Of a DNA stretch of 64,000 bases, positions 1-64,000 are shown piece after piece. Both the position numbers and the translations under genes were made by a program. Where the stretch lies: the IMG/VR virus record IMGVR_UViG_3300009514_000001, positions 158,006 to 222,005 of that record; one strand, given 5' to 3'. How positions within the stretch are numbered: the first letter of the stretch is position 1; each line of letters begins with the position of its first letter. The notes under the pieces are model-generated. The model had not been told where the DNA came from, searched no databases, and saw nothing but the letters and a program-made list of their open reading frames with translations.

Positions 1-1197
1 GGTGCTACGCCCCAACTGGTCGACTCCGCCGGGGGATGAGCGGGGTAGTCTGTCCGCGTCGAAGCCGTCGGTCTGCTCTGAGACAGGGAGGCGACCGTCG
101 TGGGTGTGGGAGACCTCGACGCGGTGTTCCGTAAACGACCGAGCCTGGTCACCGAATCCAATGAGGGCGTTGAGGGGGGTTCCCCCGTTGTCCGAGACCA
201 CCGACGCGCGAAACATCGGCTTGCCGCCGTAGACCGCGTCGCTCTGGACTCGTTTGTCAAAGGAAGTCCCCTGGGACGTCACGAACAGACCCTGCTGAAG
301 GAAGTCGTAGGGGTCGATGTTCGGTTCCAGGAACAGGCCGGAGACGGTTGTGTTGTTCAGGGTGCCGTCCGCCTGGAGGCGGTCGAACACCGGGTTCGAA
401 GTGAGGAACCCCTGGGGATGGGAGGAGGCGAACTCCCTCAACTCCTCGTCGGTGAACGGCCGGTTCTCGGAGACGTTGATTTGGCGTGGACCCGCCCAGT
501 CAACCCCGTCAGAGAACATCTGAGTCGGCAGGTAGGTCGCATCGCGTTGGACCTGTCCGCTATACATGCGGACGCCGCCGAGAGCCTCAAAGTGCTGAAG
601 GGCGCGGATTACGAGAGCCTGGTCGGCGTCTCGAAGTCGAATCTCATTACAGCGGCGATTGAGGAGGGCCACCCCCTCGTCGAGGACGATGTCAGAGCCC
701 TGAGAACTGGAGAGGACGATGTTGCCGGGATTGAGGTGGCGGAGCTTGTGACGCTTGCGCTTATACCTCCCCGAGACGAAGTGGCTGTCCTTCGGGTCGA
801 AGGACCACTCGTCGGGGGCAAAGGGCTGAGACACCATCCAGTCATGTCCCATCCAAGTGCCTGGCAGAATCCACCCCAAGACAACAGGGGTGGTCGTCCG
901 CCCGTCTGTCTCCTGGGCAAGGTGTCCGATAATGCAGTAGTCCCCCTCCTCAGGTAGGGCGAGGATGCCATGTCGAGCCCCCGCCGCCGGGTAGGTGATA
1001 GGCACGGGAACCCGTTGAAACTCCTGGTCCGAGCCGATGACCTGGCGCAAGGTGAGGTTGTGTTCCTCGTAGTTGACAGTCACCACCAGGGCGACGCCAA
1101 GGGTCATCGCGGAAGCGCCATCTGACGTGCGTTGCTTCTTAGCCTGAATCCGTGGAGCTAGGTCACTAACGATGTCCCCGCGGGTCATGTCAACCAT
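1..1197 (-). CDS. Baseplate spike protein (Gp5/gpV-like OB fold), runs off the left edge
   Basis: Absent from the ORF track, consistent with no stop inside the window. ATG at 1197, just after the hub stop. Manual translation MVDMTRGD...VVTVNYEEHNLTLRQ...YPAAGARHGILALPEEGDYCIIG matches the P-x-x-G-D OB-fold pattern of spike proteins. Follows the hub gene. Confidence 0.65.
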   Translation of the reverse strand, partial: MVDMTRGDIVSDLAPRIQAKKQRTSDGASAMTLGVALVVTVNYEEHNLTLRQVIGSDQEFQRVPVPITYPAAGARHGILALPEEGDYCIIGHLAQETDGRTTTPVVLGWILPGTWMGHDWMVSQPFAPDEWSFDPKDSHFVSGRYKRKRHKLRHLNPGNIVLSSSQGSDIVLDEGVALLNRRCNEIRLRDADQALVIRALQHFEALGGVRMYSGQVQRDATYLPTQMFSDGVDWAGPRQINVSENRPFTDEELREFASSHPQGFLTSNPVFDRLQADGTLNNTTVSGLFLEPNIDPYDFLQQGLFVTSQGTSFDKRVQSDAVYGGKPMFRASVVSDNGGTPLNALIGFGDQARSFTEHRVEVSHTHDGRLPVSEQTDGFDADRLPRSSPGGVDQLGRST

Positions 1198-1199
1198 CG

Positions 1200-4100
1200 T
1201 CAGCCTCCCGTGCCAATATCGATGTCACCGATGCTTTCCCCGGCCGCCCCCACCGCCTCGACAGACTCGCCAAGAGCCCTTGCCTGGTTGTCAAGCTGTT
1301 CCAGAGACTGGCGACCGAAGTCCGGCAGCTTGTCCCAGGTCTCCACACCTCTCTTGAATGCCTGAGAGAGCTGGTTGGCGCTGCGGTCGAGCTGCTTGCC
1401 TCTAAGGGCATTCTGGACGTGTCCGTGGCCGACGGCGTTCTGGAGCATGACGTCCTGGGCAAACTGAGTGACCCGGTCCGCCGTAGGTTCTACGACCGAC
1501 ACGAATCTTTCCGTCGAGAATGCCTCGATGAGGACGTCTGCCTGAGCCGCCCGACAGTCGCAGGTCCTGAGATCGGCGAAGATGTCGAGATCGGCCACCG
1601 TGAAGGCCGTGTTGGCCACCGAGAGTTTGAGGACACCCTCGTTGTGTCGGGCCATCCAGTTGTTGAGAGCGACGCTGTTCTGGGTCTCCGGGTTGAGCAG
1701 AAGTTCCCGCAGCTCGTCGGGGGCTCCCGGATTAGCCAGAATGGAGTCGACCAGACGCCTCTCAGCGGCTGTCCTCACGGGGTCGAACGTATCCTCACTC
1801 CCCGTTCGGTTGCCGTCCTCGTCAACGAAGCTCAGAGAGTTGGGCTGTTGCCCTCGGAGGACGTCGACAAAGTCCTCGACTGCCTGGGGGTCCGCAAACT
1901 GAAGGGGGTCAGTGAAGGCAAGCTGCTCCATCGACTCCGAGCCCTGAATTTGAAGTCCTCGCCCATACCGGTAGTTCCCGATTACCTCGTACCCACCTTC
2001 GTCGGAGACGGGGAACACGGGACTGTGTATGGGCTCTTCTTTGTTCTTTCCGGCCTTCCTCTTTCGAGCTAGCTTGAACTTAGCCTTCTTCCAGGCTGCC
2101 CGGAGGTTTGTCCGGAAGACCTTCTCCGCCGCCTTCTGAGCGCCCTTCGTCTGCCCCCCGACAACCTTGGACCAGAGGACCCTCAACTCTACGCTGGCGT
2201 CCTCGAAAAGGCGTTGCGTGAACACAGGTTGCAGAACAGCCACCAACCCTTCGAGAGAAAGCCCCATCAAGTCAGCAAGCACACCAAACTCGTCCAGAGA
2301 GGTAGATGTGGGTACAGAAAGGGACCCATAGGAGATCGTGACCGGGAAGGGAGGGGCCCTCTGAGGGTCCGCCTTAACCCATCGAGAGGTGGCCTCGGTC
2401 CAAGAGGGAGAAAACAACTCCTCAAGGGTCTCCGTACCGGCCTTGGCGACCACTCCAAACTTGGAGAAGAGAAAAGATCTATAGCTCTCGTCCAGCCCGT
2501 CGAAATGGTGTTTGTACTCATAAGTCGTGAGTTTGCGTCTAGTGAGGTCCTTAGACTCTTGGAAGCTAATGGTCTGGATTTGTTCGGTCGACATAACCTC
2601 CTCCCCGAAGGGACGAAGAATACGGAGACCATTGGACACAGGACCTAGACCCAGCTCGGCGTCGGGGAGGGTACCGTCGGGGAAAAGTTTGCTGGGAAAC
2701 ACAAACTGAGAGACCTCCCGAGGGACCTCCAAGGGGTCTAGGCCTTGTTGCTTTGGGTTCGGGTGGGCAGAGCTGAAATAACGATAGAACCCAGGCTGAG
2801 TGCCGTTGGAGAAAATTGCCTTCTTGTCGCTGAGAACCTCAAGGAGGGCGGCACTGCTGTTGGGGTCTGGGAAATCAACATTGGCTGACAGAAAGCTATC
2901 CCCGATAGACCTCACAAGCGTGATGAGGACCTGGATGTCGTCGTCGCTCTGAAGAGACCTCTGGATGATGTTCTGCTCAGTTCGGGTGAAGTCCTGGGTC
3001 AGGTCAGATATCGTCTTCTGAAGCTCGGAGACCTCACGGGTGAGGTTGGCAATCTCAGCCTCCACCGCCTCCGGGACCGTCCCATCATTGTCGAGGACCT
3101 CTTGTCGTTGTTCCTCAAGCTCCCCTATACGGAACTGCTTATCCTTGATGAGTTGGCTCTTTTGTCCCACCAGCTCCTCGACCTCCTCCAACCTTCCGCC
3201 GGTTTGACTGGTGATGGCGGCGTAGCTCGCGGAGGCTGCGAAGAGGGACTCGAAGGTGAACGTACGACGCACACGCCCGTCGCTATCAGGAAGGCGAGTT
3301 GCAGTGTTCCCGTCGAACTCGGAGGAGTCTTCACTGACCCTGACTGAGGCCGACTGAGCGTTGTCGATGAAGAAGACGAAGTTGCCGCTGCCCGAGGGCT
3401 CCTCGCTGATGATACCATAGCTCTTGGCGAGGCTGATGATGTTCTTGACCACTTGGGGATTAGAAATGTCTTCGAGGTCGGTACCCGCCAGGAAGAACAA
3501 GGGGTTGGTGTTCTCTGGGTCCAGAGCCATGACGACGTTGGGCATCCCCGACAAGGTCGGATGGCCACCAGGACTGAGGACCTCCAGGGGAGTTTGAGGA
3601 AGTGCCGTATTGGCCAGGTCAACATTGTCGACCCCAAAACTGCCAATTTTTCCAGGGATTCCAGGAGGGTAGAACTTAGCCCTCTTACCAACCAGAGAGA
3701 GGCTGGACGTACATTGACCTCCCCAGACCATGCTGTGGTTCATGCTCTGGACGTAGTAGAAGACGTCCAGAGACTCGATATAGATAGGGTATCCAGGTCT
3801 CATCTCGGGGCGCTGGGGGATGGTCAGAGAGGCCGCATGGACCCCTACGTTCATCACAGCAAGACGGTTGACAGCGGCGAAGAACATTGACCTCTCGTCA
3901 GAGAAGTAAGAGGTCTCGAAAGACCCCGGCCGCCAACCAAACTGAGCAACCAACTTGTAGTCGATGAATTGACCACGAACACCCCACTCGTTCTCCACCC
4001 CCGTACCCTTGAGGTTCTTGAACTGGGAGCCAGTCATCGTGACGTAAGTGGCCTCGGGCTCCTTCTCCGTGTGATTCAGGGAGATGATGTCGATGTCCTT

Positions 4101-5369
4101 GATGACGTAAACGCGGTTAGAGCGTGTGTCGAGGTTGTACATCGGAGGCTTGAACACGAAGTCGCCGTCGACGTCTTGGTAGAACTCCCAGCCCGTGATC
4201 TCGCGAACTTTGTTCACCATGTCCAGCTTGGATTCGTAAGTCGACTCCCATAGATTGACCGGACCCATCTGATTGATGTCTTGAACAAACGCTTGCATCG
4301 CCGCGATGTTGATCTCCGTACCTCTCACATTCCCACTCTTGGGGGAGGCGGACGGCCTGCTCAGCTCTGCCGCGGTGACATCTAGGCCGGTTACTCGCTC
4401 TTCGCCGGTGACGGGGTCTTTGACCACACGGACTAGATTGAGGGTCTGCGCCGCGGACAGGATATCGAACTTCTTCGTCTTGCCACCCTTGACCTTCCAC
4501 TGGTCCCTGAGGATGGTATTCACCTCATCCCCACTGAGGCGTCCCAGGAACGCTGCCTGGGCTGTCGAAAACACCTGCCCGGACATCCCGTGCATGCGAA
4601 GGTTGATCATTCGAGTAGAGAAGCGCTGTTCCCAGTAGCGGATGTTGGAGGAGAACAGAGACTCGCCGAGGAGTGTCGACTTGGCATTGACGTTCGACTT
4701 GTTACTCAAGGCGAAGGCAACGCCTCCAGCCGCTCCCGCAGTATCATGGAACAGCGTATAGATGATGGAGAACGGAGTGAACCCGTTGAACACATGACCG
4801 ACGAAAGTCGTCCTAAGACCTGAGTTGGTCGGCCTGGCTCCGAAGATAGAGGCGTTGGTGCTCATGTTGTGGTACTGCCAGAAGTGCAACATGCTCGCGC
4901 AGTTGAGGGAGATCTCCTGGAAACCCCCGCTGTAGCTGTGGTCGACCTGAGTCACGACTCCGTGAAACACGTGGAAGTACGGATAGGCCGGAAGTCGACT
5001 CACGTCAGTGCCACCCATCTCCTCGGGAGTGATGTTCTTGTACAGGCCGCGGACCGCAAAGTAGCCGCGGAAGTAGACGTGAACCTCCAGACCCGGCCGG
5101 AGCAGGAACTGGGCGTCCCTGTGGAACTGGTCCTTACTGTGAAGAGGAACCGCGAGGGACACCTGAGCAGAGGCGCTTGCGGGGTCTACTCCAGCATCCA
5201 CTGACACCTGGGTGATGAACCTCTGGATGTCGATGCGCCCACCACACTTGGCGCACCCGGGGAGCGCGGTGTCTCCGTTGATGAACACCAGAGCATCCGG
5301 AGTGTGTTGCACCAGCTTCCGGTTGTTGAGCTGCCAGGTTCCGACATATGGTCTGTGTTCGATACCCAT
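1200..5369 (-). CDS. Baseplate hub-like tail protein with a large coiled-coil/C-terminal extension (1389 aa)
   Basis: Long ORF after the tape measure and initiator genes. Hub-like motifs include FHGVVTQV, WEFYQDVDGDFVFKPP and PEMRPGYPIY...YYVQSMNHS. Confidence 0.65.
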   Translation of the reverse strand: MGIEHRPYVGTWQLNNRKLVQHTPDALVFINGDTALPGCAKCGGRIDIQRFITQVSVDAGVDPASASAQVSLAVPLHSKDQFHRDAQFLLRPGLEVHVYFRGYFAVRGLYKNITPEEMGGTDVSRLPAYPYFHVFHGVVTQVDHSYSGGFQEISLNCASMLHFWQYHNMSTNASIFGARPTNSGLRTTFVGHVFNGFTPFSIIYTLFHDTAGAAGGVAFALSNKSNVNAKSTLLGESLFSSNIRYWEQRFSTRMINLRMHGMSGQVFSTAQAAFLGRLSGDEVNTILRDQWKVKGGKTKKFDILSAAQTLNLVRVVKDPVTGEERVTGLDVTAAELSRPSASPKSGNVRGTEINIAAMQAFVQDINQMGPVNLWESTYESKLDMVNKVREITGWEFYQDVDGDFVFKPPMYNLDTRSNRVYVIKDIDIISLNHTEKEPEATYVTMTGSQFKNLKGTGVENEWGVRGQFIDYKLVAQFGWRPGSFETSYFSDERSMFFAAVNRLAVMNVGVHAASLTIPQRPEMRPGYPIYIESLDVFYYVQSMNHSMVWGGQCTSSLSLVGKRAKFYPPGIPGKIGSFGVDNVDLANTALPQTPLEVLSPGGHPTLSGMPNVVMALDPENTNPLFFLAGTDLEDISNPQVVKNIISLAKSYGIISEEPSGSGNFVFFIDNAQSASVRVSEDSSEFDGNTATRLPDSDGRVRRTFTFESLFAASASYAAITSQTGGRLEEVEELVGQKSQLIKDKQFRIGELEEQRQEVLDNDGTVPEAVEAEIANLTREVSELQKTISDLTQDFTRTEQNIIQRSLQSDDDIQVLITLVRSIGDSFLSANVDFPDPNSSAALLEVLSDKKAIFSNGTQPGFYRYFSSAHPNPKQQGLDPLEVPREVSQFVFPSKLFPDGTLPDAELGLGPVSNGLRILRPFGEEVMSTEQIQTISFQESKDLTRRKLTTYEYKHHFDGLDESYRSFLFSKFGVVAKAGTETLEELFSPSWTEATSRWVKADPQRAPPFPVTISYGSLSVPTSTSLDEFGVLADLMGLSLEGLVAVLQPVFTQRLFEDASVELRVLWSKVVGGQTKGAQKAAEKVFRTNLRAAWKKAKFKLARKRKAGKNKEEPIHSPVFPVSDEGGYEVIGNYRYGRGLQIQGSESMEQLAFTDPLQFADPQAVEDFVDVLRGQQPNSLSFVDEDGNRTGSEDTFDPVRTAAERRLVDSILANPGAPDELRELLLNPETQNSVALNNWMARHNEGVLKLSVANTAFTVADLDIFADLRTCDCRAAQADVLIEAFSTERFVSVVEPTADRVTQFAQDVMLQNAVGHGHVQNALRGKQLDRSANQLSQAFKRGVETWDKLPDFGRQSLEQLDNQARALGESVEAVGAAGESIGDIDIGTGG

Positions 5370-5374
5370 CTGAA

Positions 5375-7444
5375 CTAATTACCTAGCGCCACGACTTCGC
5401 CATCCGGTCCTATGACAGTACCGTCGGGGAAGAATTCCAGTCCCTCATCGAACACGATTCCGTCGTCAAACTCGATATCGTCTTCCTCGGCCAGTTCGAT
5501 TTCAAACCCTTGGTCGTTTGTCGACAGGGAGTCCATGCTCGACGTCTCGGAGGCCGCCGCGATAGCCGCCGCCTCGGGTGAGACCGCCTGTGCCCGGTCT
5601 TCCTCGTCGACGAGGCCAAGGCCCTGAAACAGGTCTGTCGTAGGCTCCAGGGTCTGTCCAACCCAACGAGGGTCGGAAGGACTCATCGTAGGAGAGTTCA
5701 GCGGCAGGACATTCTCGACCGGCTGGTGGTTGTCGTACATCTGGCTGATTGCGAACTCCAACTCGAATGTGATCTTGCCATTCTGGTTCTCGTTCTCGTC
5801 ATAGCCAAAGCTGAACGAATTGAACTGCCCAACGTGAGTCCACTGGTCGTAGTCAATGGCCAGAGCCCCTACGAAGAGATTGGCGTTCGTGTTTCCGACG
5901 GTGTCGTAGATGTACCCGGCGTTCTTGTAGAACGTCAGCAGGCTCATCAGGTTCTGGAAGCTAGCGGAGTCTCGCTTCGACGCAAACTGAACCCCAGAGA
6001 CCGAAGGAAGCCCCCCTTCAGGAGGGACGACGCCCGCGTCGGGTGAGACCCCTGCGACGAAGGCTCCGATAGTCCCAGAGACGGACATGACAGGCTGCTC
6101 CTCCCCCCAACGCTGGAAGACGTACCCCTTGCGCGTCCTCTGGGAGAACTGCTGGATGCTCGTGTACTGGATGCTCATTGACGTAGGGTTGATGAGCAGA
6201 GTCAGAGGCGGTACTTCCAACATGGTCTGGAGCTGGGCTGCGATGTCCCCCGCCGTCAGACGGTCGGCAAACCCGGGCTCCTGGAAAGAGTTACGGTCGT
6301 TCTGTCGCTCAACCCCTAGGGAGACATAGGTCTCGGCCGAGATAGAGCTGCGACCCGCCCCACCCACATCGATGCCGATGAGCTGGCTGACGGCGGCCTC
6401 TCTGGCAGCCTTTGCCTCTGCAAAGGAGCTATGACGGGCACCTGTCGACTCCAGGATGCCGATGGTGGGGGTCTCCTCTCCGGTGGCGTTCCGGGACTGT
6501 GTCGGCCCGTCGAGGCCCATCTCCGCGTTGACCCGGTCTTCCTCCCCGTTCACCTCAGAGGCGAGGCCGAAGAACTCCGCTTCACTAGGGACTGTCCGGA
6601 GAGCGGCAAGGGTACCTCTGGCGGCTGCTCTAGCCTCGTCAACAGACGCAAAGAACCCAGCTCCTGTAAAGGTCTCCTCAGACAGCTCTCGGATACCAAA
6701 ACCAACCGTTGACTCATAGACCCCCAGAAACTGACTCCCCTCGTTTGCCTCAAAGGCTTGGAAGTTTGCTTCAGAGAAGTTGTCGAAAAAACCCGAAGCA
6801 GCCAGTTCGGTAATTTCAACAACCGAAGCCTGGCCTTCCTCGACGACAACACCCGTAGTAGAGAGGCCGAAGAACTCCGCCTCGTCGGGGAACTGTCGAA
6901 GAGCAGAAAGAGTACCCCTAACAGCTGCCCTGGCCTCGTCAACAGACGAGAGGAACCCGGCCCCCGTAAAGGTATTCCCAGACAATTCTCGGATGCCAAA
7001 CCCAATCGTGGACTCATAGACCCCTAGAAACTGACGCCCCTCGTTTGCCTCGAAGGCCTGGAAGTTTTCCTCAGAGAAGTTGTCGAAAAACCCAGAAGCA
7101 GCCAGTTCGGCAATCTCAGTAACCGAAAGCTGGCCTTCCTCGGCGGCCACTATGCCCGCCGAGGGGGTCGCCTCTGAAGACTCGTCCAGGGTGGAGTTGT
7201 TGCTCGCCTGGTCCAGGGCCGATTCGAACACCAGAGGAGGGACCAGGGAGATGGTGAAGGGGGACAGCAGCCGCAGGAAGGTCTTGGAGCCGTCGATGGG
7301 GAGGCCGGGCTGAATCTCGAACGAGCGCCCAAACTGAGGCCCGGAACGCAACGCCTCGTATACGTTGGCCGCCGGAACGGTTCCGATGCCGCGGAGCTTT
7401 TTCTGGACGTCGCCAGACCGGTCGAATTTCTTGGTCTGAGACAT
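5375..7444 (-). CDS. Baseplate/tail-tube-initiator-like protein with an internal 100-aa duplication
   Basis: Likely start is ATG 7444 (TAATG overlap with the upstream stop). The segment LLINPTSMSIQY...QRWGE resembles LHVNPASMKFSY...QHFGE of the neighbouring gene. Confidence 0.55.
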   Translation of the reverse strand: MSQTKKFDRSGDVQKKLRGIGTVPAANVYEALRSGPQFGRSFEIQPGLPIDGSKTFLRLLSPFTISLVPPLVFESALDQASNNSTLDESSEATPSAGIVAAEEGQLSVTEIAELAASGFFDNFSEENFQAFEANEGRQFLGVYESTIGFGIRELSGNTFTGAGFLSSVDEARAAVRGTLSALRQFPDEAEFFGLSTTGVVVEEGQASVVEITELAASGFFDNFSEANFQAFEANEGSQFLGVYESTVGFGIRELSEETFTGAGFFASVDEARAAARGTLAALRTVPSEAEFFGLASEVNGEEDRVNAEMGLDGPTQSRNATGEETPTIGILESTGARHSSFAEAKAAREAAVSQLIGIDVGGAGRSSISAETYVSLGVERQNDRNSFQEPGFADRLTAGDIAAQLQTMLEVPPLTLLINPTSMSIQYTSIQQFSQRTRKGYVFQRWGEEQPVMSVSGTIGAFVAGVSPDAGVVPPEGGLPSVSGVQFASKRDSASFQNLMSLLTFYKNAGYIYDTVGNTNANLFVGALAIDYDQWTHVGQFNSFSFGYDENENQNGKITFELEFAISQMYDNHQPVENVLPLNSPTMSPSDPRWVGQTLEPTTDLFQGLGLVDEEDRAQAVSPEAAAIAAASETSSMDSLSTNDQGFEIELAEEDDIEFDDGIVFDEGLEFFPDGTVIGPDGEVVALGN
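6564..7142. repeat. Intragenic direct repeat, two copies, 300-bp period
   Basis: tgtcgaaaaa occurs at 6781 and 7081. The peptide ELAASGFFDNFSE...EAEFFGL is present twice. Confidence 0.9.
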
Positions 7445-8178
7445 TAGGGGGCAATCTCCCACCCAGAGGTCGTCTCTGTCTGGGCCTGTTCGCCCTCAAG
7501 GGCAACAGCAGCCTCCCTCTCACGGAGTGTCTCGACCAGCTCCCGCTCTCCAAGGTCGATGAGACCCTCGTCACTGAACGGACGGGACGACACGCTGCGC
7601 AGATTCAGGAACTCGTGTGCGATGGTGAAGTCGGTGCTCAGGGTGAACTGGTAGGGCTTCTCGGCATCCTCCGTGACGTTGAACCCATTGAACCACCCGA
7701 GCCACTCGCCGCCGTCGAAGGTGCACTTGATGATGCCCTGGAACACGACCGTCCCTCGGGAGTCGAAGACGGACCCGTTGCAGTGGAACAGGGCCAGCAT
7801 GTCGAGGTACTTGTCGTAGGCGATGGTGTCTCGCCGGGTACCCCCGACTTCGTAACCGCCCCCGGTAATACTCGTGAGACCCGTGTAGAGCCGCATGAAA
7901 CCACCAGTGGACATGTCAAAGGAGATGGACTCGACGCCCTCCCCGAAGTGTTGTTCGACGAAGCCACCGAGCGTCTGGATGCGCTCGATGAGTTTGGTGT
8001 AACTGAACTTCATCGAAGCCGGGTTGACATGAAGGACCAGCCTGAGGTCCTCGGGGAGTAGGCTCGTCTCAAAGTCCGGGGCCAGGACGTCGAACACGAC
8101 AGGGCGTTTGCCCTGTCCAGAGAACTCGTCCTGGGGAGAAACAAAGGCGCTCTGGAAGATGGGGAGAGAACGAGCCAA
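7444..8178 (-). CDS. Tail-tube-initiator/baseplate-like protein (244 aa)
   Basis: Immediately follows the tape measure. Has the VNP-x-S motif and a GWFNGFNVTEDAEKPYQF-type C-terminus. Confidence 0.55.
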   Translation of the reverse strand: MARSLPIFQSAFVSPQDEFSGQGKRPVVFDVLAPDFETSLLPEDLRLVLHVNPASMKFSYTKLIERIQTLGGFVEQHFGEGVESISFDMSTGGFMRLYTGLTSITGGGYEVGGTRRDTIAYDKYLDMLALFHCNGSVFDSRGTVVFQGIIKCTFDGGEWLGWFNGFNVTEDAEKPYQFTLSTDFTIAHEFLNLRSVSSRPFSDEGLIDLGERELVETLREREAAVALEGEQAQTETTSGWEIAP

Positions 8179-8181
8179 AGG

Positions 8182-11100
8182 TTACCTCTGAATGAGCCCG
8201 GCCTCCTTGAAGACCTGCTTGACGGTTCGGTAGACCGTCGCCGTGTCGCCGGTGATGTTGATGTTGATGGTCGTGTTTTTGCCAGCAGTTTGAGCTGCTT
8301 GGGGTCGAGCACCACCAACGCCCTCTTGGAGAAGTCGGTCGAGAGGACCTCCTGACTTAGCGCCAAGAATGGTATCTCGACCACTAAAGGGAACGACCTG
8401 CCCACCAGGACGGAGGATGAAGTCCTGTTGTTCTTTTTGGCTCTTATTGAACTCCGCCACAGACATACCCGAGTCTTGGAGGGCCTTACTCCTCCTCTTC
8501 AAATCCCCTATGTCTAGCCTCTCCTCCCTTTCAGTTATCCTTTTCAGGCCTTCTGTCGTCCCGTAGAAGTCCATGATAGCCTGCTGGAACGCTTCTTCGG
8601 AACTGTAGTCTTCTCTTTTTGGAGGACCTTTGGGCTTCTTGGGCTTCTTGGGCTTCCCATCTGAGACATCATCCGGCCCATCTGAGACATCATCCGGCCC
8701 TATCGGCTGAGGGGGTGGAGGCTGGTCGGGAGGAGGGCCTCCGCCTCCGGGTCTCCCCGAGCCGACACCACCACCCATGCCGCCGCCTGGAGCAATCCCC
8801 ATACGAGAGAGAGTGATCAGAGCCCTGATGTCCCCAGTGCTGGCCAGCTCAATGAGTTCCATCATCTCCTTAGAGGGACCGCCTGGACCAGACACCCTCA
8901 AGGCTGCCTGCATCAGTTGGCTCTTCAGCTGACTCTTGGTGAACTCATCTGCAATCTGCTTTGCCTGCTTGGCATTCATCTTCACGGTCTCACTAAGAGA
9001 CTCCTCGTGCAGACTCTTACGCTGTTTTGCCGCATCCTCTTGGAGGTTGATTTGCCTCCCCATATCCTTCCGCAGAGCCAGGTCAGCAGCCTCCTCCGCC
9101 TCAACGATGTTCCCCACCCCCTCCTGGTAAACCTCGTCGAATGCCTTCTGTCCCGCTACCTCCAGGGCTGGGTCAAGAAACTCCATCCCGACACCCAAGC
9201 CCCTCTGAGTCCGAAACTCCTGGAGAGTCCCTTCGGACACGGCCCCGGCCGCCTGCTGAACCTGGTAGAACTTACCTCCCGCCTCGGCAAACTTGGCAGG
9301 CAATTCCGCCAACCCCTTCAGCTCCGCCTGGAGGCCGGACAGTTTCTCCTCTTTGCGTCCCGCCTCGATGTCAACGCCCGCACCACCCCAGAGGCCCTTC
9401 GTAGTGGCGTAGGCCGCCCCCTCAAACAGCCCCCCGGGCCTACTTACACCCACCTGTTCGGTCGTGAGATCAGCAGCTAGTTTTCCGGCAGTCTCTGCGA
9501 TGCCTTTGGTTGACAACTGTTGCCCAACCAACTCCTCAATGGACCGACCCTGAGCCAGGCCCCCGCCCGTAACACCGACAACATCTTGCATGACCGCGTC
9601 TCGAAGCAGAGAGGCCGCGTCTTCGGTTAGGCCGGACGTCATAGAGTCCAGAGTTCCCTCGACGGATTTGCGAATACTTTCTGCGGCGTCCACTCCCTTG
9701 GTATTCTCCACGGCGGCCATCATCTGCTCGAACTTTCCAGCCTTGGCTTCCTCAAAACTCTTGCGGTCCATGGCGGAAGAGATATCCCGCTGTGACTCCT
9801 TTTCCGTGAGAGCCCCTATCAGGAGGTTTGCGGAGTGCTCCTGGAGAGCCTTTAGCTCTTCTTCCAGTTTGACTTTCTCGTCGCCAGAAGCCTTGTCCAT
9901 CTCGATTTGCTTGTCGGCGACCTCCTTCTCCTTTGCCGCCCGAGCATTCAGGAACCTCTTCTCAGCCTCCTGGGACTCCGCCAGCGCCTTCCGACGTTCT
10001 TCGGCACTAATGCCCTCCTCCCCGCTCATGTAAGACCAGATGTCGAGCATCACACTGTAGATTTTCTCCAAGACCCCCTGAACCCCTATCTCCATCATGG
10101 TTGCGAGGTCCGTGGTGTTTGACGCAATCGCTTTCGCGAAGGCCGTGTTCTCCTCAAGACCTACCTCAGATGCCCGAGCAATCATGTCACCTTGGGACTG
10201 GATGTACTCCCCGAGGCTCTCAATAGCCCTTTCTGTGCCGGGAACTATCCCCCCCTGCTCATCGAGCTGGGCCTGGACTATTCTGCCGTTCTGGTCAACG
10301 AAAGCCCCGAAAGCGTCCATGTCCTTCTGCTGAAGCGCTCGTATCTCCTCTTGGGTTTTGTTGGCGTACGCTGCCGCGGGGTCAGCAGCAATCTCTTTCA
10401 GGGTGGAAAAGTTGCCACGAATACCCTTATCGACCTCCTTCAAGATCTCCAGTTGCTCGCCGCTAACTCCAGTACCAGCCTCGAACGCAGCAAGTTGCTC
10501 AGCGTCCATCTCGGCCAGAGGAGTACTAATCACGTCAGCAAACTCCCCCAACTTGGCTGCGAGGACACCGCCCATGTCGAGAGCCCCCATGTTCCTAGAC
10601 ATATTGTCCATACCACCAGCAGCACCTTCTGACACCTTGATTAGCTTGCTCAACTCGCGAGACATACCCTCATCCTCGCGACGAATCTTGGCCAACAAAA
10701 CTGCCTGTTTTTTGGGGTCCATCTTGCCCAGTTGAGAGACGAGTTGCTTTCTTGTCTCATCTCCCTTCTTCGGGTCAGTGAGCATGCCAAAATCGATAGA
10801 CACCCCAGCCCCCTCCAAGGCCTTCTGCATGGCTGGCGTGGTCTCCTCAAACTTCTGACCAAACGCGAAAGCAATGTCGTCAGCCGAGTTCTCGAAGATT
10901 TTTTCCATTTTTCCCGAGCCCGTCGTCATGACACGCTTGAACCGGTCAGTCATGGATTCGTCGACAAACCCCTTCTTCAACTCCTGGAGGAAGTCCCCAG
11001 CGACCCTGCTGCCGAGGATTTTGCCGAGGCGGACGAGGAGGCCGGCCGCCTCGTCCAGACGGGAGTTGTACATCGACATCCCAGAGGTAGCCTGCTGGAC

Positions 11101-12138
11101 CATGCCGTAGAATCTTTTGACCCCGAAACCAGAGAGTTGGGCGACCTTGTACACCGCGTTAAACTGACTCTCGACAAAGCTGAGACTACTTCCGAGACTC
11201 TCCATGTACTCCGCCTGCTGGGTGGCAATCTCACGGGCTGACACTCCCAGCAGCTTGCTATAGGTCAGGGCCACTCGGGTGACATCCTGGTAGTCCTGCA
11301 TGGCGCTCTTGGCGTTCGTGACGTCACTGGTCATCTCTTTCAGGACGTACCCAGCTTCGTTGAATGCGCCGAGAATTTCCATTTGGTCCTTCGCAACCGT
11401 CCCCCACTCAAAGTTGTTGCGGAGGTCTGTGGCGGCTTTGCGGGCAGCCCCCAAAGCATCCCCCAACTCCCAAATGTTGCCTCCAATATCGCCACCAGCG
11501 ACACCCCCTTCGAGCAGCGCCTTATTAAGGCCCTTGGCCTGGGCTTCGGCGTCGATGAGCATACCGATGATGCCGGAGAACAGACTGCCTACGGAGCCGA
11601 GAAGGGTGACGAGAGGGCCCATCATACGGAGGACCCTTCCCAGATTCTTCACGACGGCCCCGCCCATAAAGCCGCCCTTTTTGCCCCCCTTTACCTGTAT
11701 TGACTTGCCTACCTTGGCAAACTTTTTCCCAAGCTGTTCGGCTACGTCAGCCATGCCCTTGCCGAAACCTCCCACAATCCCCTCCACAAACCCGCGGGGA
11801 GACTTGAGGCCGGACAGGGCCGCCTGGAACGCTTGGTGAATCCGTTTCTGGACCTTCTCGACACCCTTTACAACTCCCCTAGTAACTCCCTCAAGGACAT
11901 TGTCTGCAAAGGCCTTGACAATAGCCTTCTTGGACAGGTTGACAGCCCCCTCCACACCCTCCCGAGTCGCCGATTCGAACACTCCCTTCAGAGTCCTCTC
12001 CAAGGCCGTCAGCCTCTTCGCATCCGAGGCCCCACCCGCACTGGAACGAGCGATCTCCTTGACCACATGGCCCAACCCCTGAGCAATAGCATCGAGCTTC
12101 CCTGTGACTGCATTAAGGGCGTCAATGATGGCGGCCAT
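8182..12138 (-). CDS. Tail tape measure protein (1318 aa)
   Basis: Long Ala/Gly/Lys-rich helical ORF following the tube and two chaperone-like genes. Ends with a TININITG-type segment. Confidence 0.8.
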   Translation of the reverse strand: MAAIIDALNAVTGKLDAIAQGLGHVVKEIARSSAGGASDAKRLTALERTLKGVFESATREGVEGAVNLSKKAIVKAFADNVLEGVTRGVVKGVEKVQKRIHQAFQAALSGLKSPRGFVEGIVGGFGKGMADVAEQLGKKFAKVGKSIQVKGGKKGGFMGGAVVKNLGRVLRMMGPLVTLLGSVGSLFSGIIGMLIDAEAQAKGLNKALLEGGVAGGDIGGNIWELGDALGAARKAATDLRNNFEWGTVAKDQMEILGAFNEAGYVLKEMTSDVTNAKSAMQDYQDVTRVALTYSKLLGVSAREIATQQAEYMESLGSSLSFVESQFNAVYKVAQLSGFGVKRFYGMVQQATSGMSMYNSRLDEAAGLLVRLGKILGSRVAGDFLQELKKGFVDESMTDRFKRVMTTGSGKMEKIFENSADDIAFAFGQKFEETTPAMQKALEGAGVSIDFGMLTDPKKGDETRKQLVSQLGKMDPKKQAVLLAKIRREDEGMSRELSKLIKVSEGAAGGMDNMSRNMGALDMGGVLAAKLGEFADVISTPLAEMDAEQLAAFEAGTGVSGEQLEILKEVDKGIRGNFSTLKEIAADPAAAYANKTQEEIRALQQKDMDAFGAFVDQNGRIVQAQLDEQGGIVPGTERAIESLGEYIQSQGDMIARASEVGLEENTAFAKAIASNTTDLATMMEIGVQGVLEKIYSVMLDIWSYMSGEEGISAEERRKALAESQEAEKRFLNARAAKEKEVADKQIEMDKASGDEKVKLEEELKALQEHSANLLIGALTEKESQRDISSAMDRKSFEEAKAGKFEQMMAAVENTKGVDAAESIRKSVEGTLDSMTSGLTEDAASLLRDAVMQDVVGVTGGGLAQGRSIEELVGQQLSTKGIAETAGKLAADLTTEQVGVSRPGGLFEGAAYATTKGLWGGAGVDIEAGRKEEKLSGLQAELKGLAELPAKFAEAGGKFYQVQQAAGAVSEGTLQEFRTQRGLGVGMEFLDPALEVAGQKAFDEVYQEGVGNIVEAEEAADLALRKDMGRQINLQEDAAKQRKSLHEESLSETVKMNAKQAKQIADEFTKSQLKSQLMQAALRVSGPGGPSKEMMELIELASTGDIRALITLSRMGIAPGGGMGGGVGSGRPGGGGPPPDQPPPPQPIGPDDVSDGPDDVSDGKPKKPKKPKGPPKREDYSSEEAFQQAIMDFYGTTEGLKRITEREERLDIGDLKRRSKALQDSGMSVAEFNKSQKEQQDFILRPGGQVVPFSGRDTILGAKSGGPLDRLLQEGVGGARPQAAQTAGKNTTININITGDTATVYRTVKQVFKEAGLIQR
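8657..8700. repeat. 21-bp tandem duplication (GPDDVSD x2) in a Pro/Gly/Lys-rich linker
   Basis: cccatctgagacatcatccgg is repeated directly. Confidence 0.85.
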
Positions 12139-13412
12139 TACTGGTCACCTCCGGGACGACGACCCAACCTGGGAAGGCGGTTTTGAATCGCCTCTTGGAG
12201 GGGGGTTGGAGTCGCCTTCTCGTTGCCGGGGAGGGCCGGTCGGCCGTCCTTGGTCATGCTCAGACCCCCTTCAGGAGGGGCTACCTGATGGCGCATGAGG
12301 CGGGCGTACCCCTTGGCTCGGTCGGCGCCTTGATCTGAGTAGAATCTCTTGAGGCCCGGGCGAGACTCTCCCGGCTCTCTGCCCTTGAGTATGGCTGACA
12401 GGGAGTCCAGGTCGTAGGCGACCACAGGTTGTTTGGGAAAGTCCCCTACACCTGGTACTACCTGTTCTGTCGGTGTCGTCGGTGTCGCATGGAGCATAGC
12501 GAGCTGTTCCTCCCGAAGGGACTGCTCTGTCTCGTAAGCGTCCATGACGCGAGACTTATAGGATTCGACGATACGGTCGTGGTCGTCGTACTCCCCCCGA
12601 ACCCAACGCCAGTACTCATCGGACATCTCGTCCGGACTCTGAGCCTGACTGAAGATCCTCCGCCCGTCGGCCAAATTGTCATTCTTGTCCAGGAGCCCGG
12701 TCCGACGGTAGTAGTTCTTGTCCATCGCCTCCTGGCGAGTCACCATCTCGCGCTTGAACCTAACGCGGTCTTGCATATCCAGCCGCTTGACCCCTTTGGG
12801 GGCGTGGGCCGAAGCAATGAACTTGGCGTTCTGCCACTCGACCAGGCCCTGAAGGCGACGATCCTCCACGAGGTTGAACGCCGACCACATTCTCTGGACT
12901 CCGTTCAAACCGAGGCTGCCGGTGCCTGGAATCCCGGATACACACGGACTGCTTAGTTCTCGGGCCCCGATCTGATGCCAAAGGGAACGAGAGCGGTCCT
13001 CGTAACAAAAGGCCTCGATAGAACTAAGGGCCTTGCCTACTCTCTGAAACAAGTCGACCTGACATGTAAACACCCCCGACAGAAGAGAATTCGGAAGCTT
13101 GCGCAGACGTTTGAATAGAGACGCCGAGACATTAACGTCCTCCAGGACCAGGACTCCATTGACCATCCACACGAGAGTAGACAGCATCCAAGCCATCCAC
13201 TCGCGTCCACTCCCACCATGCACTCGGGCCTGGACCAGGAACAGATCACGAGGGCTGGGGGACCGCAAGGCAAGAGTGGCCCCTCCCAGCTTGACCGTAT
13301 GGGTCAGAAATCCGGGGACAAGGAGACTCTCGATGTCCTCGTAGTGCTCCCCCCGCTGCTCATACGTTGTCGACGGGAGTTGCACTCTCTGGTCAAGGCC
13401 CGGGGAAGCCAC
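12138..13412 (-). CDS. Putative tail assembly chaperone (424 aa)
   Basis: Lies between tube and tape measure, and its stop overlaps the tape measure start. Function from synteny only. Confidence 0.5.
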   Translation of the reverse strand: MASPGLDQRVQLPSTTYEQRGEHYEDIESLLVPGFLTHTVKLGGATLALRSPSPRDLFLVQARVHGGSGREWMAWMLSTLVWMVNGVLVLEDVNVSASLFKRLRKLPNSLLSGVFTCQVDLFQRVGKALSSIEAFCYEDRSRSLWHQIGARELSSPCVSGIPGTGSLGLNGVQRMWSAFNLVEDRRLQGLVEWQNAKFIASAHAPKGVKRLDMQDRVRFKREMVTRQEAMDKNYYRRTGLLDKNDNLADGRRIFSQAQSPDEMSDEYWRWVRGEYDDHDRIVESYKSRVMDAYETEQSLREEQLAMLHATPTTPTEQVVPGVGDFPKQPVVAYDLDSLSAILKGREPGESRPGLKRFYSDQGADRAKGYARLMRHQVAPPEGGLSMTKDGRPALPGNEKATPTPLQEAIQNRLPRLGRRPGGDQ

Positions 13413-13415
13413 TGG

Positions 13416-14852
13416 TCATCGCCTCCGCTTGCGAGGGGTGAACTGGGGGTTCTTGTTGCCTGTGCCAGGAATCGGGTCACTGACACCTTTCGACTGAGTC
13501 GAAGAACCCTCCGCCGAGGGCACGTTCCGACCCGTAATCTCCTGTCCCGGTGACTTGAACACCGGAATGTCCCGGCCCCCTTGCTGGAGAGTTCCAACAT
13601 GATGGAACTGCTGCTCCTGGTGAATCGCCCGAGGGTCGACACCACGAGGAGCACGTGCGGGCTGTTGGTGGGCCTGGGCCTGAACCGCCTGGGCCGCGTC
13701 CGCATGGGGAGCACGACGACGTTTCACGGGAATGGGCCGGACCTGGTCCCTCCGCGTCTGGTACTGCCCCTGGGAGACGCCCTCCGTCGCCTGGAGTGCC
13801 GCCTGATGTTGTTGGCGAGCTTGGGCAGCATGTTGCTGTCGGACCTGGTCCGCGGCGTGGGGGTCGAAGGCCTGGTTCTGGGAGTACTGCTGGGCGATGT
13901 TCTGGGCCGTCTGCGCCCTCGCAGCATTCGCCCGAGCCAGCTTCTCCTGCAAAACGTCCTCGGGAGTCTGGACCATCATCGCCTCCATCTCCGCCACCCT
14001 GCCGGGCTCCATGGTGGGGGCGTGGGCGTTCGGAACTCGCTGTGAGACCGTCTGAGGCGCTCGCTGTGGTGCCGGAGGGGGGGGCTGCGGAACCTGGTGT
14101 TGACTGTAGACCGCCTGACGACGCGCCAGCTCCTCCTGGAGACGGGCAATCTCGGCTGCCTCGCCGTCCTGATAGGAGGGCTGGGGCTGCTCCTCTTCTT
14201 CGGGTCGTTGACGACGTCGAGGAAGAGGGACATCCTCCCCTCGGGCCAGGGACTCCTGTTGGACCATGTTGACGAGGTTGTGGTCGAGAGCTGTCTTGAT
14301 AGCCTGGTTCTTCGAATCGACGGAAGCCGCCTCGTGGCGTTTCTGTTCCATCCTCAACTCTTCGACACGCCCCTCCAGACGGGATATTTCCAGCTCGAAA
14401 TCGACAGGATCGAGGACGATGGCCTTCTCAGCTCGAAGCTGAGTCCGGGTGGTCAGCTCGCCGTACTTTTGAAAAGCTCTGGTGACGTACGGACCAGACC
14501 ACCGAGCGATAAGGCGACGGGCGACCTCGACCTTCTCCCGCCTGATGGGGGTTCCGTCGTTCTTGGCCTCCCCCGTTGCGACATAGGCCCCGCTGAGGTC
14601 GACGCCACTGACAGCGACGATTGCGTAGGCAAGGGTCGAAATCTTCAGGCGGTGGATGTAGTCGAGAGTGGTGGCGCCATCTTCTCCTCCGACCTCCCAG
14701 GCTACATTCGCGTATTTGACGACCTCTACTTCCTCTTCGTCTCCCAGAACGCGTATGGTAACGGGCACTCCGCCAATATCGAAGCTGATCTCGTCGTGAC
14801 TCAGCTCATCAATCTGGCCAAATGCCTCCTCCAAAATCCGTTGGTCGAGCAT
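13416..14852 (-). CDS. Putative tail assembly chaperone with a Gln/Pro/Ala-rich disordered C-terminal half (478 aa)
   Basis: GGAGG Shine-Dalgarno. First gene after the tube. The N-terminal VTIRVL...TLAYAIVAVSG pattern is typical of myophage chaperones. Confidence 0.55.
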   Translation of the reverse strand: MLDQRILEEAFGQIDELSHDEISFDIGGVPVTIRVLGDEEEVEVVKYANVAWEVGGEDGATTLDYIHRLKISTLAYAIVAVSGVDLSGAYVATGEAKNDGTPIRREKVEVARRLIARWSGPYVTRAFQKYGELTTRTQLRAEKAIVLDPVDFELEISRLEGRVEELRMEQKRHEAASVDSKNQAIKTALDHNLVNMVQQESLARGEDVPLPRRRQRPEEEEQPQPSYQDGEAAEIARLQEELARRQAVYSQHQVPQPPPPAPQRAPQTVSQRVPNAHAPTMEPGRVAEMEAMMVQTPEDVLQEKLARANAARAQTAQNIAQQYSQNQAFDPHAADQVRQQHAAQARQQHQAALQATEGVSQGQYQTRRDQVRPIPVKRRRAPHADAAQAVQAQAHQQPARAPRGVDPRAIHQEQQFHHVGTLQQGGRDIPVFKSPGQEITGRNVPSAEGSSTQSKGVSDPIPGTGNKNPQFTPRKRRR

Positions 14853-15096
14853 GCTTCCTCCTCAAAGGGAGGGACAAGCTGGGGACGAAGAGAAGCCGAG
14901 GAGAATGTCTTTCATCTGCTCTATCTATCTGAATCTATCAACCCAGGGGTGGGTCGGGTGAGCAAAGCGCGAAGACGGTTCTATCTGATCTATCTATCTC
15001 GACTCATCTGTCGGCCGCCAAGCCGCCCCCCGAAAGGGATGGGGTGATCTACGCCACCCCTTCAGACTTGAGTGCCCGGGGCGCCCCTATGGCGCT

Positions 15097-15479
15097 TTAG
15101 GGCGTCTGGTAACGTACCGAGCCAAGCTGGCCGATGGTCGGGTCGTTACCCGTGGCGATGAACTCGCCATAGGTGCTGCTGAAGTCGTAGACGTCGCTGA
15201 TGGTGACGTCGCCCGACTCCATGATCATACCGGAGTCCTGGCTGAACGTGGCCGACCAGGAGTTAAACCAACAGGCCTCGTAGATGGTCACGACTGCCTG
15301 GTGGGTCGGGTTGGCCGGGTTGCCATTGGCGTCCGGAATGACACCCTGGGCAGTGAAGTCCACGGACTGAACACCGCCGTTGAATGTTCCGGTGCCTGGA
15401 GCCGGAGGCCCACCACCCTGGGTTCCGCCGAGATCACGATCCACGAGACTGCTGAACACCAATTGCTGCTCGATGTCGA
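15097..15479 (-). CDS. Tail tube protein, exon 3
   Basis: Begins TC GAC ATC GAG after the terminal G of intron 2. Encodes (F)DIEQQLVF...TIYEACWFNSWSATFSQDSGMIMESGDV, a tube-protein C-terminal pattern. Confidence 0.85.
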
Positions 15480-15778
15480 CATTCTGTTAGCACCCAAAAG
15501 GGCCCCCGAGACGTTTCCGCTCGGGTCTGCATGTCACCATGCAGATCGGACCATATCACCACCCCCTAGTAGGGGTGTCCCGCGCTGCGCTCTAGCAATC
15601 TCTCGCTAGAGGCCTACTCGAAACCCTAGACGACAAGTCCGTAGGTCCTTTCGTGGTCTCTACACCTTCCCAGGAGTTTCCCCCTGGGCTTGGCTCGGGA
15701 TTGTCTGACAATAGTCAGAGTTCCCCCGAATTCACGGAATTTTCACCACCAGGTTACCCTAGTGGGCCGCTCAAATTA
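15480..15778 (-). mobile_element. Group I intron 2 of the tail tube gene (299 nt, no ORF)
   Basis: Upstream exon ends in U and the intron ends in G. P1 is GGCCGU/GCGGCC with a U-G pair; P10 is UUGA/UCGA. Core elements: P AATTCGGGGGAA, Q AATCCCGAGC, P7 GACCA/TGGTC. Removal restores ...WP-F-DIE... in frame. Confidence 0.9.
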
Positions 15779-15840
15779 ACGGCCATCGATGATGTCTCAG
15801 TGAACGAACAGGTCCGTCTACCCCACCAGCATATCCTGTG
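15779..15840 (-). CDS. Tail tube protein, micro-exon 2 (62 nt)
   Basis: Encodes TGYAGGVDGPVRSLRHHRWP and is in frame with exons 1 and 3 after splicing. Confidence 0.85.
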
Positions 15841-17063
15841 CACGTCTGTTACCTTCGGAGCTTCACAGCTCCGATGGAGTGGTCGTTTCGGTTCCGCCAC
15901 TCTCCCATGCTTTCACATGGGGTCCGACCATATCTTCACCCCGCAAAGGTCTCGGGGGCCCGACGTATGGCCTGTGAGGGTTCACCTTGTACCGCATGGA
16001 GGTAATCATGTACGGACGGACGATGTCGAAGAACTTGGAGGTGTCGTATGGGCGTATCTGGAGAAACACCCGACCCCACCCTCGTTTGTCGTTCGAGACC
16101 GGCTTGATCAAAGCCTGGAACCCGAAAGACGACTCAAGCACCTGAGCGACAGGCTTTGCTTGAGACTCGAACATTTGAGTGGTCAAGACTGGTTCTTTGC
16201 CCCAGCCACCCAGAGAACCATCATCCATGTACCAGATTGCGAGACCAAACGGCGTCAGCTTTTCGGCCATCTCCGGGGTGTAGACCTTAGTCCACTTCCC
16301 TTCAAGGTCCGGTGTACAGAACGGGTGCCAAGACGGGTCCATCCGACGATAGAACCTGTCCTTCCACTCCAGAAACAAAGGGTGGGCGCCTGTGACGAAA
16401 TGAGCCCCATCTGGGTTCTCGACACAGGAGTCCTTGTACGCCGGAGACAAGAAGTCCGCCATGAGGCGACGCTTCCACTCGACATACTCCCGTTGATTTG
16501 GTCCGTGGTTGACATAGAACTGAGCGCTCCGAGATGACCCCGGAGGAATCTGGACATGGCCGTCTCCAAACAATGTCCCCACCAGGAACTCCTCCTGTTT
16601 GGGGGACAGTGCGTCCGGGTATCGCCACTCATTCCACTTCGGGAGCTTGACGCCCCATTTGCGGGCCCAGTTCATGACCGTAGCTACGCTGACTCCAAAA
16701 TGATCTGCAATCTCCCCTCGGCTCCTGCGTTGGACTTCCGCCATCTCTCTCAGGACAGACTCCTCTACTCGATTGTGTCGGTACGCGCTCTTGCGGAGCC
16801 CGAACTTCTTCAACCAGTAGTTGGTCTTCCCATGGGACACACCTGTCTCTTCGGCAATTTCCGAGACGGTCTTCCCAGCCCCCCAAAGGGCTTCGAGTTG
16901 GTTTCTGTCCATACTTGGTGTCTTCCCTGCTGATTACCCAATCTTCTGGATTGTCACTCACTGCCTGAGTACCAGAAGCTCTAAGGGCGTTCCAGCATAT
17001 AGTCGGGTTGCAACCTAGAGTCTCCTCTAGGCGAGGTCGAAAAACCGCAAATCCTATTAATTT
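15841..17063 (-). mobile_element. Group I intron 1 of the tail tube gene (about 1223 nt) carrying a homing endonuclease
   Basis: P1 is CCGU|AAAU...AUUUGCGG. P2 is CCTAGAG-GAGA-CTCTAGG; P3 is CCCGAC/GTCGGG. P TATGCTGGAA, Q AATCAGCAGG, S AAGATATGGTC. The 3' end TAACAGACGTG resembles TAACAGAATG of intron 2. Exact boundaries are less certain than for intron 2. Confidence 0.85.
15863..16912 (-). CDS. Intron-encoded LAGLIDADG homing endonuclease with N-terminal HTH domains (349 aa)
   Basis: Motifs FLVGTLFGDG and LAIWYMDDG, plus two HTH-like segments. Confidence 0.85.
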   Translation of the reverse strand: MDRNQLEALWGAGKTVSEIAEETGVSHGKTNYWLKKFGLRKSAYRHNRVEESVLREMAEVQRRSRGEIADHFGVSVATVMNWARKWGVKLPKWNEWRYPDALSPKQEEFLVGTLFGDGHVQIPPGSSRSAQFYVNHGPNQREYVEWKRRLMADFLSPAYKDSCVENPDGAHFVTGAHPLFLEWKDRFYRRMDPSWHPFCTPDLEGKWTKVYTPEMAEKLTPFGLAIWYMDDGSLGGWGKEPVLTTQMFESQAKPVAQVLESSFGFQALIKPVSNDKRGWGRVFLQIRPYDTSKFFDIVRPYMITSMRYKVNPHRPYVGPPRPLRGEDMVGPHVKAWESGGTETTTPSEL

Positions 17064-17398
17064 ACGGGGTGATCCGCCTGCCACAAGTTGTTGAGGTATA
17101 GGAGTGCTCGCTCAAAGCTAGCAGTCTCTGGATCGGTCACTCCAGGTACCAGCTCGGCGATTTGGTCGCCGAAGCCAATTCCTCGGACGGCATCGATGGT
17201 CCGACTCATCGTCGGCGAGAAACTGCTCACCACACCGATCTGGAACAGGTCGCCTGTTGCGGCGCCATAGACCGGAGTGAGCAGCCTCACCTTCTGCGAC
17301 ACGGCGACGCGCGTATTAGGCGACGTTCCGAAGTCGTAGAGATAAGACGTACCCTGCACGCCAGAGGAGGCCTGGGGATTGCGATCCTGGTTGGGCAT
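17064..17398 (-). CDS. Tail tube protein, exon 1 (spliced product about 259 aa)
   Basis: GGAGG SD and ATG 17398. Encodes QIGVVSSFSPTMSRTIDAVRGIGFGDQIAELVPG, a T4 gp19-like tube pattern. The frame stops just inside the intron. Confidence 0.85.
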
Positions 17399-17477
17399 AG
17401 TAGCCTCCCTGAGTTTGTGTTTGGGTGCGGGCAAGGACCTTCCAAGCCCTACTGACTATGCCTCAGGTATAGGGAGA

Positions 17478-17813
17478 TTAGGAACGCCGCTGTTCGTCCA
17501 CCCACCCCCGGTAGCCCAAACTCTCCAGCCTCCTGACTTCCCGGAACTCGTCCAGATCCTCAGCCCACTCAATAGCTTCCTGGTAGTCCTGGTACCCGAG
17601 ACCCTCCCTGCGAGTCTGGACGTACTCTCTCAGGGACCGGATGGTCTGGGGGCGGGGGTAGCTCTTCGTAACCTTCACAGCCGTTGCGTCAGCCCAAAAC
17701 TGCTTCGTCCCATCCTTGAACGACAGCTTGTAAGCCGGCCCCCTCCGCGTAGTACCTTCCCAGACCACATAGTACTCACGCCCCTTGTAGAGAGCCCAAC
17801 GGACAAGGCCCAC
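17478..17813 (-). CDS. Hypothetical protein
   Basis: 111-aa ORF on the coding strand; start uncertain. Confidence 0.5.
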   Translation of the reverse strand: MGLVRWALYKGREYYVVWEGTTRRGPAYKLSFKDGTKQFWADATAVKVTKSYPRPQTIRSLREYVQTRREGLGYQDYQEAIEWAEDLDEFREVRRLESLGYRGWVDEQRRS

Positions 17814-17883
17814 CAGAAGCGAACCTCAGGCGGGCCTTGAGCCAAAAGCCAAACATGTTGGGGCCCCCAAGACGTTCGGCGGA

Positions 17884-18315
17884 TTAGACGAGAAGTCTTG
17901 TGTCGAGAATCTGACGACGAAGCAACCCCGCCTCCCTCAGGTAGGACATCGAAGAGTCGTCCCGACAAAGAGTGATGCTGGCCGACAAGTCCAGGTCGAA
18001 CCGCCTTCTCAGAGCGTACAGAGCCGGGATGGGGTCGCTAGGGTCGAGGAACACCAGCGACATCCGATCTACCCACCGGTGGCCCAGACGTCTACTGAAC
18101 CACTCTCCTAGGAGATCATGGGTGTCCGACACGTCGTGTAGGGAGGGGTTCTCTCCCGGCACCCAGGACATGTCGAACATCCCCACGACCCGTCTCTTGG
18201 TCGACATCAGATCACGAATGAAGTCGACCAGGTAACCCGTCGACGCGAGGGAGTCGTCCGCCAAGGTCATCATGGCGGACATCTCCAGGAACACGGCACT
18301 CTGGAAGAACCCCAT
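17884..18315 (-). CDS. Hypothetical protein
   Basis: 143-aa ORF with a GGAGG SD. Confidence 0.55.
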   Translation of the reverse strand: MGFFQSAVFLEMSAMMTLADDSLASTGYLVDFIRDLMSTKRRVVGMFDMSWVPGENPSLHDVSDTHDLLGEWFSRRLGHRWVDRMSLVFLDPSDPIPALYALRRRFDLDLSASITLCRDDSSMSYLREAGLLRRQILDTRLLV

Positions 18316-18361
18316 GAGCCTCCCCCACAGCTACGCACTGTGCCTCGACCAAGGTGTCGAA

Positions 18362-19279
18362 CTACTGTGCGGCGTGAAGCTCCAGAGCACGAATCAGTCT
18401 TGTGAGCCCGATACCGCCTCCGAACCTGGGTGTCTGTTCCAGTGGGAGGTCGAAGTAGGCCTCCAGCTCTTCACGGACACGACGCTCTCCAAAGGCGTTG
18501 AAGAGCATCTGTGCGTACTGCCCATCGGACACCGCCTCGAACTGATCTCGCATCTCGGCGATGTTGGTAGAGCGTTCCGCACTCCCTATAGTTTCCTGGC
18601 CATAGAGAAGAACGTCGACTTTCGCGTAGAGGGAACCGCCCTCGCGGCGCTTCATGTTCCAGAAGGGATGTGACCTCTGGGGGAAGTCGGTGAGGAACAC
18701 CGCGTGATAGTCTTCTCCCAGAATCTCCTCCTCCGGCGTATCGATGAGGTTGACTCCGTAGTTCTCGCAGAGGTCCTCGTAGGCCACCCGGATGGGGGCG
18801 TTGTCGACGAGAGAGCCCTTTGCCGCGATGAAGTCCCGGGTCCTCAGGGCATGGACGAACTGGTCGACTGTATACTGGGGGTCGTGGTCGTCAATCAGAC
18901 CCAGGTGACCAAGGAGGCGAGCCTCAACCTCGATGAGGTCCTCCATGTCCCCCCGCCCCTCGAACTCGAACATAGGGAACACCCGCTCGTGACGTCCCGG
19001 GATGGGGTTGGGCTCGTCCCGGTAGCTGGTGGTGACGCAGTAGCACCCCACCATGTTCGGGTCTGAGAGAAGCTCCCGTTCCAACTCCATCTGCCCCGTT
19101 TGGACCAAGGGCCAGACTGTCCCTCCGCTGGTGAACAGGGACATGGTCTTCGGGTCCTCACAGGCCGCCAGGATGGATGTCCTGCACTGGGAAGGAACCT
19201 CGATGTACCCCAGACTCCGAAAGAACTCTCGGAGGCGGCTGACCGCGTCGTCGTACACTCGGCTATTGATGTGAGCCAT
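18362..19279 (-). CDS. Asn/Asp-tRNA-synthetase catalytic-domain paralogue (archaeal-type asparagine synthetase-like), lacking the anticodon-binding domain
   Basis: Class II motif 1 LREFFRSLGYIEV, motif 2 SYRDE...RH..FPMFEFE, motif 3 FGGGIGLTRL, plus ETIGSAER. About 305 aa from ATG 19279. Confidence 0.8.
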   Translation of the reverse strand: MAHINSRVYDDAVSRLREFFRSLGYIEVPSQCRTSILAACEDPKTMSLFTSGGTVWPLVQTGQMELERELLSDPNMVGCYCVTTSYRDEPNPIPGRHERVFPMFEFEGRGDMEDLIEVEARLLGHLGLIDDHDPQYTVDQFVHALRTRDFIAAKGSLVDNAPIRVAYEDLCENYGVNLIDTPEEEILGEDYHAVFLTDFPQRSHPFWNMKRREGGSLYAKVDVLLYGQETIGSAERSTNIAEMRDQFEAVSDGQYAQMLFNAFGERRVREELEAYFDLPLEQTPRFGGGIGLTRLIRALELHAAQ

Positions 19280-19291
19280 TGTTCTCCCCAC

Positions 19292-19325
19292 AAAGAAAAG
19301 CCCTTCCACGAGTTCGTGGAAGGGC
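19292..19325 (-). terminator. Intrinsic terminator-like hairpin
   Basis: GCCCTTCCACG-AACT-CGTGGAAGGGC followed by TTTTCTTT on the minus strand. Confidence 0.75.
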
Positions 19326-19412
19326 CTCAGTAACGGTATTGGATGGTCCTCTCAACCGGCTGTCTCCAGTCAGGTTCCTCTCATGCTCTCGTATCGAGAG
19401 ACCAACGACGAC

Positions 19413-19586
19413 TCAGTAGCTCAAAGACCACGTGCGGGTACAAGTGGTACACCGGTCTCGGTTCATCCGATGTTGAGCAAAGGGGCCATTGCGAGTGATG
19501 GTCGTAACCTCAGCCTCACGCCCTTTGCAACCCTTGGTCGCGCGGCAGGGCATCGTCACGACACGTTTCGTGTTCGGTTTGCTCAT
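19413..19586 (-). CDS. Small Cys-rich (zinc-ribbon-like) protein
   Basis: MSKPN...CRATKGC...CTTC; 57 aa from ATG 19586. Confidence 0.5.
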   Translation of the reverse strand: MSKPNTKRVVTMPCRATKGCKGREAEVTTITRNGPFAQHRMNRDRCTTCTRTWSLSY

Positions 19587-19956
19587 CCGTTCTTTCCACC
19601 CCGATGTTGGCGAGGACATCTTCGATGTGGTCGTAGGCCGGCCAAAGATATGGGGACGCATGCGGATGCGTCAGTATCGCGGCGAGAGAACTTCGGATGT
19701 CCTTCAGGCGCTCACAATACCCCCGTTGGACTTTCTGTTCCAGCTTCTTTGCCAGGGACATCCATTTGTCCCTGGCCCAGGCCGTCGGGTCATCGGGGTT
19801 GGGTCCCCGGATACTCACCCCGCAGGCTACCAGGACAACCTCCTTGTCCTCCCCGGAGGCATACGTAGCCCCCTGAGTCACCGAAGCACCGATGACGGCG
19901 GACATGTCCTCAAGAGCCTGGGCGAAGGTGTTGGGCTTCAGATGCACAACAGACAC
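19516..19956 (-). CDS. Hypothetical protein
   Basis: GAGGAG SD before GTG 19956; overlaps both neighbours. Confidence 0.45.
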   Translation of the reverse strand: MSVVHLKPNTFAQALEDMSAVIGASVTQGATYASGEDKEVVLVACGVSIRGPNPDDPTAWARDKWMSLAKKLEQKVQRGYCERLKDIRSSLAAILTHPHASPYLWPAYDHIEDVLANIGVERTDEQTEHETCRDDALPRDQGLQRA

Positions 19957-20440
19957 GGGCAATCTCCTCGACATCTTGGGAAGTCAGGGCGAACCACTCA
20001 CCCAGGACTCTCCGGTCCTTATAGCGCTCGTGGAGTTGGGCTTCGAGGTCGAAGCCACCTGTCATGTCATATAGGAGAGTGAGAGGCAAGGAGGACCCCG
20101 TTTGTAGGGCCTCCATGCGGCTCTGCGGGTCAATACTCACCCCGACCTTGATATGGAGACCGTTCGAGATGAGATACACCCGTCGCAGCTCCGCCGGGTC
20201 ATAGAGGTCCCAATCATCCTCTGGCTTGAGTAGAAGCCCGTGGAGGGCCATCGGATTTCGACTCAAGGAGAAGTAGTCCTCCAGACGGTCGACCATGACA
20301 CGGCGCTTCAGATAGCGGATACCGGTCTGCTTACACCACTCCTGGTGGGCCTCCCACAGGTCTGTGACCCTCGTGGTCAGACCCTCGCACACGAAGCAAC
20401 AGGAGTCGACAAACGTCAGGACGAGGTTCCCGCTATCCAA
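19910..20440 (-). CDS. T5orf172/MUG113-type GIY-YIG domain protein with an N-terminal winged-helix-like segment
   Basis: VYLI...IKVGVS.DP..RM..LQTG...LEAQLH......GEWF. Confidence 0.75.
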   Translation of the reverse strand: MDSGNLVLTFVDSCCFVCEGLTTRVTDLWEAHQEWCKQTGIRYLKRRVMVDRLEDYFSLSRNPMALHGLLLKPEDDWDLYDPAELRRVYLISNGLHIKVGVSIDPQSRMEALQTGSSLPLTLLYDMTGGFDLEAQLHERYKDRRVLGEWFALTSQDVEEIARVCCASEAQHLRPGS

Positions 20441-20516
20441 CGAACAAACCCCTCTTTGGCAAGGTAGAGGGATACCTTACCAAAGAGGGGTGGTGACGCT
20501 ACAAGAAGGGGGTGGG

Positions 20517-21539
20517 CTACTTCCTGAGCGTGTGCAGGTACTCGCGGATGCTCTGAACCACCGGGCGGCGGGAGCTTCGCGAGGAGGCTGTTCGGATCTG
20601 TTGAGTGTCGTCGAACTCCTTGATCCCAAGGAAGTCTGACATGACGCCCCCGTATCCATCTTCCTCCACGGAAACAGAGAGGTAGTCGACGCCAAATGCG
20701 GCGGCCAGAACCTCTGGTCTGATGTGAGGGCGCCTCCAGATTTGGGAGAGGGAGGCCAGACTCATCGCCGGACTCCGACGGACCTGGGGGACGGTGATGT
20801 AGAGGTCGAGAAGCTCGACCAACCGCCGACAACGAGCCTCGCTGTCGTGGATGCTGGCCGCACGCTCCAACTCCATCGCGAAGCGGGCAGCCAGAGCCTC
20901 CTGGTCCTCCTCTGAGGTCGAGCCAAGGATAGCTGGGCGGACCTCGTCCTGAGCCTGCTGAGCGGCGCTACGGTCCCAGGAGGGGGTCGGGTCGGCCGTG
21001 TTCATCGGGTCCGGGCCGTAGGGGGTGTCGCGTGTCGAGGGGTCCACCCTGTTCGGGTCCCAGGGGTCGTTCGGAGGATGAGCCTCGACGACATACTGAG
21101 GGGCCGCGGAGGCTGCGTGCTGAGCCACCTCGCGAGGAACGGTCTCGGATGTTGCGGACGACGCAACATGACGAGCCGCCTCCGCAGGGTCGACGTGGAG
21201 AGTATTGCATAGGGTGTCGAAGTCGACGCTGCCCTGCTCGTACGCATTCAGGATCTGGTCCTGCCTGCCCTGGAGGTACTCAGCCTTAGCCTCCTTGACG
21301 CGAGCACCATGACCTCCCTGACCGAAGCCTGCTGTTCGCTGGCTGGGGCGGGCGGACCTGTACCAATCTGGAACCAGATCACGGAGGCTGGAGACCCTGG
21401 TTGTCGTAGTCGTGGTCGTGGTCTCTTCGATGAGACCTGCATCCGGCAGGGAACTAACACGTTCGGTCCGGGTGCTGGCGACACGAGCCTTGTGGTCGTC
21501 GACAACAACGTCGTCTTGACCGGGAAGTCCGCTGGACAT
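20517..21539 (-). CDS. Hypothetical protein (340 aa)
   Basis: GAGGAG SD; follows the small regulator-like gene in the same direction. Confidence 0.65.
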   Translation of the reverse strand: MSSGLPGQDDVVVDDHKARVASTRTERVSSLPDAGLIEETTTTTTTTRVSSLRDLVPDWYRSARPSQRTAGFGQGGHGARVKEAKAEYLQGRQDQILNAYEQGSVDFDTLCNTLHVDPAEAARHVASSATSETVPREVAQHAASAAPQYVVEAHPPNDPWDPNRVDPSTRDTPYGPDPMNTADPTPSWDRSAAQQAQDEVRPAILGSTSEEDQEALAARFAMELERAASIHDSEARCRRLVELLDLYITVPQVRRSPAMSLASLSQIWRRPHIRPEVLAAAFGVDYLSVSVEEDGYGGVMSDFLGIKEFDDTQQIRTASSRSSRRPVVQSIREYLHTLRK

Positions 21540-21542
21540 CTC

Positions 21543-21809
21543 TCACTCCTCGTCGCCGGGCAACATCGAGTGCCCGGCTGTTTTCTGAGTCGCGGGTGTC
21601 CCACCTCCCCACGTGGCCTGACTGGCCTTGCGAGACAGAGTATCGAGGTCGAGGCCTGTCTGCGCTTCCAAATTGTCGAGACATTGGACGAGAGCGCCCT
21701 CGACAAGAGACCCCTGGTCCTCACCCAGGACCACGGAGGCAGCCTTGAGACGGCGTTTGGTACGTTCTGTCATGCTCATCGAGGTTTTCGTTTTCTTCGG
21801 CTTGGGCAT
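21543..21809 (-). CDS. Small ribbon-helix-helix-like DNA-binding protein
   Basis: KTSMSMTERTKRRLKAASVVLGEDQGSLVEGAL fits a strand-helix-helix pattern; GGAGG SD. Confidence 0.5.
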   Translation of the reverse strand: MPKPKKTKTSMSMTERTKRRLKAASVVLGEDQGSLVEGALVQCLDNLEAQTGLDLDTLSRKASQATWGGGTPATQKTAGHSMLPGDEE

Positions 21810-21830
21810 CTCTCTCACCTCCGAGGTAGA

Positions 21831-21858
21831 AGTGTATCCACCGACTCCGGTGTGTCAA
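21831..21858 (-). promoter_or_regulatory. Sigma70-type promoter with a palindrome in the spacer
   Basis: TTGACA-16 nt-TACACT. The spacer contains CACCG-GAGT-CGGTG. Confidence 0.65.
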
Positions 21859-21972
21859 CCCCTCGGTACGATTTTGTGTTCCAGGAGTCGATTCCGAATA
21901 TGCTCGACATCATGACCCTACCAACCTCCACCTTGCCATTCTTCAGCGCGAACCCTTGGAGGAATCTTCGAC

Positions 21973-22972
21973 TCAGTCGGACGTACTGAGCCTCCGGGCC
22001 TCCACATACTTGTTGGAGGTCTCCAGGGAGAGCCCCTGCATATAGCTGTAGAGAGTCACCCAGGATAGTCCCGTACCTTCCACCACAGCCCTTCGATCAA
22101 CCCTCCCCTCGCTATCCAGGAAGGGATCAAAATCCTGGAGAGTGAGGTTGGCCTTGAGGCCGTTGTCGGCCCAATGACCGTTCTCGGCAATGTAGCGACG
22201 TAGCTTCTCGGCCGCAGCAGCCACCCTCGCATCCGTCTCTTTGGTGAGACCTTTACGCCAGGACGGCCTGCCCTTCATCTTCTCGGCGCCCGCGGGTGGT
22301 CTTGATTCGGCGCCCGCGGGCGGTCTTGATTCGGACGGCAGACCCCAGAGCTACCGCCAAGGAACCTGGGTACTCCTCGGCATACCTACCCACCAGGTCA
22401 GGATGTTCAGACTTGATGTGAGAAGTGAGGTTCTCCGCCCGATGACCACAGACGCGACAACGAACGTAATCGAGGCCCTCCTCCTTGGTGGACCAGAACA
22501 GCTCCTCGTCTCGCTGTCGACACCCCTTACAGCGACAATCATGAGTAGTTGGGGAGAAGTACTTGGACTCCTGACGGGAAGCGCCGCAGGAAGGGCAGGC
22601 GACCTCTTTGGTCCCTTCTCTTGCGTCCTCAGACCACCCCTGTTGTATCGCCTTACTGCGCTTGGCTTTCAACGCAGGGGTACGGATGAGAGCCTCTGGG
22701 TGCCGCTCTCGATAGTCCTTGGCTGTGATGCCATGGGCCGCCTTCAGATGTCGAGCAAGAGTAACCGCTCGATGCGAGCAGTCCTCTTCCAGACATCGAA
22801 CATAGTCGACCCCTTCTACTTTCCCCTCCCACCTCTGGTCCTCCGACCACCTTTTGTAGGGAGGATGAGTCTCCGACTGATGGCGGAAATGAGATGCCAG
22901 ACCACGGCGGTCCGTACAGACGAAAGAACAGACAGGACAGGAAACCAAGACAACCTCCTCTAGAGCACCCAA
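21973..22972 (-). pseudogene. Degraded zinc-finger/NUMOD-type free-standing homing-endonuclease-like gene
   Basis: Two ORFs in different frames (22253-22972 and 21973-22278). Several C2H2/CxxC fingers (VEGVDYVRC, LDYVRCRVC) and WRKGLTKETD. A 24-bp tandem duplication (22283-22334) lies at the break. No nuclease domain visible. Confidence 0.6.
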
Positions 22973-23058
22973 GGTAGGTGATCCGGAGGAGGTTGTCGAG
23001 GATTAGTTTGCGATCAACCTACTAAAGTGGTCATAAACCCCCGTTTTTTTATAGGGAT

Positions 23059-26000
23059 TTACAAACTACTGCGCAGGTTAAATGTCACGAGTATGAATAG
23101 AAGGGGGAACACCGGGCTGTAGAATGCCTCGACATTCGCCGTGGTCGGGTCTTCGACATCGACCTCGGCGGTGATTCGACCGTAGGCCGAGACGATTTGA
23201 GCGGCCACGAGGTCGCTGAACGTCTTGGCCAAGCGGCCTTCGACCTGGGTCAGGATGCCCGGGATGAACTTGACTCCGATGAAGTTCTCCAGCGTGGCTC
23301 GGGAGCGCTGCTGGACCTCGTCGGCGATAAGGATGATGGTCGGGAGCTTGGTCAGGATGTTGGAGACATCCGTCGTCAGGCCCTGGAGCACCACCAGGTT
23401 CGGGTTCTTCTCGGCGAGGACGGTGACACCGGATACCGCCGCCTGCTGCTGCTCCACCGGGTCGAGCTTGCGACCGAGCTGGTCGAAGCCGACGATGAAA
23501 CGGTTGGTCCACGGGGTGGCGACGTCGAGGTTGGGGTCGACGACGGAACCCGCGAGGGCCGCGGCGAGGTAGAAGCCCTCGACCAGCTCAGTGGTGCGCT
23601 GGTTGAGTGCGTCAACAATGGTCAGCTCCACGCTGTCCGGGTAGACGAGGCGCAGACGCTGGTTGCTGAGCTGCTGAGCGATGCCACCCACCTGCTGAGG
23701 AGTGACGCTAGGAGTCAGACCAATGATGGCCGTCCTCTCCTGACGAAACCGCAGACTCGACTGGACGTCGACATGCTGTCCCAGGAGCTGGAAGAAACTG
23801 AGGCTGTCTCCCTTGAGCGGCACCAGGACATCCGGCAGAAGCCCACCAGGCAGAGGCTTGGTGAGGTCGTTGAGAGCCTCCAGGTAGGCAGTCTCGGACG
23901 CGAACGCCGAACCCTCGTCCTTGGGGACCTGCTTGATGGCGATGCCGACCGCGCCGTTGATGAGCATCAGGAACGCCGCCAGGCTGACCGGGTTGTCCGA
24001 GCTGCGGGTACCGAAGGTCTGCTCGATGACGTTGAGCTTGGTGAAAATCTGCGTCGAGAAGTCGTCCTTCACGAAGCTGTAGGTGACGTAGTAGAGGTCA
24101 CCGACGGCGGGCTCGTTGCCGCTCTTCTTGAAGGTCTCGATGATGGCCGTGTCCGTCGGGTTGGTGCCCGCCGTGTTGGTCACGAGAAGCTCGACGCCGC
24201 CGATGGCGTTTCTCGGGATGTTGGAGTCCGCGACGAAGGTCTTGCTGACCACGATGGTGAAGGTCTCACCGTCGGGATAGCCGAACCCGCCCTCGCGCTC
24301 TAGAACGGAGAGCGTCAGGCCCGTGACCAGGTCGCGGTAGGTCTGTCCCACCACACCGTCCTGACCGGTGCCGGTGTTGAACACCGAGGTGTCCGCCGAA
24401 CCGGAGCCGTCCGCGGGGTCGGAGCTGGTGACGTAGAAGCCACTGATACCATCCTCACCCACCGCACCGTCGCCGGCCGTGTCAAGGAGGTTGGTACCGA
24501 TGGCCAGGATGTCATCGGTCGTGGGCGTGCTCCAGGCGATGCTGGAACCGGAGCCCGTGGACTGACTCTGGAGAGCCAGGTACTCCAGGCCGACATTGTC
24601 CGTCGCCACAAAGGCCAGAGCCTCGGCAGCGAAGTAGGTGGCCGCCGGGGTAGCGAAATCCAACATATAGACACTGGCGAACGTACCCGACGAGGAGTGG
24701 TGGCTCATGAGAGCCGAAGCCAGGACTCGGACGTCCACCGGGTCCCGCAGGTCGCTAGTGTCGTCCGCCAGGCTGAACTCGCCGTTGGCGTTTCCAGAAC
24801 CGATGACGACGCTGCTGAACTGGTCGTCGCGTGCACTGACGAGACGGAACCCGGCACCTTCCTGGCGAACCAGGCCGGCAGCGAGGACCGCGGCCGCAGA
24901 GGCGCCGAAGCCCTGGGCGGACATCTCGGCCGCAATCTGCTCGATGACCGTGCCCGCGATGCTGCCCGGCCCGAGAGCCGTTGCAGTACCCGCGGCCGAG
25001 GCCGTGAACACCACCGTGACGGACGTGCCGTCCATGGTGAACTTGAACACGTTGTTCACCGGCTGAGTGCCCGTACCATCGTAGAAGATGACGAGGGGCT
25101 GGCTATCCTGGGCATCCGCGAAGCCCGTACCCTGTCCGTTGACGAAGCCAACCTCTGCGAGGATGGTCGCCGGCTGGACTGTAGCCGAGAACCCGCCGAG
25201 GCCAGTCTCCTGCTGAGCAAGGCCCGTCTCGGCGCTAGCCGAAGTGCCTTGGACAGTGAGGGAGGCCTGAGCCGCCGGCTGGTAAGGAGCGAGGGAACCG
25301 CTACCCGGCACCAGACGGTTGCGCAGGATGAGGCGGTCATGGTTGAGAGCACCAGCACCGACCGTGAAACGGCGGGCAATGGGGCCATTGTAGAGCTTGG
25401 TCTGGGTTCCGCCGGTTGCGGCGGCGGTGTCGATACCCGCCAGGGTGGAGAAGTCCTCCGCTGGGGTGGCGTCAGTGATGAACTCGATGAATCCAGCGGC
25501 GTCGCCGGCACCCAGACTGGTCATCTCGAACACGATGCGAGCATCCGCGTCGGCGAAGGCCGTAACCGTCGCCTCCAGGAGGGCCGCACCGTTGATGGCC
25601 GAAAGGGCCGTGTTGATGGCCGAAACAAGAGCCGTGACGCTGTTGTAGGTACCCGGGGCGATGGTGGCTTCGTGGTTACCCGAGACGCCAGTGACGTCAC
25701 CCGTATAGTGGAGGGTGATGTCATCGTACTCACCGGCCACGACGGTCACCGGACCGGTGAACCTGGTCGCCGAGACGTAGCGAGGCTCGGCGCCCACAGC
25801 GACAGCAGCCGTGTTGATGGCGGTCACGAAGTCCGCCAGCGTGAGGCCAGCAGACGGAGTGACTGTCGCCGACACGAGGCGGTCGTCGACCGTCAGGCTG
25901 ACGGTGTTGTTGGCCGCGGTGATGTCGTAGGTCGTCGCGCCGCTGGCAGCGTCGTAGACGATCTCGTCACCGATGAGGGAGGCGAAGAATCCGGTGCCGA

Positions 26001-27999
26001 CACCGGTCGGGTTGGCAACATCGACACCCGCAGCCCCCGAGGCCAGGTCAGCCGCATCCACGAGGATGCGAGCATGGTCCGAGGACCCCACAATGGGGAA
26101 GTAGGGGTCGTTGCCGAGAATCGTGTGCAGGGCCGGAGTTGCCTCAGAGGTGTCGAAGGTGATGGTGACCACCTCCTCCACCGGACCCGTCTGAAGAGGA
26201 TTCGGGTTGCCCTCGATGCGGGAGTCGGGCAGAAGCTCAGAGCCGCTGGGAAACTGCACGGCGATACCCGCGAGGCCGGCACTCTTGGTGCCAAAATAGG
26301 CGTCGAACAGGTCCGTCCCGTCGTCGTTGCGCATCGTGTAGGTGCCGACCGTAGCGCTGCCCGGAACGGCGACCTGGAGAGTGTACTCGTCGTCGACGAT
26401 GGTGTTGTAGTAGAAGGTCGCGAAGACCGTCGCACCGACCGCGATGGGCTCGGCGAGAGTGACCTGGGAGGACGTCGAGTCGACACTCAGGACCGTCACC
26501 GGACCGCGGTCGATGGCGTCCTGGAGGGAGAACCCCCAGTAGGCCGTGACGAGGTCGGGGCGTTCCGTCGGGAGGTCGATGCGACCGTTGGTAATGTCGC
26601 CGAAGAGACTGGCTCCCAAGGGGGTCGAACGACCGTTACCCGTGGTGGGCTGGAACGGAAGCTGGAACACCCGGCGGCTGTCCACGGGGGGAGTGACGCT
26701 CGTGTCCGTCACCGGAGAGCAGACCTCCAGGTAGGCCTTGTTGTCGACGAGAGTCGCCGAGACCTGTTGGGTCCCGAAGGGGGTGAATCCCTCGGTGGAT
26801 TGCCCTTCGCTGATGAGGGAGGCCGTACCCCAGACGATGAGGTCATCCTTGAGGACGAAGTCGACCTCGTTGATGAAGTCGCTTCGGTCAGGGGTGATAC
26901 CGGCCTGGAGAATCTGGATGATGCCCCGGTGGGCCAGGTAGTCGAAGGTGTCCTGCCACGAGTTGAAGAAGTACGTGACGGAGACCAACTGACCGGCGGC
27001 GGGAGCGAAGTCGAGGGTGACGGTTCCGGCTCCGCCGTCGACGGCGGAGGGGGTCACCTGGACGTTGTCCACCAGAACCGTCACCCGAGCGGGGTCGGTC
27101 GTGGTGATGCCACCGTTGGAACCATCGACGATGGGACGCTGGAACGTCTTGAACACGCGGTTACGTGCCGTGAAGGCGTCCTGAGGGAGTCCGAAGATGC
27201 CGTTGGCGGAGCCGTCGCCGACACGGATGTCGTTGTCCGCCGTCAGGATGATGGCCGTGTCGCCCTCATTATTCAGGAACGTCCCGACACTCAGAGAACC
27301 AACAGCCTGGCCCTGGATGAGGGCGGCTGCCTGGGTTGCCGTGAAGCTGCCTGCTGGGAGGGTGATGGTCACCTCGGCGAGCTGGTCGATGGTGATCTTC
27401 AGCTCGTCCGTGACCCCCGCTGTGATGACATAGAACTCACCCGCACCGAGACCGATCTCGCCTCGGATGGCAGCCGCCTCCGCCGTGACCTGGTCAGACA
27501 GGTCGTCGGTCGTGAGGGTGTCCGTCCGGTTGAACTGGTAGGTGACCTGAACCTGGTCGCCAGATGCTGGCTCCTGAGCGAGAGTCACAACACCTCGGGC
27601 ACCGTCGACAGCCAGAACGACGATCTGGTCGCCGTTGATGAACGCCTGGACGTCCTGACGGTTGTTACTTGTGGTGCCCGTCCCGTCGCCGGTGACGATG
27701 GGGAAGTTGCGAACCTGGACACGGTTCCGAACGCCATCGGAGTCGCCCAGGACGACCTGGCCGGTCGCGGTGATTTCCACCACAGACCTTCCGGCCATAT
27801 CCTCCTTGACGACCAATTGGTCGACAGTGGACGAGGAACCCCGAACGACTTCGAGGCTACCCTGGAACAGGACCTCGTTACCCGTGCCGATGAGGACGGG
27901 AACCTTCACCGCCGACAGGGTGCCCGCAATCGGGTTCTCGAACTGCGTCCGGACGTAAACGCCAGGGAACGCGAAGTTGTTGCCGGGGAAATCAGCCAT
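23059..27999 (-). CDS. Contractile tail sheath protein with large inserted domains (1646 aa)
   Basis: N-terminal PGVYVRT...PVLIG and a C-terminal sheath domain (AAALAG...TANVEAFYSPVFPLLFILVTF). Confidence 0.9.
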   Translation of the reverse strand: MADFPGNNFAFPGVYVRTQFENPIAGTLSAVKVPVLIGTGNEVLFQGSLEVVRGSSSTVDQLVVKEDMAGRSVVEITATGQVVLGDSDGVRNRVQVRNFPIVTGDGTGTTSNNRQDVQAFINGDQIVVLAVDGARGVVTLAQEPASGDQVQVTYQFNRTDTLTTDDLSDQVTAEAAAIRGEIGLGAGEFYVITAGVTDELKITIDQLAEVTITLPAGSFTATQAAALIQGQAVGSLSVGTFLNNEGDTAIILTADNDIRVGDGSANGIFGLPQDAFTARNRVFKTFQRPIVDGSNGGITTTDPARVTVLVDNVQVTPSAVDGGAGTVTLDFAPAAGQLVSVTYFFNSWQDTFDYLAHRGIIQILQAGITPDRSDFINEVDFVLKDDLIVWGTASLISEGQSTEGFTPFGTQQVSATLVDNKAYLEVCSPVTDTSVTPPVDSRRVFQLPFQPTTGNGRSTPLGASLFGDITNGRIDLPTERPDLVTAYWGFSLQDAIDRGPVTVLSVDSTSSQVTLAEPIAVGATVFATFYYNTIVDDEYTLQVAVPGSATVGTYTMRNDDGTDLFDAYFGTKSAGLAGIAVQFPSGSELLPDSRIEGNPNPLQTGPVEEVVTITFDTSEATPALHTILGNDPYFPIVGSSDHARILVDAADLASGAAGVDVANPTGVGTGFFASLIGDEIVYDAASGATTYDITAANNTVSLTVDDRLVSATVTPSAGLTLADFVTAINTAAVAVGAEPRYVSATRFTGPVTVVAGEYDDITLHYTGDVTGVSGNHEATIAPGTYNSVTALVSAINTALSAINGAALLEATVTAFADADARIVFEMTSLGAGDAAGFIEFITDATPAEDFSTLAGIDTAAATGGTQTKLYNGPIARRFTVGAGALNHDRLILRNRLVPGSGSLAPYQPAAQASLTVQGTSASAETGLAQQETGLGGFSATVQPATILAEVGFVNGQGTGFADAQDSQPLVIFYDGTGTQPVNNVFKFTMDGTSVTVVFTASAAGTATALGPGSIAGTVIEQIAAEMSAQGFGASAAAVLAAGLVRQEGAGFRLVSARDDQFSSVVIGSGNANGEFSLADDTSDLRDPVDVRVLASALMSHHSSSGTFASVYMLDFATPAATYFAAEALAFVATDNVGLEYLALQSQSTGSGSSIAWSTPTTDDILAIGTNLLDTAGDGAVGEDGISGFYVTSSDPADGSGSADTSVFNTGTGQDGVVGQTYRDLVTGLTLSVLEREGGFGYPDGETFTIVVSKTFVADSNIPRNAIGGVELLVTNTAGTNPTDTAIIETFKKSGNEPAVGDLYYVTYSFVKDDFSTQIFTKLNVIEQTFGTRSSDNPVSLAAFLMLINGAVGIAIKQVPKDEGSAFASETAYLEALNDLTKPLPGGLLPDVLVPLKGDSLSFFQLLGQHVDVQSSLRFRQERTAIIGLTPSVTPQQVGGIAQQLSNQRLRLVYPDSVELTIVDALNQRTTELVEGFYLAAALAGSVVDPNLDVATPWTNRFIVGFDQLGRKLDPVEQQQAAVSGVTVLAEKNPNLVVLQGLTTDVSNILTKLPTIILIADEVQQRSRATLENFIGVKFIPGILTQVEGRLAKTFSDLVAAQIVSAYGRITAEVDVEDPTTANVEAFYSPVFPLLFILVTFNLRSSL

Positions 28000-28141
28000 G
28001 GTGTTGTCCTACCTCTCGTCTCTCGATGCCCATCCCAGGGAGGTGTCTCATCTGATCCCGCTCCGGCGGGTTCGGAAGCACAAGTAGATGTTCATCTCTC
28101 CTCATCTGAACCGACATATCGAGAAAGCCGTAGGCGAGGTG

Positions 28142-28666
28142 TCAGACCCGCCTTCGTTGTCTCCTAAACTCTCGAAGGCGGGACGAGCCCGCGTCGAACT
28201 TACGATTTTCGGACGTCACGAACCGGTCGTCCTTCCTAAGGACGCTCATAGCCGCATTATGGAAGGCTCGATGGTTTCGTTTCGACTGAAGAGAATCCCG
28301 ATCGGCAACCGTGTAGGTGCCGTTGGGAAGACGGCCAAGAGCCTCGGAACCTCTCACTCCTGAGGGGAGGCCCCGAAGAAGCTCTCTCTTGTGGGCCTCT
28401 CTCTGCTCAATAACCAAACGACTCCTCTCAGCGCTCGCCCCGATGACCCGGTCGACATTCGCGTCGATGGCATCGACCCCAGTGTTCTGGGGGACTGGAC
28501 CGGCATTGGTGTGGTCATGATTGAAGGTGTAGCTGAGGCCAGAGGGAGGAAGTCTCTTGGCCGAGGCGCTGCACGATGGGCACGCTCTCGACTCGGAAGC
28601 CTTCGTCGCCTTGCCTGACCTCCCAAACCGGAGGCCGCACTCGCATTGATACTCATACAGAGGAAT
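28142..28666 (-). CDS. FmdB-like zinc-ribbon protein with an ATT start (174 aa)
   Basis: The frame of ORF 28142-28417 stays open to ATT-CCT-CTG-TAT-GAG-TAT-CAA-TGC (xPLYEYQCECG...CPSC). GGGAGG lies 8 nt upstream, and there is an in-frame TAG at 28694-28696. Confidence 0.75.
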   Translation of the reverse strand: MPLYEYQCECGLRFGRSGKATKASESRACPSCSASAKRLPPSGLSYTFNHDHTNAGPVPQNTGVDAIDANVDRVIGASAERSRLVIEQREAHKRELLRGLPSGVRGSEALGRLPNGTYTVADRDSLQSKRNHRAFHNAAMSVLRKDDRFVTSENRKFDAGSSRLREFRRQRRRV

Positions 28667-28717
28667 CGGTCTGCCCTCCCTTCCGTCCGTCTTCTACTTG
28701 TGGCCACTATAGACGGG

Positions 28718-29998
28718 TCAACGGATGGTCTCGAAATTCCTGTTGGCATTGATGAAGAACGGGTCCTCGAAGGCGGATAGGCCGAGCTTGGCCAGAAGGT
28801 GTAAGTTGTTCTTCGCCAGGGCGATGGTATCCGGGTCCAGGGACCGCAGAGCCACCGCAGTGAGCTGGTCAGAAGAGCCCAGGGAGAACCGGCGGAACAC
28901 ACCCACCAGGGGCTCGTGAATCTTCCAGTCCGTCTGCACTCGAAGGTTGACTGTGGCGCCGTAGAAGAAGTCCTCGGCGTTCTGGTCGTAGATTTCCTCG
29001 GTCTCGCCGCCCCAGGAGACCTCTTCGATTTCAATTCCCTCGGTCGAGAGGCGGCCTCGAAGAACGCCCTCATACCAGATGAACATCAGGTCCAACATCT
29101 CCCTCTGGTCGTCGATGTCCCGAGCCCACAGATCGACATCCACATTAATGTCGACCCGGCCACCGTACTCCATCACGCCGAACTCACGGATGTCCGTGAC
29201 GACGACGGCCAGCTGGTCGCCTGGAGTGATACGACGCCCGAAGGCAAGGACGGCCCCGGGAATGGCCTGGAAGTGGGCCAGGTCAGTGGCGATGTCGAAG
29301 GGCCCGGTCTTGACCCCTTCATAACGGTAGTCAGCCGAGAGGGTCAGGCCTTGGGGCAGCGGCTCCGTGAGTGTGATCTCCCCCGTCTCCGAGTCGGCGG
29401 TGAAGTTGACTCCCTCAATGAGCTTCCAGTTCGAGGGCAGCTCGTACAGAGTCAGGGTGTCCGGGATGTACCCGCCCTGCTCCAGGAACCCCACCGTGGG
29501 GCTCACCATCTCCACACCCTCGTTGATGACAGATAGCTTGGGGCTGACAACAAACCGGTGGAACCCTGTCAACACCTGGTCTGCGGTGGGGAATTGGCCC
29601 GCTGGAAGGAACTCTCGGAACCCACCAACGGATTCAACCTCACTCTCGGTTATGTCGATGATGTAGATGCCAGGAGGACTAGGGAAGATGCCGTCATTGA
29701 GTTGGATAGCGAGGGAGTTCTCCCGAACAAACTCGATGGACAGACCAGGCTTGGTCGCGTCCGTCTTGGCCCGGACGACGTAGCTCGTCTTGTGTCCCTG
29801 GAAGTTGTCCCAGGTCAGGCGACGATGCGAGCCACTGCTTGTGCGGATGACAATACCCCTCTGCGGACGCTGCTCGAACGAGTACTTACCCTGGATGTTT
29901 TCCACCAGGTCGTCTCTGAACCGAGGGTGGTAGCTCCACAGGAGCCTCGTCTCCTCGATGAGCCTGTCGTTGAGGGCCCCGCTGCCGTAGAAGAACAT
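28718..29998 (-). CDS. Putative tail completion/terminator protein (426 aa)
   Basis: Upstream of the sheath. C-terminal INVDVDLWARD...VNLRVQTDW pattern. Function inferred. Confidence 0.5.
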   Translation of the reverse strand: MFFYGSGALNDRLIEETRLLWSYHPRFRDDLVENIQGKYSFEQRPQRGIVIRTSSGSHRRLTWDNFQGHKTSYVVRAKTDATKPGLSIEFVRENSLAIQLNDGIFPSPPGIYIIDITESEVESVGGFREFLPAGQFPTADQVLTGFHRFVVSPKLSVINEGVEMVSPTVGFLEQGGYIPDTLTLYELPSNWKLIEGVNFTADSETGEITLTEPLPQGLTLSADYRYEGVKTGPFDIATDLAHFQAIPGAVLAFGRRITPGDQLAVVVTDIREFGVMEYGGRVDINVDVDLWARDIDDQREMLDLMFIWYEGVLRGRLSTEGIEIEEVSWGGETEEIYDQNAEDFFYGATVNLRVQTDWKIHEPLVGVFRRFSLGSSDQLTAVALRSLDPDTIALAKNNLHLLAKLGLSAFEDPFFINANRNFETIR

Positions 29999-30036
29999 GA
30001 GCCAACCTCCATCACCAAGGGTTGGCTATAGCCCAG

Positions 30037-30435
30037 CTAAAGCACCTCCAATACCTCAAGAAGACCTTCGTTCCCCGTCTCTCGTCGGAGATCAACGAGC
30101 AACAGACCGTCAGTGGCCTCGTTCCAAGCACGCAACTGCTGGTGAGCCTTCGCAAGAAGGTCGAGGTCGACCTCTCGGGTGTACTCCAAAAAACAGGTCC
30201 CACGAGCCCACTGGTAGGGAACCCAACCAACGTGGACGTACGGAGGAAAAGGTGCCTCCCTGGAGCCAAGGACCTCCAGATTCAAAGCTTCCTCCCCGTC
30301 GACCGTTCGGTAATCCTCGACGGACAGGAAAAGGTCGGCCGAACTAGCCTGTCGACACTTCGCAATCAGGCCCACGACCGACTTCCGGCCCGACTTCCGG
30401 CCGAGAAGGGACAACACCTTTTGTTTCAGAGACAC
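30037..30435 (-). CDS. Hypothetical protein
   Basis: 132-aa ORF starting immediately after the actin-like gene. Confidence 0.55.
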   Translation of the reverse strand: MSLKQKVLSLLGRKSGRKSVVGLIAKCRQASSADLFLSVEDYRTVDGEEALNLEVLGSREAPFPPYVHVGWVPYQWARGTCFLEYTREVDLDLLAKAHQQLRAWNEATDGLLLVDLRRETGNEGLLEVLEVL

Positions 30436-30437
30436 GC

Positions 30438-32555
30438 TTAGTCGACCTCCTCGTACTCCTCCATGGCCTGGATGAGGAGGCCGCGGGCAACCGCGTTGAG
30501 GGGGTTCTCCGCCTGACGGATTTCGCTGATCTTGATGGGGAACCGGCGGCGGTGCTTCTTGAAGACCTTCTGGAAGAGATCCATGAACCCACCAGCCTTC
30601 GAGGTCCCTCCGCTGACGATGATGGGGATGGGGTTCGTCAGCTCAATCTGACAGTTCGCCACGAACTGCTCCGCCACCTTCTTGAGGGCGTAGGAGATAA
30701 GTTCCTCGTAGTAGAAGGACAGCGCCTCCCGGTCCCGGAACTTGGACTCCTCGCCTTCACTCGGGTCGAGGAGGTTGATCCCGGCCTCCTTGATGCGACA
30801 GATGCGAGAACGCGTCGAGTTACGGCTCTTGGCCGCCCCCGCGTCAATCCAGTCGCCACAGTTGTGGACAACCATACCCGGAGAGGAGAAGGAGTGATGT
30901 TTAGAGGCTACTCGGACATCGTAGACCCTGCCGTCGTAGGGAACTTGGTCAACCCTCTTAACGACGAAACAGGCGAAGTCCGGCTTCTGTGGGTGGAGGT
31001 TGACACCTTCGTGTGCAAGGAGAGTGTCCAGAAGGGTCTTGGATAGGTGACCGACAATACGAACGTCGTAACAAGGCTTACGACCCTCGATTCGCACCCC
31101 CTTTGAGTTGATTCCGCCCTGTCTGGGCGGTCTCTTGAGGACACTATGGCGAATTCCGAACCTGTTGAGTAGGTGATGCACCAACAACACCACATGTAGA
31201 GAGGTGTTGTGGATGGTGTGGCGCTTCTCCTCTTCCGTCGAGTCGCTATCCAGAAGACCCTCCAAAACCCCAAGTGCCATGCTGTCGGGGATATTACGCA
31301 CACTCAGAGGAAACGTCTTCTCCCCCTTCTCGTCGTAAAACCGGGCCTTCAGGTGCCGGGCGACAGGTGTGAGGTGGAGCTTTACCCTCGTAAGGTTCTC
31401 CTTCGGGTCATCAACGACCTCTACCTCACGATGAAACAGGACGGAGCACACCTGGGCATACTTGCGAACCAGGTGTTGGTCCCTGCGGTTGATTGCAAAC
31501 TGGACGAACCGCGAGTCCTCTGTCCGGGGTCCGCAAGAGCCGTCCCCCAGAAACATACCCAGGAATTTGCCTAGGTTCCTGGCAGTGGCAACGGTAATAT
31601 TCCGGCCCCCAAGGCGACCGAAGTAGTAAGGCCCAGAACACTTCTTCTCAGTCTGGATAGTCGGAACCCCGACAACGTCCCCCTCCCGAAGAGAGCCTGC
31701 GGCTACCCATTGCCAGCCGAACCGATCCCTCACGAAAACCCGGTGATCTCGGGTCATCTTGTGAGAGAACGCGGGAAGGTGCTCCAGGAACACCTCCACC
31801 AAAGAGTCCCGAGAACCGTTGTCCATCCTCTCTAGGACTTCGACAAACCTCCCCTGGGCGTCGAGAACGTAATCCCCCTCGCGTACCTCGGCCATCGGCA
31901 CAACGCCGCGACGGGTAATAACAGGAAAATCCCCCGCCAAACATCTGGAAATCGAAAATTCCAGGACCGGTCGGGTCTTGAAGCTCAGAGCGACATTCGT
32001 CATCCCCGATCCGAACGACATCGAGATACCAGTGTAGTCGTCCTTGAGGCCCTCGGAGAAGACGATGGCCATGGCCTCGTTCGAGTCCCAGGCCTCGTAG
32101 CCGCACTCGGTGATGATGCGCTCGAAGGCCTTCTTGTGGTAGATCACGTCCCTATCTGCGTCGATGGGGGCGGCGGGGACGCTGTAGTAGCAAATCTCCC
32201 CTTCCTCCTGAGGCTCGCCCAGGACGCTCCTCACCAGGATGCCGAGGATTTCGAGAGAGTCCACCTCGCTGGCCGACACAAGACCCTGGGCGAGAGGACG
32301 CCGGGCCTCCTCCCTCATGATGCCGGCAAGCTCCATGGCGTCATCGCCGACGACGATGAGGTCCTGGTCGCGCTCGACGAACGTGATCTTGCTCCGGCGG
32401 AGCATCTTCCGGTCGTCCTTGTCCAACGTGATGAACGCGTCGCGGACACGACGGTAGCTCACCTTGTCCGCCGTCTGCCTGGCCGCGACAAGATTCATGG
32501 TTCCGATGTCGAGGCCTATGCCTTTAACCACTTGAACTTGTTTATCTTTTCCCAT
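30438..32555 (-). CDS. Actin-fold (MreB/ParM/FtsA-like) ATPase containing a cis intein; about 344 aa after splicing
   Basis: Phosphate-1 GLDIGT, phosphate-2 SFGSGMTNV, adenosine motif IIVSGGTS, and C-terminal NAVARG. Confidence 0.8.
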   Translation of the reverse strand: MGKDKQVQVVKGIGLDIGTMNLVAARQTADKVSYRRVRDAFITLDKDDRKMLRRSKITFVERDQDLIVVGDDAMELAGIMREEARRPLAQGLVSASEVDSLEILGILVRSVLGEPQEEGEICYYSVPAAPIDADRDVIYHKKAFERIITECGYEAWDSNEAMAIVFSEGLKDDYTGISMSFGSGMTNVALSFKTRPVLEFSISRCLAGDFPVITRRGVVPMAEVREGDYVLDAQGRFVEVLERMDNGSRDSLVEVFLEHLPAFSHKMTRDHRVFVRDRFGWQWVAAGSLREGDVVGVPTIQTEKKCSGPYYFGRLGGRNITVATARNLGKFLGMFLGDGSCGPRTEDSRFVQFAINRRDQHLVRKYAQVCSVLFHREVEVVDDPKENLTRVKLHLTPVARHLKARFYDEKGEKTFPLSVRNIPDSMALGVLEGLLDSDSTEEEKRHTIHNTSLHVVLLVHHLLNRFGIRHSVLKRPPRQGGINSKGVRIEGRKPCYDVRIVGHLSKTLLDTLLAHEGVNLHPQKPDFACFVVKRVDQVPYDGRVYDVRVASKHHSFSSPGMVVHNCGDWIDAGAAKSRNSTRSRICRIKEAGINLLDPSEGEESKFRDREALSFYYEELISYALKKVAEQFVANCQIELTNPIPIIVSGGTSKAGGFMDLFQKVFKKHRRRFPIKISEIRQAENPLNAVARGLLIQAMEEYEEVD
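30861..31943 (-). mobile_element. Intein with LAGLIDADG endonuclease (361 aa)
   Basis: Starts CLAGDFPV; block B MTRDHRVF; endonuclease motifs LGMFLGDG and LEGLLDSD; block F VYDVRV; ends VVHN followed by Cys+1. Confidence 0.92.
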
Positions 32556-33316
32556 GACTCAACTCCTCAACCGAAGTAATAACGAGGTCCCGGCAGAAGT
32601 CTCGGCGGTCTCTCAAGTCACTCTCCCACAGCCTCAAAACGCCGTAACCTCGATTCCTCAGAAAAGAGTCACATGAGGCATCCAGGCGTCGTCGAATGCG
32701 TTGTCTCTCAGACAATTTGTCTGGGCTATACAAAGATGGATTGGCATGCCAAAAGTCGCCGTCCACTGTGTAATACCCGAGAGGGTGTTGCGCCTCGAGC
32801 TTCTGGTTCAATTCCTCCGAAAAAAAAAACTTGGCCATTCTTGCAGGCGAAGCCTCTCTCAACTTCTGCCGGTACTCCCTGGCCTTGTCAGGGCCGTACA
32901 CCTCTTCGTATGTTTTCCCTTTCTTCTCCTGGGTGTGCTTACGGATACCCCGAGTGATCCTACTCACATAGGAGGGGTCTTCATAGAGATGCCGCACCCG
33001 AGGGACAGGGTTTGCTTCCCCTCGTTGGGATTCTCCAAAGCCGGGATTGTCCTGGTGCCTTCGTCGGAGAGGGTTCTGATCCCCTTCGAGCCAGGGCCTC
33101 TCCTTGACGCCGAAATTGGGGTTGAGAATACCTTTTGGCCTTGGCCTTCTCAGAGTGTCCACGCTCAACCCAGGTCTTCGTCCTCAACCCATGCCTACGC
33201 AACTCCCTAGACAGAACCCCGTCACCACATCGTAGTCTTTTCCTTAGCCCCTTCATAGTGATGTCAGGATTCTCGGAGAAAATCTCCTCCAATTCCTCTT
33301 TGGGTATTTGTCTCAC
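32542..33316 (-). pseudogene. Fragmented Vsr/DUF559-like free-standing endonuclease
   Basis: Two overlapping ORFs in different frames. The C-terminus has VDGDFWH...D.FL..RGY.VLRLWE, with a shortened region near an A-run at about 32820. Confidence 0.6.
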
Positions 33317-33328
33317 CGCAACCTCTCT

Positions 33329-34042
33329 CTAGGAATTGCGTCTGAACTTCCGTAGGCCAGCAGCAGCGCTGCTCGCATCCTCGTCCTTGGCCTCCGTTGA
33401 CTGCACCGAGACCTCCTTGTCCTTGTCCACAAGGCCCGAAGGAATGAACATCGGCTCGGACTCCTCCTCTATCGGAATCGACACCCTACCACCCGAGGAG
33501 GATGTCTCCGGAGTCTGTTGTACAGACACGACCTGTACATGACCTCCGCCCATCTGGCGCATCGTAGCAGCCACCGCAGCTCCTACCGTGGCTGCCAGTG
33601 TCTCTGCATCTGGGCGAGACATGAGGGCAGTCTGGATGGTTTGGAGGGTGAGTTCCATGGTCTCGCACAATTGTCGAAGACCTAGGACCTCCTCTTTCAG
33701 GGCCTTCACCTCTCGCTGGACGTCAGCAGACGGAGGTGGCGGAGTTGGAGCCGGCGTGGGTCTCTGCTGGCGTGGGCGAGCAGGCCTCTGGGGTTGTCTC
33801 GGAGGTCTTGACGGCGTCGGTATTGGGTATCTGGACATGGGTGTTCTCTCGATGTAGGTCACCTCGACAGCTCTGAGAAGACGGTACCTCTTGAGGTCAC
33901 GAGACCCCCGGGCCAGCTTCTCAGGTACCTGGGCGACCTCTCCCTTCCGTAGCTCCACACCCAGGTCTGCTAGGTTGAGGTGACCACACAGGCAGAGGAT
34001 ACGGGCGTATCTAGGAACTGGGGAAGGAATCGAGGGCACCAT
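33329..34042 (-). CDS. Hypothetical protein with a Pro-rich linker and coiled coil
   Basis: ORF on the coding strand; start uncertain. Confidence 0.55.
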   Translation of the reverse strand: MVPSIPSPVPRYARILCLCGHLNLADLGVELRKGEVAQVPEKLARGSRDLKRYRLLRAVEVTYIERTPMSRYPIPTPSRPPRQPQRPARPRQQRPTPAPTPPPPSADVQREVKALKEEVLGLRQLCETMELTLQTIQTALMSRPDAETLAATVGAAVAATMRQMGGGHVQVVSVQQTPETSSSGGRVSIPIEEESEPMFIPSGLVDKDKEVSVQSTEAKDEDASSAAAGLRKFRRNS

Positions 34043-34844
34043 CGTCGTCCTCGTCGGGCTCCTGACACTCAGAGCACAGCATGACCACCACGCCGTCCCC
34101 AAAAGGAACCACCACGTGCTGTAGCTCTAACGACTCCTTTCCGCAGCTATCACACAGAGGGTCTCCAGCCTCCCACACCCCACGAGCGGCCTTGTCCTTG
34201 GCCCCCAACTCGCGACTGACATGGACTTCTCGGGTCGTGCCCCCCTCTACGTCATCATAGACCAGATAGGGGTCTCCCCCATCCTCGGGCTCGACGAGAC
34301 GAGCCGTCCTGGTCTTCAGCTTCGGTTGGTTGGTCGAGGTCACCTTGCGGGTGTCGGGGAGTCCGCCGGTGATGTAGATCATCTCCCCGGAGTAGTGCGA
34401 GAACTTGCCCTGCTCCAGCAGGTCATCCACAGCGAGGACAGCGTCCAGGTGGATGTCGTCCTCCTCCTTGCCGAGGACCCCGGCGAGGGCAGGGAGCATC
34501 TCCTCGACGGTCATCGGACCTCGGGAGCCGAAGAAGCTGTAGACGATGCTGTCCCAACGCTCCGTCTCCTTCGCCTCCTCGAAGAGGACGTCGGCCACCT
34601 CGTGGTTGACCTTGAAAGGGTTCTTGGCTTGCTCTGCAAGGACCTCTGGCGACTTCTCCGACGCGACCAGGGCCGGCGAGAGATAGGCCTTGGCCAGATC
34701 CCGGAACCCAGGCTTGCGGCAGTAGGAGACGATAAGCTCGATGAGTTCCTTGTTGTCGTCCCGGAACGCTTGTCCCACGAGTTGCAGAGAGAACTCGGGG
34801 TCGTCCTTGCACTGTTCGACCAGTGTTTCTAGGCTGTCACTCAC
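34011..34844 (-). CDS. Hypothetical acidic protein with a C-terminal CxxC...CxxC
   Basis: GGAGG SD before GTG 34844; strong GC3 bias. Confidence 0.6.
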   Translation of the reverse strand: MSDSLETLVEQCKDDPEFSLQLVGQAFRDDNKELIELIVSYCRKPGFRDLAKAYLSPALVASEKSPEVLAEQAKNPFKVNHEVADVLFEEAKETERWDSIVYSFFGSRGPMTVEEMLPALAGVLGKEEDDIHLDAVLAVDDLLEQGKFSHYSGEMIYITGGLPDTRKVTSTNQPKLKTRTARLVEPEDGGDPYLVYDDVEGGTTREVHVSRELGAKDKAARGVWEAGDPLCDSCGKESLELQHVVVPFGDGVVVMLCSECQEPDEDDDGALDSFPSS

Positions 34845-34976
34845 GTTTCGTCCTCCGCCGGGACACCCCTCTCGTCCACGACATGAATGTATACCTCCGC
34901 CTCCGCGGGTACATCGAACGGGGCGTACCCCAGACAATGCCGAACAGCAGAGGCCCACCCCCTGCCCGACAAGTGT

Positions 34977-36476
34977 TTAATAATTATGGTTTTCCCAAGT
35001 TTGCGACCGCCCTCTATGTTCCCGGCTGTCCCCGATATTGCCCTTCTGAGTACCTGTCGGCATCGCCTGAGGGTCTGGGCTGTCTGGGTACACCTGGGGT
35101 CCGTGCTCGCAAGGCTCCAGAGAGTGCATGGGGCCGTACTCCGCAAGCGGGTAGACCGTGAGGCGCTCCTCTGGATCGATGGTGAGGCGGGTCTCTGGCC
35201 AGGGAAGGCCGTTGAGCCCGTTGAGGGGCACCTGGTAGCGCACATCTGGTTCATCTAGGCGTCGAATCGAGAAGTGCTGCTGGAGGAGCATCCCCCGGGC
35301 AGTCGGCTTGCGTACTGGCCCGATACTGTACCGCTCGTTGGTCTGCTTGACCACAAAATCCCGCTGGGTCATGAGCGGAGTAGGTCCGAACCAGACCTCG
35401 TACTCGTGTTCGACCGCCCGTCCCCTCTCAGTCTGGGAGACTTTGCGCTCGGCGTCGTCGGGTACCAGGATTGCCTCGTAGGGTCCTTCGTAGCCCCCGA
35501 TGAACCCGGTCCCAATACAGATCAGGCAGTTGTTCTTCGGCTGTTGGTTGTAGGCCCGTCGCCTGCGGTCCAAACGGCAGTCGCAGACCTGCCCAGAGGT
35601 CTTGCGAATGAAGAGGTTCACCCTCTCGCCGCCCTGCTCCAGAATCCAGTTGTTGCGGCGCACGGACTCCCGCCAAATCCAATCGAGGGACTCGACCTTG
35701 TAGGGGGTCAGAGGCTGGCAGTAGCGCAGTGGCGTCTCGATGAGGTTACCGGGGGCGTCTGCGTGAACAGCCACGGTGGTGATGCGGTAGAAGATTTTGC
35801 GATCCAGCTCGAAGCTGACCACATTGCGCACCGTGTTGTAGGTGATCTCGACCACGGACTCCGGTCCTATCGGCAGGACAGCCGGGTCGAACTTCTCGGT
35901 GACGTGGTTGTACGTCCCCCGAGGGACCAGCTCTACCTCTCCGGCCTGACCGAACACGAAGTGCACCGCAGCGGGAACTCCGTCGACAGTCACTGTCACG
36001 TCCGTGGGCGAGTTCGCCGGGATACAGGACCGGGCCGAACGCTTGTACGCCCCAAACCGAGTCCGGAACATCCAGCGACGGTTGTTCGGTGCGTCTCCCT
36101 TGAAGATCCAGGCGGTGTCCCAATCCACCAACTCCCTCGTCACCGGGATGATGTCGGTGAAGTCTCGGTAGAAGGTCCCGCCCAGGGGAAGGGGGTTCAG
36201 TCGGTGGTAGGGCCCTCGCTCGCCAACGTCGGAGCGATAGATGTTGACCCCCAGGACTTGCCAGGGGGTGTTCGCTGAGAGCAGAGCGGGACAGTCCCAG
36301 CGCACATCGAGGACTCCACTGACTCCGGCCCCCAGGACCTCTCCGTTGAACGGAGGGACCGGGAAGTCGCGGGCGGGGAAGTTCTCAAGAGACCAGCCTG
36401 TGTTGACCGCTCCGACAGGAACACCACCAGCACCGTACGGCCCTGCGCCGTATTGGTTGTTGCCAAACTGGCTCAT
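34977..36476 (-). CDS. Putative head-closure/neck protein (499 aa)
   Basis: GGERVNLFIRK...CDC...CLICIGTGFIGGY zinc-finger pattern, in a morphogenesis context. Confidence 0.55.
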   Translation of the reverse strand: MSQFGNNQYGAGPYGAGGVPVGAVNTGWSLENFPARDFPVPPFNGEVLGAGVSGVLDVRWDCPALLSANTPWQVLGVNIYRSDVGERGPYHRLNPLPLGGTFYRDFTDIIPVTRELVDWDTAWIFKGDAPNNRRWMFRTRFGAYKRSARSCIPANSPTDVTVTVDGVPAAVHFVFGQAGEVELVPRGTYNHVTEKFDPAVLPIGPESVVEITYNTVRNVVSFELDRKIFYRITTVAVHADAPGNLIETPLRYCQPLTPYKVESLDWIWRESVRRNNWILEQGGERVNLFIRKTSGQVCDCRLDRRRRAYNQQPKNNCLICIGTGFIGGYEGPYEAILVPDDAERKVSQTERGRAVEHEYEVWFGPTPLMTQRDFVVKQTNERYSIGPVRKPTARGMLLQQHFSIRRLDEPDVRYQVPLNGLNGLPWPETRLTIDPEERLTVYPLAEYGPMHSLEPCEHGPQVYPDSPDPQAMPTGTQKGNIGDSREHRGRSQTWENHNY

Positions 36477-36494
36477 GGTGGTGTCCTCATCTCA

Positions 36495-36815
36495 TCACTT
36501 CTGGTCCGAATGGACCACGAAGACCTTGTTGTCGACGATGCGCCAGGGCTGGCTGTCGCCAATGTTGTGACGGCTCTTGATCTCCGCCAAAACCTCTTCC
36601 ATACGCTCCTCGATGGTCTCGTGATGCGTCACGGTCCGGAGGAGGTGAATGAGCTGTTGACCGGCCCGGAAGACCACCTGCTGCTGTTGCTTCTGGAGGT
36701 TCTGAAGCGCTGCGCCTTCCCCCGGTTCGAGATCAGCGATGAACTCACCGGCAAACTGGGGTGCGCCTGGCATCTGGGTCGGCTGCTGGTCTTGGGTGAT
36801 GTGCTCGTCTGCCAT
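36495..36815 (-). CDS. Hypothetical protein
   Basis: 106 aa with a GAGG SD. Confidence 0.6.
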   Translation of the reverse strand: MADEHITQDQQPTQMPGAPQFAGEFIADLEPGEGAALQNLQKQQQQVVFRAGQQLIHLLRTVTHHETIEERMEEVLAEIKSRHNIGDSQPWRIVDNKVFVVHSDQK

Positions 36816-36886
36816 GCTTTCCTCTCAGGTCAAGGGGGGCTGCACTCTACCAGCAGACCTCTACCACACAAACACCAGAAGACGAA

Positions 36887-37105
36887 TCAGTCTTCCTCAG
36901 CCGGAGGCGACCCGTTGACAGACTTCAGACTGTGGTCCGAGTCCGAGTGAGCACGACGGAAGTACTGGGCGGCTGACTCCAAGGTCTTCTTGGGGTCACA
37001 CTCGACCAAGCCCAAGGCCTTGAGACGCTCACTGGCTGCCTCCCTGGCTTGCTCTTTTTCTTTGTCCGTCATCGGACGAACGGACACGGCGGGAGCTGCT
37101 GACAT
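36887..37105 (-). CDS. Hypothetical protein
   Basis: 72 aa with an AAGGAG SD. Confidence 0.5.
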   Translation of the reverse strand: MSAAPAVSVRPMTDKEKEQAREAASERLKALGLVECDPKKTLESAAQYFRRAHSDSDHSLKSVNGSPPAEED

Positions 37106-37114
37106 GTCGTCTCC

Positions 37115-37555
37115 TTACGACCAGAGAACTACGCCCAGGGCTGTGAGCGAAGCGATGATGCTAGCAACCATCACCGCAGTCGTCTTCCAGTTCTGGGAAC
37201 GGCTGGCGATTTCTGCCACCCGGACCGAAGCATCTATTTGGGCTTGCTTTTCCAACTTCGTTTTCACGTCCCGGAATGCCTCTTTCACCTCGGACAGGTC
37301 CGTGCGAAGGGCCTCAACCACCGACTTCATCGAAGGGTTATTGGCATCCCCTCGGACCAGCAGATTGTCCAGGTACCCAACCAGAAGGTGTACCTGGTCG
37401 ACCCGAGCTGCCAGCTCGGCAGCGCCCTGAATCTTCTTCACCTCTCCGGACGCGTACTGATCTAGCCGTCCGCTGATACGTTCCAGTTCCCTTTCAAACC
37501 CGTCGAGGCGGGCCTCTACTCGGGCTAGGGCTGTTGCTGTGCTATCCGCCGGCAT
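37115..37555 (-). CDS. Coiled-coil protein with a C-terminal transmembrane helix (holin/XhlA-like architecture)
   Basis: Heptad-rich body and a hydrophobic C-terminus AVMVASIIASLTALGVVLW. Confidence 0.5.
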   Translation of the reverse strand: MPADSTATALARVEARLDGFERELERISGRLDQYASGEVKKIQGAAELAARVDQVHLLVGYLDNLLVRGDANNPSMKSVVEALRTDLSEVKEAFRDVKTKLEKQAQIDASVRVAEIASRSQNWKTTAVMVASIIASLTALGVVLWS

Positions 37556-37651
37556 GCAATGTGTCCTTGTGTCTAGATCCTGTCCAGCCCGAGCATCCGT
37601 ATGGTATGAAAGAGCCTCGGCTCTCTTCTAACCTCGACCCATCGAACAAAT

Positions 37652-39115
37652 ATGAAGCAGTACCTCAACCTCCTTCGTGACATCCTGGACCATGGCCAAC
37701 AGAGAGGGGACCGCACAAACACCGGTACTATCAGTCTCTTCGGCCCACAGATGGAGTTCGACCTTCAAGAGGGATTCCCAGCGACCACGACCAAGAAACT
37801 CTTGTTTCGCAAGGTGAAGACGGAGCTTCTCTGGTTTCTTCGAGGAGGAACCAACGTGGCCTGGCTTCACGAGCACAACAACCACATTTGGGACGAGTGG
37901 ATGTTGTCTGACTTGGAAGTTGGAGTCCCCAGCGAAGAAAGACCCCTGATCTGGGTGGACCAGAAAAACGCGACCTCTGCCCCATTCTCCGGAAATCTCA
38001 GCACTCTGGGACTCGATGCCTCAAGAGGGTCGACGGACGACCGACTCCGAAACCTGTGGGTGAAGATCATGCAGAGGTGCTATGACTCCGACCACCACAA
38101 CTTCAGGTTCTACGGCGGAAGGGGGGTGGGTGTCGTCAAAGAGTGGCACGACGTGAACACCTTTGTGCACGGCGTGAAAAACCTACCTAACTGGGGACAC
38201 AAAAACCGTTCGTGGAACGAATACGAACTCGACAAAGACTACTACGGAGCGACAGCCTACGGCCCCGACACCTGCGTATGGCTCCATACGAGCGAGAACA
38301 ACTACTACACCCTGGCAGTATGTCCTGTCCGTATCACACCCCCGACTGGACGTCCCCTGATATACCTAACCCAGGCACACGCGGCACGAGACCTAGACAT
38401 CTCTACCTCTGCCATGAGCAGGTATTTAGAACGTGGCTCCATTGGTCGCCCCTACGGCAGAAGCAAGCGCCTCGAAGGGTGGGGGTTTGAGTACCTCAAG
38501 AGACCGGGAAAATTCCTGAGGATGGCTTTCTCAAAAGGCGATCTGGGCCCGGTGTATGGGTCTATGTGGAGATCATGGCCCAGCACAAACGGAGACATAG
38601 ACCAACTGGCAGGAGTCATCCATGGCATTCGGAACCACCCGGAGTCCAGGCGTCTTCTAGTGAGCGCTTGGAACGTCTCCCTCATTGAGAAGATGGCTTT
38701 ACCTCCCTGCCATATCCAATTCCAATTTTACGTGCGCCACGCCGATGACGGACCGGACTTCCTCGACTGCAAGATGTACCAACGCAGCGCCGACATGTTC
38801 CTCGGGGTGCCTTTCAACATCGCGTCCTACGCCCTGCTGACCCACATGATGGCGCAGGTATGCGAGTTGCGGCCGGGGCGCTTCGTCCACACCTTCGGGG
38901 ACGTCCACATCTACGCAAACCATGTCGACCAGGTCGAAGAACAGCTCTCAAGAGAGCCCGGGGAGGTTCCCTCCCTGTGGCTCAACCCCGACATTGACGA
39001 CATCGACGGCTTTGGTCCGAAGGACATCAGGCTGGTCGACTACAAACACCAAGGCGTCATTCGAGCCCCCATCGCTGTTGGGGGAACCGGATTCATCCCG
39101 ACCATCAAGGAGTAA
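37652..39115 (+). CDS. thyA: Thymidylate synthase with an in-frame endonuclease-like insertion
   Basis: Motifs DRTNTGT, ELLWFLRG, IWDEW, GDLGPVYG, MALPPCH, YQRSADMFLGVPFNIASY and GDVHIY. Confidence 0.95.
   Translation: MKQYLNLLRDILDHGQQRGDRTNTGTISLFGPQMEFDLQEGFPATTTKKLLFRKVKTELLWFLRGGTNVAWLHEHNNHIWDEWMLSDLEVGVPSEERPLIWVDQKNATSAPFSGNLSTLGLDASRGSTDDRLRNLWVKIMQRCYDSDHHNFRFYGGRGVGVVKEWHDVNTFVHGVKNLPNWGHKNRSWNEYELDKDYYGATAYGPDTCVWLHTSENNYYTLAVCPVRITPPTGRPLIYLTQAHAARDLDISTSAMSRYLERGSIGRPYGRSKRLEGWGFEYLKRPGKFLRMAFSKGDLGPVYGSMWRSWPSTNGDIDQLAGVIHGIRNHPESRRLLVSAWNVSLIEKMALPPCHIQFQFYVRHADDGPDFLDCKMYQRSADMFLGVPFNIASYALLTHMMAQVCELRPGRFVHTFGDVHIYANHVDQVEEQLSREPGEVPSLWLNPDIDDIDGFGPKDIRLVDYKHQGVIRAPIAVGGTGFIPTIKE
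37901..38536 (+). mobile_element. In-frame HNH-type homing-endonuclease-like insert with an HTH (about 212 aa) inside ThyA
   Basis: Lies between IWDEW and GDLGP. Sequence W..IMQRC...YGGRGV.V..EW...F...ELDKD...YGPDTCVW....NN, followed by a NUMOD1-like HTH AARDLDISTSAMSRYL. Confidence 0.75.
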
Positions 39116-39119
39116 TGCC

Positions 39120-39422
39120 ATGAAAGCCTTCACCCTCTTCTTTCTCCTCGCCTTCCTCTTCGTGGGCTGCGCCGCCGGACCCAACGACCTGGTCGGACAG
39201 GCCAACGACTCCGGAGACCTGGCGGGATTCTGGAAGGGCCTCTGGCATGGGTTCATCATGCCCATTTCCTGGTTCATCTCCCTGTTCGACTCGGACGTGA
39301 CCATCTACGAAGTCCATAACAGCGGAGGGTGGTACACCTTCGGCTTCTGGCTGGGGGTCAGCACGGTCTACGGAGGCGGCACGACGGCTGGTCGCAAGGT
39401 CCGAAATGGAGGAGAGGCGTAA
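39120..39422 (+). CDS. Small membrane lipoprotein
   Basis: Lipobox FVGC after a hydrophobic signal; GFWKGLWHG...IYEVHNSGGWY. Confidence 0.7.
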   Translation: MKAFTLFFLLAFLFVGCAAGPNDLVGQANDSGDLAGFWKGLWHGFIMPISWFISLFDSDVTIYEVHNSGGWYTFGFWLGVSTVYGGGTTAGRKVRNGGEA

Positions 39423-39424
39423 AC

Positions 39425-39760
39425 CTATTCCTTCATGAGGTCCTGAACGACCTCGTGGGCCATCCTGGACATCGGGTTGGCCCGATAGCGCCCAGTCCGG
39501 TAGACCGCGTTGGCGAGGGACTTCGATAGCCCTGAGAGAATCTTCCTCATCAGCGGATGGTTCGGGTCCCGGTGAACCTGGGTGAAGAACAAATCCAGGT
39601 ACTGACGGACGTTATGGATGTCCGCCCCCGCCTCGTCACGGATACGTTCGAGGTCATCTCCCCACACAAGCTCGTCACCAGACGCCGCGGCCTCACCCTC
39701 CCTCAGCGCATTGGCGAGGGCCCGGAGAAGCTCCTGGTGTACCTGGGCGCTCTTGTCCAT
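39425..39760 (-). CDS. Hypothetical protein
   Basis: 111 aa; start overlaps the upstream stop. Confidence 0.6.
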   Translation of the reverse strand: MDKSAQVHQELLRALANALREGEAAASGDELVWGDDLERIRDEAGADIHNVRQYLDLFFTQVHRDPNHPLMRKILSGLSKSLANAVYRTGRYRANPMSRMAHEVVQDLMKE

Positions 39761-40812
39761 CAGTCGAGGGTGTGTATGATTCCGGTGTAATACCAGAGAA
39801 GGTGAATATCCCCTAGCATATCTACCGTCAATTGATCTGCCCGGCCAAGATCCCCTACCGCCTCGGCTCGTCTCAGGAGGGTCTTTTTCACCTTCTCTCG
39901 ACTCTTTAGGGACTCTTTTAGAGCCCTCCCCGGATTCTTACTCAAGAATCCCTCTGCCGCTTCCCTAGAACCCTCCAGGTATGCCTCTCGGGGGCTTCCC
40001 CACCGTGAAGCTCTCTTGTGTTTAGCCCCTTCAAGGATATCCAAGAGAGCATCCTTGAGCTGGACGTTCTCAGTCGAGGCCGCCAGGCGAATCATCTCGT
40101 TCCGTAGATTTTGGTCCACTTCGTTACTCCTACTAAAAGTGGTCTCGTCGAACAACGAGCCCTTCTTCTTGCGTCCCTCCCACTTGGCCTTCCACCGCTT
40201 CTTCCACTGCTGGTACTTGCGGTTCCAGAGACGGAACTTGGCCTTGTTCTTGGGCTCCCAAGGGCCGACGAGGGGCTTCGGCTTGTGGAGGCTGCGAATC
40301 TGGACCTTCTTGCCCTTGTAGTTCGTCTGGCGTCGGCCACCGTCACGAGCCCGGTTGAACATCATCGGACTGGAGTCGAGGTCGACCTTGCCCGTCTGCG
40401 GGTTCTTCTGGATAGGGCGGCGGCGGCGACTTCGACGCTTGCGGCGGCGACGCATCTTCCGGAGACGCTTGCGCATCTTGCCGACGTCGCGAGCGAACAC
40501 CTCGCGGACCGCGGCCTCTTGCATCAAGGGGGACAGGAGCTGGAGAAGGTCGTTGGCGGTTCTGAGGGTGCCGGACTGGTCACCTCTATCCCAGAACACC
40601 CCCTCCGGGCTGAGATGCGGAAGTTCCGGACTCACCCCTGTGCTGGCAACGATAGAGAGGTCCCCAACCCGGTAGCTGTCCTCAGCCATTAGCACGCCGC
40701 GCATACAGGTCCCGAACCTCCAGTCGAGACCGGAGGCCGTCAGGACGTCTCTGATGACGGGGTCTGTCAGTGCAGGTTCTTTGTACTGTCCGTGAGGCAT
40801 CGTCTTCTCCAT
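39760..40812 (-). CDS. Highly basic hypothetical (possible virion-internal) protein
   Basis: Arg/Lys tracts and the LRNEMIRLAA...LLDIL motif. Confidence 0.6.
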   Translation of the reverse strand: MEKTMPHGQYKEPALTDPVIRDVLTASGLDWRFGTCMRGVLMAEDSYRVGDLSIVASTGVSPELPHLSPEGVFWDRGDQSGTLRTANDLLQLLSPLMQEAAVREVFARDVGKMRKRLRKMRRRRKRRSRRRRPIQKNPQTGKVDLDSSPMMFNRARDGGRRQTNYKGKKVQIRSLHKPKPLVGPWEPKNKAKFRLWNRKYQQWKKRWKAKWEGRKKKGSLFDETTFSRSNEVDQNLRNEMIRLAASTENVQLKDALLDILEGAKHKRASRWGSPREAYLEGSREAAEGFLSKNPGRALKESLKSREKVKKTLLRRAEAVGDLGRADQLTVDMLGDIHLLWYYTGIIHTLD

Positions 40813-40860
40813 GCTCTCTCAGGCACGGATGATAGGAGGGCTAACGCTTGTAGGCGTCCC

Positions 40861-41733
40861 TCAGTAGTACACGGTAATGCCGAGAGCCTTCAGATGAGGT
40901 TCGAGCATCTTCATGTACCGCGAAGAGCCACTCAGATGGTCCCTCAAATCTACGGAGCCCTCCTGCATGGCTTCCCACAGAGTTTCGACATTGATGTAGT
41001 CTCTTCGTCTGCCCTCGATATACCACCGGAGACCACTCTGGTCCCACTCCTTCCCAGAGATACCGACTGTATCCTCAATCCACTCCAGAAGTTCCCACTT
41101 ATCCCGAGGGGATGACGCCTGCTTGAGGAGGGTCAGGAGATCGTCCTGGACCTGGCCGGGATTGGCACTGGCCACCTTGACGAGGGCGCCACGGAGGTAG
41201 GCTTCAAGGGCGGCCTTCTTGCCGATACCACGGCCCTTCATGTTGAGGGCGTGCGAGAGCTGCTTCATCTGCCGGCTGATGTTGACGGGAGTCTTGCTCT
41301 TGTTGCCGACCGCCTCGATGGCCTTGAGCTGTTTCTGGAGCTTGCGAAGCTCCTTGAGATTGTACTTCTGCGCCAGGTCGAGGGAGTCCCCCTTAATGCT
41401 GTCCACAATCTTCTGACCGACCGCCGCGATATTCTCCGGCGTGGGCTTGAACTTCATGATGCCGCGGTCGAGAAGCTTCTGTTTGCCCTTGTCTCCGCCC
41501 TTGTCCTTCTCGCCCTTGTCTCCGCCCTTGCCCTTGACCTTCGACTCCCAGTCCTCTTTGGACATAGGCTTCTCGCCCTTGCGCTTCTTGTCCTTGATGT
41601 AGTCCTGATAGTTGCCGGGCTTCTTCTTGCGGAAGAACGCGTGACGCTCCAGGACCGGAAGGAGGTCGCCCTGAATCTGGGGGTCGTTGGCCGCGAGATG
41701 GACCAGGTCGTCGAACAGTTGATTGTCGTCCAT
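40861..41733 (-). CDS. Lys-rich hypothetical (possible virion-internal) protein
   Basis: Two copies of an L...LV.(L/V)A...P....DLL..L motif; strong GC3 bias. Confidence 0.65.
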   Translation of the reverse strand: MDDNQLFDDLVHLAANDPQIQGDLLPVLERHAFFRKKKPGNYQDYIKDKKRKGEKPMSKEDWESKVKGKGGDKGEKDKGGDKGKQKLLDRGIMKFKPTPENIAAVGQKIVDSIKGDSLDLAQKYNLKELRKLQKQLKAIEAVGNKSKTPVNISRQMKQLSHALNMKGRGIGKKAALEAYLRGALVKVASANPGQVQDDLLTLLKQASSPRDKWELLEWIEDTVGISGKEWDQSGLRWYIEGRRRDYINVETLWEAMQEGSVDLRDHLSGSSRYMKMLEPHLKALGITVYY

Positions 41734-41886
41734 GGCCTTCTTCTCCCCGGTTATGATCTGGAGGGACGTCTTCGTGGTGTCTCACCTGAGGCGACTCTAT
41801 AGGAGCCTCACCACACCCTAGCGGTCCTATCACCATACATTGTCAGTAGCGCTATTGAGCTTGTTGCGGACCTAGGGGAGGACCTG

Positions 41887-42924
41887 ATGTCCCGCTTCGC
41901 TCTTCTCGCGCTTTGTCTACTTCTCTCCGGTTGTGCCGAGACCCCGGGATCTCAGTACGCCCGGACCGAAACGTCTGCCGACCACCTTCCCAGCAAAGAC
42001 TCTGAACCCCTCCTGTCAGACGCCGAGGACCTTCCTCAGTGCGGGTTCGAGGCAGACATCCTCGACACGTCCGACACGTCTCCAGAGTGCGAGGAGACAC
42101 TGGCCATCACTGGCAGTGGGTGCGTTGATCTCATCGCCAGACAACATCTGAGCGCGGGTTCTGTCTGCGTCTCCCTCGAAGACGATACGCTCCGGGTCAC
42201 CTTCGAGATGATTGGCGGGTGGACCCTGGACGAGGCACACCTGTGGGTCGGAACCGACATCGGCGACCTCCCCCTGAACCGTGCCGGCAACCCCGTCCCG
42301 GGGCAGTTCCCCTACGCCGCTGAAGGCCACGGCCAGACCTCACTCTCGTTCCTGGCACCCCTCCCCAGAGCAGAGGAATGCCCCTGGGAAGTCCTCATCG
42401 CCGCGCACGCAGCCGTGAACCACCCTGAGAGGCCCTCAGAGACCGCCTGGGGTAACGGAGACGATGTCGGGTCCGGTTGGGCCATGCTGTCCGCCGTAGA
42501 GGTGTCCTGCTCGTGTGAGGAGCCTGAGGAGGACTGCGAGACCGCCTTCGCTATCGGCCAGCAGACCTTCATCAACCTCGGCCTGACGGACAGCCGGTGG
42601 GGTTGGCAAATCGGCCCCCTGGAGGCACCCGCTTCTCACGAGGCCTCTATCTACGCCGGTGCCGGACAGAACGACCTCACTAAGGGAACCCGGGTCGGGA
42701 CCCTCCAGGTGGATTATGACGGAACCAACGTCACGGTCTCCTTTCACGCCCTACCCGACTACGAAATCACGGAGACACACGTCTATATCGGCATTGAGCC
42801 AGTTGAGGTCATCGCCCCCGGACAGTTCCTTTTCGGAGGCGAGGGACAGCCCATCTACACCGTAGGCGGACTGGACGGAGAACCCATCTACGTCGTAGGA
42901 CACGCCGTCGTGTGTTCACAATGA
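41887..42924 (+). CDS. Acidic Cys-rich lipoprotein with a duplicated domain
   Basis: Lipobox LSGC. Repeated pattern HLWVG...PGQF...AAHAAV and HVYIG...PGQF...VGHAVV. Confidence 0.7.
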   Translation: MSRFALLALCLLLSGCAETPGSQYARTETSADHLPSKDSEPLLSDAEDLPQCGFEADILDTSDTSPECEETLAITGSGCVDLIARQHLSAGSVCVSLEDDTLRVTFEMIGGWTLDEAHLWVGTDIGDLPLNRAGNPVPGQFPYAAEGHGQTSLSFLAPLPRAEECPWEVLIAAHAAVNHPERPSETAWGNGDDVGSGWAMLSAVEVSCSCEEPEEDCETAFAIGQQTFINLGLTDSRWGWQIGPLEAPASHEASIYAGAGQNDLTKGTRVGTLQVDYDGTNVTVSFHALPDYEITETHVYIGIEPVEVIAPGQFLFGGEGQPIYTVGGLDGEPIYVVGHAVVCSQ

Positions 42925-43373
42925 AGTGGGTCCTCACATCCCTGTTGGCCCTGATGGTGGCGGCCTGCGCTCCGGCGGAGGTCGCCCCGCCCACGTATGT
43001 CCTCCAAGACCGTATCCCCGTGACCTACGTCTGGGACTCCACGATACCTGGAGAGGCCCAAGCCCGGTGGTCCATCAGGAAGCCGCCGACCATCGCTATC
43101 CACCCGACGAAGTTCCTCAGACAACCCCCCGCCGTCCAACACTTCATCATCCTCCACGAACTAGCCCACCTCGACTTCGTCCTTCGGGGTGTCGGCCAAA
43201 GCGAGTTGGCGGCCGACTGTCAGGCTGTGGTCTGGATGAGGGAGAAGAGCATGATGTCTTCCTCGGGACTGGCGGAAGTCATCTGGTTCCTTCAGAACCT
43301 GGGACCGTCGGACGTCCACCCGCCAGGGGTCGAGAGGGCGAACAACGCCCTCTCGTGCCTTCTGGAGAACTAG
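42921..43373 (+). CDS. Lipoprotein zinc metallopeptidase (M48-like HExxH)
   Basis: Lipobox VAAC; HELAH...ELAAD...HPPGVER. ATGA overlap with the upstream gene. Confidence 0.7.
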   Translation: MKWVLTSLLALMVAACAPAEVAPPTYVLQDRIPVTYVWDSTIPGEAQARWSIRKPPTIAIHPTKFLRQPPAVQHFIILHELAHLDFVLRGVGQSELAADCQAVVWMREKSMMSSSGLAEVIWFLQNLGPSDVHPPGVERANNALSCLLEN

Positions 43374-44266
43374 ACCTTCACCCTCTTGGCCACGCCCGCC
43401 TTTCCGTACTTGAACACACGCAAATGGCACTTGGCCTTATAGTCCTTGGGCAAGTCATCCGCGAACCCCTTGAACTTCACCTTTCCCGGTACCAGGTAGA
43501 GGTTCAGGCTCAGATCTTCCAGGTTGAGGACCATGAGGGATGTCGTACTCATGTTGTCCGTGTCACGGACGATGTTGTAGGGGTCGTCGGGGTTCTTGAG
43601 AGAAGGCTTGCGTAGGGCGTCAGCAATAGTCTTAGGCTTCGAGAGGGAACTAAGACCCCTCACGGCCCTGTCATGGCGTTCCACAGAGGAGCGGTGGTCA
43701 TCCCCTTTGGTGTAGCCAGCATCAGGATAGGAGAACCCATGGTTGGTGCGCACCCAGGTTTTACCCTTCGGAACCCTCTTGATGACCGCCTCGTGCTTAC
43801 GAGTCATCTCGATGCTGACCGTGGAGGAGGAGTCACTTAGAAACGTATGACCCTTTATCCCTCCCTTGAATGTCAGAAGGGACTCCTGAGCCTGGGCTAG
43901 GGTCTTCTTCCCCAGAGCGCGGAAGATGCGAGGACCGTCCTTCGACTTCTTCTTCTTCTCGGACTTCGCAATTTCCTTCTCAGCCTCATCCCGACCGACC
44001 TGGAGAGCAGAGTTCACGATGCCAATACCGTATTCGTTCAGACCCTCGACCCAGCCGGTCAACACGTCCTCCAGGTAGAGAACCTCAACCCCGCCCACGA
44101 GGGTATGGACCACCCGCACCTCCGGAACATAGTTGCGATCTCTGGTCTTCACCAAACACCGCTCTCCGCCCCAGACCCCCGCGGCCACCACACATGAAGT
44201 GCGTATCCCGAACAGGCTCCGCACATATGCCGCCGCCACACGGCGGGCGATACTCCACCGATCCAC
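43370..44266 (-). CDS. Ntn-hydrolase (C45/acyltransferase-like) with a 24-aa propeptide
   Basis: Cys25 starts CVVAAG...KTRD; also EGLNEYGIGI and RTNH. Confidence 0.7.
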   Translation of the reverse strand: MDRWSIARRVAAAYVRSLFGIRTSCVVAAGVWGGERCLVKTRDRNYVPEVRVVHTLVGGVEVLYLEDVLTGWVEGLNEYGIGIVNSALQVGRDEAEKEIAKSEKKKKSKDGPRIFRALGKKTLAQAQESLLTFKGGIKGHTFLSDSSSTVSIEMTRKHEAVIKRVPKGKTWVRTNHGFSYPDAGYTKGDDHRSSVERHDRAVRGLSSLSKPKTIADALRKPSLKNPDDPYNIVRDTDNMSTTSLMVLNLEDLSLNLYLVPGKVKFKGFADDLPKDYKAKCHLRVFKYGKAGVAKRVKV

Positions 44267-44308
44267 TTCACCCCCAGGAAGGTCGACCGGACCTTCTACC
44301 TGGAGTGT

Positions 44309-44596
44309 TCATAGACAACTCACCGAGAGGCCAGCCTCCAGGAAGCCCCAGACATGCCATCCACATCCGGGCCGGGGACACAGGATTGAGGCGTTGATCT
44401 CCCCATTGTCCTCGATGGTGTAGTTGCGCAGGTCCTCGGCATGTTTGCCACACCCACCACAGATGAGGTGGACTCCCTCGTGGTGATTGGAGTCGTCGCT
44501 GTAGAACTAATGCATGAGGGCGACAGAGGGGCGCTCCGCCTCAACGGCCCTGTCGTAGTCGGTGAAGAACTCGGCGTGGAGAGCCTTCGAGACCAT
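44309..44596 (-). pseudogene. Small Cys/His-rich ORF interrupted by one TAG
   Basis: MVSKALH...ALMH*FYSDD...CGGC...ASILCPRPGCGWH; the TAG is at 44507-44509. Confidence 0.4.
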
Positions 44597-44797
44597 CCGC
44601 TTATGGGTTTCGGAAGGCAGCACGCACACAGGAGGACCTGAGAGGCTCAGAGAATGTCGCCCTTGAACTCACGGCCGCAGTGGGGGCAGGTGATTGGCAT
44701 GGTGTCCTCCGTCGTTGATGACGAGAGAACCATACCAGAAGGGACACGGACAGGCAAAAGATTGTGTAAGTATTTAGAATAGTTAAGAAAAACCGCC

Positions 44798-45430
44798 CTA
44801 CAAAAACGACCTAGGACTCAACACGCCCCGACCGACAGCGGGGCCGAAACTCGACCGGATTCCGATGCCAAATCGAGGCTGTTGGAGTCCTCGGAGGAGC
44901 TTCGTGGTCTGAATCTTGACCTCGGTGGCGCCCTTCTCGAAGTGAGCCTCGGCCTGATTCTTCAGGCTCTGGTACTTGGAAGATTTCTCTATGTCGAGAC
45001 TGATACCGCCAATGGAATATGAGTTGTGGGCCACCACACCATTGGTCAGCACAAAGTTCTGGTCCCCCGGCACACACAGGTCATAGGTATGCTCCTGAGG
45101 CTCCAAACGCTCGACGGAGGCCACCTCCACCTCCCGAAGAGTCCCGTCAAACACCACAGCCAAAGGCATTCCAGGTTCGATGCTGGACCCCTCAACCGCA
45201 ACCAGGCAGTCCCCTTGACGCAAAAAGAGGCTGTGGTCCTCCGTGCAGACTACCGAGAGACCCCCTACCAGGGCCACACACACCATCTCTTTGTGGTCTG
45301 TTTGATGCTCCATCACATCTGACACCACAGACTCAGAGACCTCTCCCGTTTCCGGGGAAACGGACCTCACCTTCAGAGTTCCCGCCAGGAACTCCTCTCG
45401 AATAGCCCTTGCAAGGTCTTGGTCAATCAT
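44798..45430 (-). CDS. Split neck-like protein, part 3: IntC2 (136 aa) plus C-extein (74 aa)
   Basis: ATG 45430 with SD. Block B CTEDHSLF, block F TYDLCV, and terminus VVAHN followed by SYSIGGISLD. Confidence 0.88.
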   Translation of the reverse strand: MIDQDLARAIREEFLAGTLKVRSVSPETGEVSESVVSDVMEHQTDHKEMVCVALVGGLSVVCTEDHSLFLRQGDCLVAVEGSSIEPGMPLAVVFDGTLREVEVASVERLEPQEHTYDLCVPGDQNFVLTNGVVAHNSYSIGGISLDIEKSSKYQSLKNQAEAHFEKGATEVKIQTTKLLRGLQQPRFGIGIRSSFGPAVGRGVLSPRSFL

Positions 45431-46383
45431 CGCCTCTCCTCCACCGCTCGCCGCACCCGAGAGATACATCCCTGGAGATCATTTTTCACCGCATGTCCAG
45501 GGAGGCGGACAACCGCCCACCCTCGTCTTGTCAAGTAGGTCTTGCTTTTGTCCAAACGTTGTGTGTCTGGACGCCCATCAAAACCACACTCGACACACCC
45601 GTGCCAATAGCAACCATCGACTTCGACGGCGATCTTCAACTCCGGGTGTGCCTCATCTAGGTGGTAGTACCCCACCTCATATTCTGTTTGGAACCCGACC
45701 AGGCCGCTCTGCTCCAGCGCCCGGGTAACCTCTCGGTGGAGCCTCGTATGTTTCTTCGTGAGGTGTCTACGAGCATTCAGAGCGAGTGCGAGGGACTTCT
45801 CCCTGTTGTCCCTGTGCCACCTCTCCACCTGCCCTCGCAAAGGACCTTCTGCCCAACGCTTTCTCGTTTCCTCTCCTCTCTGAACCCTCTGTTCGGGGTC
45901 CTGATTGAGCTGGCGAAGATGAGCAGCGGCTTGTTCCTTGTACCCCGAGGCGTGTAGGAGAAGAGAGCTTTCCGAAATCCTCTCCCTCGTCTTTTCCCCC
46001 GCCGGAGTCTGGAACCTTTTCTTCAGGGTCTCTGACTGAGCTTCTCTCTGAGCAGGCGACTTTGCCTTGTTACTCTGACACAGCCCAGAAAGTACGCGAA
46101 CCTCCTGGTGGTTCTTTCGATAGTCCTCCAGAGACTTCCCGGAACATGCTCGCAAATGCCTAGTCGTCACCTGCGCTAGGAAAGCCCCACACTCCAAACA
46201 GACGACATAGTGTTCCCCCTCCACCAAGTTGCTCAGGGTAGAGGGGTCAATCTTACGTCGAAGAGGGGAGGAGGCATTCGGAAAGAAGGACAAAACACCC
46301 CGGCCCAAGAGGGTCGCCAGGGCTCTTTGATTGAACCCAAAACGCAACATTACCTGACGTTGGGAGAGACCCTTAGCGGACAT
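45427..46383 (-). CDS. Free-standing zinc-finger plus Vsr/DUF559-type endonuclease at split site 2
   Basis: ATG 46383. LVEGEHYVVCLEC finger; EYEVG...DEA...IAVEVDGCYWH...GWAVVRL. Confidence 0.8.
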   Translation of the reverse strand: MSAKGLSQRQVMLRFGFNQRALATLLGRGVLSFFPNASSPLRRKIDPSTLSNLVEGEHYVVCLECGAFLAQVTTRHLRACSGKSLEDYRKNHQEVRVLSGLCQSNKAKSPAQREAQSETLKKRFQTPAGEKTRERISESSLLLHASGYKEQAAAHLRQLNQDPEQRVQRGEETRKRWAEGPLRGQVERWHRDNREKSLALALNARRHLTKKHTRLHREVTRALEQSGLVGFQTEYEVGYYHLDEAHPELKIAVEVDGCYWHGCVECGFDGRPDTQRLDKSKTYLTRRGWAVVRLPGHAVKNDLQGCISRVRRAVEERR

Positions 46384-47146
46384 CGTGCACCACCCTATGC
46401 AAGACCGAAATGGGGAGATCAAACTCCCTGCCATCGGAAAGGATAACACGAACCAACGTATCCCCGGACACTGAAAACTCGTCAGCGACCCAGTTCGTCG
46501 CGAGGGCGAACATGGCGTAGACGATGGCGCCCCAGACGATGAAGGGCTTCCAGGTCGACTTCTGCTGGATGAGGATGTCGAGGTTGCACAGACCTTCCGT
46601 CTCTGGGGGGAAGGCGTTCCACCAGGCCAGGGCCATCTCCAAGTAGCAGAGCAGCTCCTCGTCGGTCCAAATCTGTCCGAAGACCCGATTGAAGGCGCCG
46701 ATTCGACCCTCATGCTCCGGGGGGCGGAAGTGGTAGTTCCGGTCGGGACTATTGCTGACGACCACGCCCGAGACTAGCAACTGGAAGTTGTGCCAACCGT
46801 CCACCGTCATATCGTACATGTATCGTCGCGAAGGGAGTTGGCGCTTATTGAGGACAGGAACTGTAGTGGAACAGCCAGCCTTCACGCCGAGCACCTCCTG
46901 TCCCACCTCCAAGCGCTCACACTCCACCTTCTCCGTGGGGGACACAAAGACCCTGTGACCTCCAGTAAGGACCATCACTCCGCCGTCAGTTTCCACTTCC
47001 CAGATAGATTCTTGAGGCACTTCGGCACGACTGACCTCTTGTACAGTACGCCACTCCGTCTCGCCCTCAGGGGAGACGGAGAGGGTGCGTAGGTGCCCTT
47101 TATGGAAAGCCTCACGAATCTTTTTCTTGGCTAGATCAGACAACAT
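46373..47146 (-). CDS. Split neck-like protein, part 2: IntC1 (132 aa) plus middle extein (92 aa) plus IntN2 (33 aa)
   Basis: Block B LTGGHRVF, block F MYDMTV, terminus VVSN followed by SPDRNY. Later ADEF followed by block-A-like SVSGDTLVRV. Confidence 0.88.
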   Translation of the reverse strand: MLSDLAKKKIREAFHKGHLRTLSVSPEGETEWRTVQEVSRAEVPQESIWEVETDGGVMVLTGGHRVFVSPTEKVECERLEVGQEVLGVKAGCSTTVPVLNKRQLPSRRYMYDMTVDGWHNFQLLVSGVVVSNSPDRNYHFRPPEHEGRIGAFNRVFGQIWTDEELLCYLEMALAWWNAFPPETEGLCNLDILIQQKSTWKPFIVWGAIVYAMFALATNWVADEFSVSGDTLVRVILSDGREFDLPISVLHRVVHDVR

Positions 47147-48035
47147 CGAACAGGTCCTCCTCTGTCCACACGAAGAACAACCACCCCCTCTTGGACGCCT
47201 CCCTATGGGCTCTATCCAACCTTCTTCGGACTTCGCTCTCGACGGGCATCTGGAGCGTCCAGGCGGCTTTTACTTCAACCAGAGCTGTCGCCCCGTCCAA
47301 ATAGGTGACAACAAAGTCCGGCAATATCCAACTACGGTCATCCAAGACGAGGCGTTTCTCGTACTCAAAGGAAACCACCTTGAAATCCGATTCCAGCTTC
47401 TCCACGGCGGCCTTCTCATAGGTGCTACGTACCCAGAACTCCTTCCTCTCACACTTCCCGGAAACTACCCTGGACCCTTTGCCCCGTATCCACTTTGCCG
47501 GGTCCTCTGCGATCCTCTTCGCCTGTTCCCGAGAACGTCGGACTCTCTCCTCCTGGCTTCTGTGGAATTCGAGGAGAGGGTCTCTATACGAGGGGTCCTT
47601 CCACAGACGACGAAATCTGTCTGAAATTCCCTGCCGTCTCTCGGGGGTAAAGGAGGCTCGGAGGCTGTCAATCTCTTCCGAGGACCTGATCCTCCCTCTC
47701 AGGCTATCAAAAACACCGTCTTGCCACATCTTTTCGAGTTGTCCGGGACGTTTCTTTCCCTTCCATTGCGCCCCAAGATGACGGCCGGCCTCGCGTCGTC
47801 GATCCATTGCTGCCTCGCACCTAACAGCCTTCGTCAACCGATGAATGCCTGCGATAGACAAGCCCGTAATTTGACTCATTTCCCCCCATGACTTACCCGA
47901 TTCATGGAGGAAGGTGACAATCCGAGACCTTTTCTCTCGAACCCCTTTGGGAGGTCTTCCCTTCTTAGAGAAAATCTCCCAAGAGAGACCCTCTTGTTCG
48001 AACAGAGAAGCCAATTCCGGATGGACACTACCCAC
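47136..48035 (-). CDS. Free-standing HTH plus TnsA-like PD-(D/E)xK endonuclease at split site 1
   Basis: GGAGG SD and GTG 48035. RSTYE...FEYE...PDFVV...VEVK. Confidence 0.8.
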   Translation of the reverse strand: MGSVHPELASLFEQEGLSWEIFSKKGRPPKGVREKRSRIVTFLHESGKSWGEMSQITGLSIAGIHRLTKAVRCEAAMDRRREAGRHLGAQWKGKKRPGQLEKMWQDGVFDSLRGRIRSSEEIDSLRASFTPERRQGISDRFRRLWKDPSYRDPLLEFHRSQEERVRRSREQAKRIAEDPAKWIRGKGSRVVSGKCERKEFWVRSTYEKAAVEKLESDFKVVSFEYEKRLVLDDRSWILPDFVVTYLDGATALVEVKAAWTLQMPVESEVRRRLDRAHREASKRGWLFFVWTEEDLFDVV

Positions 48036-48519
48036 GAAGAACCTCCCACAGGTCTCCCATGCGAACATCCATGAGAGTCCCGTCTACATCTAGTCGTACC
48101 AACTCTTCCTCCCCGACACAGTGATCTCTGAGTAGGAGGCGGAGCTTGTTGACGCAGTCCTGTTGGGCTCCTGTCAAGGTGGCGACGCTGATTCCCTTGG
48201 AGATGACCTGGAAGTCCATGACCACTTCCTGAGACGCCTCTCCCGGGTTGAGCGTGAACGTCCACCGGATACGGTAGTCCCCCGCGACTGCGCTCGGGGG
48301 GACGAACAGGGCTGCGTAGTACTCCCCGATGACCGGGTTGACCGGCTTGCGGGGAACTCCCGGGGGGATTGGCACTTCCGTCTGTGGAGGGCCGGGGTCC
48401 AGGTAGAACAGCTCGTAGCTGATCTCGAACACATTGGTCGGACAGCCGTTGGCATCTTGGAAGAAGATACACAGGTCGCCCCGCTGGACTTCCTGACCTG
48501 GTGTGAACTGGATGGCCAT
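48028..48519 (-). CDS. Split neck-like protein, part 1: N-extein (133 aa) plus IntN1 (30 aa)
   Basis: LRLLLRDH followed by CVGEEELVRLDVDGTLMDVRMGDLWEVLRG and stop; block-A pattern. Confidence 0.85.
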   Translation of the reverse strand: MAIQFTPGQEVQRGDLCIFFQDANGCPTNVFEISYELFYLDPGPPQTEVPIPPGVPRKPVNPVIGEYYAALFVPPSAVAGDYRIRWTFTLNPGEASQEVVMDFQVISKGISVATLTGAQQDCVNKLRLLLRDHCVGEEELVRLDVDGTLMDVRMGDLWEVLRG

Positions 48520-48530
48520 GGGCGGTTATC

Positions 48531-48785
48531 TCAGGAAGCCATCGCCATCGACTTGAGGTCTCGAACGGCGTGGGCGTAGGTTTTGGGCCTGAAGCTGACG
48601 GCCGTATCGGCGAAGTAGGTCCGCCTCAAATCCTCGACGATGGGGCTATTCTCGAACACGAAGAACTTCCGGTGGCGACTGTTGGGGTCCTTCTCGACGT
48701 CGACTAGCTTGACGCCAGAGGCCTGGAGGAAAGCCGCCAGGTAGAGGTCGCTGATTTTGGTCGTCATCTGCTGACTCTTGCGCAT
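48531..48785 (-). CDS. Small DUF5659-like protein
   Basis: SDLYLAAFL..SG..L......FFVF pattern; AAGGAG SD. Confidence 0.55.
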   Translation of the reverse strand: MRKSQQMTTKISDLYLAAFLQASGVKLVDVEKDPNSRHRKFFVFENSPIVEDLRRTYFADTAVSFRPKTYAHAVRDLKSMAMAS

Positions 48786-48857
48786 CTATCTGTCTCCTTT
48801 CATCTTGGAAGGCACCCCTAAAGGGGCTTACCAGGGCCCTGGTATAGCCACCATACT

Positions 48858-48898
48858 GCGAACCCCCGGCCAGGAGGGTTCCTGTCGGGGGTTCCGCG
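48858..48898. terminator. GC-rich hairpin after the 48925 gene
   Basis: Inverted repeat gaacccccggccaggag...cctgtcgggggttc; no clear U-tract. Confidence 0.45.
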
Positions 48899-48924
48899 GA
48901 GCACTAGGCTTGTCGTGTCAGTCC

Positions 48925-49614
48925 TTAGAGGACTGCTCCGGTCTCGTCGTAGACGGCGACTGCGGACCCGGCGGTGCCGAGGTACTCGAAGGCCGCGTCC
49001 TTCAGCTTGGAGATGTGTCCCTCCGCCAGGGAGAGGTTGAAGAGTCCCGTCTGGTAGAGCTGGCGATGAGCGCCGGTTGTGAAGGCGCCACTGACGACGG
49101 GGTTGAACGTCGAACCGTCGGTATCGACGACAGACGCCGCCGGGAGGACGTACTCGTCCCCGTCCATGACGCGGAGGAGTTCGACGAGGTTCCCCGTCGA
49201 GTCGGAGCCTCCAGCGTCGGTCAGCTCAGTACTCGCTACAACGACAGAGAGCGCAGCATTGACCGTGGTGAGGGTCAGTGCGGTGCCCGCGTCGAGAATA
49301 GCAATCAGGCCTGCTGCGGCCGCATTGGCCTCAGCCGACGTGAGGGCATCCACACCAGCAGCGAGGCCGCCGGCCTCGATGTGGTCGATGAGGTATGCCG
49401 CGACGCCCTTGTACTCCGCCTGGGTCAGCAGGGCACCACCTCCACCCACGGAGGTGGCGACAGAGTCGTCCTGCGGACGACGAAGGTACTTGGTCTGCCC
49501 CGGAGGGCTGTACGTGAGCTGCTTCTGGCTCTCGTTCGGAATCAGGTCGAGAAGCTGGAGCTTGCCGGCAGGGATGTCAGCTCGCCTCAGCGCAACAAAT
49601 CGCTCGTTGGCCAT
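48925..49614 (-). CDS. Putative virion structural protein (229 aa)
   Basis: AGGAG SD; strong GC3; Ala/Gly/Thr-rich. Confidence 0.55.
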   Translation of the reverse strand: MANERFVALRRADIPAGKLQLLDLIPNESQKQLTYSPPGQTKYLRRPQDDSVATSVGGGGALLTQAEYKGVAAYLIDHIEAGGLAAGVDALTSAEANAAAAGLIAILDAGTALTLTTVNAALSVVVASTELTDAGGSDSTGNLVELLRVMDGDEYVLPAASVVDTDGSTFNPVVSGAFTTGAHRQLYQTGLFNLSLAEGHISKLKDAAFEYLGTAGSAVAVYDETGAVL

Positions 49615-49702
49615 GTCCTACTCCTGAGGTTGGGGGTGTGTTTGACTGCCGGCCCCCTTGTGGATGAGCCGTCCCCTACTATTGAGGGGCTATATAAAGC
49701 AA

Positions 49703-50419
49703 TCAACGAGACCGCAGGCCGCGGACGTCGACATCTGCGTCCACCGTTGCTGCGATGCTCATGTGGGAGAACCCGAGAGTGGCTACGGTCCAGGGGGCGC
49801 CTCCCACGAGGTGAATGGAGTCAATGGGGTCAGTCGTCGCGTCGACCGTTGCGTCCCCGAACTTGACGTACACATTGGAGAGTGTCGTCGAGATGTAGAC
49901 CTTGCCGAAGGCCTCCGTCTCAGCGTCCAGGGCAACGAGCCGTTGGACCTGAGACCCACTGGAAGGGAGAGAGACCGTGTCGGCGAAGTCGAGAAACTGG
50001 AGGAGAATGCCGTTGACCAGAATGGTCCCGCCACTGCCGCCACCGCCCCCGACGTCTCCGGGGATGTCATCGATGCTGGCCACGAAACGAATGAGATCGT
50101 GGTCGTCGCCGACGATACTCCCGCTGTCGACCCGGTACTCGGCCGAGAGAACGGTCCCCGCCGCGACGGTTGCAGCCGCCGCGTCGAAGATACGGACATA
50201 GTGTCCTCTCTCCACCTCTGCCATCGAGGCGTACTTGGTTCCCCAGGCAGCCGTCTTGAACGTGTCGTCGTCGAAGTCCAGGTAGCTGTCGGTCGTACTC
50301 GCGTCTCGAAGAGCTACCGTCGGGCTCTGGCCGGTGACTCCACCGACACCCTCCTGGTCGATGGTCAGCTCCAAAGGGACCAGAGTGTCAGTAGTCTCGG
50401 CGAGGAAGAACTCAGACAT
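49703..50419 (-). CDS. Putative virion protein with two beta-rich domains and a Gly linker
   Basis: 238 aa; GGGGGSGG linker. Confidence 0.55.
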   Translation of the reverse strand: MSEFFLAETTDTLVPLELTIDQEGVGGVTGQSPTVALRDASTTDSYLDFDDDTFKTAAWGTKYASMAEVERGHYVRIFDAAAATVAAGTVLSAEYRVDSGSIVGDDHDLIRFVASIDDIPGDVGGGGGSGGTILVNGILLQFLDFADTVSLPSSGSQVQRLVALDAETEAFGKVYISTTLSNVYVKFGDATVDATTDPIDSIHLVGGAPWTVATLGFSHMSIAATVDADVDVRGLRSR

Positions 50420-50636
50420 TGTCTACCTCCGCAGGGGCTCCCCTGAACTCCTCGACGGGGATGATATCCAGGTTCGGTCGGTTGCCCCTGGAGGTTACCA
50501 GCACCGAGACGTCCAGGCGACATCCGAACCTCTTCAGGGCGCCCTGGATGGCCTCAGAACACCGACGCACTCTAATCTCCCCTTCGGAGAGGTCTCTCTC
50601 ATCTTCCCGTAGGGGGTGGAGATCGTAATCAACCAT
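50412..50636 (-). CDS. Hypothetical protein
   Basis: 74 aa; overlaps both neighbours. Confidence 0.5.
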   Translation of the reverse strand: MVDYDLHPLREDERDLSEGEIRVRRCSEAIQGALKRFGCRLDVSVLVTSRGNRPNLDIIPVEEFRGAPAEVDNV

Positions 50637-51847
50637 CAGAAGTTCGTTCCGAAGAAGATTGGGTCGTCATTCTGGCCGCCCGCAGCGGCAGCCCAAGGAC
50701 CATCCGTGAAGTCGTCGAACTCGCCCGCCTGGAGGGTGAAGGTCTGGGTTCCATGGCCGATGATCCTCACGGAGGCAATCAGAGTCTCGAAACGGTCGGT
50801 CGAGGTTCCCGCGGACCAGGCCGGGTCGGTAATTGAGGCCAGGTGGAGCCCAGCACCGAAGAAGGCTGCCTCGCTCTGTTGGAAACTCTGAAGATCCGTC
50901 GAGAGGTCGCCAGACACCCGGGCGAAGTGTCCGTCACCATTGCCTTGATCGAGACACCCAAGGGTGAGATCAACACCAATCTGGATAATGTCGAGCTGTC
51001 GACGGTACAGCCCGACGTTCGGCCAGGCATCCGAATCCGGCTCATTGACCGGACTCGAACAAGCGAAGACCGTCGCTCCTGGAGTCCCAATATTCCCACT
51101 ACCGACGTTCGAGGACCCCGCTGGGAGAATCTCCAGAGCGTGCTCATACTCTGCAATGTGAGCAGTCGTCGCTAAGTCAACATCATTGTGGTAGTAGGTC
51201 CTGGTGCCCTTCGGGAGCACCCAATTTCCCGCTGGTCTCTGGGGTCGGACCTTGCCATCGGAACCCACCTCGGAGGGGTCGAGACCATCCGTCCACTCCC
51301 TCCACCCACGGAGGGAGCGCTTGTCCTGCATGGCAGAGTAAAGAGCATCGGAGAGCCATTTCCCCTCTCGGGGAGCGACCCTGTTTGGGTCGAAGTCAGT
51401 CCAGCCCTTAACCAGGACTCTGGAGTTGCCCTGATAAGCTGCCTCCAGGATGGGCTTGATGGCGGCCTCAGCGTACAACACCTGAGTAAAATGAGTGTTG
51501 ATAGCACCGCCGAACTCAGGGCGGGGGTCGGACCCCAGAGGACGAATCAAGACCTCTCGGGCCCACCTGGAACCTACAGGCCAGTCTTTCGGGTCACTGT
51601 GCCAGACAATGACCCGAACCTGTCCGTTACCGAGGTCTTCGACTGAGTAGAAATCCGGACCCTCGAACACCAACCCCTGGATGTTGAGGGCGTTGACCTT
51701 GAATGAACCCAGACCTCCCCAGTCGACCGAGTCAAAAGAGACCCACTCGCTAGGGGAAGCCTGAGCTGGTTGGTAGTACGCACGCATCACGAGACCCTCT
51801 CCGCCATCCGCAATTACCTCTCCGTCGAGAGTTACGGAGGAGTCCAC
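50636..51847 (-). CDS. Hypothetical protein (403 aa)
   Basis: Long ORF in an overlapping operon. Confidence 0.6.
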   Translation of the reverse strand: MDSSVTLDGEVIADGGEGLVMRAYYQPAQASPSEWVSFDSVDWGGLGSFKVNALNIQGLVFEGPDFYSVEDLGNGQVRVIVWHSDPKDWPVGSRWAREVLIRPLGSDPRPEFGGAINTHFTQVLYAEAAIKPILEAAYQGNSRVLVKGWTDFDPNRVAPREGKWLSDALYSAMQDKRSLRGWREWTDGLDPSEVGSDGKVRPQRPAGNWVLPKGTRTYYHNDVDLATTAHIAEYEHALEILPAGSSNVGSGNIGTPGATVFACSSPVNEPDSDAWPNVGLYRRQLDIIQIGVDLTLGCLDQGNGDGHFARVSGDLSTDLQSFQQSEAAFFGAGLHLASITDPAWSAGTSTDRFETLIASVRIIGHGTQTFTLQAGEFDDFTDGPWAAAAGGQNDDPIFFGTNF

Positions 51848-52350
51848 CCGTTGGGGATGGTTCCGTCGTCGTTCAAACCGAAGTCCTGGCGGGCTTCGAC
51901 GAGACGTTGGTCATAGACAGAACCGCTGCCGTCATCCAGGACACGCCAATTGGCTCCCCCGGCCATCACTCCGTCCTCGAAGGCAGCTTCGATGCCCGTT
52001 GCCTGAAGGGGGGGAGAACCGTTACTGAAGTAGGTCCTCTCCGTGGTCCCCTTGTTGGGTCCTGTGAAGTCTCGGCGGGCGATGGTGAGTCCATCGGCAG
52101 TCCCCCCGACTTTGAGCTGTTCGATGACATCGAAGTTGTCCAGGAACGGACCCCCTGCATCACCTTCCAGGTCCCGGACATGGTAGACCACGACAGCCTT
52201 GAAGGCGGCTCCGGCCTTGAACATGTGCTCCAGGCCCGCGGTGTTCGCCACCGGACTGTGGTTCATTTCCCGACGAACCAACTGGTTGCCCGGAGTGAGT
52301 AGGTAGACGTAGATTTTGTTGTCGGTGGCCACGGCCTTTCTCCTTGTCAT
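51832..52350 (-). CDS. Hypothetical protein
   Basis: Likely ATG 52350, in an ATGA overlap with the upstream stop. Confidence 0.55.
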   Translation of the reverse strand: MTRRKAVATDNKIYVYLLTPGNQLVRREMNHSPVANTAGLEHMFKAGAAFKAVVVYHVRDLEGDAGGPFLDNFDVIEQLKVGGTADGLTIARRDFTGPNKGTTERTYFSNGSPPLQATGIEAAFEDGVMAGGANWRVLDDGSGSVYDQRLVEARQDFGLNDDGTIPNGWTPP

Positions 52351-53774
52351 ACGAAGTCGGTTGTCCCCACTCCGTAGTAATTTGTCCCGTCGAAGTAGAA
52401 CGAGACGATGTCGATACTGTCCCCCTGATTCGTGAGATTTGGTGGAGAACCACCCTTGGCCCACTTCACTGTCCCCGGCCACGTTGGTGTCCGGTTCCCA
52501 CTCACATCTTGAACGACCACAAGCATCAGATGACTTACACCGGGTGGCGCGGTGAACGAAATCACCGTGTTTCCCCCCAAAGTCACCCTTTGCTTCTGGC
52601 CAGTAGTCCAGTCAATTGTAACCGAAGTAGTCGGAGTGCCGTTGTCGATCTCCGCATTGAAGGACGCAATCCGTAGGTCCGTCAGGTCGTTGTCGGCCAT
52701 TCCCATAGAATGGGAAGCCGTGTTCGGAATATCGTTCGAACGGCCAGCCCCCAAAACGAGCACCTCGCCGAGGCTCGCATGAACGCGGGCTACCTGAGCA
52801 ATCCTCTGAATGAGAGAGGCCCCGGTCGGCCTGGTGGCCGTCATCCCACCGGTCACGGAGTCACTCACATACAGAGAGTCGTTCTGGGAAAACGAGCTGG
52901 TGTTCAAGCCGGACAAGTTACCGACAACCAGAAGTTCCCCTTGGGCAGCTTCCGTGATGTTCGTCGCGGCGATGCCAACGGCAGGCATGGTTGCGGCCGA
53001 GTTGGACTGAGCCAATTCGACCTCTACCACGCCAGAGCCCGTGTTGAACCCCGACATGTAAACGACTTGTCCAGGGGAGATGGTGCCGAGGGAGCCCTTG
53101 AGGGCTTTGATAGTCGACCCCTCAGGGATAGACACCGGAGCGTCGACCCCTACACAGACGATGCCTAGGGCGGCGTCCACGGTAAACACCACACCCATAT
53201 GGACCACGAAACTAGTCGGGAGGGTCGGCCGAACGTTCACCATGTCCCCAGAGGAGTCCGGGTCCAGCCAGAGTTCATCACCAGCACCCCAAGAGCTGGT
53301 ATTCAGACCCCCAATCTGACCCCGATGGACAAGAATCCCGTTGGAGGCATTTGCGATGTCCTCGGAGATGACTCCGATTGCCGCTGCCGTGGTAGCGGAG
53401 TCTGCTTGAGCGAGACCGACCAAGGGGAGGTTGTGTGTTCCAGAGTACCCGACGAAGTAGACCACCTTGCCCTTCGGGAGAGTAGCCCCACTTTCATTGC
53501 GAACCCGGACAAGGGTCTCCTCCCGGAGCATGGCCGACTGGAGGAGGAGGGCCTCGCTCTGTTCTTGTGTAAGAGTGATGCTGCCGTCATTCAGAAGGAC
53601 ATCCCCAGCCTGGACGTGGGCCAAGAGGTCCCTGTCGTTCTGGATTTCCAGCGGGGTGTTGAAGTCAGTCAAGGTCACCTGGCCAGAGGCAGGAATTTTG
53701 TTGCCAGAAACACTCAAGTTAGGGAGGGCGAGATCACCCGCTGTCTGGTTGACAGCTATAATTGTCACAGCCAT
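52347..53774 (-). CDS. Fibre/decoration-like virion protein with two capsid-cement-like domains (475 aa)
   Basis: Duplicated G.VVY..G......LAQ..S....A.G pattern and a C-terminal tail-fibre-type domain (VTIDW...WPGTVKW...DGTNYYG). Confidence 0.6.
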   Translation of the reverse strand: MAVTIIAVNQTAGDLALPNLSVSGNKIPASGQVTLTDFNTPLEIQNDRDLLAHVQAGDVLLNDGSITLTQEQSEALLLQSAMLREETLVRVRNESGATLPKGKVVYFVGYSGTHNLPLVGLAQADSATTAAAIGVISEDIANASNGILVHRGQIGGLNTSSWGAGDELWLDPDSSGDMVNVRPTLPTSFVVHMGVVFTVDAALGIVCVGVDAPVSIPEGSTIKALKGSLGTISPGQVVYMSGFNTGSGVVEVELAQSNSAATMPAVGIAATNITEAAQGELLVVGNLSGLNTSSFSQNDSLYVSDSVTGGMTATRPTGASLIQRIAQVARVHASLGEVLVLGAGRSNDIPNTASHSMGMADNDLTDLRIASFNAEIDNGTPTTSVTIDWTTGQKQRVTLGGNTVISFTAPPGVSHLMLVVVQDVSGNRTPTWPGTVKWAKGGSPPNLTNQGDSIDIVSFYFDGTNYYGVGTTDFV

Positions 53775-53777
53775 TGA

Positions 53778-54602
53778 TCAGACCCTCCACCGAATACGGA
53801 CCCAACCCGCGGCGTTATTGACAACGCTTCCTCCGGCCTGGTTGCGAACCCCAAGAATGCCCCCAGAGGAGAAGTCTCCGTTGAGGGTGGTGTCGGTTCC
53901 GGAAATCGCCGTCGAGGCCAGAGTGGCCCTGGCAGTTCCGTCCTCTGTGACCTCAAAAGTGGCCGAGTCGGTATCTGTCCTGGTATAGGTTAAGGAAATG
54001 ATGGTCCCGTTGAACTCCGCCCGGCGACCGGTCGTGTCCGAATAACTAAACCCCTGTTGAAATAAAAAATAAGCCCCCACCCCAGTGGCGCCAATACCAG
54101 CGAAATGGAACGTAGATTCTGCGACAGACAACCACTTGGCCCTAGCAGCGTCGTAGGTCATCCTCATATCGATGGCGGTGTTGTAGTAAAGGTCGCCGTC
54201 GGCGGGAGAGGGAGACACCGGGTCGGTAGCACTGTCCGGGTAGACCTTGGTAGTGGACCAGGTAGGAGCCGCCCCAGACCCATTAGTCTGAAGAACCTGG
54301 TACTGAGTTGCCCCCGAAACGGGAACGACCTCCCAAGTTGAGACAGCCCGATACAGGAGGTCACCGTGTGCTCCTCCTCCCGTGGCCCCTACTGGGTTGG
54401 CCTGGAACTGCTGCCAGGCAGACCCATCCCAAACGTCGTACCTATAGAGGGGGGCGTCTTGGACGAAGTAAATGTCCCCCGCAGCGCCACCACTGGCAGG
54501 CCGCGCCGCCACCGTTCCCGTACCAAACAGGTTCGCGTCGACATCGAGCGTAACCATGTTCCCGTCGATGAGAACTTGGATTTGTTGGGAAATCGCCGAC
54601 AT
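53778..54602 (-). CDS. Fibre-like virion protein (274 aa)
   Basis: GDIYF...WDGSAW, GDLLY and GDLYYNT fibre-type motifs. Confidence 0.55.
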   Translation of the reverse strand: MSAISQQIQVLIDGNMVTLDVDANLFGTGTVAARPASGGAAGDIYFVQDAPLYRYDVWDGSAWQQFQANPVGATGGGAHGDLLYRAVSTWEVVPVSGATQYQVLQTNGSGAAPTWSTTKVYPDSATDPVSPSPADGDLYYNTAIDMRMTYDAARAKWLSVAESTFHFAGIGATGVGAYFLFQQGFSYSDTTGRRAEFNGTIISLTYTRTDTDSATFEVTEDGTARATLASTAISGTDTTLNGDFSSGGILGVRNQAGGSVVNNAAGWVRIRWRV

Positions 54603-54618
54603 GCCGGACTATCGCTCC

Positions 54619-54906
54619 TCACTTTCGACGCTTCTTTCTCTTCCGAGAAACAGGCGCGGGGCTCTCGTCTTTGACCTCGTCGACCACCTCTTCGTCTTCC
54701 TCGAAGTCCTCGTCCTCGTCCTCGTCCTCGTCCTGGACGACATGGAGACCCTTCTCCGCCTTGAAGGTCTTCCACTCCTCCAGAATTCTCCGGAGGACAG
54801 GGATGCCCATCATGGCGATTTGGTGGTCTCGTCGGGTCCCCATCGCCACGAGCGCGAGCTTCTCAAGAACGTCGACGACTTCCTCGGGGGTGACTTGTTG
54901 GGTCAT
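54619..54906 (-). CDS. Small protein with an acidic tract and basic tail
   Basis: AGGAG SD; DEDEDEDEDFEEDEE...RKRKKRRK. Confidence 0.6.
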   Translation of the reverse strand: MTQQVTPEEVVDVLEKLALVAMGTRRDHQIAMMGIPVLRRILEEWKTFKAEKGLHVVQDEDEDEDEDFEEDEEVVDEVKDESPAPVSRKRKKRRK

Positions 54907-54960
54907 GATGTATCTCCTGATCTATCTAGATTAGGCGTGCCCAGTTAGGGCACGACTACC

Positions 54961-57201
54961 TTACGGTACGGTGACCGACGGATGTTGGTTGATGAGCATC
55001 GGGTGGAAAATGACATCCGGTGTAGTGGACGCACCATTGGCACCCTGAAGCCATCCAATTTGGTAGGTGACGGTATTTGTCCCTGAAGGAGCCGTGAGTG
55101 TAGCCTGCCCTGCGGTGTTGCTTAGGAACACACGACTGCCGTTGTTGGCCGCCGCAGGAGCGGAAGTGAACCGGACCGGAATCAGAGAACCCGGGACGGT
55201 GAAGATTTGAGCGGTAGTCGCAGTACCGAAGGTTCCGCGAGACACCCCGACAACCACGCTGGCCCTCAGCGAGCCATTGTTGGCGTCAGAGAGGGTGAGG
55301 TCGCCGCCGGCGTCCAAGGAGACCAAGTCACCGGCCACGAGACTCGTGGAGGCCGAGGTGTCCAGCTCGATGCCGGCACCCTCGACGAGGTTGATGTGCT
55401 GGTCGAGGTCGAGGGCCTCGAACCCAGCCGTCGAGTCGACGACGACGTAGTTGCTCGTGCCGTCCGTGAGAGTGAACGCCGTCGCGCTCGGGTCCGGTAC
55501 CGTGTAGGTCGAGTCGCCGGCCGAGGTCAGCAGCAGGGAGCCACTGGTCACGGTGCTGACGGTCAGGTTGCCGCTCGTCGCAGTAACGTTGGAGACTCCT
55601 GTTCCGTCGATAGAGAACACGCCGCCGGCAAGGATATCGACACTGCCGTCAGCGTCGACGTCAAGATTGCCGACACCAGCACCAACATTCGAGGCCGCGA
55701 GGACCAGCGTGGCGGTGCCCGCGTCGTTTGCGGCCAGAGTCAGGTTGGCTGCTGTCCCAGTACCGTCGAGAGACAGCGGTCCTGTCGTGTCAACAGCGAC
55801 ACCCCCCGTCCCCGCATCGATGTCGATGCCACCGGCGGCGTTAGCAGCGTTGAGCTGGATGGCGGTTGCAATAGCCTCGTTGCCCGTGATGACGACCGAG
55901 TCGATTGACGTGACGTTAAGGTCGCCCGACGTGATGGTCGAGAGCGTCAGAGCCCCGCTTGTCGCCGAGACGTTGGAGGCCCCGGTACCATCGATAGAGA
56001 AGATGCCGCCGGCAAGGATATCGACACTGCCATCGGCGTCGACGTCGAGGTTGCCGACACCGGCGCCAGCGTTCGTCGAGGAGATGACCAGCGTGGAAGT
56101 GCCCGCGTCGTTTGCGGTCAGAGTCAGGTTGGCTGCTGTCCCCGTACTGTCGAGGGACAGAGGACCTGTCGTGTCAACAGCGACACCTCCGGTGCCCGCA
56201 TCGATGTCGACGCCACCGGCGGCGTTAGCAGCGTTGAGCTGGATGGCGGTTGCAATGGCCTCGTTACCCGTGACGACGACCGAGTCGATTGACGTGACGT
56301 TGAGGTCGCCCGACGTGATGGTGCTGACGGTCAGAGCGCCGGCCGTGACGGACACGTTCGAGGCCGCGGTGCCGTCGATGCTGAATCCGTTCGAGCCCGT
56401 CATCTGGACATCGAACGTGGTCACGTCGAAGTCAGCGAGGGTGTCGACGTTCAGGCCGTTGGTGGCCGTAATCTGAAACGACTCGGTGCCGGCGATGATG
56501 ACGTCGCCCTCGCCACCCGAGGTCGTGATCTGATTACCCTGGACGTAGGCCTGCTGAAGGCTGTTGCCGGAGCCCGTTCCGAGGTCAGTGAAGGAGATAC
56601 CAGTCGTGGCCCCGACACCTGTCTCCCAGACACCATCCGTTCCAGCTCGGAGGATGGAGACATTGACGCGGGTGATAGTTCCGGCAACCGTGGCGTCCGT
56701 GACGAACTGGTTCTGAGTGAAATCCTCGACCTCGGCAGTCGTTCCGACACCCCTGATGGTCAGGGTCGTGCCGGTGTGGGTGAGAACCTCGAACAGGCCG
56801 TTGTTCGAGGGGTCGTTCGCTCCAGAAATCTGGATGAACTGGCCGACCGCGAAGGTACCGGAACCCGTTGTGACGACCGTTGGGTTGCTCGTGGCCGCAA
56901 CACCTGCCGTGAAGGAACCATTGACCGTATCCGAAGTGGCGATGGGCAGATAGTTGACCACCAGACCACCCGTCTGCGCAGACACCGTCGTGTACCCATC
57001 ATTGAGGTACAGGTGGTTGTCCGCGTAGCGATTGATCTCGCTCTCGGAGGTCGTGGTCGTGCCGGAAACCGTGAGGTTCGCATCGATGACCACGTCGGAC
57101 TGAAACTCCCAGTTCGCAGTAGACTGGATGTTATCCGCACTCGACGGACTCCGAAGGAACCCGCTGTCCAGTAGCTGGAGAGTATCAAGTTGGTTTGCCA
57201 C
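54961..57201 (-). CDS. Long Thr/Gly/Ala-rich fibre protein (746 aa)
   Basis: Beta-rich low-complexity sequence with internal repeats. Its C-terminal domain is shared with 57211-57828. Confidence 0.7.
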   Translation of the reverse strand: MANQLDTLQLLDSGFLRSPSSADNIQSTANWEFQSDVVIDANLTVSGTTTTSESEINRYADNHLYLNDGYTTVSAQTGGLVVNYLPIATSDTVNGSFTAGVAATSNPTVVTTGSGTFAVGQFIQISGANDPSNNGLFEVLTHTGTTLTIRGVGTTAEVEDFTQNQFVTDATVAGTITRVNVSILRAGTDGVWETGVGATTGISFTDLGTGSGNSLQQAYVQGNQITTSGGEGDVIIAGTESFQITATNGLNVDTLADFDVTTFDVQMTGSNGFSIDGTAASNVSVTAGALTVSTITSGDLNVTSIDSVVVTGNEAIATAIQLNAANAAGGVDIDAGTGGVAVDTTGPLSLDSTGTAANLTLTANDAGTSTLVISSTNAGAGVGNLDVDADGSVDILAGGIFSIDGTGASNVSATSGALTLSTITSGDLNVTSIDSVVITGNEAIATAIQLNAANAAGGIDIDAGTGGVAVDTTGPLSLDGTGTAANLTLAANDAGTATLVLAASNVGAGVGNLDVDADGSVDILAGGVFSIDGTGVSNVTATSGNLTVSTVTSGSLLLTSAGDSTYTVPDPSATAFTLTDGTSNYVVVDSTAGFEALDLDQHINLVEGAGIELDTSASTSLVAGDLVSLDAGGDLTLSDANNGSLRASVVVGVSRGTFGTATTAQIFTVPGSLIPVRFTSAPAAANNGSRVFLSNTAGQATLTAPSGTNTVTYQIGWLQGANGASTTPDVIFHPMLINQHPSVTVP
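55540..56385. repeat. Intragenic tandem repeat, 384-bp (128-aa) period, about 2.2 copies
   Basis: gcgttgagctggatggcggt occurs at 55847 and 56231; FSIDGT occurs three times. Confidence 0.85.
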
Positions 57202-57210
57202 GGTTCGCCC

Positions 57211-57828
57211 TCAGGTAATGCGGGAGATGAACTGAGGCTGGAACGCCACGTCCGGTGTTGTGGTCACGCCATCAGCTCCCTGCATGACGCCCACGATAAA
57301 GACGATATTGCCCGAGGTACTCGGTGGCGTCAGCGTCGCCTCCCCAGGAGTGGCGCTGAGAAACACAGGGTCGCCGTTGGTCGCCCCCGCAGGTGCTGAC
57401 GAAAATCGGACCGGTACGAGGTCACCAGAGCTTGCAACATCGACACTTGCGGCGGACGCTGCTGCGGCGAGGGCGACGTAGACAAGCTCCCAAACGTTGG
57501 ACGAGAAAGTCGCGTCCGCCAGCACGACCTCCCCAGACGAGTCGACGGACAGTAGATCACCCAACGACAGGTTCTCCCCCGCCGTCAGCGTGATCCCCCC
57601 ACCACCGCCCGGGGCCGTGGCCCAACGGATACCCGTGGCTTGGGTCGAATCCGCCGTCAGAACCAGGCCGTTGGCACCAACGGCAAACTCTTCGTACTCG
57701 GTGCCGTCGGCGGCAAGAATAGACCCCTTGGTTGGAGACACCGCGTCGTCGACGTCATCCAGCTCTGAGAGGACCTGAGCAACGACATCAAAATCACCGG
57801 TGAAGGGGTTGAAAACGTACTTCGGCAT
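57211..57828 (-). CDS. Short fibre/decoration protein (205 aa)
   Basis: LSELDDV and GANGLVLTADS fibre motifs; C-terminal domain paralogous to that of the 746-aa protein. Confidence 0.65.
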   Translation of the reverse strand: MPKYVFNPFTGDFDVVAQVLSELDDVDDAVSPTKGSILAADGTEYEEFAVGANGLVLTADSTQATGIRWATAPGGGGGITLTAGENLSLGDLLSVDSSGEVVLADATFSSNVWELVYVALAAAASAASVDVASSGDLVPVRFSSAPAGATNGDPVFLSATPGEATLTPPSTSGNIVFIVGVMQGADGVTTTPDVAFQPQFISRIT

Positions 57829-57845
57829 AGCGCGAGCGCCCCCCT

Positions 57846-58115
57846 TTACGTCCTGACGACTGAGTCAAGGCGGCTGCCGGTGTATGCCAGGGTGAGTGTT
57901 GCCACGAGTGTGCCCGCCAGGCCTCCCGAATAGTACTCGACTGTGGTCAGGTTGTTACCGGTGTACGTAAGGTCGACCGCATCGAAAGCCTCAGGGACAA
58001 GGGTGTTGACCCGACGTACTGGCCAGGCACCGGAATCGGCCGCAGCGGTCCCCTGAACGGCCGTGACCGAGTCCGTCCCTGAGCTGAGCACTCTGCCGAT
58101 GGTGATGCGTGCCAT
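57846..58115 (-). CDS. Small putative virion protein
   Basis: 89 aa; AAGGAG SD. Confidence 0.6.
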   Translation of the reverse strand: MARITIGRVLSSGTDSVTAVQGTAAADSGAWPVRRVNTLVPEAFDAVDLTYTGNNLTTVEYYSGGLAGTLVATLTLAYTGSRLDSVVRT

Positions 58116-58124
58116 CGCCTCTCC

Positions 58125-58451
58125 TTACCAGGCTTCAATACGGAAACGAGCCGTCTTCGGAGGCGGCCCTGTGTCGCTCCGAACAGCAATCAAAGACTCC
58201 ACCCTGTTCTGATAGGGTCGTGTCTCCCCCGGCCTAACGATGTCATGAATGTTGACGCCATCGAAGCTCACAAACACGTCTGCCGTACCGTCGTTGGCCA
58301 CCCGAATCTCAGTGAAGGGGAAAGCAGTCTTCCTCTTCGTGCTCGTGAGGGAGTTCACGAACTCATAGGTGTTGTCCGCGAAATCGTCCGTCGTATCGTC
58401 TTCGACGAAGAAACGGATTGACTGGCGGCTTGTACCGGTTGAGGCAGGCAT
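58125..58451 (-). CDS. Small beta-rich putative virion protein
   Basis: 108 aa. IRVANDGTADVFVSFDG resembles IKNLDGADALLVSFG of the upstream gene. Confidence 0.6.
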   Translation of the reverse strand: MPASTGTSRQSIRFFVEDDTTDDFADNTYEFVNSLTSTKRKTAFPFTEIRVANDGTADVFVSFDGVNIHDIVRPGETRPYQNRVESLIAVRSDTGPPPKTARFRIEAW

Positions 58452-58461
58452 CAGAAGCTCC

Positions 58462-59154
58462 TTAGACCTTCGTCAGCGAGAACGAAGCCGAGAACTCGAC
58501 TGGGTTGCCGCTTGCGGAAGCCAGGAACACCTCGATGACACTTCCGTCGTCGATGGGGAAACTATCCCCCGCCGGAATCGAAGCCATCAGTTGACCTTCG
58601 CCGAAAGAGACGAGCAGGGCATCGGCCCCATCGAGGTTCTTGATCTCGCCGCTGGACGAGTACAGAGGAAGCCCAAAAGACAGCGATCCGAGGGGTGGGT
58701 AATCGCCCGGTGTGGCAGTGAGTCCCGGAGCAGTCCCGTAAAGACTGATGGTCGAGTTCTGGACACCGAAGTAGTCCGCCGGAGGAATGATCAGAATTTG
58801 GCCCGGAGGAAGATACCCTCCCAGGGCCAGGTCGAAGTCCTCAACCCGCAGGAACAACATCTCCTTGTCCGTCGGCAGGCTGGCGCTCAGAGGTGTGAAC
58901 TCATCCGGGTCCAGGGCGATGCGGGTGTACCCTCGAATGGCCTCCCCCATCGTCCTGTTACGGCCACTGACGTGGAGACCCGGGGAACGAGTCTGGATGC
59001 CCGACTGGGCTTCCATCATGGCCACCGTGCCCACAAAAGCCCCGTCGAGGGTCTTGTGGCCACGGAGGCGGTACTTGGACACGCCAGCCTTGACCGGGAT
59101 GGACAGCTCCACCACGTTCACCTTGCGGTCCAGGATATTGGGGGTTGCGCTCAC
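58462..59154 (-). CDS. Putative virion protein (230 aa)
   Basis: GTGA overlap with the upstream gene. Confidence 0.6.
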   Translation of the reverse strand: MSATPNILDRKVNVVELSIPVKAGVSKYRLRGHKTLDGAFVGTVAMMEAQSGIQTRSPGLHVSGRNRTMGEAIRGYTRIALDPDEFTPLSASLPTDKEMLFLRVEDFDLALGGYLPPGQILIIPPADYFGVQNSTISLYGTAPGLTATPGDYPPLGSLSFGLPLYSSSGEIKNLDGADALLVSFGEGQLMASIPAGDSFPIDDGSVIEVFLASASGNPVEFSASFSLTKV

Positions 59155-59546
59155 TTGGAAGCCTCCTCAGCCTGTACGAGAGGGGTGTAGCTCAAACTGT
59201 CCTTGCCCTGGTCTCTGGCGAGCTTCTGGGCATCCTTCCAGCTCTCTGTACGCTCCCCTCCGACGTTGGGCATCAAACCGGCGACAGGGGACTCTCGCTT
59301 GCGTTCTTTCTGACGCTTGGAGAGCCGATTCTGCCGAGCCTTCATCTGGGTGTTGATGCGATTGGCCTTACCAGGCCAGGAGTCCCCTTGCAGTACGAAG
59401 TTGCACGTCGTGATGACCCTTCGGGTGCCGGAACCACACTCAGGGCAGTCCTGGTCCTTGCTCTTCCTGTACTCGCTGATGGTCATCGAACACTCGAAGT
59501 AGGCCTCGCAGTCCTCATTGTTGCACTTGTATTCATAGGTCGGCAC
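59151..59546 (-). CDS. FmdB-like zinc-ribbon protein
   Basis: MPTYEYKC...C...CPECG; GTG start with SD. Confidence 0.8.
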   Translation of the reverse strand: MPTYEYKCNNEDCEAYFECSMTISEYRKSKDQDCPECGSGTRRVITTCNFVLQGDSWPGKANRINTQMKARQNRLSKRQKERKRESPVAGLMPNVGGERTESWKDAQKLARDQGKDSLSYTPLVQAEEASK

Positions 59547-60387
59547 GTCCCTTCCTCCTCATGTATTGCTCTGCTACCGACGCGGCCACCTCGTGTTGAC
59601 CGACGTACGTCACAGTCAACCTACCGCGCTCGGCTGCTCGGAGGGCGACGTCTAGTAGGTTTGGACCGGGGCTGGCCCTCTTGGTTGTCCCGGGGACTCG
59701 GTAGTCCTTGAGCACCTGGAACACCGCATAGGCGTGCTTGCACACGGGCTTGACGTGGTCTGGGTCCCGGATGCCAGGGAACGTCGCGGTGCCCCTGGGA
59801 GACTTGTAGAGATAGTCCTCCTCCTGCCCCCAGTGCTCTGGGCCTTGCCATCGCCAGAAAGGACAGGAGCAGGTCAGATGGACGTCAGCCGAGGTCGCCT
59901 TCGTCACCCGTCGTGTCGAGACCACCTTCACCTTGACGTCCCACTTGCCGACCTTGAAGGTCCACATGCGGTTCCTCGGGTCGACCCTGACGAGCTTGGG
60001 CTTGTACCCCCTGGACCGCTGAACGACGGCCGGGTCAACGCCAGACTCGATGTCGGCAAGGGTCGCCCCAGAGCGGAGACTCCGGTTGCCGAGACCAGGG
60101 CTGCGGTCGGCCTTGTTCTGGTACTCGAACTCGCCCCCGACTTCGGGGATGACCTTCGCCGAACCCCCGGCGTTGTCGACCTGGCCGACATCGAGCTTGG
60201 TACTCGGATGGCTAGGGTTACTCGGCCCGTTGATGGCCGGGCGGCGTGCCGACGGGTTCACCGTGTTGGACGTGCCGTCATATTGGATGGTCGGGGTGTT
60301 CTGCCCCCGGGGAGTGCCCTTGGACGTGTCCTGCCCCCAGTTCTGGTGGTTGCGAGAGGCGGGCTCTTCCTTGCGGTAGAAACTCAT
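59533..60387 (-). CDS. SWIM zinc-finger protein
   Basis: CSCPFWRWQ...VCKH. Confidence 0.7.
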   Translation of the reverse strand: MSFYRKEEPASRNHQNWGQDTSKGTPRGQNTPTIQYDGTSNTVNPSARRPAINGPSNPSHPSTKLDVGQVDNAGGSAKVIPEVGGEFEYQNKADRSPGLGNRSLRSGATLADIESGVDPAVVQRSRGYKPKLVRVDPRNRMWTFKVGKWDVKVKVVSTRRVTKATSADVHLTCSCPFWRWQGPEHWGQEEDYLYKSPRGTATFPGIRDPDHVKPVCKHAYAVFQVLKDYRVPGTTKRASPGPNLLDVALRAAERGRLTVTYVGQHEVAASVAEQYMRRKGRADL

Positions 60388-61010
60388 CCCAGAACCCTCC
60401 CGACGGCCTTCTGCACTGCGTCCCAGGCAGCTCTCTTGGCATCGTTGCCGGTGCTGTTAGAGGTCTCATCAGTCCGGCGGGTGAGGAGGGGCGTGTTCTT
60501 ATAGGGGACGCCGTACTGTTCCCCCGGGAGGGAAGGCATTCTCACCCTGGGGATGCCGCCGCCTCCGGGAGGGGTGTTGTAGTGCATATTGTTCGGACCG
60601 TGGGTCGCCTGGTCTGGGCCCTTCTCCGACTTCTGTGGGAGAGCCCTCTCAGGGGTTCTGTCGTCGTCATGCGTACGCTCATCCTTGCGGACCACCGTCC
60701 GGTACCCAGAGAGGTCCTCGACGGGCTTAGAGTAAGCCTTGCGGACAGCCTCGTTGACCGCTTCCCGAACTTCCCGGGCCAGGGACGCCTGGCGGGCCTC
60801 GGAGACGCTTTGAGTCAAAGACGCAATGGCGGGGGCGACTGCGGAGATGACGTCACCGGCCTCTTCGTAGAAGTGGCTGCTATAAGCAGACGTGTTGATG
60901 AGGTCCAGGCCACGTTTGGCCAGGCCCGCCACCCTCTGCGCGTCTCGTTCGACGGCGTCGAGAGCTTCAACGACACCCGAAGAGGGGTCTGCTTTTTCAG
61001 GATTCAACAC
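60384..61010 (-). CDS. Hypothetical protein (208 aa)
   Basis: Starts a few nt after the putative IS right end; ATGA overlap downstream. Confidence 0.6.
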   Translation of the reverse strand: MLNPEKADPSSGVVEALDAVERDAQRVAGLAKRGLDLINTSAYSSHFYEEAGDVISAVAPAIASLTQSVSEARQASLAREVREAVNEAVRKAYSKPVEDLSGYRTVVRKDERTHDDDRTPERALPQKSEKGPDQATHGPNNMHYNTPPGGGGIPRVRMPSLPGEQYGVPYKNTPLLTRRTDETSNSTGNDAKRAAWDAVQKAVGRVLG

Positions 61011-61014
61011 AACA

Positions 61015-61160
61015 CCGTTCTCCGAAACTTATGAAAATCTAGGTACACCTTGACTCCTGTTCGGTTCCTGCTTCATCGAGGCCGCCACCAGGAGACTAAC
61101 ATCCCCCGCCGGTCTTACGTCCTCTCCACAGACTGACACCGGGGAACTCCCGGCCAACTG
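61015..61160 (-). ncRNA. Putative omegaRNA scaffold/right end overlapping the tnpB 3' end
   Basis: TnpB omegaRNAs are known to overlap the gene's 3' end. The region ends ...GTTTCGGAGAACGG, and a similar 31-mer recurs at 63866-63896. Boundaries are inferred. Confidence 0.5.
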
Positions 61161-62288
61161 TTTCAAATTGATTGCGGCGTTCAGGTCTCGGCCAACACGG
61201 AGGCCACATTCGCCACACTGATACACGCGGTCCGACAAACTCAAGTCAGACTTTACTTTCCCGCATCCGGAACACGTCTTCGAACTAGGAAACCACCGGT
61301 CCGCCTCGATGACCTCAACTCCGGCCCACTCGGCCTTGTAGGCCAACTGTCGTAGGAACTCGGATAACGAGGCATCCGACAACGCTCTGGAGAGACGCCG
61401 GTTCTTCAGCATCCCAGAAACGTTGAGCGTCTCGACCACCAGGACATCAGCACTCTCTACGATCTCACTGGTCGCCTTGTGCAATGCATCCTTGCGGAGG
61501 CACGACACCCGATAGTAGAGACGAGCTACTCTGGCTCGGGCTTTCGCTCTGTTCCTGCTGCCTTTCTGTTTTCTGGCTAGTGCCTTCTGAGCCCGCCGCA
61601 AACGGCGCTGGCACCGGGCCAGGGCACGAGGGTTCTCGAATACCTGTCCGTCACTCGTTACCGCAAGAGACTTGATTCCGACATCCACCCCAACCACTTT
61701 GGTTCTCGGTCGCTGGGGCATTGTCAGAACGGTCTGCTTGACAGATAGAGAAACGAACCACCTACCGGCTCTACAAGAGACAGTGGCCGACAGGATTTTC
61801 ACGTCTTCCCTCTCGGGTCCCGGAAGATATCCAACCTCTTTCAGTCGAATCCATCCGAGCCTCGGGAGCTTGATGCTACGACCATCTTCGGAGGTCTTGA
61901 TGGACCCGGTCAGACGGAACTTGAGAGGGCTCCGATGACGGCTCTTGAATCTCGGGAACCCTTTCCTCTTCGCTCCCTTCTTACAGCGCCGGAAGAATCC
62001 TCTGAAGGCCCTATCAAGGTCTCTCAGAGCTTCCTGAGGAGCACACTTGGACACGCCATACATCCAAGGAACGCCACCTTCTTCGGGGTCGGTCCTCTTG
62101 AGCTTGTTCAGCTCCCGATGGAGTTCGATGTTGTTCGGGGACTTCCCGGTGCTCTTGTAGGTCTCTATCTTCTGTTGGAGCCCCCAGTTGTAGGCCCAAC
62201 GAGCCGCTCCCGCATGGCACCGAAGTGCCGTGCGCTGGCGGTTGTTCGGGTCCAACTCGACCCGATATGCTCGTTGGACGACGGACAT
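61029..62288 (-). CDS. tnpB: TnpB RNA-guided endonuclease (IS200/IS605 or IS607 family), no adjacent tnpA
   Basis: N-terminal AYRVELDPN...RWAYNW; GFPRFK; RuvC motifs VGVDVG, VVETL and RDLNAA; zinc ribbon CSGC/CGEC. Likely ATG 62288. Confidence 0.92.
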   Translation of the reverse strand: MSVVQRAYRVELDPNNRQRTALRCHAGAARWAYNWGLQQKIETYKSTGKSPNNIELHRELNKLKRTDPEEGGVPWMYGVSKCAPQEALRDLDRAFRGFFRRCKKGAKRKGFPRFKSRHRSPLKFRLTGSIKTSEDGRSIKLPRLGWIRLKEVGYLPGPEREDVKILSATVSCRAGRWFVSLSVKQTVLTMPQRPRTKVVGVDVGIKSLAVTSDGQVFENPRALARCQRRLRRAQKALARKQKGSRNRAKARARVARLYYRVSCLRKDALHKATSEIVESADVLVVETLNVSGMLKNRRLSRALSDASLSEFLRQLAYKAEWAGVEVIEADRWFPSSKTCSGCGKVKSDLSLSDRVYQCGECGLRVGRDLNAAINLKQLAGSSPVSVCGEDVRPAGDVSLLVAASMKQEPNRSQGVPRFS

Positions 62289-62398
62289 GGCTACTCGTTC
62301 CTCTTTTGGATTGAGGGGACCGGTGGGCCCAGAACCCCCGGGTAGGTCCAGAGCACCTACCAGGGGGTGTTCAATCAAACGAGTATCGTCTCGGGACC

Positions 62399-63763
62399 TT
62401 AGTTAGAGAGGCTCTCGGCATGAGACCGCAGACGCTTGGCCACCGCATCGATCTCGATGTCAGCGATGCCGAGGAGCGTCGCCTTGTCGGTGCCGTACAG
62501 CTCCTTGGCTCGTTTCACCCGTGCAGCCCACTTGCCAGACTTCCGGTCCCATTCGATGGTGGTCCCGCTGCCTGTCATGATGGTACTGAGGAAAGTCTCC
62601 TCATACTCCCCCGTGGTGTCGATGTCCTCCTGAGTGGGTTCGACATCGAGGTCGACATCGAGGTCGCTCCGCTCCTCTACGGAGGAACTGAGATGAGAGG
62701 TGATGACCTCCTTATGTTTCTGGTAGGTCACCTCCATCTTCTGTCGCTCCAGCTCCAGGCGAGCCTGGGTCAGGGCTTCGATCTGAGCCCGGTCGGCGTC
62801 GGTCAGCTCGGGGACCTTGTCCTTCTCGGCCTCCCACTTTTCGTGGGCCAGGTCACGCTTGGTCTGCCACAGGTCCGTGAGAGCCTTGGCCACCTCGGGG
62901 TGCATACCCCCGGTGTTGGGCTTCGGTTCGCCGAATACGAACCCTCCGCTCTGGGCAACGGCATCTGCGTGATCTTGCGTCGGCTTCGGAACTGGACGAC
63001 CTCCTGTGGGGTCCCCTCGGTAGCCGTACTTCTTGGCCACCTCCGCTCCTTCCATTCGCCTCTGCTCCGCCGCTGCCTCCGCCTGAGCGGCGGCGGCAGC
63101 TCGCTGAGACTGGACCTCAGCGATGACCTGACGGTCCTCGGGGGTCAGGTACCGGTCATCGGAACCCTGCCCCTTGAGATCCTCCCGAATCTGTGCGTCA
63201 ACAGGACGACGAAGGATGCGACTGACCTGGTTGGATGTCGCCTGGGCTGATCCCACAACGGGACGGGAATGGGTAGGGTTGCCAATCTTGGCGACCTCGA
63301 CCCCATGGTCCACTGTAACGATGGGAGTGCGGTCCTGTGGGCTGTTCGGGTCCAGGACCAGATTCGACTGGCCGGATGCGACACCCTGTCGAATGGTCTG
63401 GTAGGAGCCGACCACCCGTTGGGTGTCGGACATCGTGACCCGGCCCACCTGAGTCGGCTGGGTGTCCTTCGTGGTATCCGCTGGCGTCATCATGATGCCG
63501 GCAGGACGAGCCACATACCCGGACTCTGTATCTGCTGCGTCGACGAGCCACCCATTGTTGATGGCACCCCGGACGGAAGGGACGTTGAATTCCCCTCCAT
63601 CCGAGAGCCGAAGGGTGTATCCGTCGAATTCGATGATGTCGTCTTCCCAGATATCTCCCTTGGTGGGGCCCAGGTGGACTTTCCGCGTTGCGCGGTAGGG
63701 CTTGAAGGTCCCGCGCATATACGTGGGGCCTCCCCGTCCTGACGGTTGCCGTGGCATTGTCAT
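62399..63763 (-). CDS. Hypothetical protein (454 aa)
   Basis: AGGAG SD; long ORF on the coding strand. Confidence 0.7.
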   Translation of the reverse strand: MTMPRQPSGRGGPTYMRGTFKPYRATRKVHLGPTKGDIWEDDIIEFDGYTLRLSDGGEFNVPSVRGAINNGWLVDAADTESGYVARPAGIMMTPADTTKDTQPTQVGRVTMSDTQRVVGSYQTIRQGVASGQSNLVLDPNSPQDRTPIVTVDHGVEVAKIGNPTHSRPVVGSAQATSNQVSRILRRPVDAQIREDLKGQGSDDRYLTPEDRQVIAEVQSQRAAAAAQAEAAAEQRRMEGAEVAKKYGYRGDPTGGRPVPKPTQDHADAVAQSGGFVFGEPKPNTGGMHPEVAKALTDLWQTKRDLAHEKWEAEKDKVPELTDADRAQIEALTQARLELERQKMEVTYQKHKEVITSHLSSSVEERSDLDVDLDVEPTQEDIDTTGEYEETFLSTIMTGSGTTIEWDRKSGKWAARVKRAKELYGTDKATLLGIADIEIDAVAKRLRSHAESLSN

Positions 63764-64000
63764 GTCTGCTCTCTCCTGTCTCGGGTCTTGCTAGAAACCC
63801 ACCCCGAGGGTCTCAAGGGAGACACACTACCACACCAAACCAAAACCCGAGCAACGGGAGATCAACCGTTCTTCAAAACCTAGGCAAAGCTAGGTATCGA
63901 ATTTGAAGCTGTGCCAGTCCGACCTGACGGAGGTACCCTGGTAGTAAGCTCCCGGCCCAACGGTGAGGGCGCGTAAGGCGGCGCAAGCCGCTGGACGACT

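What the first reader, a model, noticed from the sequence alone, without database searches (positions are those of the whole stretch)
30438..32555. Phage actin-fold ATPase in the morphogenesis cluster, invaded by an intein
Seen: all actin-superfamily nucleotide-binding motifs, with a 361-aa intein inserted shortly after the phosphate-2 motif (SISR|C...HN|CGDWID). Known: jumbo phages use tubulin (PhuZ) filaments, and inteins favour conserved sites of essential nucleotide-binding proteins. Inference: the actin homologue is essential and conserved in this phage group (DNA/capsid positioning or assembly). An actin-fold protein is an unusual intein host.
Basis: partly seen in the sequence, partly recalled or inferred. 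Interest (0 to 1): 0.6.

Follow-up and report, generated by a model that had tools for sequence, protein, structure and literature searches.

The report
Intein-split actin homologue in huge phage
A 222-kb tailed phage carries, next to its tail genes, a gene for an actin-like protein of the "volactin" family that is interrupted by a self-splicing, self-spreading intein; both the phage actin family (hundreds of huge-phage contigs) and the actin-hosted intein (25 protein clusters) are widespread, and I found neither described in the papers searched.

Summary
ORF 30438..32555 (-) encodes 705 aa: a 344-aa actin-fold protein (Pfam Volactin PF25216, 229 bits) interrupted by a 361-aa intein (aa 205-565) with Cys1, TxxH, two LAGLIDADG motifs, His-Asn and +1 Cys. 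An 86%-identical, intein-free relative shows a clean 1083-nt insertion, with GGT changed to TGT at the +1 codon.

The extein belongs to a well-supported clade specific to huge or jumbo phages (382 IMG/VR loci, 52-59% identity). This clade is separate from archaeal volactins (35-43%) and from a small bacterial group. A model of the intein-free relative is closest to filament-forming actins (BeeR Z 28, MreB 27, crenactin 26).

The gene lies just upstream of a tail terminator (fold Z 14.9) and a 1646-aa tail sheath. About three quarters of related loci share this order.

The same intein sits at the same site in 24 other phage protein clusters, scattered over the extein tree. Its GC3 is lower than the exteins' (0.67 against 0.83), which fits homing.

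The gene is common but not universal: five related genomes lack it, one of them complete at 536 kb. "Essential" is therefore not supported. Filament formation and any role in virion assembly are inferred, not shown.

The parts
30438..32555 (-). Whole ORF: 705-aa precursor (actin-like exteins plus intein), stop codon included
31944..32555 (-). N-extein, aa 1-204: phosphate-1 (aa 12-23), connect-1 (aa 158-168), phosphate-2 SFGSGMTN (aa 178-190). Matches Volactin profile positions 3-196.
30861..31943 (-). Intein, aa 205-565 (361 aa): Cys1 (block A), TRDH (block B, aa 268-271), LAGLIDADG motifs at aa 332-340 and 428-439, block F at aa 544-551, His564-Asn565
   Evidence: absent from L248 at DNA level; GC3 0.668 against 0.834 in the exteins
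30441..30860 (-). C-extein, aa 566-705: +1 Cys in place of the family's Gly in GGDWID, adenosine motif (aa 645-656), connect-2 (aa 684-694), acidic C-terminal tail. Matches Volactin profile positions 196-321.
28718..29998 (-). Conserved downstream neighbour, 426 aa: tail terminator (neck/tail completion) protein
   Evidence: AF2 model pLDDT 75.6. The top 35 VIA matches are all neck, terminator or cap proteins: phage 812 Z 14.9, T5 p142 12.9, lambda gpU 11.2, T4 gp15 9.2. BFVD matches phage G gp177. Atlas lead. Synteny.
23059..27999 (-). Conserved second neighbour, 1646 aa: tail sheath
   Evidence: tblastn to annotated tail sheaths of Tunturiibacter phage Tunturi_5 (E 4e-38), Bacillus phage G gp178 and Mycobacterium phage Myrna gp122; synteny
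34977..36476 (-). Conserved upstream neighbour, 499 aa, function open (faint lead to neck proteins; invariant CxC...CxxC)
   Evidence: present upstream in 57 of 67 related loci
32542..33168 (-). 208-aa ORF with a weak DUF559 (Vsr-like endonuclease) match, overlapping the start of the actin gene. It lies in an 827-nt block (33343..32517) that the closest relative lacks, so it is probably a free-standing mobile endonuclease gene.
   Evidence: (4 of 80 loci)
30037..30435 (-). 132-aa ORF filling a 406-nt block (30445..30040) that the closest relative lacks. Not conserved, so not a conserved ParR/AlpA-type adaptor.

Best explanation
The ORF encodes the precursor of an actin-like protein of the volactin family (PF25216). 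It belongs to a large clade of that family found only in huge or jumbo tailed phages.

A 361-aa class-1 intein with a LAGLIDADG homing-endonuclease domain is inserted in frame between Arg204 and the first Gly of the family's invariant R-GGDW motif. That Gly has become the +1 Cys nucleophile. The motif is the turn after the second strand that follows phosphate-2, next to the nucleotide cleft.

Shown:
- the anatomy of the ORF and the precise insertion relative to intein-free alleles;
- all canonical splicing residues and both endonuclease motifs;
- family membership and the phage-specific clade;
- the neck/tail gene context;
- recurrence of the same intein at the same site.

Inferred:
- After translation the intein splices itself out, leaving a 344-aa protein with Cys for Gly at one position.
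- During co-infection its endonuclease cuts intein-free alleles and the intein is copied in. This would explain its scattered distribution and foreign codon usage.
- The mature protein binds ATP and forms filaments, as Haloferax volactin does in vivo.
- It is made together with the neck and tail genes and helps organise late events of infection, such as assembly or positioning of the very large virion parts.
- It is an accessory gene rather than an indispensable one.
For: Identity and anatomy:
- Pfam Volactin 229.5 bits against a cut-off of 35, split at profile position 196 by Intein_splicing and LAGLIDADG_3.
- A family profile also hits the PI-SceI/VMA1 intein (E 2.5e-8), the Pho RadA intein, I-DmoI, MamK and FtsA.
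- P0002 (86% identical) and P0003 are intein-free with R|GGDWID.
- The DNA of P0002's contig (83-85% identical) lacks exactly the 1083 nt; the +1 codon is GGT there and TGT here.

Family and clade:
- 899 or more homologues of about 340 aa.
- 382 IMG/VR loci at 52-59% identity against 35-43% in cells.
- Phage clade support 97 (SH-aLRT).
- Shared motifs SFG[SA]GMTN and GGDWID.

Fold:
- The AF2 model of P0002 has pLDDT 90.3.
- Foldseek tops are Mbl, MreB and MamK.
- VIA gives BeeR Z 28.2, MreB 26.6, crenactin 25.6.

Filaments in the family: volactin-GFP forms dynamic filaments (PMC10869688).

Context: tail terminator and tail sheath downstream, with conserved order.

Intein mobility:
- 24 other clusters, all PF25216 hosts, same site, 38-64% intein identity.
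- At least 8-14 gains or losses on the extein tree.
- The intein is more similar than the exteins in some pairs, 64/56 and 43/31.
- GC3 0.668 against 0.834.

Not an intron: no Rfam intron in the gene, although the same scan finds a group I intron elsewhere in the window.
Against: - No experiment or expression data: no sequencing run was listed.
- Filament formation is extrapolated from a homologue only about 37% identical, and from fold ranks in which a non-filament Hsp70 domain (BiP, Z 24.3) is not far behind.
- The fold model is of the 86%-identical intein-free relative, not of the spliced product itself.
- Phosphate-2 lacks the usual Asp, so ATPase kinetics may be unusual.
- The second LAGLIDADG motif ends in Ser instead of the family's Gly, so endonuclease activity is uncertain.
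- Five related genomes lack the gene, so it cannot be required for building this type of virion.
- Gene position in a late module does not prove a morphogenetic role.
Confidence: 0.65

Rival explanations
1. ParM/AlpC-type system: the filament moves or positions phage DNA (replication sites, or partition of an episomal or pseudolysogenic genome) through a DNA-binding adaptor and centromere-like repeats.
For: Phage- and plasmid-borne actins with known roles do this (AlpC of prophage CGP3, PMC4446434 and PMC5539076). Volactin dynamics were likened to ParM. ParM-type structures are clear fold matches (Z 19-22.6).
Against: - There is no conserved adaptor gene. The 132-aa ORF downstream is absent from 80 related loci and from the closest relative.
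- No iterated repeat array flanks the gene.
- The conserved neighbours are tail genes, not replication genes.
- ParM families rank below BeeR, MreB and crenactin.
Confidence: 0.13
2. Host take-over: an MreB-like protein that interferes with, or replaces, the host's shape and cell-wall cytoskeleton, for example by enlarging or reshaping the cell to fit huge virions.
For: MreB and Mbl are among the top fold matches. The founding member, volactin, affects cell shape.
Against: - It is not a member of the MreB_Mbl Pfam family.
- No membrane-binding amphipathic N-terminus is evident; the N-terminus is short and basic, the C-terminus acidic.
- Placement among late tail genes is odd for a take-over function.
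- There is no direct evidence.
Confidence: 0.1
3. A non-polymerising actin-fold ATPase that acts as an assembly chaperone or reactivase for the neck, the terminator or the giant sheath.
For: Hsp70-type nucleotide-binding domains and the diol-dehydratase reactivase are also strong fold matches (BiP Z 24.3). The gene sits tightly between structural genes.
Against: - It has no substrate-binding domain; the protein is a bare 344-aa actin fold.
- The best matches are filament formers.
- The closest characterised relative polymerises in vivo.
Confidence: 0.1
4. The insert has decayed, so the gene is a dead allele: a non-splicing intein that permanently disrupts the actin fold.
For: The second LAGLIDADG motif ends in Ser rather than Gly. 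Related phages can live without the gene.
Against: The reading frame is intact over 2115 nt. All splicing residues are kept: Cys1, TxxH, block F Asp, His-Asn, +1 Cys. The exteins are 86% identical to an intein-free allele and keep every invariant family residue except the +1 position.
Confidence: 0.02

Closest known systems
Volactin (VolA, HVO_2015) of Haloferax volcanii; Pfam PF25216
   Same: Same Pfam family, well above the cut-off. It shares the family motifs SFG[SA]GMTN, R-GGDWID and PLxAVAxG, a length of about 340 aa and an acidic C-terminus. Volactin forms dynamic filaments in vivo.
   Different: Only about 35-43% identical. The window's protein lies in a separate, phage-only clade. It is encoded by a tailed phage next to tail genes, not by an archaeal chromosome. 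It is interrupted by an intein. A role in archaeal rod-to-disk shape change cannot apply.
MreB / Mbl, MamK, BeeR, crenactin (filament-forming prokaryotic actins)
   Same: Best structural matches for the whole 340-residue model: BeeR Z 28.2 (309 residues aligned, rmsd 3.4), MreB 26.6, crenactin 25.6, MamK 22.0. A family profile weakly hits the MamK sequence.
   Different: Sequence identity is only 16-20%. Pfam reported no MreB_Mbl match. Phosphate-2 has Ser instead of Asp. Filament architecture is unknown.
AlpC of Corynebacterium prophage CGP3, and ParM/Alp7A-type plasmid or phage actins
   Same: An actin-like protein encoded by a phage. This is the precedent that phages use their own actin filaments.
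   Different: AlpC works with the adaptor AlpA and alpS sites in DNA transport and replication. Here no conserved adaptor or repeat array is present, the neighbours are tail genes, and the family is a different one (PF25216).
PhuZ tubulin spindle of nucleus-forming jumbo phages (Chimalliviridae)
   Same: A cytoskeletal protein encoded by very large phages. It is non-essential in some lineages, as this gene is here. The short conserved acidic C-terminal tail recalls PhuZ (own knowledge).
   Different: Different superfamily: tubulin, not actin. This genome has no tubulin match. Nothing shows a phage nucleus here.
PI-SceI (VMA1) type class-1 inteins with a LAGLIDADG homing endonuclease
   Same: Cys1, TxxH, two LAGLIDADG motifs, His-Asn, +1 Cys. 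A profile hits the VMA1 precursor at E 2.5e-8, and also PI-SceI, I-DmoI and the Pho RadA intein. It is inserted at a conserved site close to the nucleotide pocket.
   Different: The host is an actin-fold protein. The other inteins in this genome sit in the usual hosts: UvrD-like, DnaB-like and SNF2 helicases and PolA. All detectable relatives of this intein sit in the same phage actin family.

Membership tests
Volactin family (Pfam PF25216) | Score above the curated Pfam cut-off over the full profile | tested here: met
   229.5 bits against 35. N-extein covers profile 3-196 and C-extein 196-321, each above the cut-off alone at 160.8 and 72.1 bits.
Volactin family (Pfam PF25216) | Family-specific motifs (phosphate-2 SFG[SA]GMTN; R-GGDWID; GGTS; PLxAVAxG) | tested here: met
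   All are present. The only departure is the first Gly of GGDWID, replaced by the intein's +1 Cys.
Volactin family (Pfam PF25216) | Actin fold with four subdomains | tested here: met
   Tested on the 86%-identical intein-free relative P0002, not on the spliced product: pLDDT 90.3, full-length matches to actins at Z 22-28.
Volactin family (Pfam PF25216) | Placement inside the archaeal clade that holds Haloferax-type volactin (orthology) | tested here: not met
   It falls in a separate phage clade (support 97). The archaeal clade (99) is distinct. The root is uncertain.
Volactin family (Pfam PF25216) | Dynamic ATP-dependent filaments in vivo | not testable with these tools
   Known only for H. 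volcanii. The homodimer prediction gave no verdict.
Class-1 intein with LAGLIDADG homing endonuclease | In-frame insertion that is absent from close homologues, with exteins contiguous across the site | tested here: met
   Protein alignments. DNA comparison with L248: 1083 nt against 0.
Class-1 intein with LAGLIDADG homing endonuclease | Splicing residues: Cys/Ser1, block B TxxH, block F Asp, penultimate His, terminal Asn, +1 Cys/Ser/Thr | tested here: met
   C205, T268/H271, D546, H564, N565, C566. They are conserved in 18 homologous inteins, three of which have +1 Ser.
Class-1 intein with LAGLIDADG homing endonuclease | Hint / intein-splicing domain profile match | tested here: met
   PF14890 gives 35.5 bits on the protein (cut-off 35.8) and 37.2 bits in the six-frame scan. 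The family profile hits the VMA1 and RadA inteins.
Class-1 intein with LAGLIDADG homing endonuclease | Two LAGLIDADG motifs with the acidic catalytic residues | tested here: met
   LGMFLGDGS (aa 332-340) and LGVLEGLLDSDS (aa 428-439). PF14528 gives 23.3 bits against 22.5. I-DmoI is hit by the profile. The last residue of motif 2 is Ser where relatives have Gly.
Class-1 intein with LAGLIDADG homing endonuclease | Protein splicing and homing actually occur | not testable with these tools
   Indirect only: scattered distribution and lower GC3.
MreB/Mbl (Pfam PF06723) | Profile match to MreB_Mbl | tested here: not met
   No MreB_Mbl match was listed at E up to 1. True MreBs form the outgroup, separated by a long branch.
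ParMRC / AlpACS segregation system | Adjacent conserved adaptor gene and centromere-like repeats | tested here: not met
   The downstream 132-aa ORF is not conserved. Only short two-copy repeats are found. The semi-conserved 257-aa upstream gene was not examined as a possible adaptor.
PhuZ / phage tubulin | Tubulin/FtsZ GTPase domain | tested here: not met
   No PF00091 match in the 222-kb genome.

The most novel reading that the evidence does not exclude
Volactin-like proteins are a so far undescribed actin cytoskeleton of huge tailed phages. On this reading the filament is co-expressed with neck, tail-terminator and sheath genes and organises assembly or positioning of giant virion parts, making it an actin counterpart of the PhuZ tubulin spindle. 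It would also be the first actin-fold protein family known to host a natural, actively homing intein lineage.
Probability: 0.25. Interest if true: 0.8.

Novelty: new variant of a known kind. Interest (0 to 1): 0.55.

Why it matters
The only well-studied phage cytoskeleton is the PhuZ tubulin spindle. A 2026 review of jumbo-phage biology discusses no actin homologue. Here an actin-like family appears in hundreds of huge-phage contigs, is better conserved than the tail genes beside it, and keeps a fixed place between neck and tail genes.

This gives a concrete, testable candidate for how very large virions are organised inside a cell. It also ties the recently named archaeal volactins to a large viral gene pool. 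For intein biology it adds an actin-fold host and a natural set of intein-plus and intein-minus alleles, some 86% identical, that suits homing studies.

It is not a new principle: phage actins (AlpC) and inteins in phage genes are both known.

Tried and rejected
- Homodimer prediction for the intein-free relative: 'no answer', score 0.00. This counts neither for nor against polymerisation.
- Sequencing runs for expression or intein-minus variants: none was listed.
- PHROGs: no match for the protein or for nine of ten neighbours.
- Megablast of 24 kb against GenBank phages: nothing.
- Locus search in IMG/VR with the intein alone: nothing; the patterns were too specific.
- PDB sequence searches: the extein profile gave only a weak FtsA hit. 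The terminator and 499-aa profiles gave nothing useful. The single intein gave only a marginal RadA intein hit.
- Pfam sheath and tubulin models on the genome: no match. The sheath was identified by tblastn instead.
- Intron instead of intein: rejected. There is no Rfam intron in the gene, the frame is continuous, and the intein residues are canonical.
- ParR-like adaptor or centromere: not found.
- 'Cellular' hits at 56% identity in Legionellales and Thermoplasmata MAGs: both fall inside the phage clade. The Legionellales contig also carries the phage gene order. I take both short contigs for mis-binned phage DNA.
- The two exteins were not joined into one sequence for any search or fold. They were searched separately by reference. 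The natural intein-free homologue P0002 stood in for the spliced product. In the trees the intein columns were dropped by gap trimming of full-length rows.
Full report
**1. The observation**

The minus-strand ORF at window 30438..32555 is open for 705 codons.
- N-extein: aa 1-204, window 31944..32555.
- Intein: aa 205-565, 361 aa, window 30861..31943.
- C-extein: aa 566-705, window 30441..30860. The exteins total 344 aa.

Pfam finds Volactin (PF25216) at E 9.3e-68 in two stretches that meet at profile position 196. Intein_splicing and LAGLIDADG_3 lie between them. A six-frame scan of the genome gives each extein a score above the cut-off on its own, 160.8 and 72.1 bits.

The window is the last 64 kb of a 222,005-bp IMG/VR virus record. 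Its first 30 bases recur 96 bp from its end, and the record is classed as having direct terminal repeats.

**2. The insert is an intein**

Intein-free homologues align across the site without a gap. P0002 (340 aa, 86% identical) and P0003 (344 aa) read ...R|GGDWID.

The contig that encodes P0002 (L248) is 83-85% identical in DNA over this region. The N-extein matches L248 5535..6097 and the C-extein matches 6109..6522, so the 1083-nt block has no counterpart. At the junction the relative has CGA|GGT GGG GAC TGG. The window has AGA|TGT (intein start) and AAC|TGT GGC GAC TGG (intein end). One base change turns the Gly codon into the +1 Cys.

All class-1 splicing residues are present: Cys205, Thr268 and His271 in TRDH, Asp546 in block F, His564-Asn565 and Cys566. 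Both LAGLIDADG motifs keep their acidic residues. The second motif ends in Ser where relatives have Gly, so endonuclease activity is less certain than splicing.

A profile of the family hits the yeast VMA1 (PI-SceI) intein at E 2.5e-8, and also the Pho RadA intein and I-DmoI. An Rfam scan finds no intron in the gene, though it finds a group I intron elsewhere in the window.

**3. The intein is a lineage, not a one-off**

A search with the intein part alone returned 24 other protein clusters at 38-64% intein identity. Every one is a PF25216 protein of 640-770 aa. In the alignment of 17 of them the intein sits at the identical site, with +1 Cys or, in three, Ser.

On the extein tree the intein-bearing rows are scattered. 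At least 8-10 changes of state are needed in the 85-row IQ-TREE tree and 12-14 in the 224-row FastTree tree. The window's own nearest relatives, P0002 and P0003, are intein-free (support 99).

In some pairs the inteins are more alike than the exteins: 64% against 56% for P0122, and 43% against 31% for P0143. The intein's GC3 is 0.668 against 0.834 for the exteins. Together these fit repeated homing into intein-free alleles, though loss cannot be separated from gain without a root.

The genome is rich in inteins generally. They occur in a 2411-aa UvrD-like helicase (at least two), a DnaB-like helicase, an SNF2 helicase and probably PolA. The presence of an intein therefore says little that is specific to this gene.

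**4. What the extein is**

The N-extein alone finds at least 899 homologues, nearly all 330-350 aa and all carrying PF25216.

In one genome per prokaryotic species, the cellular relatives are only 35-43% identical. They are haloarchaea (the true volactins), Thermoplasmatales, Archaeoglobaceae and a few bacteria: Desulfosarcina, Neomarinimicrobiota and a Clostridium MAG. The two hits at 56% lie on short MAG contigs. Both fall inside the phage clade, and one of them carries the phage gene order.

In IMG/VR, 382 stretches encode relatives at 52-59% identity, on contigs up to 618 kb. In GenBank phages, the homologue was found only in two uncultured huge-phage records, LR745208.1 and LR756511.1.

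The tree, with MreB as outgroup, shows three groups: a bacterial-cell group (support 96), an archaeal volactin clade (99) and a phage clade (97) that holds the window's protein. Three very divergent intein-bearing proteins (P0143-P0145) sit on long branches of uncertain place.

The whole family shares an unusual phosphate-2 motif, SFG[SA]GMTN, with Ser for the usual Asp. It also shares the R-GGDWID turn into which the intein is inserted.

**5. Fold**

The natural intein-free homologue P0002 was folded with a 24-row alignment instead (pLDDT 90.3, pTM 0.87).
- Foldseek against the PDB ranks Mbl, MreB and MamK first, then actin, crenactin and BeeR.
- The exhaustive VIA search gives BeeR filament Z 28.2, MreB 26.6, crenactin 25.6, BiP nucleotide-binding domain 24.3, actin 23.7, FtsA 23.7 and ParM types 19-22.6. 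The first sugar kinase, MurK, appears at Z 17.6.

The margin over Hsp70-type domains is modest, however.

Haloferax volactin forms dynamic filaments in vivo (PMC10869688). This is the only functional evidence in the family. A homodimer prediction gave no verdict.

**6. Context**
- The 426-aa gene downstream is a tail terminator. Its model (pLDDT 75.6) matches neck, terminator or cap proteins in all of the top 35 rows: phage 812 Z 14.9, T5 p142 12.9, lambda gpU 11.2, T4 gp15 9.2. In BFVD it matches phage G gp177, the gene next to phage G's sheath.
- The 1646-aa gene after it is a tail sheath, shown by tblastn to annotated sheaths of Tunturi_5, phage G and Myrna.
- Upstream lies a conserved 499-aa protein of unknown role.

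Among 80 IMG/VR loci chosen by the actin gene, 58 of 78 with enough flank have the terminator downstream. 55 of 77 have the sheath, and 57 of 67 have the 499-aa gene upstream. Conversely, 51 of 67 loci chosen by the terminator have the actin gene upstream on the same strand. "In the morphogenesis cluster" is therefore supported.

The gene is not universal. Five related genomes that lack it near the terminator have no PF25216 match anywhere, and one of them is a 536-kb record rated 100% complete. The genome has no tubulin. No conserved adaptor gene or repeat array of the ParMRC/AlpACS kind flanks the gene.

**7. Mobile-element hot spot**

Compared with L248, the window has three insertions in and around this one gene:
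- an 827-nt block with a DUF559-like ORF, directly upstream and overlapping the start codon;
- the intein;
- a 406-nt block with a non-conserved 132-aa ORF, directly downstream.

**8. Interpretation**

Shown: this is an intein-interrupted member of a phage-specific clade of the volactin family, sitting in a neck/tail module.

Inferred:
- the intein splices, and spreads by homing;
- the mature protein is an ATP-dependent filament former;
- it is made late and helps organise assembly of a very large virion, as an accessory gene.

Rivals are DNA positioning (ParM/AlpC-like), manipulation of host shape (MreB-like), a non-polymerising assembly ATPase, and a dead allele. The report sections list the evidence for and against each.

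**9. Novelty**

Full-text searches found the volactin papers, all on haloarchaea. They found phage actin AlpC and jumbo-phage reviews that discuss only PhuZ as a cytoskeletal element. They found no paper on a phage volactin-like protein or on a natural intein in an actin-like protein. The library lacks most subscription journals, so this is absence in the papers searched, not proof of absence.

The components are known kinds: a phage-encoded cytoskeletal protein and a LAGLIDADG intein. What is new is the family, its conserved place among tail genes, and the host protein of the intein.

Noticed in passing
window 37652-39115 (+): Thymidylate synthase (Pfam E 1.5e-108) of 487 aa instead of about 266. 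It carries an in-frame insertion of roughly 200 aa that matches HNH endonuclease PHROGs (aa 122-261). There are no intein-type boundary residues and no Rfam intron at gathering score. This may be an in-frame endonuclease domain or an unrecognised intron.
   Followed up: partly
window 15527-16912 (-): A group I intron (Rfam RF00028, 77 bits, 15527-15788) lies directly downstream of a 349-aa LAGLIDADG_2 plus HTH ORF (15863-16912). This is an intron with its homing endonuclease; the interrupted host gene was not identified.
   Followed up: partly
window 32542-33168 (-) and 45427-46713 (-): Two ORFs have DUF559 / Vsr-like endonuclease matches. The first lies in an 827-nt block inserted directly upstream of the actin gene relative to the closest relative, and occurs in only 4 of 80 related loci. 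They are probably free-standing homing endonuclease genes.
   Followed up: partly
window 44798-45469 (-): A 223-aa ORF matches the C-terminal part of the intein-splicing domain (38.9 bits) and has homologues in 5 related loci. This may be a mini-intein or a fragment next to the DUF559 ORF.
   Followed up: no
genome outside the window: G000 C1 about 69.1-76.4 kb, 83.9-88.0 kb, 89.7-92.6 kb, 93.5-96.5 kb (L169, L170): There are inteins in a 2411-aa UvrD-like helicase (at least two, one with LAGLIDADG), a DnaB-like helicase (957 aa) and an SNF2 helicase (1013 aa), and a weak signal in PolA (1367 aa). The genome is unusually intein-rich.
   Followed up: partly
window 23059-27999 (-): The tail sheath is 1646 aa, several times the usual size. 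Only the C-terminal 300-400 aa resemble the sheaths of phage G, Myrna and the other isolates hit; Tunturi_5 matches from residue 280 on (43% of the query covered). A short weak DUF2460 match lies near the N-terminus.
   Followed up: partly
window 34977-36476 (-): The conserved 499-aa neighbour has invariant CxC...CxxC cysteines (a possible zinc site). It has no detectable relatives outside these phages and only a faint structural lead to T4 neck protein.
   Followed up: partly
window 33329-34102 (-): A 257-aa ORF lies just upstream of the actin gene once the endonuclease insertion is ignored. It has a long Pro/Arg/Gln-rich stretch followed by a helical segment. It is semi-conserved, with short matches in 15 of 80 loci and a counterpart in L248, and is a candidate partner of the actin-like protein.
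   Followed up: no
window 18362-19309 (-): A 315-aa ORF matches the class II aminoacyl-tRNA synthetase core (tRNA-synt_2, E 2.6e-12). It is also present in the close relative L248. No tRNA genes lie in the window.
   Followed up: no
L089 and L092 (IMGVR_UViG_3300025141_000016, 297 kb): One viral contig carries two copies of the actin-like gene about 160 kb apart. These are either paralogues or an assembly concatemer.
   Followed up: no
L004 (Thermoplasmata MAG contig, 9 kb) and L005 (Legionellales MAG contig, 19 kb): These 'cellular' hits at 56% identity fall inside the phage clade. L005 also carries the phage gene order (499-aa gene, actin, terminator, sheath). They are probably phage contigs mis-binned into MAGs.
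   Followed up: yes
L006, L007, L009, L012: A small bacterial-cell clade of PF25216 proteins (Desulfosarcina variabilis chromosome, Neomarinimicrobiota, a Clostridium MAG) shows that the 'archaeal' volactin family also occurs in bacteria. Whether these lie in prophages was not checked.
   Followed up: no
whole record G000: CheckV completeness is given as 42%, yet IMG/VR classes the record as having direct terminal repeats; its first 30 bases recur 96 bp from its end. The estimate probably reflects much larger relatives of 300-600 kb.
   Followed up: partly
C-termini of the phage-clade proteins (window 30441-30470): A short conserved acidic tail (...QAMQEYEE) ends almost all phage-clade proteins. 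The bacterial-cell clade lacks it, and archaeal volactins have longer acidic tails. It may be an interaction motif.
   Followed up: partly

Follow-up and report, generated by a model that had tools for sequence, protein, structure and literature searches.

[quoted passage not shown]

A thymidylate synthase gene (thyA) of a jumbo phage carries, in frame and with no detectable intron or intein, a complete homing-endonuclease-like protein with a predicted DNA-binding domain. Among relatives, this element is common, moves between genomes and is found in the only thymidylate synthase gene of two cultured bacteria. The gene lies in a 64,000-nt stretch of the IMG/VR record IMGVR_UViG_3300009514_000001 (positions 158,006 to 222,005), hereafter the window. 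The 212-codon insert between IWDEW and GDLGPVYG described in an earlier note was confirmed at exactly the same coordinates. By contrast, the interpretation of that note, i.e. a splicing-free homing element tolerated as a domain of a bifunctional protein, with a co-conversion tract reaching the active-site codons, is only partly supported: it largely holds at the level of the family, whereas for the copy in the window the co-conversion tract and any nuclease activity remain unproven. The coordinates of the features are collected in Table 1.

Table 1. Features of the insert-bearing thyA gene (positions in the window; aa, residues of the 487-aa product).
Position (strand)	Feature	Supporting observations
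37652..39115 (+)	thyA ORF, 487 aa plus stop, read as one polypeptide	Single Pfam PF00303 match, residues 2-476 against profile positions 1-266 (E 1.5e-108), interrupted only by the insert; AF2 model pLDDT 92.8
37652..37900 (+)	ThyA N-terminal part (aa 1-83), ending in IWDEW (aa 79-83)	GC3 0.71
37901..38536 (+)	In-frame insert, aa 84-295 (212 codons)	Colinear with whole free-standing ~200-aa proteins; GC3 0.68
37901..37939 (+)	N-terminal linker (aa 84-96), starting with an ATG that is not conserved in relatives	pLDDT 72-79
37940..38311 (+)	Module N-subdomain (aa 97-220): first strand RPLIWV, helix W..M..RCY, YGGRG hairpin, predicted beta-beta-alpha unit with D194-K195-D196 and N216	Invariant residues in alignments; predicted secondary structure; no Pfam family; only weak PDB match PacI (Z 4.5)
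38231..38239 (+)	D-K-D motif, where HNH enzymes carry D-H	DKD in 142 of 145 module copies scanned; invariant in two alignments (A3 and A4)
38312..38503 (+)	Module C-subdomain (aa 221-284): predicted NUMOD1/I-HmuI-type helix-turn-helix DNA-binding domain	Z 6.2-6.3 to 1i3j/1t2t (I-TevI) and 1u3e (I-HmuI); hhalign to I-HmuI, probability 90.6; PF22083 or PF07453 match some relatives
38513..38530 (+)	Closing strand FLRMAF with invariant R290, also the last element of the free-standing homologues	Alignments and model
38537..39079 (+)	ThyA C-terminal part (aa 296-476), from GDLGPVYG, with SRR, PCH, QRSxD...PFN and GDxHxY intact	Predicted dimer interface only in core residues
38537..38713 (+)	Proximal downstream stretch up to the PCH codons with lower GC3 (0.62); candidate co-conversion tract, unproven here	Analogous tract demonstrated in Enterococcus phages
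39080..39112 (+)	11-aa C-terminal extension after APIAV	Not seen in the relatives aligned; predicted disordered

We first investigated the nature of the insert. It matches PHROG families labelled 'HNH endonuclease' (phrog_2081, E 1.7e-28; also 374, 3377 and 953) and is therefore not a chance open frame. The free-standing homologues of ~190-210 aa begin at its first strand and end at its last strand. The best PHROG hit, phrog_2081, consists of ORFs inside group I introns of Bastillevirinae DNA polymerase genes (PMC11878797), and a Staphylococcus phage homologue lies between two DNA polymerase fragments, with a sub-threshold Intron_gpI hit (21.6 bits against a gathering score of 50, E 0.0068) just downstream of it. 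The helix-turn-helix (HTH) proposed in the earlier note is real: residues 133-195 of the module model superpose on the DNA-binding domains of I-TevI and I-HmuI with an rmsd of 1.2-1.9 A, and, among the 37 aligned members, PF22083 matched 10 and PF07453 matched 4.

On the other hand, the 'HNH-type' of the earlier note is only a label. No Pfam HNH model matches the insert, any of the 36 relatives aligned with it or five further relatives, a search for HNH_3 in the 'SIDRID...NCRWA' relatives gave no hit, and NCBIfam gave nothing; only the PHROG family names say 'HNH'. The position of the HNH catalytic His, assigned by motif and secondary structure, is K195. N216, whose role as a metal ligand on the helix is inferred only, is nearly invariant. 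The model shows strands 191-194 and 209-212 followed by helix 213-219. Although Foldseek puts I-HmuI first (probability 1.0, E 1.7e-3), structural superposition (VIA-align) and hhalign align only the HTH of this enzyme, and PDB sequence searches found nothing else. The module is thus not a canonical HNH nuclease, and its nuclease activity, shown for no member of this family, is inferred only.

Then, we searched for signs of splicing. No Rfam group I or II intron was found at E<=10 in positions 37000-39800, nor in the loci of three relatives, whereas the intron-bearing Staphylococcus phage locus used as a control gave the weak hit mentioned above. The insert is no longer than the free-standing protein, which leaves no room for a ribozyme. 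Its first residue is Met here and varies in homologues, it ends with ...AFSK before Gly with no terminal His-Asn, Pfam finds no Hint or intein family, and the fold is not Hint-like. The absence of intein and intron hallmarks reported in the earlier note is therefore confirmed. Moreover, the frame is kept open into both ThyA parts in about 100 clusters of <=50% identity, and metatranscriptome contigs span both junctions of the Calidithermus-type gene, although these are assembled contigs from libraries that may contain DNA. Removal of the insert by a so-far-unknown RNA or protein splicing mechanism, giving a normal ~275-aa ThyA, might still be considered, as thymidylate synthase genes are classic hosts of introns and inteins, relatives of the module are intron-encoded and some phage introns splice only in vivo (PMC11878797). 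Given these observations, we regard it as very unlikely.

We also considered that the N-terminal linker of the insert (xVGxPSxxRPLxW) might be a degenerate copy of GDLGPVYGxQWRxW, which would make the two insertion sites found in the family (sites A and B) the same site. This was rejected, since most site A members instead have RxPYxLxR there and the free-standing proteins start at that strand.

To evaluate the mobility of the element, we examined its distribution. The same module sits in ThyA in more than 100 protein clusters, at two loop sites, in cultured phages, bacteria and an archaeal MAG, a very large family of which the earlier note was unaware. In Enterococcus phages (Schiekvirus), only 2 of 31 near-identical genomes carry it. 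Against the insert-less phage Ben, mismatches per 60 nt are 1-3 upstream and fall 18, 12, 7, 3, 0 downstream. Between the two carriers, the insert plus ~250 nt of 3' flank (nt 271-1160, i.e. 890 nt) differs at only 3 sites, while there are 24 differences in nt 1-270 and 20 in nt 1161-1476, so that dS is 0.008 against 0.58 and 0.21. The backgrounds differ by 6-9% elsewhere in thyA. This is a co-conversion tract, which ends just past the catalytic Cys codon. Calidithermus and a Meiothermus MAG also show a mosaic centred on the module. In addition, using ThyA cores extracted piecewise, modules cluster by insertion site (7-8 changes against 31-42 when shuffled, with a 99% split), whereas carriers are scattered on the ThyA-core tree (21-23 changes). 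The AU test gave P = 0.035.

For the window itself, the GC3 dip downstream of the insert is real (0.62 for aa 297-354 vs. 0.80 for aa 355-476; Fisher test, P = 0.011), but it is not unusual for this genome, where 10.7% of 58-codon windows are at or below 0.62. A protein-level mosaic test against insert-less relatives gave no signal (proximal/distal identity ratio of 1.02 against a background of 1.06 +/- 0.10). Among site A carriers, this ratio was 1.16 +/- 0.14, which is suggestive but confounded by divergence. No close insert-less relative was found, the best being about 65% identical; only two distant, insert-less thyA loci were detected among relatives of this phage in IMG/VR, and no sequencing run was listed for the window. 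A co-conversion tract is therefore only a candidate here.

We then looked for evidence that insert-bearing ThyA is functional. The insert-bearing gene is the only ThyA gene, with no ThyX, in Calidithermus chliarophilus and Demequina iriomotensis, and in Calidithermus it sits directly upstream of folA. These two bacteria indicate that an insert-bearing ThyA works. In the window, the catalytic and substrate-binding motifs (DRT, SRR, PCH, QRSxD, PFN, GDxHxY) can be read directly from the translation. The core of the model is complete and superposes on E. coli and M. tuberculosis ThyA with 262-263 residues aligned at 0.9 A and Z about 40 (263 of 264 residues for E. coli). The predicted homodimer scores 0.77 against 0.00 for the controls, with no insert residue in the interface; these are predictions, not measurements. 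Unlike the usual ThyA, which has a free C-terminal carboxylate directly after the conserved ...A-V/I end, this copy has 11 extra residues. As the enzyme uses its C-terminus to close the active site, this extension could impair it. In this phage the insert, and perhaps thyA itself, might thus be an evolutionary leftover, with an element that no longer moves. The lack of a DHFR or ThyX partner gene, the single copy of the module in the phage and the absence of close relatives showing recent movement are in favour of such a relic. However, all ThyA catalytic motifs and all invariant module residues are intact, the frame is open over 487 codons and the models are confident, so that this possibility appears improbable.

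Alternatively, the module might be a nuclease-dead, sequence-specific DNA-binding domain kept because it benefits the host enzyme, for example by tethering ThyA to DNA or the replisome, or by autoregulation, its patchy distribution then reflecting ordinary recombination and loss rather than self-promoted homing. The replacement of the catalytic His by Lys, the lack of any nuclease profile match, the age and breadth of the family (module identity of only 35-55%), the purifying selection on the module (pN/pS about 0.25 in the Thermaceae pair) and its maintenance in the only thyA of two bacteria are in favour of this exaptation. Moreover, the N-domain occurs in tandem copies in some proteins (protein P0159) and is fused to other catalytic domains, such as a DEDD exonuclease, in others (protein P0012), a pattern that fits a pure DNA-binding role. 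Nevertheless, only 2 of 31 near-identical phages carry the module, a near-identical insert and 3' tract in backgrounds with dS of 0.2-0.6 is the classic signature of a selfish sweep, the module tree follows the insertion site and not the host gene, and the closest relatives are intron-borne and free-standing ORFs of the homing-endonuclease type. The conservation of D-K-D and N216 also looks like an active site rather than a decayed one. We therefore consider exaptation unlikely, although less so than the two other alternatives.

The explanation that we favour, with reasonable but not full confidence, is that the 636-bp insert is a complete homing-endonuclease-like gene, minus its start and stop codons, sitting in frame in a permissive surface loop of thyA. 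In this view, it is removed neither at the RNA nor at the protein level; the module would fold on its own and project from the loop, while the ThyA core would fold and dimerise normally and stay catalytically competent. At the DNA level, it would behave as a site-specific mobile element, spreading into insert-less thyA alleles by break-induced gene conversion and carrying about 250 nt of 3' flank with it. Our analysis establishes the anatomy of the insert, the absence of splicing hallmarks, the size of the family, recent transfer with co-conversion in relatives and the sole-thyA status in two bacteria. By contrast, we only infer that the module itself makes the break by site-specific cleavage (possibly using Lys where HNH enzymes use His, with the ThyA dimer perhaps supplying two heads), that the copy in the window is or was mobile, and that the enzyme of this phage is active.

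The closest system is the ShiLan domain of actinophage DNA methylases (PMC9957025, PMC11855218), which is also an insertion in a phage gene that stays open in the host frame without detectable intron or intein machinery, with a patchy distribution and a recombination history typical of homing, and which is also thought to remain in the host protein as an extruded domain. However, in ShiLan the HNH endonuclease is hidden in another reading frame and the in-frame peptide is a featureless hairpin, whereas here the endonuclease-like protein is itself in the host frame as a predicted well-folded two-domain module, the host is ThyA, there are two insertion sites and bacterial chromosomes are also invaded. 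Modular homing endonucleases of the I-HmuI/I-TevI type and the intron ORFs of phrog_2081 share the C-terminal HTH, the size (~200 aa) and the two-part architecture, relatives are encoded in group I introns of phage DNA polymerase genes, and thyA/td is a classic target gene; but here there is no GIY-YIG or canonical HNH catalytic domain, no intron surrounds the ORF, and the ORF is fused in frame on both sides. HNH-containing inteins are also in-frame insertions of an endonuclease-type domain into a conserved nucleotide-metabolism gene, but they possess Hint splicing blocks, an N-terminal Cys/Ser and a C-terminal His-Asn followed by Cys/Ser/Thr, none of which is present here, and the insert is predicted to stay in the mature protein. 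Free-standing homing endonuclease genes that split or abut host genes (T4 mobE and seg genes, the Aeh1 nrdA split) are likewise intron-less and intein-less, spread by gene conversion and co-convert flanking markers, but have their own start and stop codons and either lie between genes or split the host gene into two polypeptides, whereas a single polypeptide is kept here. Finally, the 'small domain' of Lactobacillus casei-type ThyA occupies the same variable surface region, and the second insertion site (after QWRxW) coincides with that loop, but this insertion is about 50 aa, is not related to DNA-binding proteins and is not known to be mobile.

It is possible, although less likely than not, that homing endonuclease genes have a third way, apart from introns and inteins, to live inside essential genes, i.e. 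as a self-folding domain in a permissive loop that is never removed. The ThyA module would then be an active endonuclease of a new catalytic variety, a beta-beta-alpha unit using Lys (D-K-D) instead of His, which would work while fused to ThyA, exploit the ThyA dimer to bring two cleavage heads together, and have invaded thyA at two sites across phages, bacteria and archaea. These proteins are filed today as plain 'thymidylate synthase' or 'HNH endonuclease'. The family puts a widespread, uncharacterised 'HNH-labelled' phage domain with a D-K-D motif within reach of direct testing in cultured systems (Enterococcus phages A2 and 163 against insert-less relatives, Calidithermus and Demequina), and such modules could be compact, sequence-specific DNA-targeting domains that tolerate being embedded in other enzymes. 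Self-splicing is usually regarded as the price that a homing endonuclease gene pays to sit inside a conserved gene. This family suggests that splicing is dispensable if the element lands in a tolerant loop and folds independently, a view that would change how insertions in conserved genes are annotated, and it offers a natural, abundant model for domain insertion and for how mobile elements become permanent protein domains.

The window is the last 64 kb of a 222,005-bp IMG/VR virus record with direct terminal repeats. A single ORF in it encodes a thymidylate synthase in which 212 codons separate the motifs IWDEW and GDLGPVYG. The Pfam thymidylate synthase model covers residues 2-476 of the product as one stretch, over profile positions 1-266 (E 1.5e-108). 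The observation made in the earlier note therefore held, the limits of the insert being exactly those it had given. The insert is not a chance open frame, as it matches PHROG families named "HNH endonuclease" (phrog_2081 at E 1.7e-28), and its GC content equals that of the rest of the gene.

Positions of the features examined (window coordinates unless stated otherwise)
Feature	Position	Strand	Description
thyA ORF	37652-39115	+	487 aa
End of IWDEW	37900		Last nucleotide before the insert
Insert	37901-38536		aa 84-295, 212 codons
First codon of the insert	37901-37903		ATG, not conserved in relatives
Start of GDLGPVYG	38537		First nucleotide after the insert
C-terminal end of thyA	39080-39115		11 residues past the usual ...APIAV end; tail predicted disordered; last codons AAGGAG double as a ribosome-binding site for the next gene
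Gene just downstream of thyA	39121-39422	+	Starts MKAFTLFFLLAFLFVGC..., which looks like a lipoprotein signal peptide with a lipobox; small Gly/Trp-rich protein
ORF	39760-40812	-	350 aa; extremely basic stretch (runs of Arg and Lys) in its middle and a second Lys-rich region
Short-unit repeat upstream of the Calidithermus thyA	2300-2520 of locus L015		GCCGATAGCCGA-like; very high contig depth and many rearranged joints in all four runs; probably a dispersed repeat family

To identify the origin of the insert, we used it to search 1.8 billion cluster representatives, which gave 4,674 hits at E<=0.001. The top 150 representatives and the hits from earlier searches were then classified. About 40 are ThyA proteins with the module at the same place (site A, between IWDEW and GDLGPVYG), about 60 are ThyA proteins with the module in the next loop (site B, after QWRxW and before IDQ), 30 are free-standing proteins of about 190-210 aa, and 15 are other fusions. 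The site B inserts often carry an extra domain of ~100 aa in front of the module. In many of them (proteins P0013, P0018 and P0019 and loci L014, L017, L019 and L020), it is a beta-rich domain of ~100-130 aa with a conserved "...Y.IQF..TG..." pattern, which site A inserts and the free-standing proteins lack. Among the other architectures, the same module is fused N-terminally to a DEDD/RNase T-type exonuclease domain in proteins P0012 and P0041 (PF00929, a Pfam assignment obtained for P0012), protein P0159 carries three tandem copies of the N-subdomain, and protein P0070 carries two module types. The free-standing proteins are colinear with the whole insert, starting at its first strand (R-x-h-h-x-V) and ending at its last (h-h-R-x-x-L, with R290 invariant). 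The insert is therefore an entire gene of that family without its start and stop codons. Members of phrog_2081 are ORFs inside group I introns of Bastillevirinae DNA polymerase genes, and have no recognisable catalytic domain (PMC11878797). In addition, a Staphylococcus phage homologue lies between two DNA polymerase fragments, with an Intron_gpI hit just downstream that is sub-threshold (E 0.0068, below the Rfam gathering score).

We then examined the predicted structure of the module, which alone is modelled with a pLDDT of 92 and a pTM of 0.85. Its C-terminal third (residues about 221-284 of the window's ThyA) superposes on the DNA-binding HTH of I-TevI and I-HmuI (Z 6.2-6.3, rmsd 1.2-1.9 A) and aligns to I-HmuI by hhalign with a probability of 90.6. 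Moreover, Pfam finds I-HmuI_NUMOD-like in 10 and NUMOD1 in 4 of the 37 aligned members. In contrast, the N-terminal two thirds have no Pfam, NCBIfam or PDB sequence match, and the only structural match, a weak one, is to the HNH enzyme PacI (Z 4.5). This part contains a strand-loop-strand-helix unit whose sequence pattern resembles HNH_3-type motifs, although this resemblance is our own reading, supported by relatives of the "SIDRID...NCRWA" type. The position of the catalytic His is occupied by Lys: D-K-D occurs in 142 of 145 copies and is invariant in the alignments. The term "HNH-type" used in the earlier note is thus a label and not an established membership.

To determine whether the insert could be removed, we searched for intron and intein features. 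Rfam finds no intron at E<=10 in positions 37000-39800, nor in the loci of three relatives, and the insert is no longer than the free-standing ORF, so that a ribozyme core has no room. The first residue of the insert varies (M, S, T, I, R, A), and no terminal His-Asn or following Cys/Ser/Thr is conserved. Furthermore, the frame is kept open into the downstream ThyA part in about 100 clusters that are at most 50% identical to one another. When reads were placed on the Calidithermus-type gene, contigs from two metatranscriptomic libraries ran unbroken across both junctions and no spliced joint appeared in them, although these are assembled contigs and DNA carry-over cannot be excluded. One low-depth contig in a probable DNA run skips exactly 630 nt (210 codons), but it carries many mismatches and is most simply another organism's insert-less allele. 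The ATG at the start of the insert could allow separate translation of a product made of the module and the ThyA C-terminus, although no clear ribosome-binding site was seen upstream.

Then, we investigated the impact of the insert on the enzyme. The full-length model has a pLDDT of 92.8, and its core superposes on E. coli and M. tuberculosis ThyA over 262-263 residues at 0.9 A (Z about 40). The insert is therefore a pure addition. A predicted homodimer scores 0.77 against 0.00 for three controls, with an interface made only of core residues, none of them between 84 and 295, although this prediction may partly reflect memory of solved ThyA dimers. The C-terminal tail of this copy is unusual, and ThyA normally uses its terminal carboxylate to close the active site. 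Over its whole record, the phage has no DHFR (PF00186) and no ThyX (PF02511), so its ThyA would depend on host folate recycling. Cellular genomes give stronger evidence that the enzyme keeps working. Seven loci in bacterial and archaeal genomes carry the module, all of them in thyA at site B. Insert-bearing thyA occurs in an archaeal MAG (Thaumarchaeota, L020) as well as in Chloroflexota and Acidobacteriota MAGs (L014, L019), and the element is therefore not confined to phages. The genome of Fictibacillus nanhaiensis (L018) holds a normal 265-aa thyA and a second, Bacillus-phage-type thyA with a site B insert, which is probably prophage-borne. However, in Calidithermus chliarophilus DSM 9957 and Demequina iriomotensis NBRC 109399, the insert-bearing gene is the only ThyA match and there is no ThyX. 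In Calidithermus, it is followed directly by folA, in an ordinary chromosomal setting. Unless these isolates are thymine auxotrophs, or the drafts are missing a gene, the fusion must be a functional thymidylate synthase.

We next looked for traces of mobility. Cultured phages carry the fusion, namely Enterococcus phages vB_EfaM_A2 and 163, Tenacibaculum phages PTm1 and PTm5, and Bacillus phages Kioshi and 015DV002. Among 31 Schiekvirus-type genomes sharing the surrounding genes at 86-97% identity, only A2 and 163 have the insert. Compared with the insert-less phage Ben, A2 shows 1-3 mismatches per 60 nt right up to the insertion point and 18, 12, 7, 3, then 0 downstream, and the small loop segment of Ben is replaced in A2. 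Between A2 and 163, nt 1-270 of thyA differ at 24 sites, nt 271-1160 (at most 18 nt of 5' flank, the insert, and 248 nt of 3' flank) at only 3 sites, and nt 1161-1476 at 20 sites. The corresponding dS values are 0.58, 0.008, 0 and 0.21. The shared tract ends about 60 nt past the catalytic Cys codon. This is the signature of a recent horizontal sweep of the element with a one-sided co-conversion tract. A second case was found between Calidithermus and a Meiothermus MAG, where the gene ends have a pS of 0.32-0.42 and a pN of 0.20-0.25, while the centre (aa 61-390, the module plus both flanks) has a pS of about 0.13 and a pN of about 0.03. Within the module, pN/pS is about 0.25.

The phylogenies point the same way. 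On a ThyA-core tree, site A carriers need at least 23 changes (28 when shuffled) and site B carriers at least 21. On the module tree, site A needs 7 changes (31 when shuffled) and site B needs 8 (42 when shuffled), with a split supported at 99%. Forcing the hosts of the window's own module clade to be monophyletic costs 68 log-likelihood units (AU p=0.035), although this group was named after the trees had been seen. Modules therefore track their target site, not their host gene.

In the window's own copy, all invariant module residues and all ThyA motifs are present, and it is the only copy of the module in the phage. Its best relatives are 50-54% identical in the insert and the closest insert-less ThyAs are about 60-65% identical, a divergence too large to reveal recent movement here. 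The drop in GC3 downstream of the insert is real (0.62 against 0.80, p=0.011), but 10.7% of the 58-codon windows in this genome are as low. A protein-level mosaic test gave no signal, and a slight excess similarity of the proximal segment among carriers is only suggestive. The interpretation proposed in the earlier note, a splicing-free homing element with a co-conversion tract reaching the active-site codons, is partly supported. The candidate tract has about the same length as the one shown in the Enterococcus phages, which is consistent with this idea for the window's copy but does not prove it.

In the literature searched, we found no description of this ThyA insert. The closest published concept is the ShiLan domain of actinophage methylases, an in-frame, non-splicing, actively homing insertion whose HNH gene is hidden in another frame. 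The ThyA insert is an in-frame, splice-free, homing-endonuclease-like module, and it belongs to a large family that is present in public data but, as far as these searches show, undescribed.

Whereas the sweep and its one-sided tract are observed in relatives, their cause is inferred. The tract may reflect a cut or recognition site downstream of the insertion point, in which case the flank of the donor would also serve as the immune allele. That the module itself is the nuclease is likewise an inference: the invariant D-K-D and N216 look like an active site, and Lys could act as the general base, but no activity is known for any member, and a purely DNA-binding, exapted role is the main rival. 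In the most likely model, the gene is translated as one chain, and the module folds independently and projects from a tolerant loop of the variable "small domain" region of ThyA. The element would spread by break-induced gene conversion into insert-less alleles, carrying 3' flank with it.

Follow-up and report, generated by a model that had tools for sequence, protein, structure and literature searches.

A virion-type gene of a jumbo phage divided by two atypically split inteins and probably rejoined by double trans-splicing

Anatomy of a five-ORF locus

In IMGVR_UViG_3300009514_000001, positions 44798-48519 of the window (the whole 64,000-nucleotide stretch that we analysed) hold five consecutive overlapping ORFs, all on the minus strand, in the order extein 1 (E1) with an IntN, a TnsA-like nuclease, IntC with E2 and a second IntN, a Vsr/DUF559-like nuclease, and IntC with E3. 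The first piece, P1 (48028-48519, 163 aa), is composed of E1 (48121..48519, aa 1-133), an N-terminal beta-sandwich domain plus helix ending in LLRDH, and of the 30-aa IntN of intein a (48031..48120), which begins CVGEEE with Cys1 (block A CVGEEELV) and runs into the stop at 48028-48030. The free-standing gene N1 (47136..48068) encodes the TnsA-like PD-(D/E)xK nuclease with an N-terminal HTH-like region, 310 aa long from the ATG and 299 aa from the GTG at 48035; the GTG is the more likely start, given the upstream GGGAGG and the agreement with the N-termini of family members. The middle piece, P2 (46373-47146, 257 aa), joins the 132-aa IntC of intein a (46751..47146; block B TGGH, block F YMYDMTVDGWHNF with YDM, end VVSN), the 92-aa E2 (46475..46750), which starts with a +1 Ser (SPDRNY) and ends in ADEF, and the 33-aa IntN of intein b (46376..46474; Ser1, SVSGDTLV), followed by the stop at 46373-46375. 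The second free-standing nuclease gene, N2 (45427..46383, 318 aa), is Vsr/DUF559-like and carries a Ros/MucR-type C2HC zinc finger. The third piece, P3, contains the IntC of intein b (45023..45430, 136 aa from M14; block B TEDH, block F TYDLCVPGDQNF with YDL, end VAHN) and the 74-aa E3 with its stop (44798..45022), which opens on a +1 Ser (SYSIGG); the listed start of P3 is 45469, and M14 at 45430 agrees with relatives and with an ATGA overlap.

Neighbouring ORFs overlap by 41 nt (P1/N1; 8 nt from the GTG), 11 nt (N1/P2), 11 nt (P2/N2) and 4 nt (N2/P3), and no frameshift or internal stop occurs in any of the pieces. The ORF coordinates confirm to the base the five overlapping frames reported in a preliminary description of this DNA, the intein motifs quoted there (TGGH, YDM, TEDH and YDL) are all found in the window pieces, and the joined product adds up to the predicted 299 aa (133+92+74). 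The architecture lies far beyond chance since it recurs in many independent metagenomic contigs, and the 485-kb unannotated GenBank record LR745208.1 holds a further example of such a gene.

Exteins, inteins and nucleases among relatives

Uninterrupted homologues of the joined exteins, the check named beforehand for a single host protein, are abundant (295-302 aa, the closest 77-79% identical) and exactly colinear with the three pieces. E1 aligns with residues 1-133 of these proteins (77% identity to P0002), E3 is 79% identical to P0002, and 352 homologues were found for E2. In the alignment of 39 uninterrupted homologues, E1 ends at column 141, E2 fills columns 142-233 and E3 columns 234-306, so the exteins abut at 141/142 and 233/234 with zero gap and zero overlap. 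The window exteins keep all 50 invariant columns and 48 of the 49 near-invariant ones, the sole change being N to S at the +1 residue of site a; the +1 residue of site b is likewise changed, from D to S. Both sites are thus in-frame insertions into a conserved protein with colinear intein-free homologues, between LLRD(N/Q/H) and N at site a and between ADEF and D at site b, and uninterrupted alleles have N (site a) or D (site b) at the +1 position, intein-bearing ones Ser or Cys. The host gene of the relatives is single-copy and syntenic, following a DUF5659 gene.

The 120 homologues listed include 69 uninterrupted proteins, 16 of the type E1-E2-IntN, 14 IntC-E2-E3, 10 IntC-E2-IntN (the doubly split middle) and 3 E1-cis intein-E2-IntN. 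At both sites relatives show an empty state, a contiguous mini-intein, a split intein with a nuclease gene and a split intein with a deleted nuclease. Insert lengths at sites a and b of the IMG/VR loci follow these states: 0 at empty sites, ~460-570 nt where a contiguous intein lies in frame, ~570-760 nt for a split intein whose nuclease is deleted, and ~1240-1510 nt for a split intein that has a nuclease gene. Both sites are interrupted in eight of the fetched loci and both are split in six, the window included. The three-piece gene of the preliminary description therefore stands, not as a unique case but as one member of a widespread class. Alignment of these alleles shows nuclease gain and decay: locus L093 equals L092 minus a clean 771-nt in-frame deletion within the nuclease ORF, with flanks 99-100% identical, and retains the stop and separate start, and the cis allele L098 shares 97% identity with the split, nuclease-bearing L155 on the downstream side of the nuclease point and 80.6% on the upstream side.

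The block A nucleophile directly follows the N-extein, as Cys1 at site a and Ser1 at site b in the window, and the first residue of split IntNs is Cys in 22/22 at site a and Ser in 16/16 at site b. The TxxH motif, the block F Asp and the terminal Asn are invariant across divergent copies, as are T61, H64, D112, H119 and N132 of IntC-a in a diverse set of 10 doubly split middle pieces. Both inteins carry the block B and F residues, the terminal Asn and the +1 residue, with splice ends SN before S (intein a) and HN before S (intein b). The penultimate residue of intein a is Ser instead of His, and SN is the conserved state (18/22); all 16 split site-b IntCs end in HN. IntN-a shares 70% identity with the first 30 residues of the contiguous site-a intein of L087, and IntC-a is 54% identical to that intein; L098, L115 and L138 have contiguous site-b inteins whose start is homologous to IntN-b. 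Against a PF14890 cut-off of 35.8 bits, IntC-b scores 38.9 and IntC-a 20.0, the latter below the cut-off. The intein profile matches 48 solved intein-type chains, with solved inteins covering the full length of the profile, the best being the archaeal RadA, TFIIB and PolII mini-inteins (Pho RadA E 5.6e-13; TFIIB and PolII matches span profile positions 1-158). AlphaFold (AF2) models a contiguous site-a homologue, as distinct from the joined window halves, with pLDDT 96 and pTM 0.90, and the sole weak loop (residues 31-40) is the split point, which lies between helices 21-30 and 37-45. The Hint fold proposed earlier is borne out by these profile matches and this confident model, both of them from homologues of the window halves.

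Phylogenetically, site-a and site-b inteins form two clades with 100/100 support, in which cis and split forms are interleaved. IntN lengths in relatives range over 29-43 aa (median 33 aa at both sites), and both window inteins have an IntN within the range of about 15-37 aa that marks atypical splits, next to an almost complete IntC. In every segment with computable dS, dN/dS is 0.04-0.7, in a set that also covers the halves from L090 and L085, both of which lack a nuclease; for L086/L090 the values are 0.065 (IntN-a), 0.27 (IntC-a), 0.042 (IntN-b) and 0.14 (IntC-b). By this measure, purifying selection acts on both halves of the inteins. Intein b, with Ser1/Ser+1, nevertheless contains non-catalytic cysteines. 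Mean net charges are -6.5 for IntN-a, +1.6 for IntC-a, -3 for IntN-b and -5.9 for IntC-b. IntN-b and IntC-a, both on the middle polypeptide, show no electrostatic incompatibility, and cyclisation of E2 is possible.

The TnsA-like and Vsr-like assignments of the preliminary description hold in Pfam and family-profile searches. N1 scores 22.7 bits with PF08722 (TnsA-like), below the 26.5 cut-off, and 14/15 members of its family match this model (best E 2.6e-8); the window copy keeps the invariant E218, P250-D251 and E265-x-K267. N2 matches DUF559 (23.2 bits, above its cut-off), Vsr and the Ros/MucR zinc finger; in its family DUF559 and MTES_1575 are found in 11/13 members and Vsr in 6/13, and the family profile matches 3hrl (5.5e-6), I-Bth0305I 3r3p (2.5e-4), Vsr 1cw0 (5e-3) and Ros 2jsp (0.015). 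Nuclease family is strongly associated with intein site: 15/16 site-a nuclease genes belong to the family of N1, L084 having an HNH gene at the same split point, all 13 site-b genes compared (IMG/VR and window) form one family, and site-a and site-b nucleases give 0/208 cross-matches. In L172/L176, a truncated TnsA-like nuclease follows the site-b IntN with which the middle gene closes, and an IntC-E3 was looked for and not found within 10 kb; the third piece is thus not always adjacent, and the rule of site and nuclease is not absolute. The activity and target of N1 and N2 are putative, and site-tracking families, patchy presence, decay and the identity step at the insertion point indirectly suggest that both are homing endonucleases.

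As to the host protein, the head-tail connector profile phrog_17327 matches 6/39 uninterrupted homologues (best 3.1e-6, P0107 aa 160-263) and does not match the window pieces, and Tunturi_5 gp319, likewise annotated as a head-tail connector, is 32.5% identical; both labels are non-experimental. Foldseek aligned only the N-terminal sandwich, with BppU-N, TP901-1, 80alpha and NF5 baseplate chains, in weak matches (PDB E 2e-3 to 2e-2, low TM-scores), and the modelled domain looks like a BppU-N/Ig-like sandwich. The neck-like identity suggested earlier has annotation-level support, from the PHROG label and the one GenBank annotation; a virion role is the presumed one.

Proposed mechanism and rival explanations

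These results support, at the level of sequence, the three-piece reading of the locus. It probably represents the gene of one ~299-aa virion-type protein of an uncultured ~222-kb (jumbo) phage, doubly split and restored by two trans-splicings. As the likely mechanism, two different mini-inteins would have invaded the host gene at sites a and b, and a free-standing homing-endonuclease gene would have inserted in the loop after the first ~30 residues of each, leaving the 'atypical' split of a short IntN and a long IntC. The five ORFs are probably read from one transcript, with translation coupled via the overlapping stops and starts. IntN-a on E1 would then pair with IntC-a of the middle piece, and IntN-b of the middle piece with IntC-b of the third, and two trans-splicing reactions (Cys1/Ser+1 and Ser1/Ser+1) would ligate E1-E2-E3 into the polypeptide that relatives encode contiguously. 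The nuclease genes would be selfish passengers that spread the arrangement via homing and recombination and later decay. Splicing itself, and the specificity (orthogonality) of each pair, are what we infer from these features.

The fragments might instead form a non-covalent complex in which the intein halves only dock, without peptide ligation. Such a case would resemble a phage ribonucleotide reductase that is divided by a homing-endonuclease gene and stays active without splicing. Atypically split inteins are described as often slow or inefficient (PMC11766414), and the penultimate Ser of intein a is non-canonical. We nevertheless consider mere docking improbable, as every splicing residue is invariant in copies 25-55% identical, and the restriction of +1 Ser/Cys to intein-bearing alleles is expected only with the nucleophile in use. 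About equally improbable is that only one intein still splices here or that the pairs cross-react, which would yield two-piece ligations, E1-E3 mis-ligation or cyclised E2. Inteins a and b are paralogous (IntCs 34% identical) with a shared IntN hydrophobic pattern, so cross-reaction is possible, and the middle piece has the IntC...IntN topology of engineered cyclisation; against this stand the eight doubly interrupted loci, six of them doubly split, the 10 doubly split middle pieces among the 120 listed protein clusters, the purifying selection on both inteins, the 11-21% identity between IntN-a and IntN-b within one genome, and the mutual repulsion expected of IntN-a (-6.5) and IntC-b (-5.9).

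Two further explanations appear still less probable, to a similar degree. Selfish nuclease insertions could have inactivated the gene, leaving a pseudogene whose loss is tolerated or covered by another copy, and the absence of a nearby third piece in L172/L176 might be read in this way; however, all 50 invariant extein positions are intact in pieces that are free of frameshifts and internal stops, exteins and intein halves alike have a dN/dS far below 1 in split loci, and the gene is single-copy and syntenic in relatives. Alternatively, the nuclease ORFs might be cut out of the RNA or skipped in translation, by a group I/II intron or programmed frameshifting, to give a contiguous cis intein with the nuclease possibly as a nested domain. 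Large phages commonly have nuclease ORFs within introns (PMC12880540), and the Rfam library does detect a group I intron elsewhere in the window (15527-15788), but the same search of 44000-49500 gave zero intron-model matches at E <= 1, so that no intron was detected in the region for the RNA splicing that the preliminary description had named as a refuting outcome. Because the ORFs overlap, no non-coding DNA lies between them; the frame relationship of the five ORFs varies among relatives, which makes a conserved frameshift impossible, and the nuclease-deletion variant L093 keeps its stop and separate start.

Relation to known systems and significance

Fractured genes, in which a free-standing homing endonuclease gene lies between the halves of a split intein (Dassa et al. 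2009, PMC2677866), share with this locus the same-strand order of host-N plus IntN, nuclease ORF, and IntC plus host-C, a phage or metagenomic origin and, in one of their two nuclease families, a Vsr-like type comparable to N2. Here this arrangement of an endonuclease ORF between same-strand halves occurs twice in one gene, whereas fractured genes have one split each (a portion of another intein is seen at one locus), at the canonical endonuclease position rather than the atypical early one, so that the canonical lengths (IntN ~100 aa, IntC ~40 aa) give way to 30/33 and 132/136 aa. Fractured genes also have 27-51 nt spacers instead of overlapping ORFs, and replication or nucleotide-metabolism hosts instead of a virion-type host with a TnsA-like nuclease at one site. 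The natural atypically split AceL-TerL and GOS-TerL inteins, with IntNs of 25 and 37 aa and described as rare (PMC11766414, PMC11923092), resemble ours in the short IntN and long IntC, and GOS-TerL also in the Ser1 nucleophile of intein b; they differ in host protein, and contiguous, split-with-nuclease and split-without-nuclease forms are all seen here. Their relation to our family appears only as a weak profile match to the engineered CatC chain 6dsl_B (E 0.056). Among genes with several contiguous inteins, a crAss-like TerL carries two of Hint type (PMC7886860) and hence, like our gene, three extein segments; those inteins splice in cis within a single ORF, whereas both are split here, so that three separate polypeptides have to meet. 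Engineered tandem trans-splicing with two orthogonal split inteins (PMC12707363, PMC7090010) uses the same layout (N-piece-IntN1, IntC1-middle-IntN2, IntC2-C-piece) and needs the same pair specificity, but with man-made combinations of unrelated inteins, in contrast to a natural pair in one gene that recurs in many phages. N2 resembles the Vsr-like (EDxHD) homing endonuclease I-Bth0305I (PMC3239194) in its profile matches to 3r3p, Vsr structures and DUF559; unlike it, the putative nuclease N2 also has a Ros/MucR-type zinc finger and, at its N-terminus, an HTH-like region, and lies inside an intein gene, not an intron.

In the literature that we searched, we found no natural double-split gene described, and a double-split three-fragment protein ligation system apparently had not been described before. 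We lean, with some reserve, towards regarding these loci as the first recognised natural family in which three polypeptides are joined by two atypically split inteins that occur together and are mutually specific (Cys1/Ser+1 and Ser1/Ser+1), in which the middle piece, with its IntC head and IntN tail, would have evolved against self-cyclisation, the full life cycle from contiguous intein through splitting nuclease invasion to permanent split would be recorded, and the TnsA-like nuclease would be an intein-associated homing endonuclease.

Three-segment ligation requires orthogonal split-intein pairs; pairs whose IntN is within reach of peptide synthesis (~30 aa) are called rare (PMC11766414), and efficient pairs without a cysteine nucleophile are scarce (PMC12707363). 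The family supplies many natural a/b pairs, presumably tuned by evolution to work side by side. In current gene calls, such genes appear as five hypothetical ORFs without relation to one another, e.g., in LR745208.1. Dozens of natural alleles, which cover every intermediate state, make split-intein evolution directly readable, and, if the proposed reading is true, a structural gene of a phage can be broken in three by selfish nuclease insertions with the protein retained, and the split state outlasts the nuclease.

Gene organization and colinearity of the exteins

ORF calling in the window gives five ORFs in succession on the minus strand (44798-48519), confirming the arrangement in the preliminary description, whose motifs and lengths all proved correct when the ORFs were re-derived. 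The first gene part, P1 (48028-48519, minus), encodes 163 aa, namely a 133-aa extein (E1) ending in LLRDH and a 30-aa IntN, the short intein half, starting with CVGEEE. It is followed by a TnsA-like nuclease gene, N1 (47136-48068, minus), with a likely GTG start at 48035, which has GGGAGG upstream and agrees with the N-termini of relatives. The 257-aa middle part, P2 (46373-47146, minus), consists of a 132-aa IntC ending in VVSN, a 92-aa extein (E2) and a 33-aa IntN starting with SVSGDT. Between it and the last part lies the Vsr/DUF559-like nuclease ORF N2 (45427-46383, minus). P3 (minus) most plausibly starts at M14 (45430), where an ATGA overlaps the N2 stop, and contains a 136-aa IntC ending in AHN and a 74-aa extein (E3). 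Each ORF shares a short stretch with the next (41 nt, or 8 nt counted from the GTG start, then 11, 11 and 4 nt), so the locus is free of non-coding DNA; a promoter and terminator scan of it was uninformative. An 84-aa DUF5659 gene (48531-48785, minus) adjoins the split gene on its upstream side and also lies upstream in two relatives (L001 and L002), there with further ORFs between, and a DUF7487 protein gene follows shortly downstream in some relatives (L163, 2218-3627; L173, 5815-6837).

The three exteins had been proposed to form one 299-aa protein, and uninterrupted homologues of the joined sequence are indeed found. The window pieces were searched separately and seven pieces were mapped onto 120 listed proteins; E2 alone matched 352 proteins. 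An uninterrupted E1-E2-E3 protein, typically of 295-302 aa, accounts for 69 of the 120, the closest of those listed (P0002) being 77, 77 and 79% identical to E1, E2 and E3, respectively. Interrupted architectures are E1-E2-IntN (16/120), IntC-E2-E3 (14/120), the window-type middle piece IntC-E2-IntN (10/120), and a contiguous intein at the E1/E2 junction (site a) with a split one at the E2/E3 junction (site b; 3/120). Proteins of 146-149 aa with a 23-aa IntC were read as contig-end truncations and not as a canonical split, because, in the one contig inspected (P0057), the sequence starts only a little before the gene. Aligned together with 39 uninterrupted homologues, the three window exteins abut exactly (E1 ends at column 141, E2 spans 142-233, E3 starts at 234) and retain all 50 invariant and 48 of 49 near-invariant columns. 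The lone exception is the site-a +1 residue, which is Ser in the window where 38 of the 39 uninterrupted proteins have Asn; site b shows a comparable change, with Ser in place of the usual +1 Asp. These changes to Ser at both sites are precisely what an intein requires.

The window belongs to IMGVR_UViG_3300009514_000001 (222,005 bp). The gene occurs on at least 305 IMG/VR contigs of up to 619 kb, and a site-a split with a TnsA-like nuclease is present, unannotated, in a published 485-kb 'uncultured phage' GenBank record (LR745208.1, 351207-358704). Megablast returned no near-identical phage records. Six MAG contigs (L164-L169) carry the gene in bins labelled Methylobacter, Legionellales, Omnitrophota, Verrucomicrobiota and Planctomycetota, with one unclassified; four of the six represent four separate named phyla. 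These bins were rejected as host indicators, the contigs being probably mis-binned phage DNA. Eight fetched loci are interrupted at both sites (the window, L083, together with L002, L086, L089, L090, L091, L098 and L109), six of them split at both by our count, the site-b intein of L098 being contiguous. Both nuclease genes are present in the window, L086 and L091.

Two inteins, their states and their predicted pairing

For the IMG/VR loci compared, the best 80 from each of two scans (305 and 163 loci), four states are seen at each of the two sites: empty, contiguous mini-intein, split with a nuclease gene, and split with the nuclease absent or a remnant. In-frame contiguous mini-inteins are found at site a in L087/L088, L099, L100 and L103, and at site b in L098, L115 and L138. 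Compared with the contiguous L087 intein, the window IntN-a shares 70% identity with its N-terminal end and IntC-a 54% with its C-terminal end, and the break in window intein a falls in a short variable linker. The expectation that the halves form a Hint fold was borne out on this natural contiguous homologue and the family profile: the profile matches 48 solved intein-type chains (Pho RadA, 5.6e-13), with the TFIIB and PolII inteins matched over profile positions 1-158, and the AlphaFold2 model of the L087 intein reaches pLDDT 96 and pTM 0.90. Residues 31-40 alone are weaker, between helices 21-30 and 37-45, at the point corresponding to the window split.

The catalytic residues are invariant across divergent intein copies. 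Since dS is saturated for most pairs, dN/dS covers some pairs and segments only; where dS is unsaturated, it is well below 1 in the exteins and in both halves of both inteins (L086/L090: E1 0.057, IntN-a 0.065, IntC-a 0.27, IntN-b 0.042, IntC-b 0.14; L084/L085: IntN-a 0.051, IntC-a 0.086). As L090 and L085 carry no nuclease genes, the split halves are kept for their own sake.

The same observations bear on other readings of the five ORFs. Removal of the nuclease ORFs by RNA splicing, an alternative already raised in the preliminary description, is rejected because Rfam gives no intron match in 44000-49500 even at E <= 1, although Rfam does detect a group I intron elsewhere in the window (15527-15788, minus; full-length RF00028, 77.4 bits, E 6e-18). 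Fusion of the ORFs by programmed frameshifting is rejected as well, the frame relations of the five ORFs varying between relatives, and decay into a pseudogene is rejected on the intact invariant extein columns (50/50) and on dN/dS well below 1. The intein halves might instead dock without ligating the exteins, against which argue the conserved nucleophiles and the replacement of the +1 Asn or Asp by Ser. Trans-splicing of P1, P2 and P3 is the reading we retain.

Such an assembly would use two different inteins. Those at site a invariably begin with Cys and end in Ser-Asn in 18 of 22 cases; those at site b invariably begin with Ser and end in His-Asn. In a maximum-likelihood tree of 45 inteins, sites a and b separate into two groups (support 100/100), each of which mixes contiguous with split forms, and IntN-a and IntN-b of the same genome are just 11-21% identical. 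Mean net charge is strongly acidic for IntN-a (-6.5), basic for IntC-a (+1.6), -3 for IntN-b and -5.9 for IntC-b, so that IntN-a and IntC-b should repel each other. The other mis-pair, IntN-b with IntC-a, is compatible by charge; both halves lie on the middle polypeptide, and their pairing would cyclise E2. Judging from the divergence of the pairs and the recurrence of the double arrangement, pairs a and b would be orthogonal. Another window gene is also interrupted by an intein: a 705-aa ORF (30438-32555, minus) for a phage actin-like protein of the Volactin type (PF25216, E 9e-68) contains a canonical one (PF14890, aa 266-565), which has a LAGLIDADG domain.

Nuclease genes and the origin of the split

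Of the 16 nuclease genes at site a, 15 belong to a single family (mean identity 46%), and all 13 at site b belong to a second (43%), with 0/208 cross-hits between the families. PF08722 (TnsA-like N-terminal) is present in 14 of the 15 site-a members, whose invariant E...PD...ExK residues are all kept in N1. The site-b family matches DUF559, MTES_1575 and Vsr, carries a Ros/MucR zinc finger, and by profile matches I-Bth0305I (3r3p) and Vsr structures; it belongs to the Vsr-like family found in fractured genes by Dassa et al. 2009 (PMC2677866).

The content of the split point varies between relatives. At site a, L084 has an HNH gene and L097 a 92-aa TnsA-like remnant, while a 438-aa ORF of L089 (5458-6774) joins the N-terminal HTH half of a TnsA-like nuclease in frame to IntC-a-E2-IntN-b and represents an intermediate in the decay of the nuclease gene. 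L093 differs from L092 by a clean in-frame 771-nt deletion within the nuclease ORF, with flanks 99-100% identical, and L090 has lost the two nuclease genes that L086 retains. Between L098, with its contiguous site-b intein, and L155, with a split and a nuclease, 13 nt (L098 6731-6743) are replaced by 954 nt (L155 6362-7315), and identity steps from 80.6% upstream to 97% downstream exactly at the insertion point. This step marks a recombination boundary at the nuclease, of the kind reported for phage homing nucleases (PMC10448857). Taken together, the pairing of family with site, the differing contents, the losses and this boundary show that the nuclease genes, whose activity is itself predicted, are selfish, mobile and decaying, and that the split arises through nuclease invasion of the loop of a contiguous mini-intein.

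In one relative, on a 259-kb contig (L172 2021-4507; L176 10001-12487), a gene with a contiguous site-a intein ends in the site-b IntN, followed by a 5'-truncated TnsA-like nuclease from the family that usually occupies site a; the flanking 10 kb in each direction contain no IntC-E3, which suggests that the third piece is dispersed or lost. Elsewhere in the window, a thymidylate synthase (37652-39115, plus; PF00303, E 1.5e-108) matches a 266-position profile over aa 2-476 and therefore has an in-frame insert of about 210 aa with similarity to HNH endonuclease PHROGs (E 8e-28); the translation shows no intein motifs. An IS605 OrfB/TnpB-type protein (PF01385, PF07282, PF12323; phrog_506, E 7e-117) is encoded at 61029-62378 (minus).

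The extein protein and related systems

In the AlphaFold2 model of P0002 (pLDDT 77.8), residues 1-105 form an N-terminal beta-sandwich; after it come helices, a hairpin and a disordered tail, and the two insertion sites fall in low-confidence linkers. Foldseek matches fall mostly on the sandwich and include BppU N-terminal domains, the TP901-1, 80alpha and NF5 baseplates, minor tail proteins and Bacillus phage G gp165; by sequence, the extein has no match in the PDB. The 'head-tail connector' family phrog_17327 is matched by six of the 39 homologues (best 3.1e-6). Tunturiibacter phage Tunturi_5 gp319 (32.5% identity over 91% of the length) is likewise annotated head-tail connector and has genes labelled 'minor tail protein' and 'tail terminator' downstream of it. 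In the window, 4 kb upstream of the split gene, there is a gene whose C-terminus resembles a tail fibre. These labels, matches and this neighbour make a virion neck or tail role plausible, though only at the level of annotation. The neighbouring genes have almost no PHROG or Pfam matches, and the virion module could therefore not be mapped.

Fractured genes have been described with a single split intein, one locus also having part of another intein (PMC2677866). Atypical natural splits exist, one of them termed rare (PMC11766414), cis genes with multiple inteins are known (PMC7886860), tandem trans-splicing has been engineered (PMC12707363), and fragmented genes in huge phages have drawn general remarks (PMC12880540). 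In the literature searched, which need not be complete, we found no natural gene assembled via two split inteins. Every computational test available agrees with the three-piece, two-split-intein reading, in which ligation, orthogonality and nuclease activity are predicted, and the locus combines a fractured gene with atypically split inteins.
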